Below are positions 1 to 64,000 of a stretch of DNA of 64,000 nucleotides, piece by piece. Below the pieces are notes generated by a model. The model saw nothing but the letters and a program-made list of their open reading frames with translations. It was not told the origin of the DNA and searched no databases. The DNA is from Macrostomum lignano (lineage: Eukaryota), in the NCBI GenBank assembly GCA_002269645.1, contig NIVC01003082.1, positions 56,815-120,814 on the forward strand. The letters run 5' to 3'. A program made the translations under genes and the position numbers. Position 1 is the first letter of the stretch. Each line of letters begins with the position of its first letter.

Positions 1-205
1 ACACTTGAGTCAGTACCCCAGACACTTGAGTCAGTACCCAAGACACTTTAGTCAGTACCCCAGACACTTTAGTCAGTACCCCAGACACTTTAGTCAGTGC
101 CCCAGACACTTTAGTCAGTACCCCAGACACTTTAGTCAGTGTCCCAGATGCACTTTAGTCAGTGCAACAGACACATGAGTCTGTGCCCCAGACACTTTAG
201 TCAGT
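1..205. repeat. Minisatellite, 21-bp unit agacactttagtcagtacccc
   Basis: Directly visible; runs off the window start. Confidence 0.9.
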
Positions 206-662
206 GAGCCTGGCATTCCAAGTTCCAATGTGGCGCTCCTTAAATTGCATGTAATCTAGATTAATTAAGATGCACTTATTTCAATTCATTGCGAGCGCAA
301 TAGATTGCATTCAGTTAATCGATCGTACAGCACTTTACCTGCTTGCATACCTGTACTTGTAAAATGTAACTTTAGCGCCAATGCCTGTCCAATTTCTAAG
401 AAAACTTCTCTCCACCGGTGCAAGTCTCAGAGAGTCCTACCTGTAGTGACACCAGTATTGTATCATGTATACCGATAAACTGCTAATGAAATTCTGCGCA
501 GTTTCAAGCTTGCCAGCTACACTCTTATCGGCAAGAAATTTTGATAGCGTATGCTTTAAAAATTCTTCAAGTTGAAACCAGTTCGTTTTGCTCCGACTGA
601 GACAACTTTCACTCAGCTATAGCTGGAAGACTTTTGCTTTTGATTCGACAAATTTTAAAGGC

Positions 663-3600
663 ATGACGACAAAAGCGTACCTTAACGTCGTTTTGGTTGG
701 TAGCATTTTACTGGCGGTGCTAATGAACGCCTCCGATGCCAGACCAGCCGCTTTCAATGCTCCATCGAACCACTATAATTGGCTATCTAGCAGTGGCAGA
801 CTGCAGGGACTTGAGTGCTCGCTGTGCAAAGACTTTGTAGCTCTGGTCAGAAAAGCCCTGGACTCCGGTGGTGAGGCCAGGATAAGCTTTTTTTAACGAA
901 AACTTTAAATTGTAAAATATTTATTGTTGGATATTTACATGTCCAACGTCTGTAAAGCTGTGTCATAAACCGATTCCGTCATACATTCACATGAGCCCAA
1001 AAATTTCCCTTAGCACTACACGTAACGCTGGAAAGTTCTGAACTATTTTAAACACAGTGTCCTGAACTGTCTTCTTTGAGAGCATTCATTAAACATTCCT
1101 TGAACATTAAGTTTTGAATTGTCTTCTTTGAGAACATCATGCATTCTCCAGACAGCAGCAACAAACATGTTTTGTCTTGAACATTGCAACTTTTGTTTAC
1201 ATTTGCAGAGTCCAGCTACGTCCCTGAAATAGCCAAACTAGTCTGCATCATCAAGTACAAGGAGGCTGCGCAAGTGTGCGACGGTGTTGTCACCCTGTGG
1301 CGGGTAAGGCAGTCTGTTTTGCTTTTTATTAGGTCTTTCAACACCTGGCTCAGCATGACCTTTTCATGGTAACATCTTCAAAAGCCAGTCATTTACTTAA
1401 CGCATTCCGTGCAGCCAATCTTCAAGTTCGCCATAGACAAGGTGTACCTATCACCCGAGAATGTCTGCGGCCAGTATCTGGGCAGCGGCTGCTCAAACTC
1501 AACCATACCGGAGCTCAACTACTACTGGAATGTGACCCTGCCGAGTGTGCCTAAGCCGCCTGTGACACCCATTCAGCCACCGACTCCGGGGGCTCGACGA
1601 CTTCGAGTTGCTCACATTAGCGACGTGCACGTGGACATGCTGTACAAGGTTGGGGCCAGTGCCGACTGCGGGCTGCCGACTTGCTGCAGGGTCAGCGACG
1701 GAGATCCGAGTGAGAGCTGTTTGCGTTGGAGCTGTTCGGTAGCTTGTGTTGGAGCTGTTCGGTAGTTTGTGTTAGAGCTGTTCGGTAGTTTGTGTTAGAG
1801 CTGTCTGGTTAGTTTGTGTTGGAGCTGTTCGGTAGTTTGTGTTGGAGCTGTTCGGTAGTTTGTGTTAGAGCTGTTCGGTAGTTTGTGTTAGAGCTGTCTG
1901 GTTAGTTTGTGTTGGAGCTGTTCGGTAGTTTGTGTTGGAGCTGTTCGGTAGTTTGTGTTGGAGCTGTTCTGTAGTTTGTATTGGAGCTTTACTGTAGTTT
2001 GTGTTGGAGCTGTTCGGTAGTTTGTGTTGGAGCTGTTCGGTAGTTAGTGTTGTAGCTGTTCGGTAGTTTGTGTTGGAGCTGTTCGGTAGTTTGTGTTAGA
2101 GCTGTCTGGTTAGTTTGTGTTGGAGCTGTTCGGTAGTTTGTGTTGGAGCTGTTCGGTAGTTTGTGTTGGAGCTGTTTGGTAGTTTGTGTTGGAGCTGTTT
2201 GGTAGTTTGTGTTGGAGCTGTTCGGTAGTTTGTGTTGGAGCTGTTCGGTAGTTTGTGTTGGAGCTGTTCGGTAGTTTGTGTTAGAGCTGTCTGGTTAGTT
2301 TGTGTTGGAGCTGTTCGGTGGTTTGTATTGGAGCTTTACTGTAGTTTGTGTTGGAGCTGTTCGGTAGTTTGTGTTGGAGCTGTTCGGTAGTTTGTGTTGG
2401 AGCTGTTTGGTAGTTTGTGTTGGAGCTGTTTGGTAGTTTGTGTTGGAGCTGTTCGGTAGTTTGTGTTGGAGCTGTTCGGTAGTTTGTGTTGGAGCTGTTC
2501 GGTAGTTTGTGTTAGAGCTGTCTGGTTAGTTTGTGTTGGAGCTGTTCGGTGGTTTGTATTGGAGCTTTACTGTAGTTTGTGTTGGAGCTGTTCGGTAGTT
2601 TGTGTTGGAGCTGTTCTGTAGTTTGTATTGGAGCTTTACTGTAGTTTGTGTTGGAGCTGTTCGGTAGTTTGTGTTGGAGCTGTTCGGTAGTTAGTGTTGT
2701 AGCTGTTCGGTAGTTTGTCTTGGAGCTGTTCGGTGGTTTGTATTGGAGCTTTACTGTAGTTTGTGTTGGGGCTGTTCGGTGGTTTGTGTTGGAGCTTTTA
2801 TGTCGTTTGTGTTAGAGCTGTTTGGTAGTTTGTGTTAGAGCTGTTTGGTAGTTCGTGTTGGAGCTGTTCGGTAGTTTGTGTTGGAGCAGTTTGGTAGTTT
2901 GTGTTGTAGCTGTTCGGTAGTTTGTGTTGGAGCTGTTCGGTAGTTTGTGTTGGAGCTGTTCGGTAGTTTGTGTTGGAGCAGTTTGGTAGTTTGTGTTGTA
3001 GCTGTTCGGTAGTTTGTGTTGGAGCTGTTCGGTAGTTTGTGTTGGAGCTGTTCGGTAGTTTGTATTGGAGCTTTACTGTAGTTTGTGTTGGAGCTGTTCG
3101 GTAGCTTGTGTTGGAGCTATTCGGTAGTTGTGTTGGAGCTGTTCGGTAGTTTGTGTTGGAGCTGTCTGGTAGTTTGTGTTGGAACTGTTCGGTACCTTGG
3201 GTTGGACCTGCTGAAATCAGAAAAGTACATTTAGCTTTAAAGTTATTACCATGGTAATTCCACGGTATTTCCATACTGTCTCAAATCGAATCACCCAGGC
3301 ACGTCAAAGCGCAGAGCGGCTTACTGGGGCGACTACAACTGCGACCTTCCTTGGTGGTCCTTGGATCGAATCTTCAGCCAATTGAATCGCACAGAGAAGG
3401 TCTAGCATGCAAAATTTTGTCTTTTAATGTTAACTAATGTTCTTCTAAGACACCTACCTGTCTAAAAGACGCGGTATACTTCCTTTCTTAAGATAAACTT
3501 ATTACTGATGCAAATTTTCTCACTTCCAATCCTGTCAGTTCGACGCCATCTATTTCACGGGCGACCTTCCCGACCATCACGTGTGGGAGCAGACTCGGGA

Positions 3601-6600
3601 GCAGCAGGTCGACATCTACCGGAATTTCACCGCCCTATTGAGCAAATATTTTCCCGACGTGGCGTTCGTTGCCGCGCTTGGCAACCATGAGAGCGTGCCG
3701 GTTAACAGGTGAGCTTATGGGATAATGAACATTGAATATTGGCCATATTGTATCGCCCAAAATTTAGCTCGCGTCCGCGTGCATGGCCGCTAACGTTTAT
3801 ACCGCTAAGCTGCTCTGCCCACGGTAATTTCAGCTTCCCTCCACGCTACATCAAGGGCAACGAGTCGATGGATTGGTACTATCCGGCGCTGTGGGAGTTC
3901 CTGTCGCCCTGGGTCCCGTCGGATCAGAAGGAAAATGTTCTGAAGTGAGTGCAAAGTGAACGCCAGCTGCCACAGCCATCACCAGCAGAACAACCCTTCA
4001 GCAGCACCTACATAGTGCCCTCTCACAGAGTCCCCTACACAGTGCCCCCTACACAGTGCCCCCTAAGTGCCCCCACAGTGCCCCCTACACAGTGCCCCCT
4101 TACACAGTGCCCCCTAAGTGCCCCCTACACAGTGCCCCCTAAGTGCCCCTATACAGTGCCCCCTTACATGTACACAGTGCCCCCTAAGTGCCCCTATACA
4201 GTGCCCCCTTACATGTACACAGTGCCCCCTACACAGTGCCCCCTAAGTGCCCCCTACACAGTGCCCCCTACACAGTGCCCCCTAAGTGCCCCCTACACAA
4301 TGCCCCCTACACAGTGCCCCCTACACAGTGCCCCCTACACAATGCCCACACAGGGAAATTTGATAACACATCCAACACTGACTATTTCAGAGGTGGCTAC
4401 TACACCCAACTTCTGTACCCCGGCTTTCGAGTTGTGTCGCTAAATTTGAACTACGGCAACAATTTGAATTGGTGCGCTTTTTAACGGAATTAAAACTGAT
4501 TGATTCGATCAAAATCAGATTGCTCTAAAGTCAAGCATTTTTTTCATTCCATATTTAAATATGGTAAATAAGAAAATAACAATTTACAGGTGGATACTAC
4601 AGAACATCACGGATCCAGACGATCAGCTTCAGTGGCTAATTAGCGTGCTCCAGCGAGCCGAGAGCAACGGTGAGAAGGTGCACATACTTGGCCACATACC
4701 GTCTTCCGACTTGATTAAAGGATATTCGTGGAATTATTTCAAAATTGCCGAAAGGTTTGTGACTAAATTTGTTCAGCAACTGGACATTATTCGATAGATA
4801 AGAGTTAAAAAAAAGTCATATCGTCAAAGGTCAAGCCACGGACGGTGTACATCCTGAAACCCACCCAGCATCTCCCGCCCCTCCAACAGATACGAATCCA
4901 CCATCACGGGTCACTTTTTTGGTCACACGCACCACGACGAACTCGGGGTGTACTTTGACCCGGCCAACACAACCAGAGCATTCGGCACGGCCTACATCGT
5001 TGGCAGTCTGAAAACTGACGACAATCCTAGCTACAGGGTTTACGAAGTGGACGGAGGCTATGCCAACGCCTCGTGGGTGAGTGCACTAATCAAGTATCGA
5101 ACTATACATATCGGCTAGCGCTCATTAGGCTTTAAAATACGTCATAAGAGATGTGAGCTTCTTTCGTTTTTTTTCTCAAAGTACCATTGAGATTAGACTG
5201 AGGACAATAATCTGTTCTCAATGGGACTTAGAAAACAACAGAGTATTGTCCTCAAAGTCTCATTGAGAATGGACTATTGTCCTCAAAGTCCCATTGAGAA
5301 CAAACTATTGTCCTCAAAGTCCCATTGAGAATAAGACTATTGTCCTCAAAGTCTCATTGAGAATGGACTATTGTCGTCAAAGTTTCATTGAGAATAGACT
5401 ATTGTCCTCAAAATTCCATTGAGAATAGACTATTGTCCTCAAAGTCCCATTGAGAATAGACTATTGTCCTTAAAGTCTCATTGAGAACAGACTATTGTAC
5501 TCAAATCTCATTGAGAATAGACTATTGTCCTCAAAGTCCCATTGAGAATAGACTATTGTCCTTAAAGTCTCATTGAGAATAGACTATTGTCCTCAAATCT
5601 CATTGAGAATAGACTATTGTCCTGAAAGCATCATCAATTGATAATGAAGCTAAAATCTTTTTTCAGCAAGTGCTCGACTATTACAACTACATATTCAATC
5701 TGACCGAAGCTAACCAAGCTGGCCAACAGCGCGATCCGACTTGGATTCTGGAGTATCAGCCTACTGTAAGTAGAAATGTCAAAAAATTGTCACAATAATT
5801 TATGTATAGGTTTTAGTAAGATTTTTAATATATTTCATCACAGAAAGACTACGGTCTGAGATACGCGTTTCCTGCCGAGTGGGCGAAACTGATTGACAGA
5901 TTTGAGCAGAGCGACGAATTATTTCAACTGTACATCAGGTCAGTTCTATTGAGACTGGTACCCTCAAAATCTTATTGAATTAGATTGTTGTCCTCAAGAT
6001 CTCGTTGAGATTAGACTATTTTCCTCGAAATCTTATTGAGATTAGACTGGTTTACTCACAATTTCACTGAGATTAGATTCCATTTTGGAGGCCTCTAAAT
6101 CTCATTGAGATTAGGCTGGTGTCCTCAAAATCTCATCGAGATTAGACTGGTGCCCTCAAAATCTCATTGAGATTAGACTGGTGTCTTCAAAATCTCATTG
6201 AGATTAGACTGGTGTCTTCAAAATCTCATTGAGATTAGACTGGTGTCTTCAAAATCTCGTTAAAACTAGGCTGGTTTCCTCAAAATCTCATTGAGATGAG
6301 GCTTGAGTCCTCACAATCTCATAGAGATTAAATGTTGGTCTCTAAATCTCATTGAGATTGAATTGATGGTCCCTAAATCTCATTGAGATTAGTCTGGTGC
6401 CTTCAAAATCTCATTGAGATTATTTTGGTTTCCTCACAAGTTCATTGAGATTAGACTGGTGTCCTCAACACTATACACTGCATTCTGTCAAAAATGCTTC
6501 CTACATCATCAACGCCCGCAGGTTCTATCACAAGTCGCACCTGCTCAGCTCTCAGCAGCCGTGCACAGGTGACTGCAAGCGGCAGTTCATCTGTCGAATG

Positions 6601-6639
6601 CGGAACATGCGATCAGGGGACGACTCGATTCCGTGCTGA
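663..6639 (+). CDS. SMPD1: Acid sphingomyelinase (signal peptide, saposin-B domain, calcineurin-like metallophosphoesterase), 12 exons, about 574 aa
   Basis: Exons 663-870, 1209-1303, 1415-1709, 3299-3399, 3539-3708, 3834-3944, 4391-4471, 4590-4754, 4890-5076, 5667-5765, 5844-5938, 6522-6639, all GT-AG and phase-consistent (1725 nt). Motifs: saposin CSLC...C...VC...LSPENVCG; ISDVHVD; CGLPTCCR; YWGDYNCDLP; TGDLPDH; LGNHES; GHIP; FFGHTHHDE; NPSYRVYEVD; Cys-rich C-terminus. Confidence 0.93.
1712..3196. repeat. Minisatellite, 23-bp unit ggagctgttcggtagtttgtgtt (SMPD1 intron 3)
   Basis: About 64 units; begins at the splice donor. Confidence 0.95.
4010..4350. repeat. Minisatellite, about 13-14-bp unit acagtgccccct(ac/aa) (SMPD1 intron 6)
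   Basis: Visible tandem variants. Confidence 0.9.
5255..5625. repeat. Minisatellite, 31-bp unit ctcattgagaatagactattgtcctcaaagt (SMPD1 intron 9)
   Basis: Visible tandem copies. Confidence 0.9.
5945..6465. repeat. Minisatellite, 31-bp unit ctcattgagattagactggtgtcttcaaaat (SMPD1 intron 11)
   Basis: Visible tandem copies; related to the intron-9 unit. Confidence 0.88.
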
Positions 6640-7457
6640 TTCGGTGCATTTTGGGAACGTTAATTCAAATAAAATGAATCCTAAAACAAATTTAATATTT
6701 TTTCTTAATCCTAATCTTAAGTCTTCATCCTTAAATCAATAGCTGAAATATTAATTCTATTGCTATCTATCAATTATTCTAAATAAACTTTTGCTTATTT
6801 GCTTACAAACTTAATTACTAATTGCTAGGCTAATCGAATGGCGTTGGAATTTCTGTGCAAAGTCATTCTTCGAAATATAACGTATTAAAAATGAGCAATT
6901 CATAGTAGTTTTCGTGCGAATTTGAATATTGGTTCAAGTGCATCGCGAATAGTAATTTCAAATTGCAGACTCATTCGTCTGTGTAATTGTCAGAAGCTCG
7001 GTTTCTGAGCCGCAAATTCAAACCTACGAGGCTTTGTCTGGACAAATTAGGTCTTTGAGAGCGCGACATGGAGGAAATTTTACCTCCTAAGATCTTTGCG
7101 TAGGAAGCTGAGTGCAAACTCATCATGAAACAGTCAACTTTGATTAAGTGCTCAGCTGCCGGCAGCGGATGTCATACTCTGCTTCTGCGATGCAGATAGC
7201 ATCCACCTTAAATGTTTGAGGGATCTGTCAATTTTGTCTTATGCCACATCAAGTAAATTGGGCTGGGCAAATAGACTGAACATGTAGCTGAGTAGTAGAA
7301 TGAGAAGGAGAAACTCGATACTTAGAATCCTGTGAACCGTCAGCTGCTCACACATTGTTCAATTTCATACAAATAAGATCTATTTTCAACCCATAAATTC
7401 AGTAGAAGAGAGATTCTCTGCAAGATCATTGCCTAACAATTTTGGTGGCTCGAAGGC

Positions 7458-8162
7458 ATGAAAACAAAACAACTGCTTCGACTGACCCTGGCTGCCGGGC
7501 TGGCGGCCCTCGCCTCTGCCGCCTGCGTCGCTCCGTTTATCGACAGGCTGGGCAGCTGCGTCTTCATCGGCGACAACCCCAGCGTTTCCAGCTGGTGCGA
7601 CGCAGCCAGACTGTGCCTGGGCATCGGCGGAGAGCTGCTGATGGACCTGACTGCCATCCGAGCTGTCAATCACTGGAATGATACTTACTTCATCGGAGTG
7701 ACGGACCTCCTGGTTGAGTCGGGCACGTCTCGCAGCGGTTGGAGATTCGCCAACGGCTCGCTGTTTCCGATTTTGGATAACAGCGACTGGAAGACCGGCT
7801 TACCGAACAGCCTAACGGAAGATGATGACTTTGTAGCTGTCAGCAAGGCTGGCTTGCGAGACAGAGAAGCGAATTTGGACAAAAAATTCATCTGCCAGCC
7901 GATCGCGACGCCGAACAGCAAGTACCTGGAGCGAGCGGAGTTCCTGAGGCTGGGCAACATCAGTCCTGTCTACTGCTACACTGACGCCTCGGTGAGCTCG
8001 GAGCTTCACTGCCTGTGGCTCTGCGTGCAGCGCTGGGAGTGCCGGGCCGTCCTGTTCAACCGGGCCAGCGGCGCCTGCCGCATGCTGGACTTCGCTGATT
8101 CGAGCGTCGGCGACGCCATCGAGACCGACCCGAGCTGGGCCAAGTTTGTCAAGAAGTATTAA
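7458..8162 (+). CDS. Secreted C-type lectin-like domain + PAN/Apple domain protein, copy 1 (234 aa, single coding exon)
   Basis: Hydrophobic signal peptide; CTLD pattern C..F...GSC.F......W.DA...C...GG.L / FIGVTD / W..G.PN / FICQ; PAN pattern C...V.S...C...C.....C.AV.F....G.C. Confidence 0.85.
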   Translation: MKTKQLLRLTLAAGLAALASAACVAPFIDRLGSCVFIGDNPSVSSWCDAARLCLGIGGELLMDLTAIRAVNHWNDTYFIGVTDLLVESGTSRSGWRFANGSLFPILDNSDWKTGLPNSLTEDDDFVAVSKAGLRDREANLDKKFICQPIATPNSKYLERAEFLRLGNISPVYCYTDASVSSELHCLWLCVQRWECRAVLFNRASGACRMLDFADSSVGDAIETDPSWAKFVKKY

Positions 8163-9225
8163 ACAATAGCGAGCGTAACTTCAACTGGACTTCATTTGGC
8201 CTCGATCTGATTAACGTCTTGGATGACTTAAAAGTCTTGGATGACTTAAAAGTCTTGGATGACACTGATTAGAACTTTCAATTTAAAAACACGACCAGAC
8301 CAAAGTGCAGCCTATAATTATATGCTAATTTAGTTTCCCTAATTTTACCAGAAACTGATAATTGACATTAAAAGCGTATTCGAAAGTTCGAGCTTTGAAT
8401 CGCCGCGATCTATGCGGACTCTAAGCAACTGCAGGAGCTACCGGCAGCTCATCTCAGCCTGCAGTATCTCTAACAAAAGCCTCTCAATGTCTTTTACCAT
8501 CGACTCTATCTCCTAATCCTATTTCTTGAGAGGATGTCAAGAAAAAAGCAAGCTTTCTCCTGACATGGAAGCTGGCAATGCAAGTATTGATTGATGCCGC
8601 GAGATAACATACAATGCCAAACCTGTACTAATATCACCTGCGGCCTAAAAATTTTTCTCACAAAGCTGTTACAAAGAAAGGATGAGAAACAAGGAAAGCT
8701 CGTTAGGTTTTGGCAAAGCTAGTTAGTTATGTTTTGAGAAGTCTCTCATGGCAACAGGTGCGCTTGTTCAGACGTATGGTATACGCATGCTGAAAACTAG
8801 AGAAAAGACAGTAAAAAACGTATCGAAAAGCAGTCTGTTTCGCTGTTTCGTAGAAGAGATGGAAAACGGAAAAAAGACCGACAACTTAAGGAATATAACA
8901 AATAGCTGAACTTTTTACACCACTTTGGCAAGTTAGATACTCGTTAGGATAGTCGGCTTTGTAAATATACTATTTGCTATCTGTGTTTCACTGCCTGCAT
9001 CTAGCTCGTACTATGCATACTAAAAGTTACAACCTAAAAAACCATGGATAGCCAAGATTTCATTCATATAAAAAACCAAGCAGCAGTCGTCATAAGACCA
9101 ATCCTTTAGGGGCATCAAAATTGTATGGAATTGCCTGAACTTTGTAGCATTTGCGATTACGAAAAGCTTGTAATATAGTCTATATAATATTACACACAGG
9201 ACAAGCAAGGGAGTTTCTCAATTAG

Positions 9226-9933
9226 TCAGTACACCTTGACGAACTTGGCCCAGCTCGGGTCGGTCTCGATGGCGTCGCCGACGCTCGAGTCAGCGAAGTC
9301 CAGCATGCGGCAGGCGCCGCTGACCCGGTTGAACAGGACGGCCCGGCACTCCCAGCGCTGCACGCAGAGCCACAGGCAGCGAAGCTCCGAGCTCACCGAG
9401 GCGTCAGTGTAGCAGTAGACAGGACTGATGTTGCCCAGCCTCAGGAACTCCGCTCGCTCCAGGAACTCGCTGTTCGGCGTCGCGATCGGCTGGCAGACGA
9501 ATTTTTTGTCATGTTTCCCGGGTCTGTCTCGCAAGCCAGCTTTGCTGACCACTACAAAGTCATCGTCTTCCGTGTGGTTGTTCGGCAAGCCAGACACCCA
9601 GTCGCTGCCATCCAAAATCGGAAACAGCGAGCCGTTGGCGAATCTCCAGCCGCTTCGAGACCTGCCCGCCTCAACCAGGAGGTCCGTCACTCCGATGAAG
9701 TAAAAATCAATCCAGTGATTGGCAGCTCGGATGGCAGTCAGGTCCATCAGCAGCTCTCCGCCGATGCCCAGGCACAGTCTGGCTGCGTCGCACCAGCTGG
9801 AAACGCTGGGGTTGTCGCCGATGAAGACGCAGCTGCCCAGCCTGTCGATGAAGGGAGCGACGCAGGCGCTAGAGACAAGGGCAGTCAGTCCGGCAGCCAA
9901 GAAGCTCAGCTGGGCAAGTCGTCTTGCTGCCAT
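9226..9933 (-). CDS. CTLD + PAN/Apple protein, copy 2 (235 aa)
   Basis: Intact ORF, near-identical to copy 1 outside the signal peptide and variable loop. Confidence 0.85.
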   Translation of the reverse strand: MAARRLAQLSFLAAGLTALVSSACVAPFIDRLGSCVFIGDNPSVSSWCDAARLCLGIGGELLMDLTAIRAANHWIDFYFIGVTDLLVEAGRSRSGWRFANGSLFPILDGSDWVSGLPNNHTEDDDFVVVSKAGLRDRPGKHDKKFVCQPIATPNSEFLERAEFLRLGNISPVYCYTDASVSSELRCLWLCVQRWECRAVLFNRVSGACRMLDFADSSVGDAIETDPSWAKFVKVY

Positions 9934-10212
9934 TGTGCGTCAGTTCAAATATTTTAGTCCGGTAGAGTTGTTATTTAACCAAGAAATTTCTATTGCACGA
10001 TTATAAAATTTATCCTTACAATGGGACCGAAAAAATGGATGCGTTGAACCAATGAAAGAAAACGTACAATTGCAGGCTGGTTGCAGCTGATTGGTTGCTG
10101 CAGCCTGTTGTGAAGTGTAAGTGAGCTCCACTCATTAGCTCGTACTACTAAATGATTTGGTTGAGTCGTTAAGGGAATGCTATGCACGTGGTTTGTTAGA
10201 TGTGCATGCGTG

Positions 10213-10356
10213 AGGGTTGCAGTCTAGTGGTCAGAGCGTCTTGCACACGATGGAAAGGTCGGGGATTCGATTCTCGTCGCACTTGGAACAATTTGCGTCC
10301 TTGAGAAAAGCACTTAACTCGGCATTGCTTCAGTTCACTCAGCTGTAAAATGGGTT
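10213..10356 (+). mobile_element. tRNA-derived SINE (A/B-box head plus conserved body)
   Basis: Box-A-like tagtggtcagagc and box-B-like ggattcgattc, followed by gtccttgagaaaagcacttaac...cagttcactcagctgtaaaatggg, resembling the conserved central domain of widespread metazoan SINEs (from memory of consensus). Confidence 0.65.
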
Positions 10357-11062
10357 CAGATGTGCCGCGCAATCAACTGCCCTGATGATTGAAAGATTTT
10401 TTAAAGTAGCGTTTAGTTACCAAGGCAAGGTTCTAAATACAGTAGAGGCACCTAGTAGACAAAAAACACAAAGAAACCGTTAATAATGTTTTAATAAAAA
10501 TTCACTTGCTACAGTATTTTCAGTAGCATCGAAGATTTTATTGTCGAAATCCTGCGGCGCTGAGACGAAGCAAATAGCGCTGAGGCAATTCTGTCCGTTC
10601 CACTGACTCCTGAGCATACAAGCGCGCCAATACTGTACCACAGGCACAGCACTCATACACACAATCGTCAGGCACTCTGTGCCTTGAGGGTTGGCCCTCA
10701 TATCTGTGAGTATGTGACAGCTGTGGCAGCTGTGGCGCGAGAGTCAGAAGCGTTCACCGCTGGGCTGCCCTGCCCCTTAAAAATGGGTATCGATGCTTAT
10801 GGCTTGATTGTTTAAACAAATGAGCTCTGTATCCAACCCACACGGAATCATTTCTGCCTCCCAACACAGGCCCGAGGACTGCGCAACCAATGAAACCCGA
10901 TATGCAGATCCCACACTGGCATCTAGGAGCCAGTAAGAGTCCCTCACTATAAGCAGGGTACGCTCTTTCATCATTGGCAAAAGATTTAAAATAAATGCAG
11001 TCCTGTTACTTTGCTGTTTCTAACTGCACCTGCATGAAGGCTAGAAAACAAATTTCGGAATA

Positions 11063-11752
11063 ATGATTCAGCCGGCTCTGATCGCTGTGCTGATTGCCAC
11101 CGCCTCCGGTCACTGCGTTGCTCCCTTCATCGACAGGCTGGGCAGCTGCGTCTTCATCGGCGAAAACCCCAGCGTTTCCAGCTGGTGCGACGCAGCCAGA
11201 CTGTGCCTGAGCATCGGCGGAGAGCTGCTGATGGACCTGACTGCCATCCGAGCTGCCAATCACTGGAATGATACTTATTTGATCGGAGTGACGGACCTCC
11301 TGGTTGAGGCGGGCACGTCTCGCAGCGGTTGGAGATTCGCCAACGGCTCGCTGTTTCCGACTTTGGATGACAGCGACTGGGTGTCTGGCTTACCGAACAG
11401 CCTAACGAAAGATGACGACTTTTTATCTGTCAGCAAAGCTGGCTTGCGGGACAGACGACCGAATTGGGACAACACATTCGTCTGCCAGCCGATCGCGACG
11501 CCGAACAGCAAGTACCTGGAGCGAGCGGAGTTCCTGAGGCTGGGCAACATCAGTCCTGTCTACTGCTACACTGACGCCTCGGTGAGCTCGGAGCTTCGCT
11601 GCCTGTGGCTCTGCGTGCAGCGCTGGGAGTGCCGGGCCGTCCTGTTCAACCGGGCCAGCGGCGCCTGCCGCATGCTGGACTTCGCTGACTCGAGCGTCGG
11701 CGACGCCATCGAGACCGACCCGAGCTGGGCCAAGTTCGTCAAGAAGTACTGA
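11063..11752 (+). CDS. CTLD + PAN/Apple protein, copy 3 (229 aa)
   Basis: Intact ORF, signal peptide MIQPALIAVLIATASG. Confidence 0.85.
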   Translation: MIQPALIAVLIATASGHCVAPFIDRLGSCVFIGENPSVSSWCDAARLCLSIGGELLMDLTAIRAANHWNDTYLIGVTDLLVEAGTSRSGWRFANGSLFPTLDDSDWVSGLPNSLTKDDDFLSVSKAGLRDRRPNWDNTFVCQPIATPNSKYLERAEFLRLGNISPVYCYTDASVSSELRCLWLCVQRWECRAVLFNRASGACRMLDFADSSVGDAIETDPSWAKFVKKY

Positions 11753-12854
11753 AAACTTTCAAGATAAAAATATGACCTTTTGGATTACAGAGTATGACCT
11801 TTACATTAGAGCCACAGGCCTTAATGTAAAGAGGTGGGGGGTGTTGGTAGCTTGGGCGTTCATAGCAGCTTATGAAGGCTTTAATTCTGTATGCGCACAT
11901 GAGCACACTTTTAGACCAGCCTACAGGTAGGGTTGTTCGGGATGTCCATTTTTCGGGGTTTAGGGGTTAATTCCGATTCCGAACATCATTCGAGAACCCC
12001 TAAACCCGTCTCGCTTCCAAACCCGAACTCATGCAGCAAACCCGAAAATGCAGACATAACACGAGCTTACTTAACTGGGTCAGGGGATCAGGAAACAAGC
12101 TTATTAAAAATCTTCGTGTGCACACATCTGTTAGGTGTAATAACGTTATAAAGTGCCGCACGGCATAGCAAATTAGCCTCTAGTTTAGCTCATTGGGCTT
12201 GTTGGTCATTTTTAAGCAGCACATTTAATCAAGTTAAGTTAATTTCTATGAAAATTTAGAAAAGTTTGTACAGTCACGAAAACCCCGAAAATCCCGGTCC
12301 AAAATCCCCACACCGAACCACGAACACCGCCAGCTACGAGACACCGCACTGCTTTGCCGTTCGTTAGCTAATCGACATTCTGACAGATCATAAATGGCTT
12401 TTAACGTTTAAAATTTTAGTCGTGGAAGTTTTCTAGCTCATCGCTATATTGTCTCACGAATGAATCAACCTATCTGGCTTCTCCATGAGTCGGTAAACAG
12501 TGAGTTCAAAGTTCTTAGCTAGCTACCCTGGCGAAAAGTTACAGAAAGCTTTTAACAGGCTTTTAAAATTTCATCGATCTAGTCAGTGTAGACTTTGAAC
12601 TGCCTATCCATCTCCCACTGCTAGCAGTTCAATGGGAGAAATGTGGTGGAACTGAGAACCTTACCAAAAGCAAGTATTTACAGTAAGACAGCTAATGGAC
12701 GACACTGCATCCAAAATCGTCAATAAAGCGAGCGAAAGGCAAGCAAATATGGATTTCTGCGGCCAGTCTCACTTAGACATTGATGGATCGCAATGGCTGG
12801 AATTGTCTAGCTGTCGAAAACTAGAAAAACGTTCGCAATCTAACAGGGTACATG

Positions 12855-13740
12855 CTGCTATGGGTGCTGTGCTATGACCCCACATGCTAGGGTAGCTACT
12901 ATGGGTGCTAGGGTAGCTACTATGGGTGCTAGGGGAGCTACTATGGGTACTATGGGAGCTACTATGGGTGCTAGGGTAGCTACTATGGGTGCTAGGGTAG
13001 CTACTATGGGTGCTGGGGTAGCTACTATGGGTGCTGGGGTAGCTACTATGGGTACTAGGGGAGCTACTATGGGTGCTGGGGTAGCTACTATGGGTACTAG
13101 GGGAGCTACTATGGGTGCTAGGGGAGCTACTATGGGTGCTAGGGGAGCTACTATGGGTGCTAGGGGAGCTACTATGGGTGCTGGGGTAGCTACTATGGGT
13201 ACTAGGGGAGCTACTATGGGTGCTAGGGGAGCTACTATGGGTGCTAGGGGAGCTACTATGGGTGCTAGGGGAGCTACTATGGGTGCTAGGGGAGCTACTA
13301 TGGGTGCTAGGGGAGCTACTATGGGTGCTAGGGGAGCTATACTATAGTGTTAGGGGAGCTACTATGGGTGCTAGGGGAGCTATACTATAGTGTTAGGGGA
13401 GCTACTATGGGTGCTAGGGGAGCTATACTATAGTGTTAGGGGAGCTACTATGGGTGCTAGGGGAGCTATACTATAGTGTTAGGGGAGCTACTATGGGTGC
13501 TAGGGGAGCTATACTATAGTGTTAGGGGAGCTACTATGGGTACTAGGGGAGCTACTATGGGTGCTGGGGTAGCTACTATGGGTACTAGGGGAGCTACTAT
13601 GGGTGCTAGGGGAGCTACTATGGGTGCTAGGGGAGCTACTATGGGTGCTAGGGGAGCTACTATGGGTGCTAGGGGAGCTACTATGGGTGCTAGGGGAGCT
13701 ACTATGGGTGCTAGGGGAGCTACTATGGGTGCTAGGGGAC
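12855..13740. repeat. Minisatellite, 21-bp unit ggggagctactatgggtgcta with longer variant units
   Basis: Visible tandem copies. Confidence 0.95.
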
Positions 13741-14315
13741 CTACTGAAGGACAACAGCAGATGAATTGAGAAAAAGTCACTCGTCTACAGCCGCCATGGT
13801 TATCACTATACAAAGCGTCATACCGGAACCAGCAGATACCTCGTACAATGCAAACAGGACACGTGTTTCTGGTGAAGGTCTCAAACCTGATTCTATAGCA
13901 ACAGGACCAATATTGAGTTAACTGGTTTGGGAAAACATTTTTCATTAGAATGAAATCACAGGAGTAAATTTAGTAACAGGAGCTCAATAAAGCTAAAATT
14001 AGGGTCATAAACTTCTCAAACTTAATTCAACACTATACGCTACACGCTAGGACGGTTTAGACTTGCAAAATGTGTTTAAATATATGTGTGGCGTATAAAA
14101 TTTTTTCCTTACGATAAATTCTCAGCCGATTTTCCATTGTGACCTGGCACACGGATAATTTTCCAATTTTCGAGGTCGTATGCGCTCGTTTTTTCAGTTT
14201 TATCGAGTAATAAGAGCGTTTCAATAATTTGCAAGCCACTGTGACGAAAACACAGACAGTATATGCAAAGTTCTTCTCAGATATTGTTTCATAGAATTTC
14301 ATTCCTTAACTATTG

Positions 14316-14500
14316 TCAGTACTTCTTGACGAACTTGGCCCAGCTCGGGTCGGTCTCGATGGCGTCGCCGACGCTCGAGTCAGCGAAGTCCAGCATGCGG
14401 CAGGCGCCGCTGGCCCGGTTGAACAGGACGGCCCGGCACTCCCAGCGCTGCACGCAGAGCCACAGGCAGTGAAACTCCGAGCTCACCGAGGCGTCAGTGT
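14316..14500 (-). pseudogene. 5'-truncated CTLD-PAN fragment (PAN domain to stop only)
   Basis: 185 bp near-identical to the 3' end of the intact copies (TDASVSSEFHC...FVKKY*). Homology stops abruptly at 14500 against unrelated sequence. Confidence 0.8.
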
Positions 14501-14996
14501 GACGCTTCAGGGTGGCACAATATAGTGGCGCCAAAATGAGTGCCTGCGGCGCCAAAAAGAGTGCTGACAACACCGATTCTGAAAATAATGTACATGTAGA
14601 ATTCTTGGCTTTGCGGCCCCCACCATAAAATCCATGGCGACGTCCCTGAATTGGCATGCAAAACTTTTGGGCCGTGTTGGCAGCGTGAAATAGGGGGAAG
14701 GGTTAGCTGTAGGCGAGTATACACACCCGTCATAGGATAACGCGCTGCTGAATGGAGCTGGGACGGGCTTGCTACAAAAGAATCGGCCAAACAGATGACT
14801 TTTTAGACCCTGTCTACTCTGGATTAGCATATAATTTTTTTAAACACAATCTCTTAGAAACATTAGAGTCAGTTCCTCTGTGGCACCTTAGCGTTCGTGT
14901 ACGCCTAATTGAAACAGCTCTGTACGAGTCCCATTGGGTCATTGGGCACGACTGCGTTTCCAGTCTTATAAGTCAATCGGTGGGTATAATGAGCGT

Positions 14997-15262
14997 AATT
15001 CTAACATTTCCAACAGAAATTCTAACATTTCCAACAGAAATTCCAACATTTCCAACAGAAATTCCAACATTTCCAACAGAAATTCCAACATTTCCAACAG
15101 AAATTCCAACATTTCCAACAGAAATTCCAACATTTCCAACAGAAATTCCAACATTTCCAACAGAAATTCCAACATTTCCAACAGAAATTCCAACATTTCC
15201 AACAGAAATTCCAACATTTCCAACAGAAATTCCAACATTTCCAACAGAAATTCCAGCAGAAA
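14997..15262. repeat. Minisatellite, 21-bp unit ttccaacagaaattccaacat
   Basis: About 12 near-perfect copies. Confidence 0.95.
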
Positions 15263-15689
15263 TTAATTAACTGCGACCACGATACAATCGAGTCAGTTTT
15301 GCGCTTAAAAATGGCTATTATTCATGTACTATAATAGTTGCAATGTAGTGACTGACGCAAAGGCCGTGTGTAAGACAGCTATAGTACACACGAAATTTGC
15401 GTTTACGAGGCCCAGTATATAAAGTACAAGTTCAGGTTACAAATGCAAAGCAAGCAAGACTTTAACCAAGCCAAGCCTAGCGGTTAAGTGTGGATTTATC
15501 TTTTGGAGAATGTTTTAGACAATACCGGGCTGTACTTTGGTAAGCTTGGTCGCATTCCTGATTTAAAAATTTTTCGTAAAGGTTTTCTTATAATATGATT
15601 TCTCAAGGGCGTATCATTGAATTATTGGATCTTTGATTGAAGAAGGGCTTGGCCTAATTTGGGAAGAGTCAATTCATCTGCGCGGACAT

Positions 15690-16300
15690 CAGGGGCTTGA
15701 GCACCAGGGGCTTTAGCACCAGGGGCTTTAGCACCAGGGGCATGAGCACCAGGGGCTTTAGCACCAGGGGCTTTAGCACCAGGGGCTTTAGCACCAGGGG
15801 CTTTAGCACCAGGGGCTTTAGCACCAGGATCTTTAGCACCAGGGGCTTTAGCACCAGGGGCTTGAGCACCAGGGGCTTGAGCACCAGGGGCTTTAGCACC
15901 AGAGGCTTTAGCACCAGGGGCTTTAGCACCAGGGGCTTTAGCACCAGGGGCTTTAGCACCAGGGGCTTTAGCACCAGGGGCTTTAGCACCAGGGGCTTTA
16001 GCACCAGGGGCTTTAGCACCAGGGGCTTTAGCACCAGGGGCTTTAGCAACAGGGGCTTTAGCACCAGGGGCTTTAGCAACAGGGGCTTTAGCAACAGGGG
16101 CTTTAGCACCAGGGGCTTTAGCACCAGAGGCTTTAGCACCAGAGGCTTTAGCACCAGGGGCTTTAGCACCAGGGGCTTTAGCACCAGAGGCTTTAGCACC
16201 AGGGGCTTTAGCACCAGGGGCTTTAGCACCAGAGGCTTAGCACCAGGGGCTTTAGCACCAGAGGCTTTGGCACCAGGGGCTTGAGCACCAGCAGGGGCTT
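15690..16300. repeat. Minisatellite, 15-bp unit agcaccaggggcttt
   Basis: About 40 copies. Confidence 0.95.
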
Positions 16301-16931
16301 CAGCACTGGGGGCGCTAGAAGGGCTCTGGCCGCGCCCCTGCCTGCTTTACTCAGGAAATTTTGTGAAACGCTATAGTATAGGACTATCAAAAAGTGCATC
16401 CTGCGTGCATCAGCATTAATTAATCCATTTTGTAGAATTTTGTAGAATATAGATACTAAGTAAAACCTTGAAAACTATTTTCAAGTTAAAATTGATATGG
16501 ACTCCAGCTCCTTTCAAGACTTCAATAATAGTACCCACCTAGAGTTTCGACTGCAGACAAGAGACCGTTCAGGGAGCGAAGTTCAGTAATGTCGGAAATC
16601 GAAGTAGAAGCGTTCGACTACCTGCTTGCGTTTTCAGTAACAGCAACATTTTTTTTCAGAATGCCAAGGCATCCCCAGAGCAACTTTTGGTTCGAATACA
16701 GTTTTTAAAAAGGTACATGATCTTCAATAAAGCTCATGTCTCTCGGCCATATCATAATTAGCTCGGTTATCATAATTTATTCAAAATAAAAGTTACAATA
16801 TTAAAATTTTGTTTCGAAGTCATTCTACTGTCGGTTACTATGGCTACTTTCCCGTACAACAAGGCTTAACTGGTGGACGCGTGCCTCTTCGATGGTGCAG
16901 CGGAGGCCGAGAACCTGCGTCACTGTGCCAC

Positions 16932-17085
16932 GTTCACTGCCTGTGGCTCTGCGTGCAGCGCTGGGAGTGCCAGGCCGTTCTGTTTAACTGGGCCAGCGGC
17001 GCCTGCCGCATGCTGGACTTCGCTGACTCGAGCGTCGGCGACGCCATCGAGACCGACCCGAGCTGCATGGGCCAAGTTCGTCAAA
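16932..17085 (+). pseudogene. PAN-only CTLD-PAN fragment with a 4-bp insertion
   Basis: ttcactgcctgtggctctg...gacccgagct[gcat]gggccaagttcgtcaa; upstream sequence unrelated; frameshift before WAKFVK. Confidence 0.78.
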
Positions 17086-18368
17086 GGGCGTGCTGCTGAC
17101 TAGCTTGTAGCTTCAATAAGCATCGAGGCCTTTGAAGACCCGATGACGAAAAACAGTGATAGGTTATCCTACGAGTATATGCTTTGACGGCTTTTTATCT
17201 GGCAATAGGGTGGAAAATAGACTGGACAAAAATACGAAAATAACCTAAACTTAAATAACTTTTATTCAGCTTTTAATCCCCGTGCGATCATCATGGAGCT
17301 AAAACTACAAGTGGGAGTGACTAGCGCGTATGACATTCGTGTGTCATTCATTGTCTTGATGTTCGATTGTGCGCATGCACGGCTGCATCAATTTGTGTCT
17401 GTGCATGAAAATTGACCTACATGTACTCGTAGTATAGGGCTTGTCCTGCTACACCATCGAAACTGATCGGACCAACAGCCAAAGCACAGAGTATGTACCT
17501 CGATTGCCGATGCAAAAACTTGGATGTGTGCGCGAGCGTCATCCATTGTACACTAAGTTTTTTCGGGTTGGTGAATGTGCCTTTTATATAGGGACCTGAT
17601 ATATAGGGACCCGACGAAAGCATGACATTGTATCTTTGATTTTTCGTTCATCGGACCGAGCTCAAAAGTCATATTACTTTACTGATTTAAGTAGTATTCC
17701 TGGAAAGTAACTATGCTCAAAGTAATGTTTTCAGCCTTTATATTCGTTTTTGGTCAATATTGATTATCATTTCTATTACTGTTACTGTTTCATTATCGCC
17801 GACCCTAACCTAAACAAAATCTAACCTACAGCCTAAGCCTAAGCCTACTCCAAATACTCAGAAGTAAAAATGGGGTCAGTCAAATGGCGGTCTCCAGCCA
17901 AGATTATTCGGCGATCTGGAACAAGCCCATGCGCTTCTGACGCAAGCATGCTGAGCGCCCCATGGAAATGATTGACAGCTCATGACAGTGTTCCCAACGG
18001 ACACCCAGGGACTGGCCGGATTTGCCCAAATGCATTCACAAACTGCCATACGGAAGTTAGCTACTGTCTCCATGGATACAGAAAACACGGGAGTTAAACA
18101 GCTACAGCAGATAATTCTAGTCTAATATCTGGTCAGTTAAAACTATAGGGTAATGGTTAGGCATTGATGCTTTTTTACTGAGTTTTCCCGCACAATTCAC
18201 CAGTTTTTAATAACCAAATAGGTTCATGGCCAATGAAGACAGCTGCTTGCATCTGAAATAGCCTTAATGGCTGATTGGATGAAAATGCATTGATATCTAG
18301 ACGACTATATTAGGTTTCTCTTACACGCAGAGCTGCATAAAGCCGCAGAGTCAAGCTAGGCTGAGTCA

Positions 18369-19073
18369 ATGGCAGCTGCAGCAATGATTCAGCCGGCTCT
18401 GGTCGCAGTGCTGATTGCCACCGCCTCCGGTCACTGCGTCGCCCCCTTCATCGACAGGCTGGGCAGCTGCGTCTTCATCGGCGACAACCCCAGCGTTTCC
18501 AGCTGGTGCGACGCAGCCAGATTGTGCCTGGGCATCGGCGGAGAGCTGCTGATGGACCTGACTGCCATCCGAGCTGTCAATCACTGGAATGATACTTATT
18601 TCATCGGAGTGACGGACCTCCTGGTTGAGGCGGGCACGTCTCGCAGCGGTTGGAGATTCGCCAACGGCTCGCTGTTTCCGACTTTGGATGACGGCGACTG
18701 GATGTCTGGTTTGCCAAACTGTAAAAGTCCAGATGATGACGTTGTAGTCGTCAGCAATGGCGGATTAAAAGACAAACCGGTGAACAAAAATAAGAAATTC
18801 ATTTGCCAGCCGATCGCGACGCCGAACAGCCAGTTCCTGAAGCGAGCGGAGTTCCTGAGGCTGGGCAACATCAGTCCTGTCTACTGCTACACTGACGCCT
18901 CGGTGAGCTCGGAGTTTCACTGTCTGTGGCTCTGCGTGCAGCGCTGGGAGTGCCGGGCCGTCCTGTTCAACCGGGCCAGCGGCGCATGCCGCATGCTGGA
19001 CTTCGCTGACTCGAGCGTCGGCGACGCCATCGAGACCGACCCGAGCTGGGCCAAGTTTGTCAAGAAGTACTGA
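18369..19073 (+). CDS. CTLD + PAN/Apple protein, copy 4 (234 aa; may start at the second Met)
   Basis: Intact ORF; signal peptide shared with copy 3; most divergent variable loop. Confidence 0.85.
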   Translation: MAAAAMIQPALVAVLIATASGHCVAPFIDRLGSCVFIGDNPSVSSWCDAARLCLGIGGELLMDLTAIRAVNHWNDTYFIGVTDLLVEAGTSRSGWRFANGSLFPTLDDGDWMSGLPNCKSPDDDVVVVSNGGLKDKPVNKNKKFICQPIATPNSQFLKRAEFLRLGNISPVYCYTDASVSSEFHCLWLCVQRWECRAVLFNRASGACRMLDFADSSVGDAIETDPSWAKFVKKY

Positions 19074-19649
19074 AGAAATAAATCCTGGAACACAAAGTAC
19101 TTCTGTTTCCCTTCCGCACACTGTTCGTTTAGTAAAGGCAAAAGCTACAATATTTTCCTAGTCGTCTTTATTCAGTTCAGAGTAAGTCTTTTAGTCTAAA
19201 AAAATGTCGAGTTCTTTTAGTTTTGCTAGGGGTTGTGATCTTGGCTATTGTTTTTCAAGGCTCCGACGCTTTTCAAGTTAAATACAGAAAATTCAACGCA
19301 TTGCAACTCCGGATTTGATCTTTTTTCTTTGATATTATTTGAGACGATATAATTTTTAGCCGCTTTAGGCAAGTAGGACCGTATTGTGTGAACACAACAG
19401 AAGTGTTTTCGGTGCCTCAATTAGCCAAAAATGGCACCAAAATCTGCAGCAAATGAGCGAATGAGAATGGCTGAATTCTGTCTGAAGTCAAGTAAGTCGA
19501 GTAAGTGGGAATGAAGCACCGCTTTTGTTGCTCTGTTCTAGAGAAAGGAAGCTTCAGGGAGAAGCTGTGCTGATTGCTGTTAGAGGGGGACCATATAGCG
19601 TGACTGTGGAGCGAAAGGAGGGAGGATCGCTGCTGAAGTTCGCTGGAGC

Positions 19650-20010
19650 CTAATTGAACCCGCAGAAGTCTATATGGACAACAGCAAGTCCACTCAACAT
19701 TTCTGCGAGTCCTAAGGCTATATGAAACCTTGAGTCACTAATGATCCTGGCAGCCGTCTGCTCAACACCATCCAATAAAGTAGGATGGGACTCACTGGCA
19801 GATCCCCATACACTGGAACAGTACTCAAGGAGTGGTCTAAGGTAGTCACTGCGTTAAGGGAGTAAGATCATTCTCTAGATGATCTAGACAGCAAGACAGC
19901 CGAGCAAGAAGCTGCTTTTCTACGAGCTAATTTGGGTTTTTAGGTGCTCAGACAATGTAAGTCCATTATCATGCAATTAATAGATAGTGCGCCAGGAATT
20001 TGAATATCGA
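19650..20010 (-). mobile_element. Degenerate non-LTR retrotransposon (L2/CR1/Jockey-like) RT C-terminal fragment
   Basis: Minus strand near 19845-19730 reads LRPLLEYCSSVWGSASESHPTLLDGVEQTAARII, matching the RPxLEYxSxVW...LDxVQxxAARI motif downstream of LINE RT domains; stops nearby; boundaries approximate. Confidence 0.65.
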
Positions 20011-20469
20011 CTAGAAGAACAACTAATATAAAAAGCTGGACACATCGTCCAATACTGAAATCACAGAATACTATTCTAACTCTATAGTATTCTGTGACTA
20101 AAATCTTATATATTTAACCAAATGTAAAAAACCTACCACACATGCAGTCATGACAACAGTAGCTATTTACTCTATTTGTCTTGCTTGCTGTTTTCCTTTG
20201 TTCAACAACAGAACTCGCTTCTTGCATAGCCATCAAAGTCGAACTCGCCTTCACAGATCTGCTACCAGGCCTAAAAGCCTTTCGCAGGCTTTGAGAAGAA
20301 ACCTTTTTAGTGAATAGAAGTGCGAATTGACTGAGACTTAGTCAGCAGTGGCAACCGAAATATATCAGGCCCAGCACTAACCGAGATGCAGGCAATTCGT
20401 TGTCCTAGGTTCGATAACTCGCGTCTACCTTGGAAACTACACAATCACTACTGTGTCCGGACATTTGGA

Positions 20470-20698
20470 TACAGAATATTGGAATGATCATAGTTGAGGC
20501 GAATAAGTCTTGCAGCGGCTGTGGATTTGCCAACGGCTTGCTGTGAATGGCAGCGACTAGATGTCTGGCTTGCCGAAGACTTTTTAAAGACTTTTTAGCG
20601 GTCAGCTTTAAAGGGTTGCGAGACAGACCCGGGAAACATGACAAGAAATTCATGCTTAACCTGCTCAACCGGGCCAGCGGCGCCTGCCGCATGCTGAA
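20470..20698 (+). pseudogene. Degenerate, internally deleted CTLD-PAN copy retaining the variable-loop region
   Basis: Homology to ...VEAG.SRSG.RFANG...DW.SGLP...GLRDRPGKHDKKF, joined directly to LNRASGACRML; multiple indels and stops. Confidence 0.75.
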
Positions 20699-22544
20699 TA
20701 TGCATTCGAAACTCGATCGGTTTATTTAGCCGATGGCTGGACACCTTGATGCGTTTATTTTTTCGCTATATGATTATAAGAGTTAGAAATCTGAAACATT
20801 ACACTAAGCCAGAAAATAAGTAGAGAATTATGAATTGCCCAGGCGCAGTAAAGGGCGAGGCAGAAAAGCACAATGGAACCCCTAGATAGCTATTAGAAGG
20901 GCAAGCAGAAGCAGCATTAAGATAATTAATCAACTGTCAAATTAGATATGAATGACCGAATCTAATATAGCTTCGCTCCATTCCAGTGAGTAGCAACACC
21001 CCGCCGCAGCCACAGTGGCGCTTAAACCCGCCGGGAGAAGCAAACCGAGGAGAGGCCCGACTTAAACAGCAATAACGTCAAAGAGATCAATCGGCCCGTG
21101 GCACGCGTCAGAACCTGGCGAACTTAGGAGGAGAATCGCACGGCCCGCCCACGGACTTTTATCAAACCCGAAGCTGCCCAAGAAGGCGAGATCAACCCCA
21201 AGAAGCTTGACAACCAAGAGAGAGAGAGGACTGTATAATCATCCATGGACAGAGTTAAGAGAAGGAAAACGAAGCTCTTTTTCCATAATCTTTCTATCTC
21301 AAAATTTATCCAACTCAACGCATAGATGCAAAACCCCGAATAATCTCTAACCGGACTAACCCTCACACTTAGCAACCTACTAACTAACTACTAACTAACT
21401 AAATTCGTGTACAACTAAGGGGGCTGAGCCCCAGATTTTTATTGCTTAAAACCCCCCGCCGTAGTTAACCACGCGAAAACACCCCACCGGCGGCGGGAAA
21501 GGTAAAAAACGCCAACCTGTATTAAAATAGACGCCCATCTCAAACTGGAGCGGCGGCCTCGAGCTCCCTCCTGCGCGATTTCAGATCTCAACTCGCTCTA
21601 TTTGTATTGGTCTCTGGATTATCCAGTTGGCTCAAATCTAAGTCTTAAACCAAGTCATTTGTCTTAAACGTTACGCAGAGCGAAATATTTGTGTGATCAA
21701 GTTCAACCTAGATACTAGGAGATCCCGTCAGTTTATACGGTTTCCTCTGACTGCAGGATAGAAGAATTCAAGAGCTGTAAGAACATTAGACCGCTAGACC
21801 CACATCATAGAAAGTGAGAACACAAACAATAAGGCACCAGAGGAAAACGCATATAATGATTGTAGCCACTGCTTATGCTAAGAAACCACCGCCGTATATT
21901 GAAACGTTATGATATACACTAGTGGAGCTTAAATGCATGAGAACTCAACAAATAGGAATGATGCGCGGCCCACATAATTAATTTGGGGCTTGTGTGCACC
22001 AAGACTTGACCGGGGGTTGTCGTGATATTCACAGCGATGTTGGTCAACCCTCAAGGCACACAGAGTGTACATGCCTCAGCGCTGGTTCAGGGACAATGTC
22101 GCCGAAGACATAGCAACTGATGTTTACTACCCACTAACACGCATGAGGGCAGCGTGCTATTTCCATTGTCTGCTTCAGGCTCAGAAAGCGTCAATCAAAT
22201 TTCCTACTTAATCGGAGAAGCTATTTCTGCCCCATCTAAAAGCAACCCATGAAAAAATAGGGCTAAGAATTAACAGGAAAAAATAGACAAAGCCTATAAT
22301 TATTACGAGCAAAAACTTGTCTAAAAAGCATTCGCATATAGTTAAAAGCAATATACCCGCTTTCATAAATTTCTGCAGCTGCAAAGCGACAAAAACACAG
22401 TACAAAATAGCACTCAAAACTAGCAGTGCATTATAAGTTAAACTGCAGCTACAATATAATTTACACCGAGTCAGGTGACTGAAAAGGCAAAAAAGCCAAT
22501 ACGGTACTCGTAAATAAGCACCTTCACAGAGCTATTGATTAGGG

Positions 22545-23445
22545 GTGATTGTCAGAGAGGATCAGGGACGATCCTAGGACAGGATTAGAACCAAGTCTAG
22601 GAAAGGATTAGGGATGATTCTACGAGAGGATTAGGGATGATTCTAGGAGAGGATTAGGGATGATTCTAAGAGAGGATTAGGGATGATTCTAGGAGAGGAT
22701 TAGGGATGATTCTAAGAGAGGATTAGGGATGATTCTAGGAGAGGATTAGGGATGATTCTAAGAGAGGATTAGGGATGATTCTAAGAGAGGATTAGGGATG
22801 ATTCTAAGAGAGGATTACGGGCGATTCTAGGAGAGGATTAGGGATGATTCTAAGAGAGGATTAGGGATGATTCTAAGAGAGGATTACGGGCGATTCTAGG
22901 AGAGGATTAGGGATGATTCTAAGAGAGGATTAGGGATGATTCTAGGAGAGGATTAGGGATGATTCTAAGAGAGGATTAGGGATAATTCTAAGAGAGGATT
23001 AGGAATGGTTCTAAGAGAGGATTAGGGATAATTCTAAGAGAGGATTAGGGATGATTCTAAGAGAGCATTAGGGATGATTCTAAGAGAGGATTAGGGATAA
23101 TTCTAAGAGAGGATTAGGAATGGTTCTAAGAGAGGAATAGGGATAATTCTAAGAGAGGATTAGGGATGATTCTAAGAGAGGATTAGGGATAATTCTAAGA
23201 GAGGATTAGGGATGATTCTAAGAGAGGATTAGGGATAATTCTAAGAGAGGATTAGGGATGATTCTAAGAGAGGATTAGGGATGATTCTAAGAGAGGATTA
23301 GGGATGATTCTAAGAGAGGATTAGAGATGATTCTAGGACAGGATTAGGGATAATTCTAAGAGAGGATTAGGAATGGTTCTAAGAGAGGATTAGGAATGAT
23401 TCTGGGAGAGGATTAGGAATGATTCTGGGAGAGGATTAGAAGTAT
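22545..23445. repeat. Minisatellite, 23-bp unit ggattagggatgattctaagaga
   Basis: Visible; contains TTAGGG. Confidence 0.95.
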
Positions 23446-23964
23446 TAGGGGCGAAACGAGTATAAACGTCATAACAAAAATTGAATGAACCAAAACTAGT
23501 TCTGATTTTTTTGAAGATTATGAAGTAAAAACTTCAAAGAGGATATGCTGCTATACTGACTGTACAGCTGCATGGTTTCAAAAAATGTTTATAATTACAT
23601 TTAATTGACTCATATTCGACTATTTACACAATCAAATTGACCACAGAATAATTTATTATCAACAAAAAAATAAAACAAAAAAATTACAGATATGACATAA
23701 GAATTTGCTGCAAACAACTTTAGACCATTAAACTTACGATACGCAAATTAGAATTATGCAAACGAGTGCATCTACTTATATACAAGTAGTATCTGTCTAT
23801 CCTGTTTAGCCTAATCTAAAAATAATATAAATTGGTAAATTCATGTGGGCTGCAATCAGTAGATGTTTGTCGATTCTAAGAGCTATTACGGCTTGGTAAA
23901 ATTCATTACCAGTTGGTAGTCTCTTAACAATACGAAGAGTGTACTTTGAGTAGATTAAAGTCGC

Positions 23965-25455
23965 ACTCATGAGAAGATTGACGATAAACTCGAGAAGATT
24001 GACGATAAACTCATGAGAAGATTGATTATAAACTCATGAGAAGATTGAGGATAAACTCATGAGAAGATTGATTATAAACTCATGAGAAGATTGAGGATAA
24101 ACTCATGAGAAGATTGAGGATAAACTCATGAGAAGATTGAATATAAACTCATGAGAAGATTGAGGATAAACTCATGAGAAGATTGATTATAAACTCATGA
24201 GAAGATTGATTATAAACTCATGAGAAGATTGAGGATAAACTCATGAGAAGATTGATTATAAACTCATGAGAAGATTGAGGATAAACTCATGAGAAGATTG
24301 ATTATAAACTCATGAGAAGATTGATTATAAACTCATGAGAAGATTGATTATAAACTCATGAGAAGATTGAGGATAAACTCATGAGAAGATTGATTATAAA
24401 CTCATGAGAAGATTGAGGATAAACTCATGAGAAGATTGATTATAAACTCATGAGAAGATTGATTATAAACTCATGAGAAGATTGATTATAAACTCATGAG
24501 AAGATTGAGGATAAACTCATGAGAAGATTGATTATAAACTCATGAGAAGATTGATTATAAACTCATGAGAAGATTGATTATAAACTCATGAGAAGATTGA
24601 TTATAAACTCATGAGAAGATGAATTATAAACTCATGAGAAGATTGATTATAAACTCATGAGAAGATTGAGGATAAACTCATGAGAAGATTGATTATAAAC
24701 TCATGAGAAGATTGATTATAAACTCATGAGAAGATTGATTATAAACTCATGAGAAGATTGATTATAAACTCATGAGAAGATGAATTATAAACTCATGAGA
24801 AGATGAATTATAAACTCATGAGAAGATTGATTATAAACTCATGAGAAGATGAATTATAAACTCATGAGAAGATTGATTATAAACTCATGAGAAGATTGAT
24901 TATAAACTCATGAGAAGATGAATTATAAACTCATGAGAAGATTGAGGATAAACTCATGAGAAGATTGATTATAAACTCATGAGAAGATTGACGATAAACT
25001 CATGAGAAGATGAATAAACTTATAAGAAGATTGAGGATAATCTCATGAGAAGATTGAGGATAAACTCATGAGAAGATTGACGATAAACTCATGAAAAGAT
25101 GAATAAACTTATAAGAAGATTGATTATAAACTCATGAGAAGATGAATAAACTTATAAGAAGATTGAGGATAAACTCATGAGAAGATTGATTATAAACTCA
25201 TGAGAAGATTGACGATAAACTCATGAGAAGATGAATAAACTTATAAGAAGATTGATTATAAACTCATGAGAAGATTGATTATAAACTCATGAGAAGATGG
25301 ATTAGAAACTCATTGGAAGATGAATTATAAACTCATGAGAAGATGGATTATAAACTCATGAGAAGATGGATTATAAACTCATGAGAAGATTGAGGATAAA
25401 CTCACGAGAAGATTGAGGATAAAATTATGAGAAGATTGAGGATAAACGCGTGAGA
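23965..25455. repeat. Minisatellite, 23-bp unit aaactcatgagaagattgattat
   Basis: About 64 copies; contains the palindrome ctcatgag. Confidence 0.95.
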
Positions 25456-25959
25456 GATTTATGCTCATAAATATAATACGTTAAAAGTGGAAAAAGAATA
25501 CTAAAACGAATTTAAAAAATATATAAAGATGAGTTAGAATTCGAAATGATTAAATAAAAATGGCTACAACAGACAAACAGTGAGGTTGCAATATTTAGGC
25601 AACTCTGAAAAAAAAGCAGCTCTTTCCAGGCTTCACAGAGCATTGAAATAAATTTAACAGTTCTATTGATTATTTAACAGGTAGATTCACATTGCAAAGT
25701 AAAATTTGCACAAATGGGATGGTTTAACAATGGTTTTTTAGCTGCTAATTTTAATAGTTTATAAATGAATAAATTTTTTGCCGTAACTGATAGATATAAA
25801 CTAAGCTATTTACAAGCGCACAGTCAGGCATATAACATAGGACAGCTCTATATTAATGCAATTTTGCTGCAAAAACTGGGTTTCGATTTTTAAACACAAA
25901 AATACTGAGAAAAGAAAATAACAAATACAGGTGTGAGAGATGAGAAGGGCGAGATGGGG

Positions 25960-26480
25960 TGTAAAGGGGAAGATAAGGAATCAAAAGGGAAGATAGGGAA
26001 TCAAAGGGGAAGATAGGGAATCAAAGGGGAAGATGGTGGAATCAAAGAGGAAGATGGTGGAATCAAAAGGAAGATGGGGAATCAAAGAGGAAGATGGGGA
26101 ATCAAAGGGGAAATGGGGAATCAAAGGGGAAGATGGTGGAATCAAAGAGGAAAATGGGGAATTAAAGGGGAAGATGGTGGAATCAAAGAGGAAGATGGAG
26201 AATCAAAGGGGAAGATGGGGAATCAAAGGGGAAAATGGGGGAATCAAAGGGGAAGATGGGGGAATCAAAGGGGAAGATGGGGAATCAAAGAGGAAGATGG
26301 AGAATCAAAGGGGAAGATGGGGAATCAAAGGGGAAGATGGGGGAATCAAAGGGGAAGATGGGGGAATCAAAGGGGAAGATGGGGAATCAAAGGGGAAGAT
26401 GGGGAATCAAAGGGGAAGATGGGGAATCAAAGGGAAGATGGGGAATCAAAGGGGAAGATGGGGAATCAAAGGGAAGATGG
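25960..26480. repeat. Purine-rich minisatellite, 20-21-bp unit ggggaatcaaaggggaagat
   Basis: Visible tandem copies. Confidence 0.92.
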
Positions 26481-26832
26481 TGCATTGAGGCGGAGAAAAC
26501 AGACTCCAGTTAAAATAGAACAGGGAATCATCTTCAAGTAAGGCGGAAGGCAAAGCGTGTAGAAAATAGAGCCCATATATAACATTAAATTAAGCCTGCC
26601 GGACACTACTGACAGTAGCAAATCAAAAAACAAGGTAAATGTACGTTAAACAAAGTAAAGCAATAAAACGCGAGAAACAGGCGTCGAAACAGACGGAGCA
26701 AAGCGAATAGCGGCGGTGCAGCAATAAAAGCAACTTAAAGCAAGCAAAAGAAACTAGCTACTTAAACGGGCAAGCGGCATCGACAATCTGCGAGTGAAAA
26801 ATAGAACTCCATCTGACAAAAAATTATAAAAT

Positions 26833-29800
26833 TCATTTTGTCACGTTTCCATTGGCAGCATCGGTCTCGGCCCCGGCGTCGTCAATATCCTCATCGCAGT
26901 CCATATCGGAGCCGTTTGAAATCGACAATCTCAGTCGCTTCATATCCGCCGCATGTTGGTTCGCCTTGCTCTCAGCTTCTTCCTCATCCTGCTTGATTGC
27001 GTCATCATTGTTGTCGGTCTCCTCTCTGGTGGTCTCCAGCTGGCAGGCAAGCGTTTGACTGTTCCGTTTTAATAGGCGCCGATCCGTGGGCGATGAAGCA
27101 CCGGATGCTGGGCTGGTGTGTCTCAGCCTGGCGATGTCATTTTGGTTGGGAGAGCGTTCGCGCCAGTTTAAACTGATTACTTTACATTAATGAAGTTTAA
27201 ACCGCTAAAAGTCGATCACTACTTAAAACAAAAAGGATAAGTAAAATTTTTGTTTGATTGGTGGGTCAACGGTCTCAAGTGTGTGAGTCACCATTCTGAT
27301 CGGTGGGTCAATGGTCTTAAGTGCGTGGGTCACCATTCTGATCGGTGGGTCAACGGTCTCAAGTGTGTGGGTCACCATTCTGATCGGTGGGTCAACGGTC
27401 TTAAGTGCGTGGGTCACCATTCTGATCGGTGGGTCAACGGTCTCAAGTGTGTGGGTCACCATTCTGATCGGTGGGTCAACGGTCTCAAGTGTGTGAGTCA
27501 CCATTCTGATCGGTGGGTCAACGGTCTCAAGTGTGTGAGTCACCATTCTGATCGGTGGGTCAATGGTCTTAAGTGCGTGGGTCACCATTCTGATCGGTGG
27601 GTCAACGGTCTCAAGTGTGTGAGTCACCATTCTGATCGGTGGGTCAATGGTCTTAAGTGCGTGGGTCACCATTCTGATCGGTGGGTCAACGGTCTCAAGT
27701 GTGTGGGTCACCATTCTGATCGGTGGGTCAACGGCTTTAAGTGTGTGGGTCACCATTCTGATCGGTGCGTCAACGGTCTCAAGTGTGTAGGTCACCATTC
27801 TGATCGGTGGGTCAATGGTCTTAAGTGCGTGGGTCACCATTCTGATCGGTGGGTCAACGGTCTCAAGTGTGTGAGTCACCATTCTGATCGGTGGGTCAAT
27901 GGTCTTAAGTGCGTGGGTCACCATTCTGATCGGTGGGTCAACGGTCTCAAGTGTGTGGGTCACCATTCTGATCGGTGGGTCAACGGCTTTAAGTGTGTGG
28001 GTCACCATTCTGATCGGTGCGTCAACGGTCTCAAGTGTGTAGGTCACCATTCTGATCGGTGGGTCAACGGTCTCAAGTGTGTGGGTCACCATTCTGATCG
28101 GTGGGTCAACGGCTTTAAGTGTGTGGGTCACCATTCTGATCGGTGCGTCAACGGTCTCAAGTGTGTAGGTCACCATTCTGATCGGTGGGTCAATGGTCTT
28201 AAGTGCGTGGGTCACCATTCTGATCGGTGGGTCAACGGTCTCAAGTGTGTGAGTCACCATTCTGATCGGTGGGTCAATGGTCTTAAGTGCGTGGGTCACC
28301 ATTCTGATCGGTGGGTCAACGGTCTCAAGTGTGTGGGTCACCATTCTGATCGGTGGGTCAACGGCTTTAAGTGTGTGGGTCACCATTCTGATCGGTGCGT
28401 CAACGGTCTCAAGTGTGTAGGTCACCATTCTGATCGGTGGGTCAACGGTCTCAAGTGTGTGGGTCACCATTCTGATTGATGGGTCAACGATCTCAAGTGC
28501 GAGGGTCGATGTGTCAAAGATCCAAACTATGGGTCAAGAATCAAGATTTCAGTTGATGGAACGGACGGGATTTTAATCGGTGAGTTAGGGTCAAAATTTT
28601 AGTTAAACAAAATTTTCACTTTTAAAGAACTTTTTGATGCACTTATTTACAATATATAAAAGATCCATACCACCAAAAATAAAAATACATTAACCAGTAA
28701 AATATATAGATAGCAAAACCACCGTGAATTGCGTTTCGCACTAAGGTTTTAAAAAATGATTGCATTGTACTCGTAGTTTAAGCAGGACCGAACATAGGGC
28801 ATAAAAATAGCAGCACTCAAAACCACCAGTGCGCATCAAGTAAAACTGCAGCTACAATATAAATTACACCGTCTGGTGACTTTAAAGGCACAAAAAGCCG
28901 ATACACACACCCCTTAGCACAGCCATTGCTGACTGTGCTAACTGTAGTTGAACTTGCTGAAACATTAGGACTCCTTTGCTGCGCATGCGGTTCACCCGGC
29001 GGAGTTGGCGGTCTCAAACGAGGACGTTTGGCCTTTTGCATGGCAACACTGGGTGGAAACGGCGCACCGTGTTTAAAAGGCGATTGTAGGACAGGATTTG
29101 AGGAGGTTCTAGGACAGGATTAGGGGAGATTCTAGGGCAGGATTAGGGGAGGTTCTAGGGCAGGATTAGGGGAGGTTCTAGGGCAGGATTAGGGGAGGTT
29201 CTAGGGCAGGATTAGGGGAGGTTCTAGGGCAGGATTAGGGGCGATTCTAAGGCAGGATTAGAGAGATTCTAGGGCAGGATTAGGGGAGGTTCTAGGGCAG
29301 GACTAGGGGAGGTTCTAGGGCAGGATTAGGGGAGGTTCTAGGACAGGATTAGGGGCGATTCTAGGGCAGGATTAGGGGCGATTCTAGGGCAGGATTAGGG
29401 GAGGTTCTAGGGCAGGACTAGGGGAGGTTCTAGGGCAGGATTAGGGGAGGTTCTAGGACAGGATTAGGGGCGATTCTAGGGCAGGATTAGGGGCGATTCT
29501 AGGGCAGGATTAGGGGCGATTCTAGGGCAGGATTAGGGGAGATTCTAGGGCAGGATTAGGGGAGATTCTAGGGCAGGATTAGGGGAGGTTCTAGGACAGG
29601 ATTAGGGGCGATTCTAAGGCAGTATTAGGGGAGATTCTAGGGCAGGATTAGGGGAGATTCTAAGGCAGGATTAGGGGAGATTCTAAGGCAGGATTAGGGG
29701 AGGTTCTAGGACAGGATTAGGGGCGATTCTAAGGCAGGATTAGGGGAGATTCTAAGGCAGGATTAGGGGAGATTCTACGGCAGGATTAGGGGAGGTTCTA

Positions 29801-32800
29801 GGACAGGATTAGGGGCGATTCTAAGGCAGGATTAGGGGCGATTCTAGGGCAGGATTAGGGGAGGTTCTAGGGCAGGATTAGGGGAGGTTCTAGGGCAGGA
29901 TTAGGGGAGATTCTAGGACAGGATTAGGGGCGATTCTAAGGCAGGATTAGGGGAGATTCTAGGGCAGGATTAGGGGAGGTTCTAGGGCAGGATTAGGGGA
30001 GGTTCTAGGGCAGGATTAGGGGCGATTCTAAGGCAGGATTAGGGGAGGTTCTAGGACAGGATTAGGAGCGATTCTAGGGCAGGATTAGGGGAGATTGTAA
30101 GGCAGGATTAGGGGAGAATTTTTAGTATATGGAATTCTAGGATTAGGGGAGATTCTTGAATAGGATTAGAGGCGATTATACTGTTACGAAGGCCAACAAG
30201 TCGTTTGAAACAAAATAAACAGACGCAGGCTCAAGTAAAATCTCACCCAACAATAGGCGAATCTGGCGGTCTCTTGTTATTACCGGCACCATGGCCAGCA
30301 TCCTTAGCGGCCTTCTCCCTCAGCTGATTGTACCGCTGCTGCATCGACTGGCACATAGCAACCGCAGCTGGAGCCTTGGCAACCGCCTGTAGCAGGTCAG
30401 GCCAATACCGAGACTCCACAATATTAACAATCAAAGGAGCCAGGTCCTCCAGCAGTACGTATTCGAATAGCTCCAGCACAGAGGAGTGAATCATGTTGTA
30501 GCGGCTTCCATGCCTGCCTAGCAGCTGCACTACCGGGTCCAGCAGCCGCTGCCGGACCAAGCAGCGCATGTACAACTCGTCCTTTGCCGATGCTATTCGT
30601 CGAAGAAATCTCAGCGCGCTCAACGTCAGAAAGGCGTGACGAGAGCGCAGCAGGCATAGAGAATGACGCAACAGGTCGCTGGTGAGTAGTATGCCGCGAA
30701 AATGATTGACATGCTGCTCGGCTGAGAACAGAGCCAAGCCCAGGATGCAGTGCTGCAGCTGGGCCAACCGGTAGCTGTCATTTGTTGGCCCGCCGTCATT
30801 CTGCGGCTCCACAGACTCGTCAACTGGCGTGTTGGACAGCAGCGGCTGCAGCAGGCGGGGCATCACGCGCTGGTAGAAATAGCGGAGGAACTCCAGCTTC
30901 ACTGGCGTGGACCGGACCGGGCACAGCAGCTGGATGGGGAACGGGAGAAGGCTGGGCGGATGAGGCGCTGTGTTTATTGAAAATACTGCAAAGCAATGCC
31001 CGGTAAAGTCTGAGGATCTGGGAGGCTGGCCCATCAACTGAGGATCTGGGAGGCTGGCAGCCCAGCAACTGAGGATCTGGGAGGCTGGCCCAGCAACTGA
31101 GGATCTGGGAGGCTGGCCCAGCAGCTGAGGATCTGAGAGGCTGGCAGCCCAGCAACTGAGGATCTGGGAGGCTGGCCCAGCAACTGAGGATCTGGGAGGC
31201 TGGCCCAGCAACAGGATCTGGGAGGCTGGCCCATCAACTGAGGATCTGGGAGGCTGGCAGCCCAGCAACTGAGGATCTGGGAGGCTGGCCCAGCAACTGA
31301 GGATCTGGGAAGCTGGCAGCCCAGCAACTGAGGATCTGTGTCTCACACTGCCAGCAGGGTTGGTGAGGGCGGCATCAGGGTCCAGCATGGCTCTGATCAG
31401 GCACGCCAGCCGGTGCGCCTCGGACATCTCCGGGTCAGTGTCGCGACTCATGCGGCCCACGAGGCGGCTGAGCAGCAGGTCCGAGTCGGGCCGGTCAGCG
31501 GCTTCGTGCAGCAGGTGGTCACGCAGCAGGGGGGCGGAGTGGTCCACCAGGCACTGAAAGAGAATGTGTAATAGCAGGTAATTTTAAACTTAGTCATAAA
31601 AATTATTAGTATTGCTTTGCACCACCCCTTGCAGTAATTAGGATAAACTTTACGCATTATAGTCATTCTCTATACCAGTAATAAAAAGATATACGCACAA
31701 ATATACAACCTAGATAAGAATCTACTAATCTACCCATAAATCTACAAATCTGCACCAGAATCTACAAATCTACATTAGAATTTACAAATCTACATTAGAA
31801 TTTACAAATCTACATTAGAATTTACAAATCTACATTAGAATTTACAAATCTACATTAGAATTTACAAATCTACATTAGAATTTACAAATCTACATTAGAA
31901 TCTACAAATCTACATTAGAATCTACAAATCTACATTAGAATCTACAAATCTACATTAGAATTTACAAATCTACATTAGAATCTACAAATCTACATTAGAA
32001 TTTACAAATCTACATTAGAATCTACAAATCTGTCCAAAAACCTACAAATCTGCACCAGAATCTACAAATCTACACAAGAATCTACAAATCTGCCCCAGAA
32101 TATACAAATCTGCCCAAGAATCTACAAATCTACAATAGAATTCATAAATCTGCACCAGAATCTAAAAATCTACACTAGAATCTGCAAATCTGCACCAGAA
32201 TCTACAAATCTACACTAGAATCTGCAAATCTGCACCAGAATCTACAAATCTACACAAGAATCTACAAATCTACACCAGAACCTGCTAATCAACATGAAAA
32301 TCTACACTACAATCAGCAAATCTTCCCTAAAATCTGCAGATCTTCCCCAGGAGCTACAAATCTCTGAAAACTCATAGAAAATCAACTGAAACAAGCACAT
32401 CCACCTGCAGAACGTCTGTAGCAGCGGCCCCGACAGCCGGACACTGATCTGCCGCGGTGTACATGCAGCCGAGGGCTTCCAGCAGTCGCCCGCCGTTCAG
32501 CAGCTGCTCCTGCAGCCCAGCCAGCTGTCCCAGGCCGCACTGGCCCGACGGGCAGCAGCAGCAAAGCTCGCGGAGAAACCTGGCCAAATCCAGCATCCTG
32601 ACAGTGTCTGACGAGCTGCTGCACAGGCCATTCAACAGCTCAGCAACCAGATTGGCGTCCTGAACAATATCGGATGCAATTCTTAACCGGCCGGACAGCA
32701 CCAGCCCGCTGAGCTCCGACTGCTGGCCGAAACCTGCGGAGCTTCCGCCGCTGCCGCCTCCGCCTCCTTCGCCTCTCAGCGCCAGCGTCAGGAACTGCAC

Positions 32801-35519
32801 ATCGTCAAGCGGACTGGGAGGCGGCAGGGCGCAGTCTAGCAGGTACTGCAGCCGGTACTGTCGCCGAATTCTCTCGGCTAAGCCTGGCTGACGATCGAAA
32901 TTCAGCACCTGGCGAGGATTAGCCGCCTGACCGAGTACGAAATTCCGATGAGGCACCCGGCCGCTAGGCCGGTACTCCAGCATCCCTAAGGTGGCTAACA
33001 GTCGATCGTCCGGCATTGTTAAACTTTCTAATAGGCGGCGATGATTGAGCAGCAGAAGGCTGGTGGTTAATTCTTGCAATTGCTGAAGGCGCTCCACGTT
33101 GCCTTGCTGCTCAGCCCTGCGGTTGAGAAATATATGGTTTGAGATTACTCTTCTATAACCTGTGTTACCATGCCGTGACAGCTGTAAGCATCCCTGTCAC
33201 ACCTGTCAGCATCCCTGTCACACCTGTCAGCATCACTGTCACACCTGTCAGCATCGCTGTCACACCTGTCAGCATCGCTGTCACACCTGTCAGCATCGCT
33301 GTCACACCTATCAGCATCCCTGTTACACCTGTCAGCATCACTGTCACACCTGTCAGCATCGCTGTCACACCTGTCAGCATCGCTGTCACACTTGTCAGCA
33401 TCGCTGTCACACCTGTCAGCATCCCTGTCACACCTGTCAGCATCACTGTCACACCTGTCAGCATCACTGTCACACCTGTCAGCATCACTGTCACACCTGT
33501 CAGCATTGCTGTCACACCTGTCAGCATCACTGTCACACCTGTCAGCATTGCTGTCACACCTGTCAGCATCACTGTCACACCTATTACCCCCCACCCCGAA
33601 AGATCAGAGATTCAGAAACCCCTTCAAAGCAACTTACTCAGGGAATATCACGCAGCACAGTATTCTCGGATAGTCCTTTCTAATAGCGGACTCGGCCAGC
33701 TGATGCCCAATGGACAGGGGCGCCGGGCTGGTCCGGGAGGCGGTCACAAGGCGTGCGGCCTCAGCCAGGACGCTGGGCTCACATGGCGGCATCTCCACGC
33801 GGCTGAGAAGTTGAGTCACGGCGGCGAGGCCGCCTGCCCCAACGGGTCCGTCAGTGTATTCGAATTCGTCTGACCCATCTTCGTCCTCGGCTACTTCTTG
33901 GGTGACGTCAACTGAAGGATCCTTGCCCTGCACCCAGCAGATTCGGGCCCACACTTCTTCGCAGCCTTCCTTCTCCTGTTGAACCATTGTAATGAAAACA
34001 TTCATTGCTTTTAATTCTCTATTTTTGCTACCGAAGCACCTGTTTTTCTGCTCCTGATTTTCTACCTTACTCGAGCCTGGTCCTCCTCTGTTTCTAAGCC
34101 TGTTCCTCCCCTGTTCCTCCTCTGTTTCTAAGCCTGTTCCTCCCCTGTTTCAGAGCCTGTTCCTCCCCTGTTTCTAATCCTGTTCCTCCCCTGTTTCAGA
34201 GCCTGTTCCTCCCCTGTTTCTAATCCTGTTCCTCCCCTGTTTCAGAGCCTGTTCCTCCCCTGTTTCTAATCCTGTTCCTCCCCTGTTCCTCCTCTGTTTC
34301 TAAGCCTGTTCCTCCCCTGTTTCAGAGCCTGGTCCTCCCCTGTTCCTCCTCTGTTTCTAAGCCTGTTCCTCCCCTGTTTCAGAGCCTGGTCCTCCCCTGT
34401 TTCTAAGCCTGTTCCTCCCCTGTTCCTCCTCTGTTTCTAAGCCTGTTCCTCCCCTGTTTCAGAGCCTGTTCCTCCCCTGTTTCTAATCCTGTTCCTCCCC
34501 TGTTTCTAAGCCTGTTCCTCCCCTGTTTCTAATCCTGTTCCTCCCCTGTTTCTAATCCTGTTCCTCCCCTGTTTCTAAGCCTGTTCCTCCCCTGTTTCTG
34601 AGCCTGTTCCTCCCCTGTTTCTGAGCCTGTTCCTCCCCTGTTTCTGAGCCTGTTCCTCCCCTGTTTCTGAGCCTGTTCCTCCCCTGTTTCTGAGCCTGTT
34701 CCTCCCCTGTTTCTGAGCCTGTTCCTCCCCTGTTTCTGAGCCTGTTCCTCCCTGTTTCTAAGCCTGTTCCTCCCCTGTTTCAGAGCCTGTTCCTCCCCTG
34801 TTTCTGAGCCTGTTCCTCCCTGTTTCTGAGCCTGTTCCTCCCTGTTTCTAAGCCTGTTCCTCCCCTGTTTCTGAGCCTGTTCCTCCCTGTTTCTGAGCCT
34901 GTTCCTCCCCTGTTTCTGAGCCTGTTCCTCCCTGTTTCTGAGCCTGTTCCTCCCTGTTTCTGAGCCTGTTCCTCCCTGTTTCTGAGCCTGTTCCTCCCCT
35001 GTTTCTGAGCCTGTTCCTCCCTGTTTCTGAGCCTGTTCCTCCCTGTTTCTGAGCCTGTTCCTCCCCTGTTTCTGAGCCTGTTCCTCCCTGTTTCTAAGCC
35101 TGTTCCTCTGTCTATCTTAAGCTGAGCTTCCAAAAAGACATAAAACGTGAGACTACCTGAAAGCTCAAAGCCAAATCCAGGGACTCGGCCTCGGACCAGA
35201 CAATTAAAGTCTCCTGCTGCTTCTGGTAAGCGGTGTCCTGCTGTATACGGGACTCTAGCAGAGTGGAGCCGTCAATCTCGGACACAACCCACAGGCAAAC
35301 GCCAGTTAACCGCTCGATATAAGCCGAGCTCACATAGCCCGTGCCTCGATCGTCCCACTGCCTGTCATCGTTCAGCACGTACAGCTTAACCCGGCGTCTA
35401 AAACTGCTACTGTTATTACTGCTGGGATTACTACTAGTAGTAGTATTTCCAGGATCAAGCTCTGGAGCAGCATTGGCTTCGGTAGCCGCGCCATTGCCAT
35501 TGCAGTCACTGTTAAACAT
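26833..35519 (-). CDS. PPP4R3: Serine/threonine protein phosphatase 4 regulatory subunit 3 (SMEK/Falafel/Psy2), 7 exons, about 926 aa
   Basis: Exons 35519-35157, 33975-33638, 33116-32405, 31553-31347, 30929-30247, 29048-28911, 27172-26833, GT-AG and phase-consistent (2781 nt). EVH1-like N-terminus [25 protein letters not shown]...[50 protein letters not shown]; later blocks [47 protein letters not shown] match SMEK. The last two low-complexity exons are less certain. Confidence 0.92.
27255..28500. repeat. Minisatellite, 42-bp unit gtgggtcaacggtctcaagtgtgtgggtcaccattctgatcg (PPP4R3 intron 6)
   Basis: About 29 copies; roughly 2x21 substructure. Confidence 0.95.
29080..30175. repeat. Minisatellite, 23-bp unit ggattaggggaggttctagggca (PPP4R3 intron 5)
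   Basis: About 47 copies; related to the 22.5-kb array. Confidence 0.95.
31010..31338. repeat. Minisatellite, 25-31-bp unit aactgaggatctgggaggctggc(agc)ccagc (PPP4R3 intron 4)
   Basis: Visible tandem variants. Confidence 0.9.
31715..32370. repeat. Minisatellite, 20-bp unit tctacaaatctacattagaa (PPP4R3 intron 3)
   Basis: Visible tandem copies. Confidence 0.93.
33180..33582. repeat. Minisatellite, 21-bp unit cacacctgtcagcatcgctgt (PPP4R3 intron 2)
   Basis: About 19 copies. Confidence 0.95.
34070..35110. repeat. Minisatellite, 22-23-bp unit gagcctgttcctcccctgtttct (PPP4R3 intron 1)
   Basis: Visible tandem copies. Confidence 0.95.
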
Positions 35520-35929
35520 TTAGTCTATTCAAAAGAAACAGTGCAATTGAAAATATAGAGCTCTGTTTGACAACCCACAAAACACTTGTGAAATGTATTT
35601 TGTGTTTGATTGCCTTGGCTAGCTCGAGTTTCACAATAGTCAATGATTTGGACATGAATAAAATGAAATACATAAAATATTAATAATCAATTGACTATTC
35701 AAGGTCACAATTTATTATGGATATTGATAGTTATATAGGAACCCATTTCTTATACCCAGAGGACAATGGGAGAGGAAAAAATAGGGGAGAATGTGGTGGC
35801 ATAGCAGCCAATAGATGATGTCTAGCCATACATTTGCGCATCTAGCTAGCATAAATTATGGTAGACCAATGGTAGGTTACAAAATTGACAACTTATTTAT
35901 AGCAATTTTTATAACAAATTGAATATTTC

Positions 35930-38040
35930 TTATACTAAGATGGCAAGGCATAGGGGGGGGGGATTGCTAAGATATAAAGGTTGAGGTCAGAAGCTACATG
36001 TAGTTTACTCTAATTTTTTTATTGCATTCTTTGTTGGCTCATTAATGGGGGCGACTGATAGAAGTGCCATGCAAAAAAGAAGCATCATGTAAAACATAAA
36101 AGATTCATTTGGGAATCGCTACTATGTCAAGGCTTGGAAGGAAATACAATGCTAATTTTAGGGAGAATTATTGAAATGTCAAGGCTTATGGGGGAAGAAT
36201 TGCTAAGATATCAAGGCTTTAGGGTTAGGGTTAGAGCTAGGGGGCATCACTAAGATGTCAAGGCTTAGGGGAGGAGAGGGGGTTGTTGTAATGTTGAAAA
36301 ATTAAATAGCTTAAAAAATAAAAAAAATATTTGTGTTCTATCTCAATTATGACTATTAGCAATATGGAATATTACAATTATAGTAAAATAAGTGTCTGTG
36401 ATAGCTATAGTTATCTATATAAAACAACTATTTTATTACTATAAATATAAATATAGTAGTTTGAAGCTTCTCTCATTTATTGCTATAGTGGTATATTATG
36501 TTTTGCCTTGTTAGCTAAGCATTTCATTAGTTATCATATTATCAATTTCAATTATTTCTAAATGTGTTTGAGCAGTTTTTGTGTTTATAATATAGAGTAT
36601 ACTAGCAATCTACGCCCCCCGTTGGGGAGCCAAAGAAATGCAATACACGTTTTTTTAATAAGCTACATATGTAGCCTTGAAATCTTAAAAAATCTTCTGT
36701 CAAACTTCTAACCCAAACCCTAACCCTAACCAAAACCCTAAATTCAATATTTTGTCCATGAGTTTTTGCATGATCGATGCTTCTATGATTTTTGGCATGA
36801 CACATCCATTGTTTTTGCATGACGCTTCCATTATTTTTGCATGATGCTTCCATGATAAACATTTTTAATAAGCAACATGAGCTAACCAACCCTAACACTA
36901 ACCCTACAGCCTGACATCTGCATAAGTTTTTGAAGCGCTAGTAGTGTTTTTTAGCTTAGTATCTTAGCGTTAGGGAGCCAAAAATGCAGTACAAGTTTTG
37001 TAATAAACTACATGTAGCATCTCTTTGCAATATACCTCAGAAGTCCCTTGTAAGCCTTAAAATGTCAGTAATTCCCCCCCACAAGCTTTAACAAATCAAC
37101 TCCCCCCCTTGACATCTTAGCGATGCCCCCAATAAGCCTTGAAATCTAAAAAAAATCTGTCAACCTTCTAACCCTAACCCTAGCCAAACCCTAACCCTAA
37201 CCCTAACCCTAACCCTAACCCTAACCTAACCCTAAAGCATTGAAATTCCAGTAATTCTCTCTAAGAGTCATAACAGCACTACTACAGCATTATAGCGATT
37301 CCCTGCAAGCCTCGACATCGTAGGGATTCCCAAATGAATATCTTAACTTCGACATGAAGCTTCTTTTATTTTTTACATTACGCTTTTTTTATCAGCGATC
37401 CCTCCCCTGAGGAGGCATCAAATAATGTAATAAAAAGTTTTCAATAAACTACATGTAGCTTCTGACTTTAGCCTTGAAATCTCATTTATACCCCCGTGAG
37501 CCTTGACATCTCAGCTATTCCCCCCGTAAGCCTTGACATGTCAGCGATGGCCCCCATAAACCTTGAAATCTAAAAAATCCCCTGTTAACCTTGAAACCCG
37601 ATAAAATATAACCCTCAACCCAAACCTGACCTAAACCTAACTTTAACCCAACCTAAAGCCTTGAAATCTCAGCAATTCTTCTCCCCTAAGCCTTGACATT
37701 TTAGTGATTCCTTCTGTAAGAATCACAGCACTATAACGATTTCCACCAAGCTTTGACATCGTAGCAATTCCCAGATGAATCTTTTAACTCCGACATGACT
37801 TTTCTTTTATGTATACATAGTGCTACTTTTATTTTTTACATGACTCTTCTTCTATCAGCGCCCCCCTGTGGCGAGCCAACAAAGAATGCAATAAAAAAAT
37901 TGAGTAAAGTACATGAACTTTGAAGTAGCTTCTGACTTTTGCTTTGACATCTCAGAAACCCCCCCCCCGTAATCTCAGTTATTCTCTGAGAGCCTTTACG
38001 TCTCAGTTTTTCTCCCAGCACAGCATTATAGCTGCATTTA
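35930..38040. repeat. Compound repeat of diverged about 400-bp modules (several direct, one inverted) carrying (TAACCC)n tracts
   Basis: 35991-36150 is the reverse complement of about 37740-37930. Modules share taaactacatgtagc, agccttgacatc and taaccc tracts (longest 37168-37235). Confidence 0.7.
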
Positions 38041-38920
38041 ATTTTTACATGACACCCTTCATGTCTGACATGACGCTTCTTTTATTCTACCATGATGCTT
38101 CTTAATTTTTTAAATGACACTTTCATTAGTTTTAAATGAGGCTTCTATGATTTTTTCTTGACGCTTCTATGATTTTTATATGACGCTTCTATGATTTTTT
38201 TACATGACGCTTCTATGATTTTTATATGACGCTTCTATGATTGTTTACATGACGCTTCTATGATTGTTTACATGACGCTTCTATGATTGTTTACATGACG
38301 CTTCTATGATTTTTTAAATGGCGCTTCTATGATTTTTATATGACGCTTCTACAATTTTTTACATGACGCTTCTATGATTGTTTACATGACGCTTCTACGA
38401 TTTTTACATGACGCTTCTATGATTGTTTACATGACGCTTCTATGATTGTTTACATGACGCTTCTATGATTGTTTACATGACGCTTCTATGACTTTTTAAA
38501 TGACGCTTCTGTGATTTTAATATGACGCTTTTATGATTGTTTACATGACGCTTCTATGATTGTTTACATGACGCTTCTATGATATTTTATATGACGCTTC
38601 TATGATTTTTATATGACGCTTCTATGACTTTTTAAATGACGCTTCTATGATTTTAATATGACGCTTCTATGATTTTTTTAAATAACGCTTCTATGATTTT
38701 ATATGACGCTTCTACGATTTTTTACATGACGCTTCTATGATTGTTTACATGACGCTTCTATGATTGTTTACATGACGCTTCTATGATTTTTTACATGACG
38801 CTTCTATGATTTTTTACATGACGCTTCTATGATTTTTTACCTGACGCTTCTATGATTGTTTACATGACGCTTCTATGATTTTTTACATGACGCTTCTATG
38901 ATTTTTACATGACGCTTCTT
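38040..38920. repeat. Minisatellite, 23-24-bp unit catgacgcttctatgattgttta
   Basis: Visible; a degenerate short version lies at 36770-36860. Confidence 0.93.
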
Positions 38921-39631
38921 TTTAAAAAGTCTTTTAGTTTTCCTGACGTTGAAAAGCTTTAATTAAAAAAATTATACTCTATGAAAATTCGAACCATCGT
39001 CGCTGCATTTAGCAGTTCAGTTTGTTCACCTCTAGGCTAGCTCTCATTGTTTTGATAACATCAAATTTTGCACTTAATAATTCAACACTTAAAAATCCAA
39101 GCATAGAGTAAATCATACGAAGCAGTTATGACATAATCAGTTTCTCAGTCAGTCAGTATCAGTTAACAATATGGTTACGCAAATTCTGGTGCTACGCTTC
39201 CACACTGCATTTTCAATTCAAGTCGGAGTTACAATTCAGTGATGATGCAATCTATTTCAGAATCAGAATTCAACCAGTCAGTTTTTTCTCTAGCATTCTT
39301 ACAATGCATTTCAAGTCGAAAAGTTTGCTTGACCTTTGCAAAAAAGCATGTTTTTCGAATATTTAATGCCTTTAGCATCGAGCAATTTCTTAGCCGCGAT
39401 GCATGTACAGTCACGGGAAAATTTCTGATCGAACAGTGCAAGTTTGAACAAAATCGTCCAGCCATTTTTTCTCTAATCTATCACATATATATAGACATCA
39501 CATTTTTAGTATATAGGATTATTAGATCCTACATATTAGGGCCTATTACTTAAAAATTTAGAAAAAAAACAAATAATGACCCAGAAATACAAATTGACTC
39601 ATGATATATATGCCAGAAATTATCAAAAAGG

Positions 39632-41792
39632 ATGTATTGGTTTCCCAACAGACATTAGACAGACATTCAGAAATTGTTCAGTAAATGTTTAACAAAATTG
39701 TCTATTTATTACGCAAGATACTGTGTATTTATAGAAACTTTTACGCATGTCTCTGCTTTAAAAAGACACCTCAGACACACACAAAGACGCTTCACAAGCT
39801 GAGATATTCCCTAGCAAATGTTGTTACGACATTTTCTAAAAATACTGAATGTATTATTATTACAATATTATTAATACTATTATTGAAATTATTACTATTA
39901 ATAATGATAATAAGATTATTACAATGGTATTAGTGTATTCCTTTTATTACTATATAATAATATTACTGTTCTATTATTAATAGTAGAACAAGGAATCCCC
40001 TACCCCTGACATAATTTTTTCTGCGCCGACATGGAGCAACGCGGGCGCACGAAATTCAAGAACACGTGCTTACTTTTTGCTACGCACCTCGAACAAGAAT
40101 CAAGTTGTCGCCAGCCCTCTGGACTGTCGAGATATTTGATGATTCTGCCTGCAGATGGTCAGATTTTTCCCATAAGCGCTAGTGTATTACACCCTGTGCG
40201 CCAATAAGCACTGCGCCTCAGTGCAGCCTTGCCAAGTCTCCAAATTTCATCAGCACGTCGACCACATGTGTCGGCATCAGATTTATTTGACTTTGTTGGT
40301 CACTAGCCTTCACCCAGGCAGAGCTTCTGGACCTTCAACAAGTTGCAACAGGTGTCTACATGTATATGGACACGCTGTTCAAATTTCTCAGCTAGTTTTG
40401 CTGATCAAGCCTCAACAGAGTGGGCAAGCCTCAACTGCTGGACATCCTCAGCTAGTCTCTCGAGAATTTAGTCATCACCCAGACGCCGTCGGCAACTTCA
40501 ACGGATTACACCAGCTGACTATGGACACTGTGATGCAAATATGCTAGATTTTTTATCAAGCTTCAATAATTGGCAAACCTCAACTGCTAGGCATCCTTAA
40601 CTAGTTTCTCAAGCATTCTGTCGTCATTCTGCCATCATTGGCACCTTCAAGGAGACAAAACCATGACCATGGACACCCAGAAGTATGATTTTTTATTTTT
40701 AAACAAATAGTAACTTTTAAGACAGAAGACTTGGATATTTAGTATATTGTGACTTTATCTTCATTCCACACGGAAAATTTGGTAATTTTTAGTGCTTTCT
40801 TCTTTTTGTGAATATTCTTTTCAATTTAGTTTATTTAACAAATTACCTCATCATGTTTACATAATTACGTCTGGGACTCTAGCTGAGAATAAACTGGAGT
40901 TACAGATTGCGCATTATTGAAGCTTGATAAGAAAAACCTGACATTGTTGCAAAACGATGTCCATAGTCATCTGATGCCACCTGTTGAAGGTGCCAATGGT
41001 GTCGGAGTGGTGACAGAATGCTAGAGAGACTAGCTGAGGATGTCCAAAAGTTAAGGCTTGCTCCCTGTCGAGGCTTGATTGGCGAAACTCGAGAAATTTG
41101 CATCAGGATGGTCACAGTCACCTGGTGTCATCTGTTGAAGATGCCGATGGCGTCGGGGTGATGACTAAATGCTTGGGAGACCAGCTGAGGATACCTAGCA
41201 GTTGAGGCTTGCCTGCACTGTAAAGGTTTGAATAGCAAAACTAGAGAAATTTGTATCAGGATGTCCATAGTCACCTGGTGCCACCTGTTGAAGGTCCCGA
41301 CGGCATTGGGGTGGTGACTGAAGGCTCGAGATTCTAGCTGAGAATGTCTGGCAGTTAAGTTTTTCCCATTATTGAAGCTTGATAAGAAAAATCTGGCATA
41401 TTTGCATCAGAGTGTCCATAGTCAGCTGGTGTAATCCATTGAAGGTGCTGACGGCATCCAGGTGATGACTGAATGCTCAAGAGACTAGCTGAGAATGCCC
41501 TGCGGTTGAGGTTTGCCCATTGTTGAGGCTTGATCAGTGATCAGTGATGTCTAGGCTGAACTATAAATATGTATTCGGTAATATTGGGAAACATCGTAAC
41601 AACAGTTGCTAGAGAATATCTCAGCTTGTGAAGCGTCTTTGTGTGTGTCTAAGATGTCTTTTTAAAGCAGAGACATGTGTAAAAGTTTCTATAAATACAC
41701 AGTATCTTGCATAATAAATAGACAATTTTGTTAAACATTTACTGAACAATTTCTGAATGTCTGTCTGAATGTCTGTTGGGAAACCAATACAT
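39632..41792. mobile_element. Foldback-like non-autonomous element, about 220-bp TIRs plus inverted arms of tandem about 130-bp subrepeats
   Basis: atgtattggtttcccaacagac... (39632-39855) is the reverse complement of ...gtctgttgggaaaccaatacat (41570-41792). 40410-40570 is the reverse complement of 41370-41530. No transposase seen. Confidence 0.75.
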
Positions 41793-44700
41793 AGTAAAAT
41801 AAGTGTCTGTGTTGGCTATAATTATCTATATAAAACAACTATTTTATTACTACAAATATAAATGCAGTAGTTTAAAGCTTCTCTCAAATATTGCTATAGT
41901 GGTTTTGCCTTGTTAGCTAAGCATTTCATTAGTTATCATGATATCAATTTCAATTATTTCTAGATGAGTTTGAGCAGTTTTTGTGTTTATAATATAGAGT
42001 ATTTTGTTAGATCCTACATGTTATTACTTAAAAATTTAGAAAAAAACAAATAATGATCTAGAAATACAAATTTACTCATGATATATATGCCAGATGTTAT
42101 CAAAAAGGTGTTGCAACAATAAAGGACCTTTTTTACATCGCAACAATATAGGACTACAGGACCCTTTCTAGCATTACAACATTTTACAAGCGTCTTTTGT
42201 AGGCCTATACTATGCCAATAGCTACACCATATGCCAGCTCTGTGGCTAAATTTTCTAGTAGATTTTTCTATATACTAGATACTTAGATACTGCCAAAAAA
42301 ATTTCTTATCTGTTGTATACCAAAATTTTTTAGTATATATGTGACAGGCCTTTTGGCTCTGTCTTTCTAAACTCCTAACTGTTGATGCTAGTGCTTATTA
42401 AATATCCTACGAGCTGCCACCAAAGTTTTGACAGGGCTTTTGCCTCCTACTTTGTCAATTTTAATCCTACTAAATGCCACCAGCTGTGACAGGCATGTTT
42501 CCTATACGATACAAAATCCCACCATTAAGCCACCAGCTGTGACAGGGGTTTTTCTTCTTATTGAAATTTCTACTGCTGACAAATCTAAATTCTGCCTTAG
42601 TATTTCTAACTGTTTCTTAGAATATATTTCTGGGTAGCATTCTCGTAGTGTTCTGATAGCACCAGTATATGGTCTGGTAGCGTTCTTAGTATATGGTCTG
42701 GTAGCATTCTTAGTATATGGCCTGAGTGGTCTTACTGGTATATGTACTCTCTCTCTCCAGTCTGGGCATTACTGAGATTAGAGGGTCACAGCGATTACTC
42801 TTAGTACTACTCTTTGCATGAATCCTAAGTACAACTTTCAACCTTTTTCACAATACTCTTAGAAATGAACAATGATCTGAGAAAGATTTATTGAACACGT
42901 TTTGAGCTTATAGCTAGCAAACGAGTTATCCTTCCATCCTTTTGGCTCTCTCCTGTTTATACTAGTCAATCACGTATATTTAAAACAAATTTTTACAATT
43001 TGAGAATATTTTGCGTATTATAACAAAAGAATATTAATTTTTGCGCTAGTTTAAAAACAATATTTCCTAGAAATAAGGTACCGCTACTACATATATATAA
43101 GATTTATGAGTAGGGATAGCCTAGCCTAAGCCTAATGGCAAACTTTATTTAAAGCTTGTGATTTTATTAATATTTGTAAAAATAGATAAATAGAAACTTA
43201 TTAGTATTCTACTAAGCTAGAAAACTAGTTTTATTTTTTAAATTTTTGGTTTTAGGCCTAGGCCCCTACTTTTAATTTTTTAGAAAAGTTGAATATAATT
43301 TTTTAATTTAGTTTTTTGTTAATATTTGGGAAATAATCTTTTTGATCAAAATTTAGTTACTCAAAGTCAAACAATGTATATATAGACTAAGGCCTCCCCT
43401 AAACTTAAACTTAGTCATTTTTTATATGCTAACTATGTAATTGTTATTATTGGTTGGCACTAAGACCTTGGTCCTACTTGCTATGATAGTGCTATCTAAG
43501 CAATCTCTGTACTGTATACCAAGCTATATGCCAAGGCCAAGAGAGAATGCTAGGCCCCTAGTATAGGCCCCTTGCAAGGCCCTTGGTTCTATGCCAATGT
43601 GTATTCTAGGTCTCTCTAGGCCTATATGCTAGAACTTTCTAATGTATATATGGCCATGGCATGGGATATATTTCATCTAGAGTCTAAATTCATGCACCAT
43701 GTGCCAAAGGTGATGCAGTTTCATTCTATGTACCATAAGCTACAAAATTCAAATAAATTTATAGTTAATTAAAATAAATTTAACTTAGTCTTAGACTCAT
43801 CATAGGCCTAGCCATAGGCCAAGTCTAATAAAATTTTAAGTTTGACAATGAGTCTTTGACAGCTGCCATTGCTGCTAGTTAACTATCAGACCCTATTTAG
43901 ACTAAATCAAAATTACTTGGAGCAGTGGATTGTTACCCTAAAAAAGTAAAAACTAAGACTAAGCCTAACCAAAAATCTAGGGCCTATCTTTCTGGGTTTT
44001 TGACATCTTTTTGCAATGCAAATAGCCAAATAGGCTTAGTCAATTAGCATCTGAAATTGTACTCTGAAATTTACACTATAACAGGTGCAATATCGCAAAT
44101 GCGAATTAAGTTTTATTTAGCAAAATATCGCCCAATTTGTTCAAAAATACAGCATGAAAATGAAATTTGACCTTCGGTTGGGATTCGCAACAAACAGTTA
44201 GTCAGAGACTAGAGTTAGACGAAAACGTCTGCACTCAGTGCTGGACAGAAGTATTAATGTGAATTCTACCAGCCAATGTAAATGTGCGATACATAAGATC
44301 ACACAAGGGTAATTAAAGCCGACGGATAGCAGTCGCTTATGGGTTTAAATGAGCAGCTTTTTCTACACAACCGAAATACACCGATTCATCATCGACATTT
44401 GACGGCCAAGTTTGTAGAAAAAGGACAATCAAATGTTACATTTAACGAATAAAAACGAGTTAAATAACACCGGAGCTAAGTGCATGCTTTCAGGTATGCT
44501 TAAAGGCACAGGATATGCTTTTAAATATTCAAGTAACAGCTCATTAAAAATTATATTTAGTTTTCTTTTATCAAAACTTATAAAACTATCTGTATCAGTT
44601 AAGTGAAATGAAGAAAGCCTACATCATGTAGGTAGCAGATAGTGTCAATCATTTATCGAACGTCGTGGCACTCCTGCATCAATAAATGCATGTATCTGTT

Positions 44701-46573
44701 CAGATAAATATGTCTCAGCTGGAGTGCGTTGGTAACATCGGCCATCACCAGACCGTGCGCTCTTCAGCTTGCAACTTCTCTTCATACAATCTCCACAGCA
44801 TCACGAAAAGATACATGTAAACCCGGCCATATCTTTTTTCTTCAAAGCTTCTAAAGATATTGTCTTCGAGTTTAATTGAGATCGATCTACATGTACTAAT
44901 CTTGTGACGTACTTTCTGACTGGCGCTGATGGGTCTATATTGACAGATTTTTTATCTGCAGCAAAATTAAACTGACAATTGATTCTGTGCGAAATGCGGA
45001 TGAAGTTAAGTATGGAAATATAAGTTGAAGTACATGCATGTATTGATACAATAACTAAAAACTACCGGATATGTGCTGAAAGACTGATAAGACGATTTTC
45101 GAGCTTCAAGCCCCAATTGAATGTGGCCACCCACAGAATCGAGCCTATACCAGGGCTCGTGGCGTCTACCGCTGAGCTGTTCTGCCCTTAACAACTTTTC
45201 GGTAAATACGTCATGAAGACTCCTACAAAATTGGAGCTCCTATCCCAGAAGTCTGCTTCATTTGTGACGTTCTTCTAAGGCGGGTCATGCAAGCTACCAC
45301 GCGCCGCGGCCTGCTCAAGGACTACTAAAGTAGATATGTTACTTTAGTCGTCCTTATAGGCCTGCTGCGAGACGCCAAGACTTTATTGTCTCTGAACACT
45401 AAAAACTTACATCTCAAGAGGCTGCCGCGCCAGCTTTGGTCGCTGACTCCATGGCTGGCAGCCCGCATCATTCACGAACGAGTAGTGCCGCCAAAAATAA
45501 CACCGCGTTGTTATTTTTGCTTCTATACGTACGTGCAAATGCACATCGATGAAGCTTTACCGATGAAGTTTAAAATTTCTCATTTAAATTCGTCATATGC
45601 ACTTTCCAAAGCGCTTAACTATAGCTATACTTAAAAGCGAAAAAGATTCAATAAACTCATTCGTTGCGTTACGTAACTTGATGAGCATGCAACTGTGAGA
45701 CAAATATACGCGACAAAATTCCCATTTAATTTTTATGTAGTTACTAACATTTCTTTTTAAATCAACTCTTGGATTATTTTTTCGACAATTATTTTTGATA
45801 TCAGAAATGACGAGCAAAAATACACTGCTTCATTACAGCATCATTGACGCTCTTCTATCTTTCACCTCTCTGGAAGCCATTGAGCACTTCTCCGTTTGCC
45901 CAATGCGTATAGTGCAAAAAGTATTCAGTCTAAGCCATCAGCACGTGAGTTGCCTCTTCATTTGCAGCCTACGCACCTAGTTAGCTAGCAGCAGATCTTT
46001 TCCAACAGCATCAAATTGAAAATCAACATGGGAAAGCCGGAAAACATGAACTTAGCATTACTCAGACTCAAACAATATAGATGAGGAGCTTTTGTCGCCA
46101 ATGGTACCTGCCTACAAACTTCAGCCGATCCAATTAGAGAGCTGAGCCGGCAGGCCGTAAGGATAGGATGAGAGAAGAGCAGAGTCGCTAAAAAGCCGGG
46201 ACAAAATGAATTATTAATCCAACAAAGAATTCAGAATTTGTCGGTTTAGTCACGAGAAAACTTTCGACAAAAGCAAGTCAGGTGAGTTTGAGTGAAAAGT
46301 ACAGAATTTTGGTTTGAAAGTAGAGGCAAACACATCAGTTACCGGTAGTTTGCCAAGGCTCTACTGCATGCTTTTACTTAGAGCGGCTCAAAAAAGGTCA
46401 GCTTGTTCACTTTGCCTTGCAATTAAAACCAGCATCAACCGAGTCGTCATACATGTAGTTTCATAACGGACAGATTTCTTCAAAGGCAAAATAAGCAGAG
46501 TTTGACTGCATGAAAAATCGGGCTCACTACGCTTGTGCAGCTTAGCGCATGTATACGCATTGATATAATGCCA

Positions 46574-47249
46574 TTAGTACACCTTGACGAACTTGGCCCA
46601 GCTCGGGTCGGTCTCGATGGCGTCGCCGACGCTCGAGTCAGCGAAGTCCAGCATGCGGCAGGCGCCGCTGGCCCGGTTGAACAGGACAGCCCGGCACTCC
46701 CAGCGCTGCACGCAGAGCCACAGGCAGTGAAGCTCCGAGCTCACCGAGGCGTCAGTGTAGCAGTAGACAGGACTGATGTTGCCCAGCCTCAGGAACTCCG
46801 CTCGCTCCAGGTACTTGCTGTTCGGCGTCGCGATCGGCTGGCAGATGAATTTTTTGTCATGTTTGCCGGGTCTGTCTCGCAAGCCAGCTTTGCTGACCCC
46901 TACAAAGTCATCGCCAGCCAGACATCCAGTCGCTGTTATCCAACGTTGGAAACAGCGAGCCGTTGGCGAATCTCCAGCCGCTTCGAGACGTGCCCGACTC
47001 AACCAGGAGGTCCGTCACTCCGATGTAGTAAACATCGATCCAGCGGTTGACAGCTCGAATGGCAGTCAGGTCCATCAGCAGCTCTCCGCCGATGCCCAGG
47101 CACAGTCTGGCTGCGTCACACCAGCTGGAAACGCTGGGGTTGTCGCCGATGAAGACGCAGCTGCCCAGCCTGTCGATGAACGGAGCGACGCAGGCGGCAG
47201 AGACAACGACGGCCAGACAGGCGCAGAGAGTCAGACGGACCAGCTGCAT
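46574..47249 (-). pseudogene. CTLD + PAN/Apple copy 5, frameshifted by a 20-bp deletion in the variable loop
   Basis: ATG at 47249, stop at 46574. Alignment to copy 2 shows loss of 20 nt (gtcttccgtgtggttgttcg on +) near 46912; length 676 = 708 - 12 (shorter signal peptide) - 20. Confidence 0.82.
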
Positions 47250-47603
47250 TGATAGTATGACAGTTTCTTAGCAAGTTGACAATCTGATTAATAACTGCAG
47301 GGTAGTCGTTCTTCTTATGAGGAAAGTTAGCTCTGTTGTATTTCTGCAGCGATATTTCAAGATAGTCGCAGCCAATGGGAGGCTGTCCAATCTAGTTTTC
47401 TTCTCTGCAGCAGCTAGGGTGTCCACTTCAGTAGCGCCGCGTTTCGCAGCAGTATAGCCTCAGAAATTTGGTTACAAATGCTTTAGAAATTTTCTTCAAT
47501 ACTCAGTTCGCATGCGCAGTACATTGGATTTCTTTGGACATGTCACAGATAGTGATGCAGAGGACTGAAACGAACTGAAACGCCAAGGCGTGCAATATAC
47601 ATG

Positions 47604-48596
47604 CACGAGATGTCAGGAAAGTTCCAGGATTGAACTCAAAAAAAATTTGTAGCAGCAAAAGTTAAGGAGAACCTGAGCTGACCTTTCCCTTGGGTCGAAT
47701 GCACTTGTCCACCCTTCTGTGCCACGCCTCCATGCAGTATTTTCTAGGAATACTGCATGACTACCTCCTTGAGTTCTTTGACTACCTCCTTCAGTTCTTT
47801 GACTACCTCCTTGAGTTCTTTGACTACCTACTTGAGTTCTTTGACTACCTCCTTGAGTTCTTTGACTACCTCCTTGAGTTCTTTGACTACCTACTTGAGT
47901 TCTTTGACTACCTCCTTGAGTTCTTTAACTACCTCCTTGAGTTCTTTGACTACCTACTTGAGTTCTTTGACTACCTCCTTGAGTTCTTTGACTACCTCCT
48001 TGAGTTCTTTGACTACCTCCTTGAGTTTCTGGAATAAAAAATCGCGCATGGATCGCCAGAGCGAGCAAATATGGAGGCTACTCAAACACGGTGACATTAC
48101 TGTTATGGTCAGAGTCTTGAATGGAGGTCACCAGGATAACTAAGTCAAATTTGAAGCTCATGCTCTCATTATTTACTTTGATACAATCTGCACGGTGAAT
48201 ATAGAGTTTCTGCCTCAATGCCAGACCATTAATCAGCATGTAAGCAAAGAGATCTTGCAGCGACTGCTTCGCTCGGTGCGAGGACAAGATGAGAAGCTTT
48301 TGGCAGAAAAACTCGTCGGTTCCTTCTTCGGAGCAATGTGCCATGTGCACTGAGTTTCAAGCAAACGACAGAACTTTTTCTCGACGTACATGTTTAAACG
48401 CCATCTGGAGAGCCATAACGATGGAACTTCGGGGTTTCCTGAAGAAGCCTTCCAGTACTGCATGGAGTCGTGGCACAGAAGGGTGGACAAGTGCATTCGA
48501 CTCAAAGAAGATTACTTCTGAAGGGGGCAGCTCGACTTTAGCTGCTATACTAGTATTTATGAGTTTAATCCTGGAACTATTCTGACACACCTTATA
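47604..48596 (+). mobile_element. Defective mariner-family DNA transposon with extended inverted ends
   Basis: Ends gatgtcaggaaagttccaggattgaactc (47609-47637) and gagtttaatcctggaactattctgacacacctta (48561-48594) are inverted. Transposase remnants QSLEWRSPG, IYFD, EFLPQCQTINQH..KEILQRLLRSVR, FQYCMESWHRRVDKCIRLKEDYF, with stops and frameshifts. Confidence 0.8.
47757..48028. repeat. Minisatellite, 21-bp unit ttgagttctttgactacctcc inside the mariner remnant
   Basis: About 13 copies. Confidence 0.93.
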
Positions 48597-51178
48597 TTAC
48601 CACTCGATTTGCCTGGTGGAAATGCGTAGACCAAGCCGAAAATGACATTTATGCCCCGTCCTCATAAATTTGGTGGCAATACTTATCCCATGGACCTTGT
48701 GAGGACAGAACAGAAAGACGAAGCGGTCCTCTAATTCTGAGAATTTCTATGGTCAGATGACCATTGATTTGGCACAAAGCCAGCGGAGGGGCATGAAATA
48801 AGCTGAAAAGCCCTCCTCGAGACTGTACGAGCTATGCATGTGGTAAGTCCTCACTTGGCGCTGCGTTAACTACAGATGTCCATTCCTGACCCGAGTGCAC
48901 AGCCAGAAATTGAAATATATGATTCCGAATTGAAAGGGCTAATCTAAAATGCATTTGAACCTTCTTCGTGTCATGTTGGATGATGGGGTGAAAAACTATT
49001 CAAGCCTTATTGTGGGGACCCTAAAACTGACTTTAAAAATATTATACCTGTCACCGCCATTGGTAAAGTATTTTTGTGTTCAAATGTTACTACTCGTGCT
49101 AGAACATTAGTACTTGTAGAACGGGACACGTCTTTTCTTGGGAAAAAACTTTTTCTTGCCGTGATGGACTCGTAGAAATCCGAAGTGCCGGCGTCAGCTC
49201 TTGAGACGCCAAGTGTGCACATATTCTCGCCGGTAGGCTTTCCGCAGAATCAGCGATGCAGATGGTGTGGCCAGCTAGCTGCTGGAGTCATCGACGGTGC
49301 AACAGGTCCTTTGGATGGACGGACCAAGCCGGAGCGGCGATACAGTGCCGTCTGCCTTGGCAACTCGCTCGTCGCCGACTTTAAAGACCAAATGCATTGG
49401 TAACCTGCTGTTCGAGCGACTCCCTCAGCCTCCAAGTCTGCTTTTTAAAACAGGACGACGGGCTCGACCACCACCAGGAACCATGCATCCACTGAGACTG
49501 AAGGACTGATTTTATAGAATGATCGGCTCGATTAGTTATTTTATCAAAAATAACAATGGTGTAGTTAGAGGACGATAAAATACTCATTTTTTTCTAACCA
49601 AAACTTCTTTTAGAAAAAAGAAAAATTGAATAAGTTTTTTTTATAAGCACTGCATGTACCTCTTCTCCTTCTGCCTTTAGTGCGAGCGTAGTACAGACGT
49701 ATTCTTTGCAGCAACAGATTGCAGATTAAATTTGACTATCATCTCGTCGACTCTCTCGGCCTAAGAAACTCGATTGTAAATATTTCAGGTCTACAAGATA
49801 GAACAATTCTGCTGATTTTTTTCAATGAAAAGAAGTTCTGCGCTGTGATGTTAAAATTTCGTGACGTTCCATGGCCAAGCATCTTATAACTTCTTGTTGG
49901 CTTTTGCACAGACGCGTTTTGGAAGCTCTTTGATGAATGAAAAGACAAAAGCTGCACGTAATTGCTGTTGAATATTTGAGAATCCGAAGATAAATTTGAA
50001 CTGCGACTCAAAGTCCTACACGAGTACGAGGGGAACTTCACTTTTCGCTTCCTTCACATTTCAACCGACAGCCCGCTTTAGACACCTGCCGTGGCTAGTT
50101 CTTAGTGTTATGGTCAATATTTTGAGCTCAGCTAATAATAAGAGACATAACACTTTTGAAAGCAGTATCTACAACCTATTCCAGCTAGTATAGAAACGTT
50201 ATTACTGTAAAGAAAGTTTTTATAAGTAAACTTTCTTTATTTATAAAGAAATTGCTTTATAAATGACACAGAGGATTAATTAATTAAAAACTATTAAGTC
50301 CACAGGCGTATCAAGTTAAGTCGAAGTGCTTGCGTTGATAGCGGCTAAAAGGCGTGCACTTTTCAGCTATTTTATTTAACTGTCACAATTATTACGTCAC
50401 AATCATTCTACACTAGAAGATTAAATAAAATACAGCCTTTTAGAATCGGAATGAGTTTTTTCTTAACACTCGGAAAGTTGCTATCGCGAGTCACACCAGG
50501 TGACTGAAATGACTTACAACTTTGGTGTAAAATTTAATACGAGCAGAGGTACACGTCACATTTACAACAGTCAAGTACTACATGTAGTTCGAAGATACCC
50601 GGTATTAAAAGTAAAAATAAATAAATATTTATATTTCTTTCTAAAATAACACATTTTTTGCTACAACTAAATAATAAATATACGAGTATCTTGCCGTGTG
50701 CATCGGTTGATTACAAAATTATTCTACTGATTCAAACAAATCGTTACTTTAAACAAAATTGCGAAGGAATATAGAATATCATATTTGGTATAAGTTACGA
50801 TATGAGGAGTATCGAACAAAGGAAATATCGGAAATCGTAGCTCTGAGTGGATAAAACTTTTCACTTAACAAAGATCAATTTGAGTCTTATATTTCATTAT
50901 GCATAAAATCAGTTAGATTAAATTAATTATACAAATCTAAAAATAATTATCCCACAGTATAAAATAAAAATTTTCGCCCTCAAACTAATGGAACAACTTT
51001 GAACGAACTGCATATTGTCAAGGAAATTTGTCACGTAGCAATTTACAGACTACGTTTCTCGTAGAGAGCCCCAAAAGCATGTACATGAACACTCATCGCC
51101 ATTAGTACATGCAGAAAATTTACGATATCTGTTAAGTGCTAATATTTAATCAGTTATCATACTACGGGAATCAGGGGG

Positions 51179-54100
51179 TTATTTAGCTCCTGAAGTCGCA
51201 GCCGCGGTTGCTGGAAACAACTCGATGGTCAGCCGATTGTCTTCGTCGCCCTCGTCTAGACCGCGGTGCACGGGGAACGTCAGCTTTTTATTATCGTCGC
51301 CTGAAACAAGTCCAACTGTCAGACGCTCAACAAAGACTCCATTGCCAGGCCCGGTGGCGTCGCAGCGAAGGCTCACTCGGCCAACGCTTGGCAGCAGGCG
51401 AAGCGACCGGAATCGACGAACAACCTCCTGGCCCGTGGCGAGACCTCTTGCCAGCAGCCGCTCACCAGTTGAGCCGCCGTAACCGGGGCCGTTCGAAGTA
51501 TTCTCTTCCCCAGCTACAGTGCCGTGCAAATTTACGAAGACGCCGCCGGCTGTGCCGGAATTGGCGCCGGCGCCAACTTTCAGCGCCACTTCGTATTCGA
51601 CAGTGTCGAGTAGGCGAGAGCCCGGCCAGTCGGCTTGAACTTCGATGCAGTCGCCGGGCGTTAGCGACTGCTGATGCTGCTGAGCTGAAGCGAACGTGTC
51701 CATAGTTTCCCGGTCTTGAAGTCGGATCTGTCAAATATCAAGGAAGTTGATTGGTTGTTTAGTGCCGCTGACAATTTTGGCTGATTTGGCTGGCTGTTAG
51801 GCACAATTTTAAAATCATTAGCTACCCTCTAGAATCCTTCACCAGAACTTACCCTGTCGATTTTCCAAACGCCTCCACCGCTCGTCTCGGTCGCTTCTTC
51901 CAGTCCCAGGCGAACCTTGAACACTTCGTGGACCGTGACGGGATCAAAACTAACAAGGAATTCTTCTCGACCATTACCAGACAGTCCAGTCAACGGCAGC
52001 CGGCCGCTCGACACGTCGCCGCTGCTGACAAACTCGATCCAGCCTGGAGGCAGCTTTGCACCGGCATCGTCCGCGGCTGCTGACGACCAAGTTTCCAGGC
52101 GCCATTGACCGAATGTGACGGCGCTCCGTTCGGACGATTCTGCAACAGGTTGAAACTTCTCTACGGCCGTCTCCGTCGGACTCGATGCTGTCAGGCGCAG
52201 CTGCTCTATCAGCTCGGCCGACGACAATGGCGACGACTGACCCTCAGGAGTCGGTCGGAATTTCACGCACCAGCGACTGTAGCGACTCTCCACAAGACTG
52301 ACTGCAGCAACGCGAATCGACCGGTCGAATGGCGGCTGCAGGATCAACGTCAGCGAACCGATGTCGTCATCACTATCCGCATCGACTCGCCTTTTGAAGG
52401 TGAACAGACAACGTCGAGTGGTTTGCTGTTGTTGGTCCGCTGTGTGCTCAGCTGACGATTCTGCAGCCAGCGGCGTCAGCAGCATCGGCGGATTTGACTC
52501 GTCTGCCTCATCGTGATCCGATGATTCATCGGCGGGTTCGTCTTCTTCGCCATCCTTTGTCGCTTTGCCAATCTCTGTTACGAAGGCGCGACCATCGGCG
52601 CCGACTTTTGGGTGCAGTCGAACCTGAAGTCGACCAGCAGAAGCGGCTGACATCAGGGCGGCGGAGGCGGCTTCCGAGTCTTCGGCGGTCGTGTCTGAGT
52701 GGCGAAAAAGAAGTGGAAAGGAAATTTTGTTGGATCTCTGGAAAATCTTTTCTGAAGGAGATTCAACTTGATAATAAATTCCAGAGCTCTTATTATTTTT
52801 ACCTGTTTGAATCTCGAGCAGCCAATCAGATTCGGAGCAAGCTGCCGCATCGTCAGACGGCTGACTGAGGGTTGCCTGGGTGAACCCGTCGCCCCAGCCG
52901 GCGTCCAGCCACCGTCTCGCCGGGAAGTACACTGTGACGACTGTCGGATCCGAGTAGGACACAGTCGCGTGATCGATGTAGACACCCTGGCCCCGGCCGG
53001 GACAGTCGTGTCCGATAGTCAATCCGGACAGCTGGCCAACGGAGAGGCAGTTCAGCCGAGCGTGAATGGTCTGGCCGGGCGTCAGCGGCTGGTGACTCGG
53101 CGGCAGTGGCATCGAGCCGGATTCGCCCAAATCGCCGTGCAAAGTCAGGGCGAGCGAGTTGGCGGTTAAATCGCCCGAGCCGGCCGAGTTTCTCGCTTTG
53201 CCTAGGCGGAGGCTGACCTGGTAGGCCAGGGTTCGAGGCTGCGGCACGCCCGGCCGATTGGCGGCCAGTTCTACGGATTCGCCGCTGGCGAGAACTCGAT
53301 TCACGGGCAGAAAGAACTCGGCGCTTGAGCCTGCAATAAATCGTTCGTTTGCGGAATGCTTAGGATTGAATGAAACAGGTATAGGGTCCCACTCCACTGA
53401 TTTAAACTGTCGCTCGTTGGATTCCACTCTTTTAGATTACCCTCTTTGGGATTCTTCAATCTGGGATTCCTCTATCTAGGATAATCCTCTTTGGGATTCC
53501 TCTATCTGGGATTACCCTCTTTGGGATTCCCCTCTTCGGGATTTCTTCTTTGGGATTCCCCTCTTTGGGATTCCTCAATCTAGGATTCCCCACTTTGGGA
53601 TTCCTCAATCTAGGATTCCCCACTTTGGGATTCCTCAATCTGGGATTCCCTCTTTGGGATTCCTCAATCTGGCATTCCCCTCTTTGGGATTCCTCAATCT
53701 GGAATTCCCTCATTGGGATTCCTCAATCTGGCATTCCCCTCTTTGGGATTCCTCAATCTGGGATTCCTCTATCTAGAATTCCTCAATCTGGAATTCCTCA
53801 ATCTGGAATTCCCTCATTGGGATTCCTCAATCTGGGATTAGTTTATCTGGAATTCCCCTCCTCGGGATTCCTTTATCTAGGATTTTCCTATTTAGGATTC
53901 CCCTTTGGGATTTCCTCTTTGACAATTCCGTCTAGGATTCCCTTTTTAGGATTGTCTTTTTTAGGATTCCACACTGTAAGATTGCTCTATTCTGGATTTT
54001 TCGCTATGAATTTGCTGTCAGATCAAACTGTAGAGAAAATCCTCAGCCTCACCTGCATCGGACAGCCGAAGTTTGGTCACCTCCAGACGAGCCTCCGAAC

Positions 54101-57100
54101 TTCCACTCAGGTCTAGGCGGAGTCGCGTCAGTTCGCCAATCTCGCCAAAGTCCAGCAGGAATCGGTGGACAGAATAGCTGGCTAGGCCTCGCTCAGCGGC
54201 CGGGAGCAGCTCCTGCGGATGCGTGCCGGTCTGCACGGTGGTCCCGCTAGCCGACAATCGCAGCCGGCAGTCTTTCGACTGGCCCGACCAGCCAACGCTA
54301 CCAACGTGGAGAACGACGTTGAACCTGCCGGTGGTGCGAGGGAACTCGGCAAGGCCGGCGAGGTCGCCAGTCGCTGGCACCCGTTGAGCATCCCGCAGCT
54401 GCAGGCTGGCCGAATTCGGTGTCAGCTTGGCGACGCCGCCGCCGACTTCGAATCGGAATTCGTACGGATTGAACTGGCCTTCGCGAAGGAGAACCGCGTC
54501 GATTGGCCAGGAGACGGCGTCGGGCACTTCGGCGGCGTCGTCGGCAGTGGCATTGGACGAGTCGCTGACGTCCAGCGCGATGGTCAAGCGAAGCGGTGGG
54601 CCGACGTACACCGCGGTCACCAGGAAGGTGTCCATGCCGCCGGGTCGGTGACCGAAATCGTCACGTAGGAGGGCCCGGGGACCGAGTGGGCGAGGACCGG
54701 TGTTGCCGTGACGGCCCTGACAGGTGGACAGGTGTGAGGCTTCATTGTCTAACAGTTATGAGACTTCAGTGTTTAACAGGTGTGGGACTTCAGTGTCTAA
54801 AAGGTGTGAGACTTCAGTTTCTAACAGGTGTGAGACTTCAGTGTCTAACAGGTGTGAGACTTCAGTGTCTAACAGGTGTGAGACTTCAGTGTCTAACAGG
54901 TGTGAGACTTCAGTGTCTAACAGGTGTGAGACTTCAGTGTTTAACAGGTGTGAGGCTTCAGTGTTTAACAGGTGTGAGACTTCAGTGTCTAACAGGTGTG
55001 AGACTTCAGTGTCTAACAGGTGTGAGACTTCAGTGTCTAACAGGTGTGAGACTTCAGTGTCTAACAGGTGTGAGACTTCAGTGTCTAACAGTTGTGAAGC
55101 TTCAGTGTTTAACAGGTGTGAGACTTCAGTGTCTAACAGGTGTGAGGCTTCAGTGTCTAACAGGTGTGAGACTTCAGTGTCTAACAGGTGTGAGACTTCA
55201 GTGTCTAACAGGTGTGAGACTTCAGTGTCTAACAGGTGTGAGACTTCAGTGTCTAACAGGTGTGAGACTTCAGTGTCTAACAGGTGTGAGACTTCAGTGT
55301 CTAACAGGTGTGAGACTTCAGTGTCTAACAGTTGTGAAGCTTCAGTGTTTAACAGGTGTGAGACTTCAGTGTTTAACAGGTGTGAGACTTCAGTGTCTAA
55401 CAGGTGTGAGACTTCAGTGTTTAACAGGTGTGAGGCTTCAGTGTTTAACAGGTGTGAGGCTTCAGTGTCTAGCAGGTGTGAGACTTCAGTGTCTAACAGG
55501 TGTGAGACTTCAGTGTCTAACAGTTGTGAAGCTTCAGTGACTAACAGGTGTGAGACTTCAGTGTCTAACAGGTGTGAGACTTCAGTGTCTAACAGGTGTG
55601 AGACTTCAGTGTCTAACAGGTGTGAAGCTTCAGTGTTTAACAGTTGTGAGGCTTCAGTGTCTAACAGGTGTGAGACTTCAGTGTCTAACAGGTGTGAGAC
55701 TTCAGTGTCTAACAGGTGTGAAGCTTCAGTGTTTAACAGTTGTGGGACTTCAGTGTCTAACAGGTGTGAGACTTCAGTGTCTAACAGGTGTGAGACTTCA
55801 GTGTCTGACAGGTGTGAGACTTCAGTGTCTAACAGGTGTGAGACTTCAGTGTCTAACAGTTGTGAAGCTTCAGTGACTAACAGGTGTGAGACTTCAGTGT
55901 CTAACAGGTGTGAGACTTCAGTGTCTAACAGGTGTGAGGCTTCAGTGTCTAACAGGTGTGAGGCCTCTGTGTCTAACAGGTGTGAGGCTTCAGTGTCTAA
56001 CAGGTGTGAGGCTTCAGTGTCTAACAGGTGTGAGGCCTCTGTGTCTAAAATTTCTAATCATTCACCAACTCCCACCTGTATTTCCACGGTGAAAATTTTA
56101 GGCGGTCGAGGCTCCGAGCCGCCCGCCTTTGCTGCCGTTCTCACTCCGATTACGTAATCAACCACCCGGAGGCCGCGATCCAACGGCACGTCGTGACAGA
56201 CCGCGCCAGCCTCGGACGCGGCGCCGAACTCCAAGGCTGTCCAGCGTCGAATAGCTGGATTGTTGGTGCTGATAGCGCTAGCCAGCCAGTTCCCAGCCTC
56301 CCGGATGCAGACTCCACTGAGGGTGGCGTCCAGCGACGCTGAGCGTCCAAGTTCGATACGGAGCTGTTGGACCCGGCCGGTGGTGCCCTGCCCGAAATCG
56401 GTGGCGAACTCGGCCAGACGGCCTGGCGGCAGGTCCACGCCCGGCTGGGTGAGCGGGCCGGATTGGCCCTTGGCGCCGATGGCTGTGACCTGAGCATGCG
56501 TGCATAGGCATTTTCCAGGTGAATATCGGGTAATACCAAGTATGCAACATGGCAGGATATCCGTAAATTTACGGGTGGTAAATAGCTCGATATATCTGTT
56601 GAGTTACCAGATTGAGATACTAGGTTGAGATACCAGATTGAGATACCAGATTAAGACACCAGGTTGAGATACCAGATTAAGATACCAGGTTGAGATACCA
56701 AATTAAGACACCAGGTTGAGATACCAGATTAAGATACCACTAGGTTAAGATACCGGGTTGAGATCAGATCGAGATACCATGCAGATTGAGATACCAGATT
56801 GAGGCACCAGATCAAGATACCAGATTGCGATACGAGATTGAGATACGACATTGACACCAGGTTGAGATACCAGGCTAAGACACCAGGTTGAGAGACCGGG
56901 TTAAGATACCAGGTTGAGATACCAGATTGTGATACTTGAATATACATTGCCATAGAACACCTATGTAAACGACCTAACCACCCCTAGTAAAATCCAAGGT
57001 GGAATACACCTGGCTGGGTGAGATACCAGGCAAAATAGCACTCATACCGGGTTACAAAGTTGGGACACACCTGCCAAGATACTGGGTGTAGCCAACCATA

Positions 57101-60100
57101 TATAATGACTCTGGGTGGGAGACAGACAGACAGAAAATTAAACACGATTGACCGCCCCCATGCTCACATGCACCGGCCCCTTGTAGTGCTCCGAGTCAGC
57201 AGCGATGCACAGAGTCAGCACCACCTGGCCACCAAAGAAATTGAACTCCGCTTCGCTCACGTGTACCGATTCGTGCGCGGTCAGCTCGCGCTCTACTGAC
57301 ACCTGATCGAATGCCGATTCGAACCAACGACCGCACGGAAATATCATCTTGGTCTCGGCTGAAGCTTCTCGCACTGAGATCTGCATGATTTTGTCAGTTG
57401 AAAGGATCCCAGTTACTGTAGGACATGTATGGACACGTACTCAGACAGAGACACAAACTTATTCAGAATGGGTATATTACGAGCTATCTGCCGTGACTTT
57501 CTCATTCTCTGCTCATGAGCTCACGAGAGCTCTGCCTATTTGCCAGAAGGTTCCTTAACTTGATAAACGTAGCACTGTCAGGTAGTTTATGAAGCTATGA
57601 TGATATTTACGGCATCACCTCGTTTGCAAGTGGGCTGTGAGCACTGTTGGAAAATCAAAGCCATACAATCGACTACCAGATAAAATGGACTCTGTCTGAC
57701 AGTTGTACAAACTCTGCCTTATTTATAGGGGTTGGCTGTTATGTCTCTGTGTGCGTGAGATATTGACGTTTTCAGGCTCGAGAATCTCTGCCAGCTCGTC
57801 CGCTGCCTACTGGGCGAGCGCCAACCACCTCCCTGGACTTAGCGGAGGGGATCGGAATAGGCGCCAACGCCTCCCCAGGGAACTCCCTGCAGCTACGTCA
57901 AATGCGTCAATCCTTCTACACGTACTTTAGTTGCTATGGCATGGATTCAAAACGCAAGGGGATATTACAGTTCAGTACTGATGCAGCTCAGCCTCACGCT
58001 AGCAAGACTCCAGCCTTACCCAGTCAAAGCAGCAGCCAACCCCGGCTCTTCCAGGCTTGTCGTGCCCCACGAACACGGTGCTCAGGCTGCCTAGGTCCAC
58101 CGCCTCGATAAGGAAGCGACGCAGGTCGGCCTCACTGAACCAGAGCGATCTGTCCCGGTCATGCAGCAGAAACCGACGGCCCGTGTTGCCGCCACTGCCA
58201 CTGATGTCGACGAAGAACTCAGTGTCTGTGGCGGCTCCAAACCTCTGCGCAACTTGCATGGCAACCTCGTACTGCTTGATAGTTCTGTCTGCTTCTAGGG
58301 ACACCTCTTTGGCTAGGACAGCGTCCGACGTGCGTCCCAGCTTCACGCCCAGCTCGACATCGTGCTGCTGTTTCTCAGCTTCATCGCCAGCCTCTTCAAG
58401 AATCTGACGACAGATTCGAATTCCACTAACGCAGAAATTATCCCAGGTGTCCTGATGATGCACCGACAGACGCAGTTTCCACAGGCGGCCCAGCGGTTCC
58501 GTGACCAAACGGAACTCGCACTCGGATCCTGGCGTGAGCTCCTGCTGAGCCTGCTGCCGGTTCTTGCCGTCATCATTCCCGAGGACTCAGCGTTCAGGCA
58601 CACGTCTCTGCTATGACCGGAGTCGCCGTACAGTGCCAGGAACACCCTGCCGGTCTGCTTGGGCCCGGAGTCCAGCGCAATTCGCAGGGTGACGATCCAG
58701 TCCCACTGGGACGGCTGCTTGCCGGATGCCTGCCGCTCGTCGAGCTGTCGAGCCTCGGCCTCTTGCTGCTGCTGCTGCTGATTCAGCAACTCTGGCGTCG
58801 CAGCCGCTGTCGATTGAGCTCCATCGGGCAGCAGCTCGACCGATGCCACATCAGGGCCCAACTCGGCGCTGCTGTTGTTGAACACTTGGACGCCGAGATC
58901 CGGTCGTTGCGGTACACTGATCCTTACGCTGTCAAACAGCCAGGCATCGTCTGGCTGGGGATTTTCCAGGCCGACCTGAACTGCAACCAGGCGATCCAGA
59001 TCCACACAGTCTATGCGGAAGGAGTCCACGGCGTCTGGAGATAGAGGCGACGGTGTCTGCTCGACATCAGCATGGCCCTTAGCGTCTTTAGGTGGACGGT
59101 GCAGCCGCCTGTAGCCGGAGTCTCCACGAGTGCCGAGAAGTTGCACGTATGGTCTCGAACCGCCGGACGGCACCGTGTGAGCGTTCTCAATCTCAACAGT
59201 GTAGCTCAGAACTGGAGGGTAAAGTTGAGACGCATGCTAGTCAAAATGTTTGACGCTTCCTTCACTTTGAGATTGTCCTTTTCAGGATTTTCTAACTTGC
59301 GATATGTTAAAATTTGCTAAAATCTAAGCTTTGCTCACCAGACAATTTCTCTGACAGAGGCAGCTCGTGAGCCACCTCGTGCAGGGGGCCGCGCCGACGG
59401 CCGAACCACTGATCAACGGGGCAGGTGAACTTCTCGTGCGGGGCCGTTCGATGCTCCAAAATCACCTGGCAAAATGAAGAATAAATAAACAATGACTGTT
59501 GTCTCACCGGAGACTTTCAGGTATGACTGTTGTCTCATCTGAGACTTTGAGAAAGTACTCTCGGACCACCCAAGATTTTAGGGATGTTTTACTAGAGGCT
59601 GGAGGACTGTGTGCACCCTGGCGCACTTTAAGCGACATTGTCCCAACCGGTGAGAGGCATTGCTGCCCATTCCGCCGACTCCCCTGAGCAGGCACACACA
59701 CAGAAGTGTACAGCGGCCCTAACCTTATTTATGTACATTATGTACATTATGTACATTATGTACATTAGGCATGTACACTTCACTGTGTCTTAGGGGTTGG
59801 CCTTCAAGGCCGTTAATTGCATGAGCAGAGCCAAGCAGAAATTCCAGTTTAGCCCCAAATTAATGTGACTGCACTTGGAATCGAGCCTGGGCCGCTGGCA
59901 CATCAGAACGCTGCGCCAGACCAGTGGGCTACGGCCCACTTTGTCTTTAGGGATAATTATATCAGCAGAGCTTTGTACCTGTTTAACAAACCACTCATGC
60001 TCGTCGCGATCATCGGAAGTGCTCAGCCGCAGTTTGTACAGTTCACCGAGTTCGGCAGCCTTCAGCTTCAAAGGCAGATCAGCGTCGCATTGGGGATGCA

Positions 60101-60235
60101 GCTGCAATTTCTCAGTTTGCGATTTGATGCGTAAATTTTCGGACTTGCCGGTGGCGCCGTACACCTGGACGAAGATTTCGCTGTCGGCTGAGCAGCCGGT
60201 CTCGCCTGTGCTCACTCGCAGCTGCCAGTCGTACT
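51179..60235 (-). CDS. Multi-PLAT (LH2) domain protein, LOXHD1-like, about 10-11 divergent PLAT repeats; 5' end not located; one apparent 1-bp frameshift
   Basis: Exons 60235-59979, 59465-59339, 59211-58020, 57380-57168, 56489-56076, 54716-54053, 53330-52803, 52694-51853, 51727-51179. Repeated PLAT motifs (Y.V...G...AGT...VF+.L.G..G.SG; LG.L.KLR+; FPC.RW/FPARRWLD). Exon 59211-58020 is one base short of phase. Confidence 0.78.
53430..54000. repeat. Degenerate minisatellite, about 30-bp unit built on ttgggattcctcaatct (PLAT gene intron)
   Basis: Visible; rich in ggattcc/ggaattcc. Confidence 0.85.
54719..56047. repeat. Minisatellite, 24-bp unit aacaggtgtgagacttcagtgtct (PLAT gene intron)
   Basis: About 55 copies, abutting the splice acceptor. 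Confidence 0.95.
56605..56935. repeat. Minisatellite, 13-bp unit gagatacca(g/gg)(a)tt (PLAT gene intron)
   Basis: Visible tandem variants. Confidence 0.85.
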
Positions 60236-60354
60236 CTGAAGATCGTGTTGAGGATAGGTAAATTGAGAGACTACAGGTGATCTTTGATAGGTAGAGCCGC
60301 AGGTTCGAAGTGGTGAATGCAAATTTTGGCGAGGGTAACTTTGAGATTATGATT

Positions 60355-60652
60355 CTGATAGGTAAATTCCGAGAGGTATAATAGATTCCTAGAGGTAGAT
60401 TTCGAAAGGTAGATTCCGAGAGGTAGATTCCGAGAGGTAGATTCCGAGAGGTAGATTCCGAGAGGTAGATTCCGAGAGGTAGATTCCGAGAGGTAGATTC
60501 CGAGAGGTAGATTCCGAGAGGTAGATTCCGAGAGGTAGATTCCGAGAGGTAGATTCCGCGAGAGGTAGATTTCGAGAGGTAGATTTCGAGAGGTAGATTC
60601 CGAGAGGTAGATTCCGAGAGGTAGATTCCGAGAGGTAGATTCCGAGAGGTAG
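60355..60652. repeat. Minisatellite, 14-bp unit gagaggtagattcc
   Basis: About 20 copies upstream of the first located PLAT exon. Confidence 0.93.
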
Positions 60653-61794
60653 AGTCGAAGTTTTTGGACGATATAGCGGGAATCAAGAACTCAGCTTCAC
60701 AACTTCGTAATAAACTGACGACAAAGCAAGAAGAACCAGAGAAATGAAATACAAAAGTGTTAGCAAAAGCTCAAGCATAGACTTTGCGAGATTTTACATG
60801 CTTACGAGGCACTGACGTAATAGTTTTTTGTCATCAAGAAATCTAACTTCGGTATAAAACACACTCTTCATCCCAAATAATCTGTGTGACGTTGCTAGTT
60901 TAAGTGGTCCCGCAAAAGGGCCGTTGGACTATAGTTTCCCTTGCAATTTCTCATTTTAATTTCTCCAATAGTTTATTTTAACGTTTACTTGTAGTAGCGT
61001 GCAAATAATCTGTATCAACTGCTAATTCACTGTGTATTTGGTAGGCCTTGCGTTCGTCTGTAAATTTTAGCACGATCGATAATTTTAAATTCTCTCGCCA
61101 GCCAATGAAAGCTCTCCGTGTTTTATGCTACCCCCCTTTTGCGCTCTTTATTAACCGCCGCCTGGCGGCGGGCTCCTCTCTTGCCAACTTGTTGCCGCGA
61201 TATTGCCAGTGCTACCGCTACAAACCGCCGTGTTGTCTCAACTAGTATTTCTTCGTCACGACAAAACACGTGACAATCTGCAACCCAGCTGATAGTGCAT
61301 GTTTTAGAAAATAAATTATTTGCTACATCTTTTGATAAAAATTAATGTTTCCTAGCTTTGTTTTGGATAGTAAAGCGATGTTAAAAGCTAATTTTTATAG
61401 CCAAAACATGCTAATTTCTTTGACCATTCAATTTATTTTGTCACCGCAAAAACCACGTCGATTACTATACGATAAGTCGTCATAAATCGTTTATTGAATA
61501 ATTTTGCACTTTGTCGAATTATCAATTAGATGAGCATAAAATTGCAATGACTTGCAGATTGAATTTTAATTGTACTTTATAGGGCTGGGTAAAATCAGGA
61601 ATTAATCATTAAGTACGCTCGTAAAACGTTTAATTCTTAAGAACTTTCTAAGATTTTGTCATCGCAAAAAAATGAATTTTTAATTCTAAATTTAAAACTT
61701 TGCGCTTTTTAACTGTGTCCCTCCCTAAAACTGACTTGGAAACTGAAAAAACTACATTTAGCTAGATTTTAATGCTGAAAAATAAATGTTAGAA

Positions 61795-62400
61795 TATCCT
61801 AACTATATACCTTTTAGCGATCCAGCCCGCCAAAACTGCAATCGATTTTGCCCGCGGAAAAATATCACTTACAATTTTGCTGTCTAGGCCAAGTCCGCTC
61901 AGTCATGACCAGAGCCTCAGCCACAGACAACTCTTTGAAAACTGCAATCAATTTTGCCAAAACTGCGACCTAGTTTGCCCATAGCAAGCCAAGAAGATTT
62001 TTTTTGAGAATCAATTCGGAAGTGTGACGAAATAAACTGTAACAGTGAACAATAAACAGCGAGTTTATAATGGGGTAGACGTAGACACAAATGCTCTCAA
62101 TCATAGCATTGTTAAGGGACCTCCGCTTGGCTTGAATCAATGGCTGCTGGTCCTTCGCTGAAATCCTGTTATAAGGTCCACGCTGGGCCATTATTTGATC
62201 TTGCTATGTATGTCTGTGGTGTTTTCTTTGCTATGGGCAAACCAGGTCGCAGTTTTGGCAAAAGAGTTGTCTGTGGCTGAAACTCTGGTCACGACTGAGC
62301 AGACCCGGCCCAGACAGCAAAATTACAAGTGATATTTTCCGCGGGCAAAATCGATTGCAGCTCCGGCAAACTAGATCGCTAAAAGGTATATTAAGAATTT
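61795..62400. mobile_element. MITE / internally deleted DNA transposon with about 190-bp TIRs
   Basis: tataccttttagcgatc...gcccatagcaag (61805-61988) is the reverse complement of ctttgctatgggc...gatcgctaaaaggtata (62226-62390). Confidence 0.8.
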
Positions 62401-64000
62401 ATAGTTACGCTTATAGGTAGCTAAAGTTAAAATCAATGGAAACTTGAGCAGCTTCAACACCGCGGATACGTACATGTAGTTATAGTAATGTTTCATGACT
62501 TTCGCTGTTTTCTCACCCACTTATCGTAAATTATTTATCAATTGAATTCAAGATGTTTAATTTAATCGCTTGAATTTATACGTAGCAGAGCAGATATAAT
62601 AAATAGTAGTTCTTATTACACAAGAAAACAAAATATCGAGAAGCGTGTGATACATTCAGAATCTGCTCCCCAATGTCCGATTAAAATTAGTGCAAATCTT
62701 TGACCAATCAGTTATCAAAGAGGGTGGGGTTAATTAAGAGAATTTTTGATTTCTTGGGCTAAAATAGATGGGGAAGATATCATCAAAATCATTGTTTATT
62801 AAAACGTGTGCGTGTAGTTTATCAATTTCTCGCGCTTTGCCATGCAAATGCAAGCCAAAAGAAGATCGATGTTCATCGACGAAGTTTGTCTCATTCGTTT
62901 TTGTCTAACGGGAAAATCGGTTTGTGGAAAATGTTTTTTTAGAAAATATGCATTTATCGCTAATGTAAAATAAAACCATTTAGCAGAGCTGTAGCAACTT
63001 TTCTACATGTGGATTAGATTACTATAAAATCATTATCGGGGTTTTGCGTTGGAGATCTATTGTACTCAATACTGTGCTTTTTACTCTTATACACAGCCTA
63101 CATGTATTGAATATCAGATATATTGCAGCTGCTTCAGTACATTAAATAAATTAAATTACGCTCTCATTAAACAAATCGTTAGAAAAACTTTTTTGCTTAC
63201 CTCCTGGCTGAGCAGAGGCTTGATTGCCTGCAAGGAATTTAAAATTTAGGAAAATAAAGTATCAAGAATCCATGCAGATCTCATATTGTAAAAAGAAATT
63301 CGAAAAATACTATCAGAAATCTACTACTGTATATACTACATACTGTAATAAATACATGTACATGTAGTACAGTTTTCACTCGTAACCAGTTTACCCGATC
63401 CCATTTATATACTACCATGTGACTGTGCGCTTCAACTTAGTCATTCAGCAGTACGAGTAGGACAATTTGTGTCCCCTCGAACATCACGAGGCTTTCAGAT
63501 AATATACAGTACATCATCATAATCGGCACACATGTACATTAAACTTTAGAGAGAGCAATAAAATTAAAATCAGAGGAAAAAGACGTCTTTTTGCCTGCTG
63601 AAAAGCATAAAGATTGAAACCGAGTTACTTATATCAAATGTTTACCAATTTAGGTACAAGGAAAGTTTTATACCGCATTCTTTCATAGAAAACCAGTACA
63701 AGATGAAAATACTAAAAAGGAAATGCAGAAGCATTACAAAGTCTTGTTTAGAAAAACGCAAAATTTTTATAATCGATTAACTAAAAAATAAAATATGAAG
63801 TTTAACATATCGAGCTTAAAATATGCTAAAAAAACTATACCACGCCACTCGAATAAGCCATTCTGAAATATTTCGAGACTGATGTTTCGACTGAAAAAGA
63901 ATTTGTTATTAGGGTAGGTTGTATAGAATTAGTAGGTACTTCGTTGCATTAAATCGAATTAACTACGAATTGAAATCATGTTAATCGTTGACGTTTAAAC

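Follow-up and report, generated by a model that had tools for sequence, protein, structure and literature searches.

How can neighbouring genes encode proteins that are nearly identical over most of their length and strongly divergent within one short internal block? This question is raised by a 64,000-nucleotide stretch of Macrostomum lignano DNA (contig NIVC01003082.1; referred to here as the window), which contains a cluster of paralogs whose products consist of a constant N block, a central variable (V) block at aa 105–145 and a constant C block. The original prediction for this locus interpreted the V block as a diversified binding surface carried on a homogenised scaffold, with four copies of the gene, and proposed a putative innate-immune, allorecognition or gamete-recognition repertoire.

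All four of those open reading frames are real: they are intact, single-exon genes (n = 4) encoding proteins of 229–235 aa. Copy 1 (7458..8162, forward strand; 234 aa) comprises a signal-like segment (aa 1–22), a C-type-lectin-like domain (CTLD; 23–148) and a PAN domain (about 166–232), with its V block at 7770–7892. Copy 2 (9226..9933, reverse strand; 235 aa; V block 9496–9618) lies tail-to-tail with copy 1 and head-to-head with copy 3 (11063..11752, forward strand; 229 aa; V block 11360–11482). The signal segment of copy 3 is of a second type, common to copies 3 and 4; copy 4 (18369..19073, forward strand; 234 aa) has its V block at 18681–18803. The list of four was nevertheless incomplete, having missed a fifth copy, three relics and the sharing of a V allele between copies 2 and 5. 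Copy 5 (46574..47249, reverse strand) is a full-length homologue with a 20-nt deletion within the V block (junction near 46915/46916), which causes a frameshift and a stop at 46910–46908; it is probably a pseudogene, unless the deletion is a sequencing error. The remainder of its V block is 92–98% identical to that of copy 2. Among the relics, that at 14320..14534 (reverse strand) retains the C-terminal part of PAN only, matching copy 1 nt 521–701 at 98.3% with homology that stops abruptly upstream, and that at 16845..17084 (forward strand) is a degenerate PAN with 93% identity over 152 nt to copy 1 nt 548–695 and a frameshift near its end. The third, at 20460..20696 (forward strand), includes the latter half of the CTLD together with a piece of PAN. 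It has decayed, carrying stops and indels and lacking an internal stretch equivalent to about copy 1 nt 437–590; within its V block, the 3' half carries the allele of copies 2 and 5 (43/53 identical positions, vs 33–36/53 to copies 1, 3 and 4).

The predicted CTLD-PAN architecture was borne out: a hydrophobic, signal-like N-terminal segment precedes the CTLD, which is followed by PAN, and the proteins are probably secreted. In the AlphaFold2 model (pLDDT 88.4, pTM 0.83), the CTLD runs in the order beta0, beta1, alpha1, alpha2, beta2, loop, beta3, beta4, beta5, and the PAN domain consists of a strand, a helix (182–190) and strands at 195–201, 206–211 and 227–232. Every one of the 50 best Foldseek matches is a CTLD (highest target TM 0.76); they include, at E about 1e-6, the CRDs of CL-K1, CD23, DC-SIGN and mincle. 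A profile built from the four copies matches the SIGN-R1/DC-SIGN CRDs in PDB across the whole domain (E 6e-4). No window copy reaches the curated threshold of Pfam Lectin_C, to which copy 4 alone shows a match (13.7 bits vs a cut-off of 22.6), and PAN_1 scores are 21.9, 20.9, 21.4 and 23.0 bits for copies 1 to 4 against a cut-off of 21.4, which three copies reach and copy 2 just misses. In an alignment of 33 family members, PAN_1 is matched by 27 (best E 4.8e-7) and Lectin_C by 23 (E<0.01). The predicted CTLD membership rests on the modelled fold and on this family-level evidence.

The same signal-CTLD-PAN architecture and size are found in an Opisthorchis felineus "Apple domain-containing protein" (CRM22_001245; P0054) and in some 70 unnamed CTLD+PAN proteins that are approximately 240 aa long, although their identity to the window copies is 22–33%. 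Across this family, C146 and the PAN cysteines C185, C195 and C207 are invariant, while C23, C34, C47, C53 and the PAN cysteines C173 and C189 occur in no fewer than 90% of members. In the alignment, the canonical alpha1-beta5 pair corresponds to C53 and C146. The fluke gene CRM22_001245 is interrupted by one intron, which falls within the PAN domain, and has no other called gene within 10 kb on either side; the window genes, by contrast, lack introns and form a homogenised cluster.

Canonical CRDs (DC-SIGN/SIGN-R1, CL-K1, CD23, mincle) share with the window CTLD the fold, the long-form N-terminal hairpin (C23–C34), the C53/C146 cysteines and a WIGL-like strand, here reading FIGVTD, and their EPN...WND region aligns with the V block. 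By alignment, the V block extends over the latter half of the long-loop region, the beta3-beta4 hairpin and the loop joining beta4 to beta5, a region that forms the ligand-contact face in canonical CTLDs; the lowest pLDDT in the model falls at aa 111–120. The original placement of the EPN/QPD and WND positions inside this block therefore holds by alignment, but the motifs themselves are degenerate and nearly invariant among the copies. Neither EPN nor QPD occurs: all four intact window copies have LPN, and a sixth paralog outside the window has SPN. WND is likewise missing from the copies, with LRD or LKD in its place, so that Leu and Arg/Lys occupy two of the five ligand positions of Ca2+ site 2. 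The inner disulfide from beta3 to post-beta4, kept by most members of the wider family, is missing from the window copies (DFV for DCV, no cysteine at 136–142), which differ from canonical CRDs also in the fusion of the CTLD to PAN and in Lectin_C scores below threshold. The variable residues, as aligned, lie in loops and adjoin the EPN and WND homologues. Because the motifs are degenerate, the variation lies beside them and the inner disulfide is missing, ligand binding is probably not of the canonical Ca2+-dependent sugar-binding type. With LPN, LRD/LKD and the missing disulfide, the region does not form a canonical Ca2+-dependent carbohydrate site.

The block pattern itself was reproduced exactly with the earlier block limits: copies 1 and 4 differ at 1/82 aa in the N block, 19/41 in the V block and 4/89 in the C block. 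As had been claimed, the other copies follow suit, with all six pairs showing 1–6/82, 11–20/41 and 1–6/89 differences. Nucleotide differences amount to 15–34% of positions in the V block (copy 1 nt 313–435) and to 2.5–3.9% in the other mature coding sequence (V vs rest of the coding sequence among intact copies, Fisher p 3e-7 to 4e-21). The core of highest divergence is aa 113–142, and the V block is flanked by stretches of 23 nt and 27 nt that are identical in all five full-length copies. The sixth paralog, contained in the M. lignano model P0001, shows the same block pattern, with 8–11/82, 19–22/41 and 6–8/86 aa differences from the window copies; in all, the comparisons cover six paralogs.

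Such a pattern may arise from a fast variable part or from young constant parts, and the synonymous sites distinguish the two. Synonymous divergence in the V block is 5–10 times that elsewhere (dS 0.18–1.5, vs 0–0.09 in the constant blocks), and V-block dN/dS ranges from 0.19 to 0.97 across pairs, never exceeding 1. The original view of the block as diversified through faster amino acid change is not upheld by these values, which indicate an older segment instead. A loop dN/dS well below 1, which that prediction had itself named as evidence against it, was found in the comparisons with copy 4 and was borderline in the rest; copy 4 carries the most divergent V allele (dS 0.9–1.5 vs the others). 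V codons picked for their variability have dN/dS 0.55–2.8 (1.1–2.8 for the most variable), a circular figure since these sites were chosen after the variation had been seen. The greater age of the V block is further supported by the pS of its scaffold codons (0.22–0.80, with pN/pS 0.15–0.29), by a balanced substitution spectrum and by the identical V blocks of P0001 and P0074, a near-identical duplicate pair. Judged from the sequences, homogenisation has passed the V block by, and the block is less fast-evolving than old.

The homogenisation of the scaffold and PAN domain, also part of the original prediction, is supported by the young coding dS, by mosaic sites and by GC3 enrichment. No flank homology was detected within 1 kb 5' or 3' of the copies, and because the non-coding flanks no longer align, the duplicates are taken to be old. 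Within the genes, 95 of the 171 pairs of informative sites are incompatible under the four-gamete test, and the sequence interleaves four groupings that exclude one another; copies 2 and 5 pair by V allele yet group differently elsewhere. The incompatible sites show no significant spatial clustering that would delimit conversion tracts (PHI-like test, p 0.58). GC3 is 0.74–0.78 in the N block, 0.46–0.63 in the V block (lowest in copy 4, 0.46) and 0.90–0.93 in the C block, with flank GC at 0.37–0.49, and it correlates negatively with paralog divergence (rho -0.59, p 0.005). These observations point to homogenisation of the coding sequence by GC-biased gene conversion, with the loop block as the exception. 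Codon-usage selection could partly raise GC3, yet it leaves the V-only drop unexplained.

Two other accounts of the constant blocks can be weighed against these data. Nucleotide-level selection acting through extreme codon usage, an RNA element or an overlapping antisense ORF would fit the very high GC3, as well as an antisense ORF of 91 codons that is open in all four intact copies. However, largely open antisense frames are what a coding sequence rich in GC3 should give, every antisense frame here is of that kind, and the 91-codon ORF continues across the V block as well; moreover, the incompatible mosaic sites need exchange between copies, and non-functional relics remain 93–98% identical over their PAN pieces. 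We regard this account as highly improbable. The constant blocks could also be an artefact of assembly collapse, or of mis-joined alleles or homeologues, given the recent whole-genome duplication reported for M. lignano (PMC7053086) and the minisatellite-rich window. Collapse, an outcome that would have undermined the prediction, is excluded by the placement of five copies on one contig, on both strands and each with unique, unrelated flanks. The constant blocks further differ at scattered sites, and an independent M. lignano protein record holds the sixth copy with the same pattern, leaving an artefact of any of these kinds barely credible.

The explanation that we favour, and to which we would give somewhat better than an even chance, is an old, lineage-specific CTLD-PAN cluster whose coding sequences are kept alike by conversion, with the loop block escaping. 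In this Macrostomum-type free-living flatworm, each gene would yield a small secreted two-domain protein in which a long-form, non-canonical CTLD is joined directly to a PAN/apple domain. Ectopic GC-biased conversion among copies and relics would maintain near-identity all the way from the start of the mature protein to the stop codon, while aa 105–145 (core 113–142) would exchange much more rarely. Because of this rarer exchange, the V block would keep old copy-specific sequence and a composition nearer that of the surrounding DNA, and because it forms the loop face, each paralog would present the same scaffold and PAN domain with its own loop surface. The loop differences may confer different binding specificities, and the V divergence may be preserved by selection that favours such distinct specificities, perhaps aided by a mismatch barrier to heteroduplex formation. 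An immune, allorecognition or gamete-recognition role for the proteins would be conjectural.

The same conversion mosaic could, however, arise if the V block were the least constrained loop, in which faster replacements came first, heteroduplex formation was then blocked, and dS accumulated passively. The observed range of V-block dN/dS fits relaxed constraint. Compared with distant homologues, i.e., genes unable to exchange sequence with the cluster, the V block is also the least conserved part (59–71% divergent, vs 35–51% for the scaffold, only about 1.3–2 times as much), it carries indels across the wider family, and copy 5 lost this region through its frameshifting deletion. Against this, the scaffold codons within the V block (pS 0.22–0.80) have a pN/pS of 0.15–0.29, and such clear purifying selection marks the block as functional. 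Its boundaries are sharp and common to all copies, a distinct allele is kept by each of the four intact copies, and the variable positions adjoin the EPN/WND homologues. A merely relaxed loop is thus a tenable but doubtful reading. If selection does maintain the loop divergence, the cluster would be a compact set of secreted binding proteins, of a family not yet characterised. Because M. lignano is amenable to transgenesis, RNA interference and in-situ hybridisation, the targets of invertebrate lectin-like repertoires would be directly testable there.

A stronger form of this selective explanation, in which balancing or diversifying selection actively maintains a germline repertoire of binding specificities, holding ancient V lineages against GC-biased homogenisation, while the pseudogene and relics feed templated germline or somatic conversion, is in our judgement quite unlikely; if true, an invertebrate amenable to genetics would have a cassette-type diversification system based on the CTLD-PAN scaffold. 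Parallels for templated conversion exist in chicken Ig pseudogene conversion and in the somatic variation reported for snail FREPs. In the window, the pseudogene and relics could similarly act as donors of V segments for programmed or somatic templated conversion, producing a larger set of loop variants than is encoded in the germline. The four intact genes do share the cluster with one frameshifted copy and three relics, and both copy 5 and the relic at 20460–20696 carry the 3' V allele of copy 2, but common descent explains these shared alleles equally well. Of the three relics, two consist of PAN alone and offer no V segment, no further V cassettes were found in the window, and the V block shows no mutational bias. 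Such a donor role seems very improbable.

The window holds an uncharacterised flatworm family with an already known evolutionary pattern. A homogenised framework combined with an old binding region is familiar from MHC peptide-binding exons vs introns, from the Ly49/KLR NK-cell CTLD receptors and from plant NLR clusters. The present cluster resembles these systems in its mosaic of young framework and old binding region and in its birth-and-death relics, but the repertoire seen is small (six paralogs) and its V-block dN/dS never rises above 1. Variable proteins of diversity-generating retroelements (DGRs), such as Mtd and TvpA, have a C-type-lectin fold and likewise place variation on its binding surface within a constant scaffold. 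The window family differs from them in being eukaryotic and germline-encoded and in having a domain-internal rather than C-terminal variable block; neither an adenine-specific substitution pattern nor a template-like copy of the V block was found in the window.

Whatever its function, the locus offers a clean, small case of concerted evolution, with a signature of GC-biased conversion and one sharply bounded escaping segment, and is useful for studying what limits conversion tracts. It also illustrates that constant-variable-constant patterns in tandem paralogs can reflect young constant parts instead of a fast variable part, and that a dS check is needed before diversifying selection is claimed.

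Two minor observations complete the description. Minisatellites are abundant in the window, and a second, weaker variable patch lies at aa 70–78 and 88–90.

The open reading frame (ORF) survey of the window identified four intact ORFs within 7458-19073, all single-exon and 229-235 aa in length, each encoding a C-type-lectin-like domain (CTLD) and a PAN/apple domain: c1 (7458-8162, + strand), c2 (9226-9933, - strand), c3 (11063-11752, + strand) and c4 (18369-19073, + strand), with c1 and c2 arranged tail-to-tail and c2 and c3 head-to-head. A self-search of the window recovered four further CTLD-PAN pieces, namely c5 (46574-47249, - strand), a full-length homologue whose frame is shifted by a 20-nt deletion within its variable block; a PAN-only relic (14320-14534, - strand; 98% identical); a degenerate PAN relic (16845-17084, + strand); and a decayed relic comprising half a CTLD and a PAN piece (20460-20696, + strand). 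An origin as retrocopies is not supported, as homology ends at the stop codon and neither UTR nor poly(A) is shared, and a palindromic or inverted segmental duplication was rejected because the shared intergenic regions have no internal symmetry. Approximately 60-140 nt before their start codons, c2, c3, c4 and c5 each have one or two CCAAT/ATTGG boxes, which lie in regions otherwise unrelated to one another and could represent a shared promoter element retained without alignable homology; no such box is obvious upstream of c1.

The encoded proteins begin with a hydrophobic, signal-like segment, which suggests that they are secreted. Residues 23-148 form a CTLD, modeled by AlphaFold2 from a family alignment of 33 sequences (pLDDT 88.4, pTM 0.83). 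The top 50 Foldseek matches to this model were all CTLDs, including those of CL-K1, CD23, DC-SIGN and mincle (target TM up to 0.76), and a profile of the four copies matched SIGN-R1 and DC-SIGN across the full domain (E 6e-4). The C-terminal 70 residues constitute a PAN/apple domain (PAN_1 20.9-23.0 bits, cut-off 21.4). Ten cysteines are conserved in the family, and an interdomain bridge between C47 and C173, assigned by elimination, might be present.

An exhaustive protein search retrieved 73 relatives, most of approximately 240 aa and with the same CTLD-PAN architecture; among the 33 aligned, Pfam detected PAN_1 in 27 and Lectin_C in 23. The word-indexed protein search returned no match with c1 and, with alignments, only the homologues P0002/P0003 and P0051/P0054 (the last being Opisthorchis felineus CRM22_001245), missing the Macrostomum lignano protein that the exhaustive search recovered. 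That nearest database protein, P0001, is annotated as 'guanylate cyclase', and the sole other named relative, from the liver fluke O. felineus, is called 'Apple domain-containing protein'. The relatives, including the fluke protein, indicate an uncharacterised family that is at least flatworm-wide. P0001 and P0074 (UniRef A0A1I8HX01 and A0A1I8J6T3) are both chimeric M. lignano 'guanylate cyclase' models, in which an entire CTLD-PAN gene is read in frame and interrupts the cyclase catalytic domain midway, directly before the 'IRVGLHTGPVVAGVVG' strand. P0001 is thus a mis-fused gene model within which a sixth paralog, c6, has been read through, probably because c6 lies in an intron of the cyclase gene; as the cyclase parts are absent from the window, c6 resides at another locus. 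Such chimeras mean that public annotation conceals the CTLD-PAN family. Literature searches found no description of it in Macrostomum and no lectins matching these small proteins among Macrostomum seminal-fluid or adhesion proteins.

The original prediction reported that c1 and c4 differ at 1 of 82 residues in the N block, 19 of 41 in the central V block (aa 105-145) and 4 of 89 in the C block. These figures were reproduced exactly, and each of the six pairwise comparisons between intact copies shows the constant-variable-constant pattern. Counted by residue, 27 positions vary in the V block and 12 in the N block. Nucleotide divergence is 15-34% in the V block versus 2.5-3.9% in the remaining mature coding sequence (Fisher p 3e-7 to 4e-21). 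The V block has a core at aa 113-142 and is flanked by stretches of 23 nt and 27 nt identical in all five full-length copies. The pattern extends to c6, which shows 8-11/82, 19-22/41 and 6-8/86 differences across the three blocks. Assembly collapse or mis-assembly is a poor fit, given that the copies lie on one contig, in both orientations, with unique flanks and scattered constant-block differences. The block pattern is real and highly non-random.

No similarity was detected between the copies in their 1-kb 5' or 3' flanks: the alignable sequence begins within or at the signal segment and runs to the stop codon. The duplicates are hence old. Despite this age, dS in the constant blocks is only 0-0.09; in the V block it is 5-10 times that of the rest. 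The signal-peptide segments (7458-7523 in c1, 9865-9933 in c2, 11063-11113 in c3, 18369-18434 in c4 and 47184-47249 in c5) fall into two types in the window, c1/c2/c5 and c3/c4, with c6 carrying a third. This grouping contradicts those downstream, implying that homogenisation begins, on the 5' side, at the mature N-terminus. No single tree fits: the groupings (c2,c3), (c3,c4), (c2,c5) and (c1,c5) are interleaved along the gene, and four-gamete violations occur in 95 of 171 pairs of informative sites. A PHI-like permutation test was not significant, and the inference is accordingly based on the four-gamete failures and block-wise dS. Third-position GC (GC3) falls from 0.74-0.78 in the N block to 0.46-0.63 in the V block and rises to 0.90-0.93 in the C block, against a flank GC of 0.37-0.49; GC3 drops with rising paralog divergence (rho -0.59, p 0.005), and V-block GC3 is lowest in c4, which has the most divergent V allele. 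The antisense frames are largely open, as expected at such GC3, and antisense ORFs were rejected as a constraint. Taken together, the lack of flank homology, the older V block, the absence of a single tree and the base composition point to GC-biased ectopic gene conversion, which would homogenise the coding sequence between copies, with the V block joining in much less often than the remainder and so being largely spared.

P0002 and P0003, approximately 50% identical to the window copies, provide a conversion-proof control, which supports this reading. Both derive from JGI sample 3300040801, a metagenome or metatranscriptome, where they lie on contigs of about 1 kb (L001 and L002), and their source is presumably another macrostomid-like flatworm. 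Compared with these proteins, the window copies diverge by 59-71% in the V block and by 35-51% in the other blocks; between P0002 and P0003 themselves, divergence likewise peaks in the V block (71% versus 35-38%). The intrinsic rate excess of the V block is thus only approximately 1.3-2-fold, versus a contrast of approximately 3- to 40-fold among the window copies, which must arise mostly from young constant blocks. A loop that is simply less constrained, and whose own divergence then blocks conversion, would fit these data.

The V block was correctly placed by the original prediction, with LPN (115-117) aligned to EPN and LRD/LKD (133-135) to WND. Based on the DC-SIGN/SIGN-R1 alignment and the secondary structure of the model, aa 105-145 comprise the second half of the long loop, the beta3-beta4 hairpin and the beta4-beta5 loop. 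Both motifs are degenerate and almost invariant between copies; of the five ligand positions at Ca2+ site 2, two are occupied by Leu and Arg/Lys instead, and the inner disulfide kept in most relatives of the wider family is lost in the window subfamily. Judged from these residues, Ca2+-dependent sugar binding of the canonical kind is unlikely. The most radical variation directly follows LPN (aa 118-121) and LRD (aa 136-143), positions whose DC-SIGN equivalents contribute secondary ligand contacts. Within the variable patches, N-glycosylation sequons vary at aa 74-76 (in c1, 7677-7685), 107-109 and 118-120: N74-D-T occurs in c1, c3 and c4 and is lost in c2, c5 and c6, N118-H-T is confined to c2, and c6 carries N107-D-T and N118-N-S. 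N99-G-S and N167-I-S are found in all window copies and c6.

Diversification of the binding surface, as originally proposed, was not borne out as diversifying selection; the loop is instead an old segment in a homogenised framework (V-block dS 0.18-1.5, dN/dS 0.19-0.97). Scaffold codons within the V block (pS 0.22-0.80, pN/pS 0.15-0.29) indicate old divergence under purifying selection, and the ratio of 0.55-2.8 at the most variable codons is not a valid test, as these were picked after the variation had been seen. Hypermutation or a mechanism resembling diversity-generating retroelements is not supported: there is no adenine bias, the substitution spectrum is balanced, and P0001 and P0074, a near-identical pair, do not differ in the V block. 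Nor is an ancestral exon or exon cassette, since the sole intron of the Opisthorchis homologue lies in PAN, off the V boundaries. The pseudogene and relics could in principle have donated V sequence by templated conversion; c2 and c5 have a V allele in common (92-98% identical), and the decayed relic (20460-20696) groups with them in the 3' part of the V block. No further V cassettes were found in the window, and we consider such donation very improbable. We prefer the reading that selection maintains differing loop alleles in different copies, because the V block is clearly functional, is sharply bounded and is placed on the ligand face by the alignment. A function in immunity, allorecognition or gamete recognition is no more than a suggestion. 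The pattern is already known in other clustered binding-protein families, and the cluster is an uncharacterised flatworm CTLD-PAN family with a known evolutionary pattern; its moderate interest stems mainly from the genus, Macrostomum, in which decisive tests are feasible.

The surrounding window is eukaryotic and dense in minisatellites of 20-24 nt. Tandem Repeats Finder reported 45 rows at a score of at least 200 in the window, the periods ranging from 13 to 46 nt (mostly 20-24) and array length reaching 1.5 kb (e.g., 1719-3210, 12885-13745, 15690-16291, 23965-25459, 27255-28507 and 54728-56048); several arrays lie between lectin gene copies. On the - strand, successive long ORFs of 174-532 aa that contain a repeated motif extend across 51179-60686 and are probably exons of one large repeat protein. 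The Pfam scan covered six of these ORFs, that at 59790-60686 not among them; five gave no match, and the only match was a sub-threshold PLAT/LH2 (20.3 bits, cut-off 23). A PP4R3/SMEK gene, encoding protein phosphatase 4 regulatory subunit 3, occupies 30243-35519 on the - strand with at least three large exons (EVH1_PP4R3, E 1e-18; PP4R3, E 9e-43 and 1e-17). Minisatellite arrays lie between its exons (31717-32306, 33178-33582 and 34110-35108), and its 3' exon contains another at 31010-31338.
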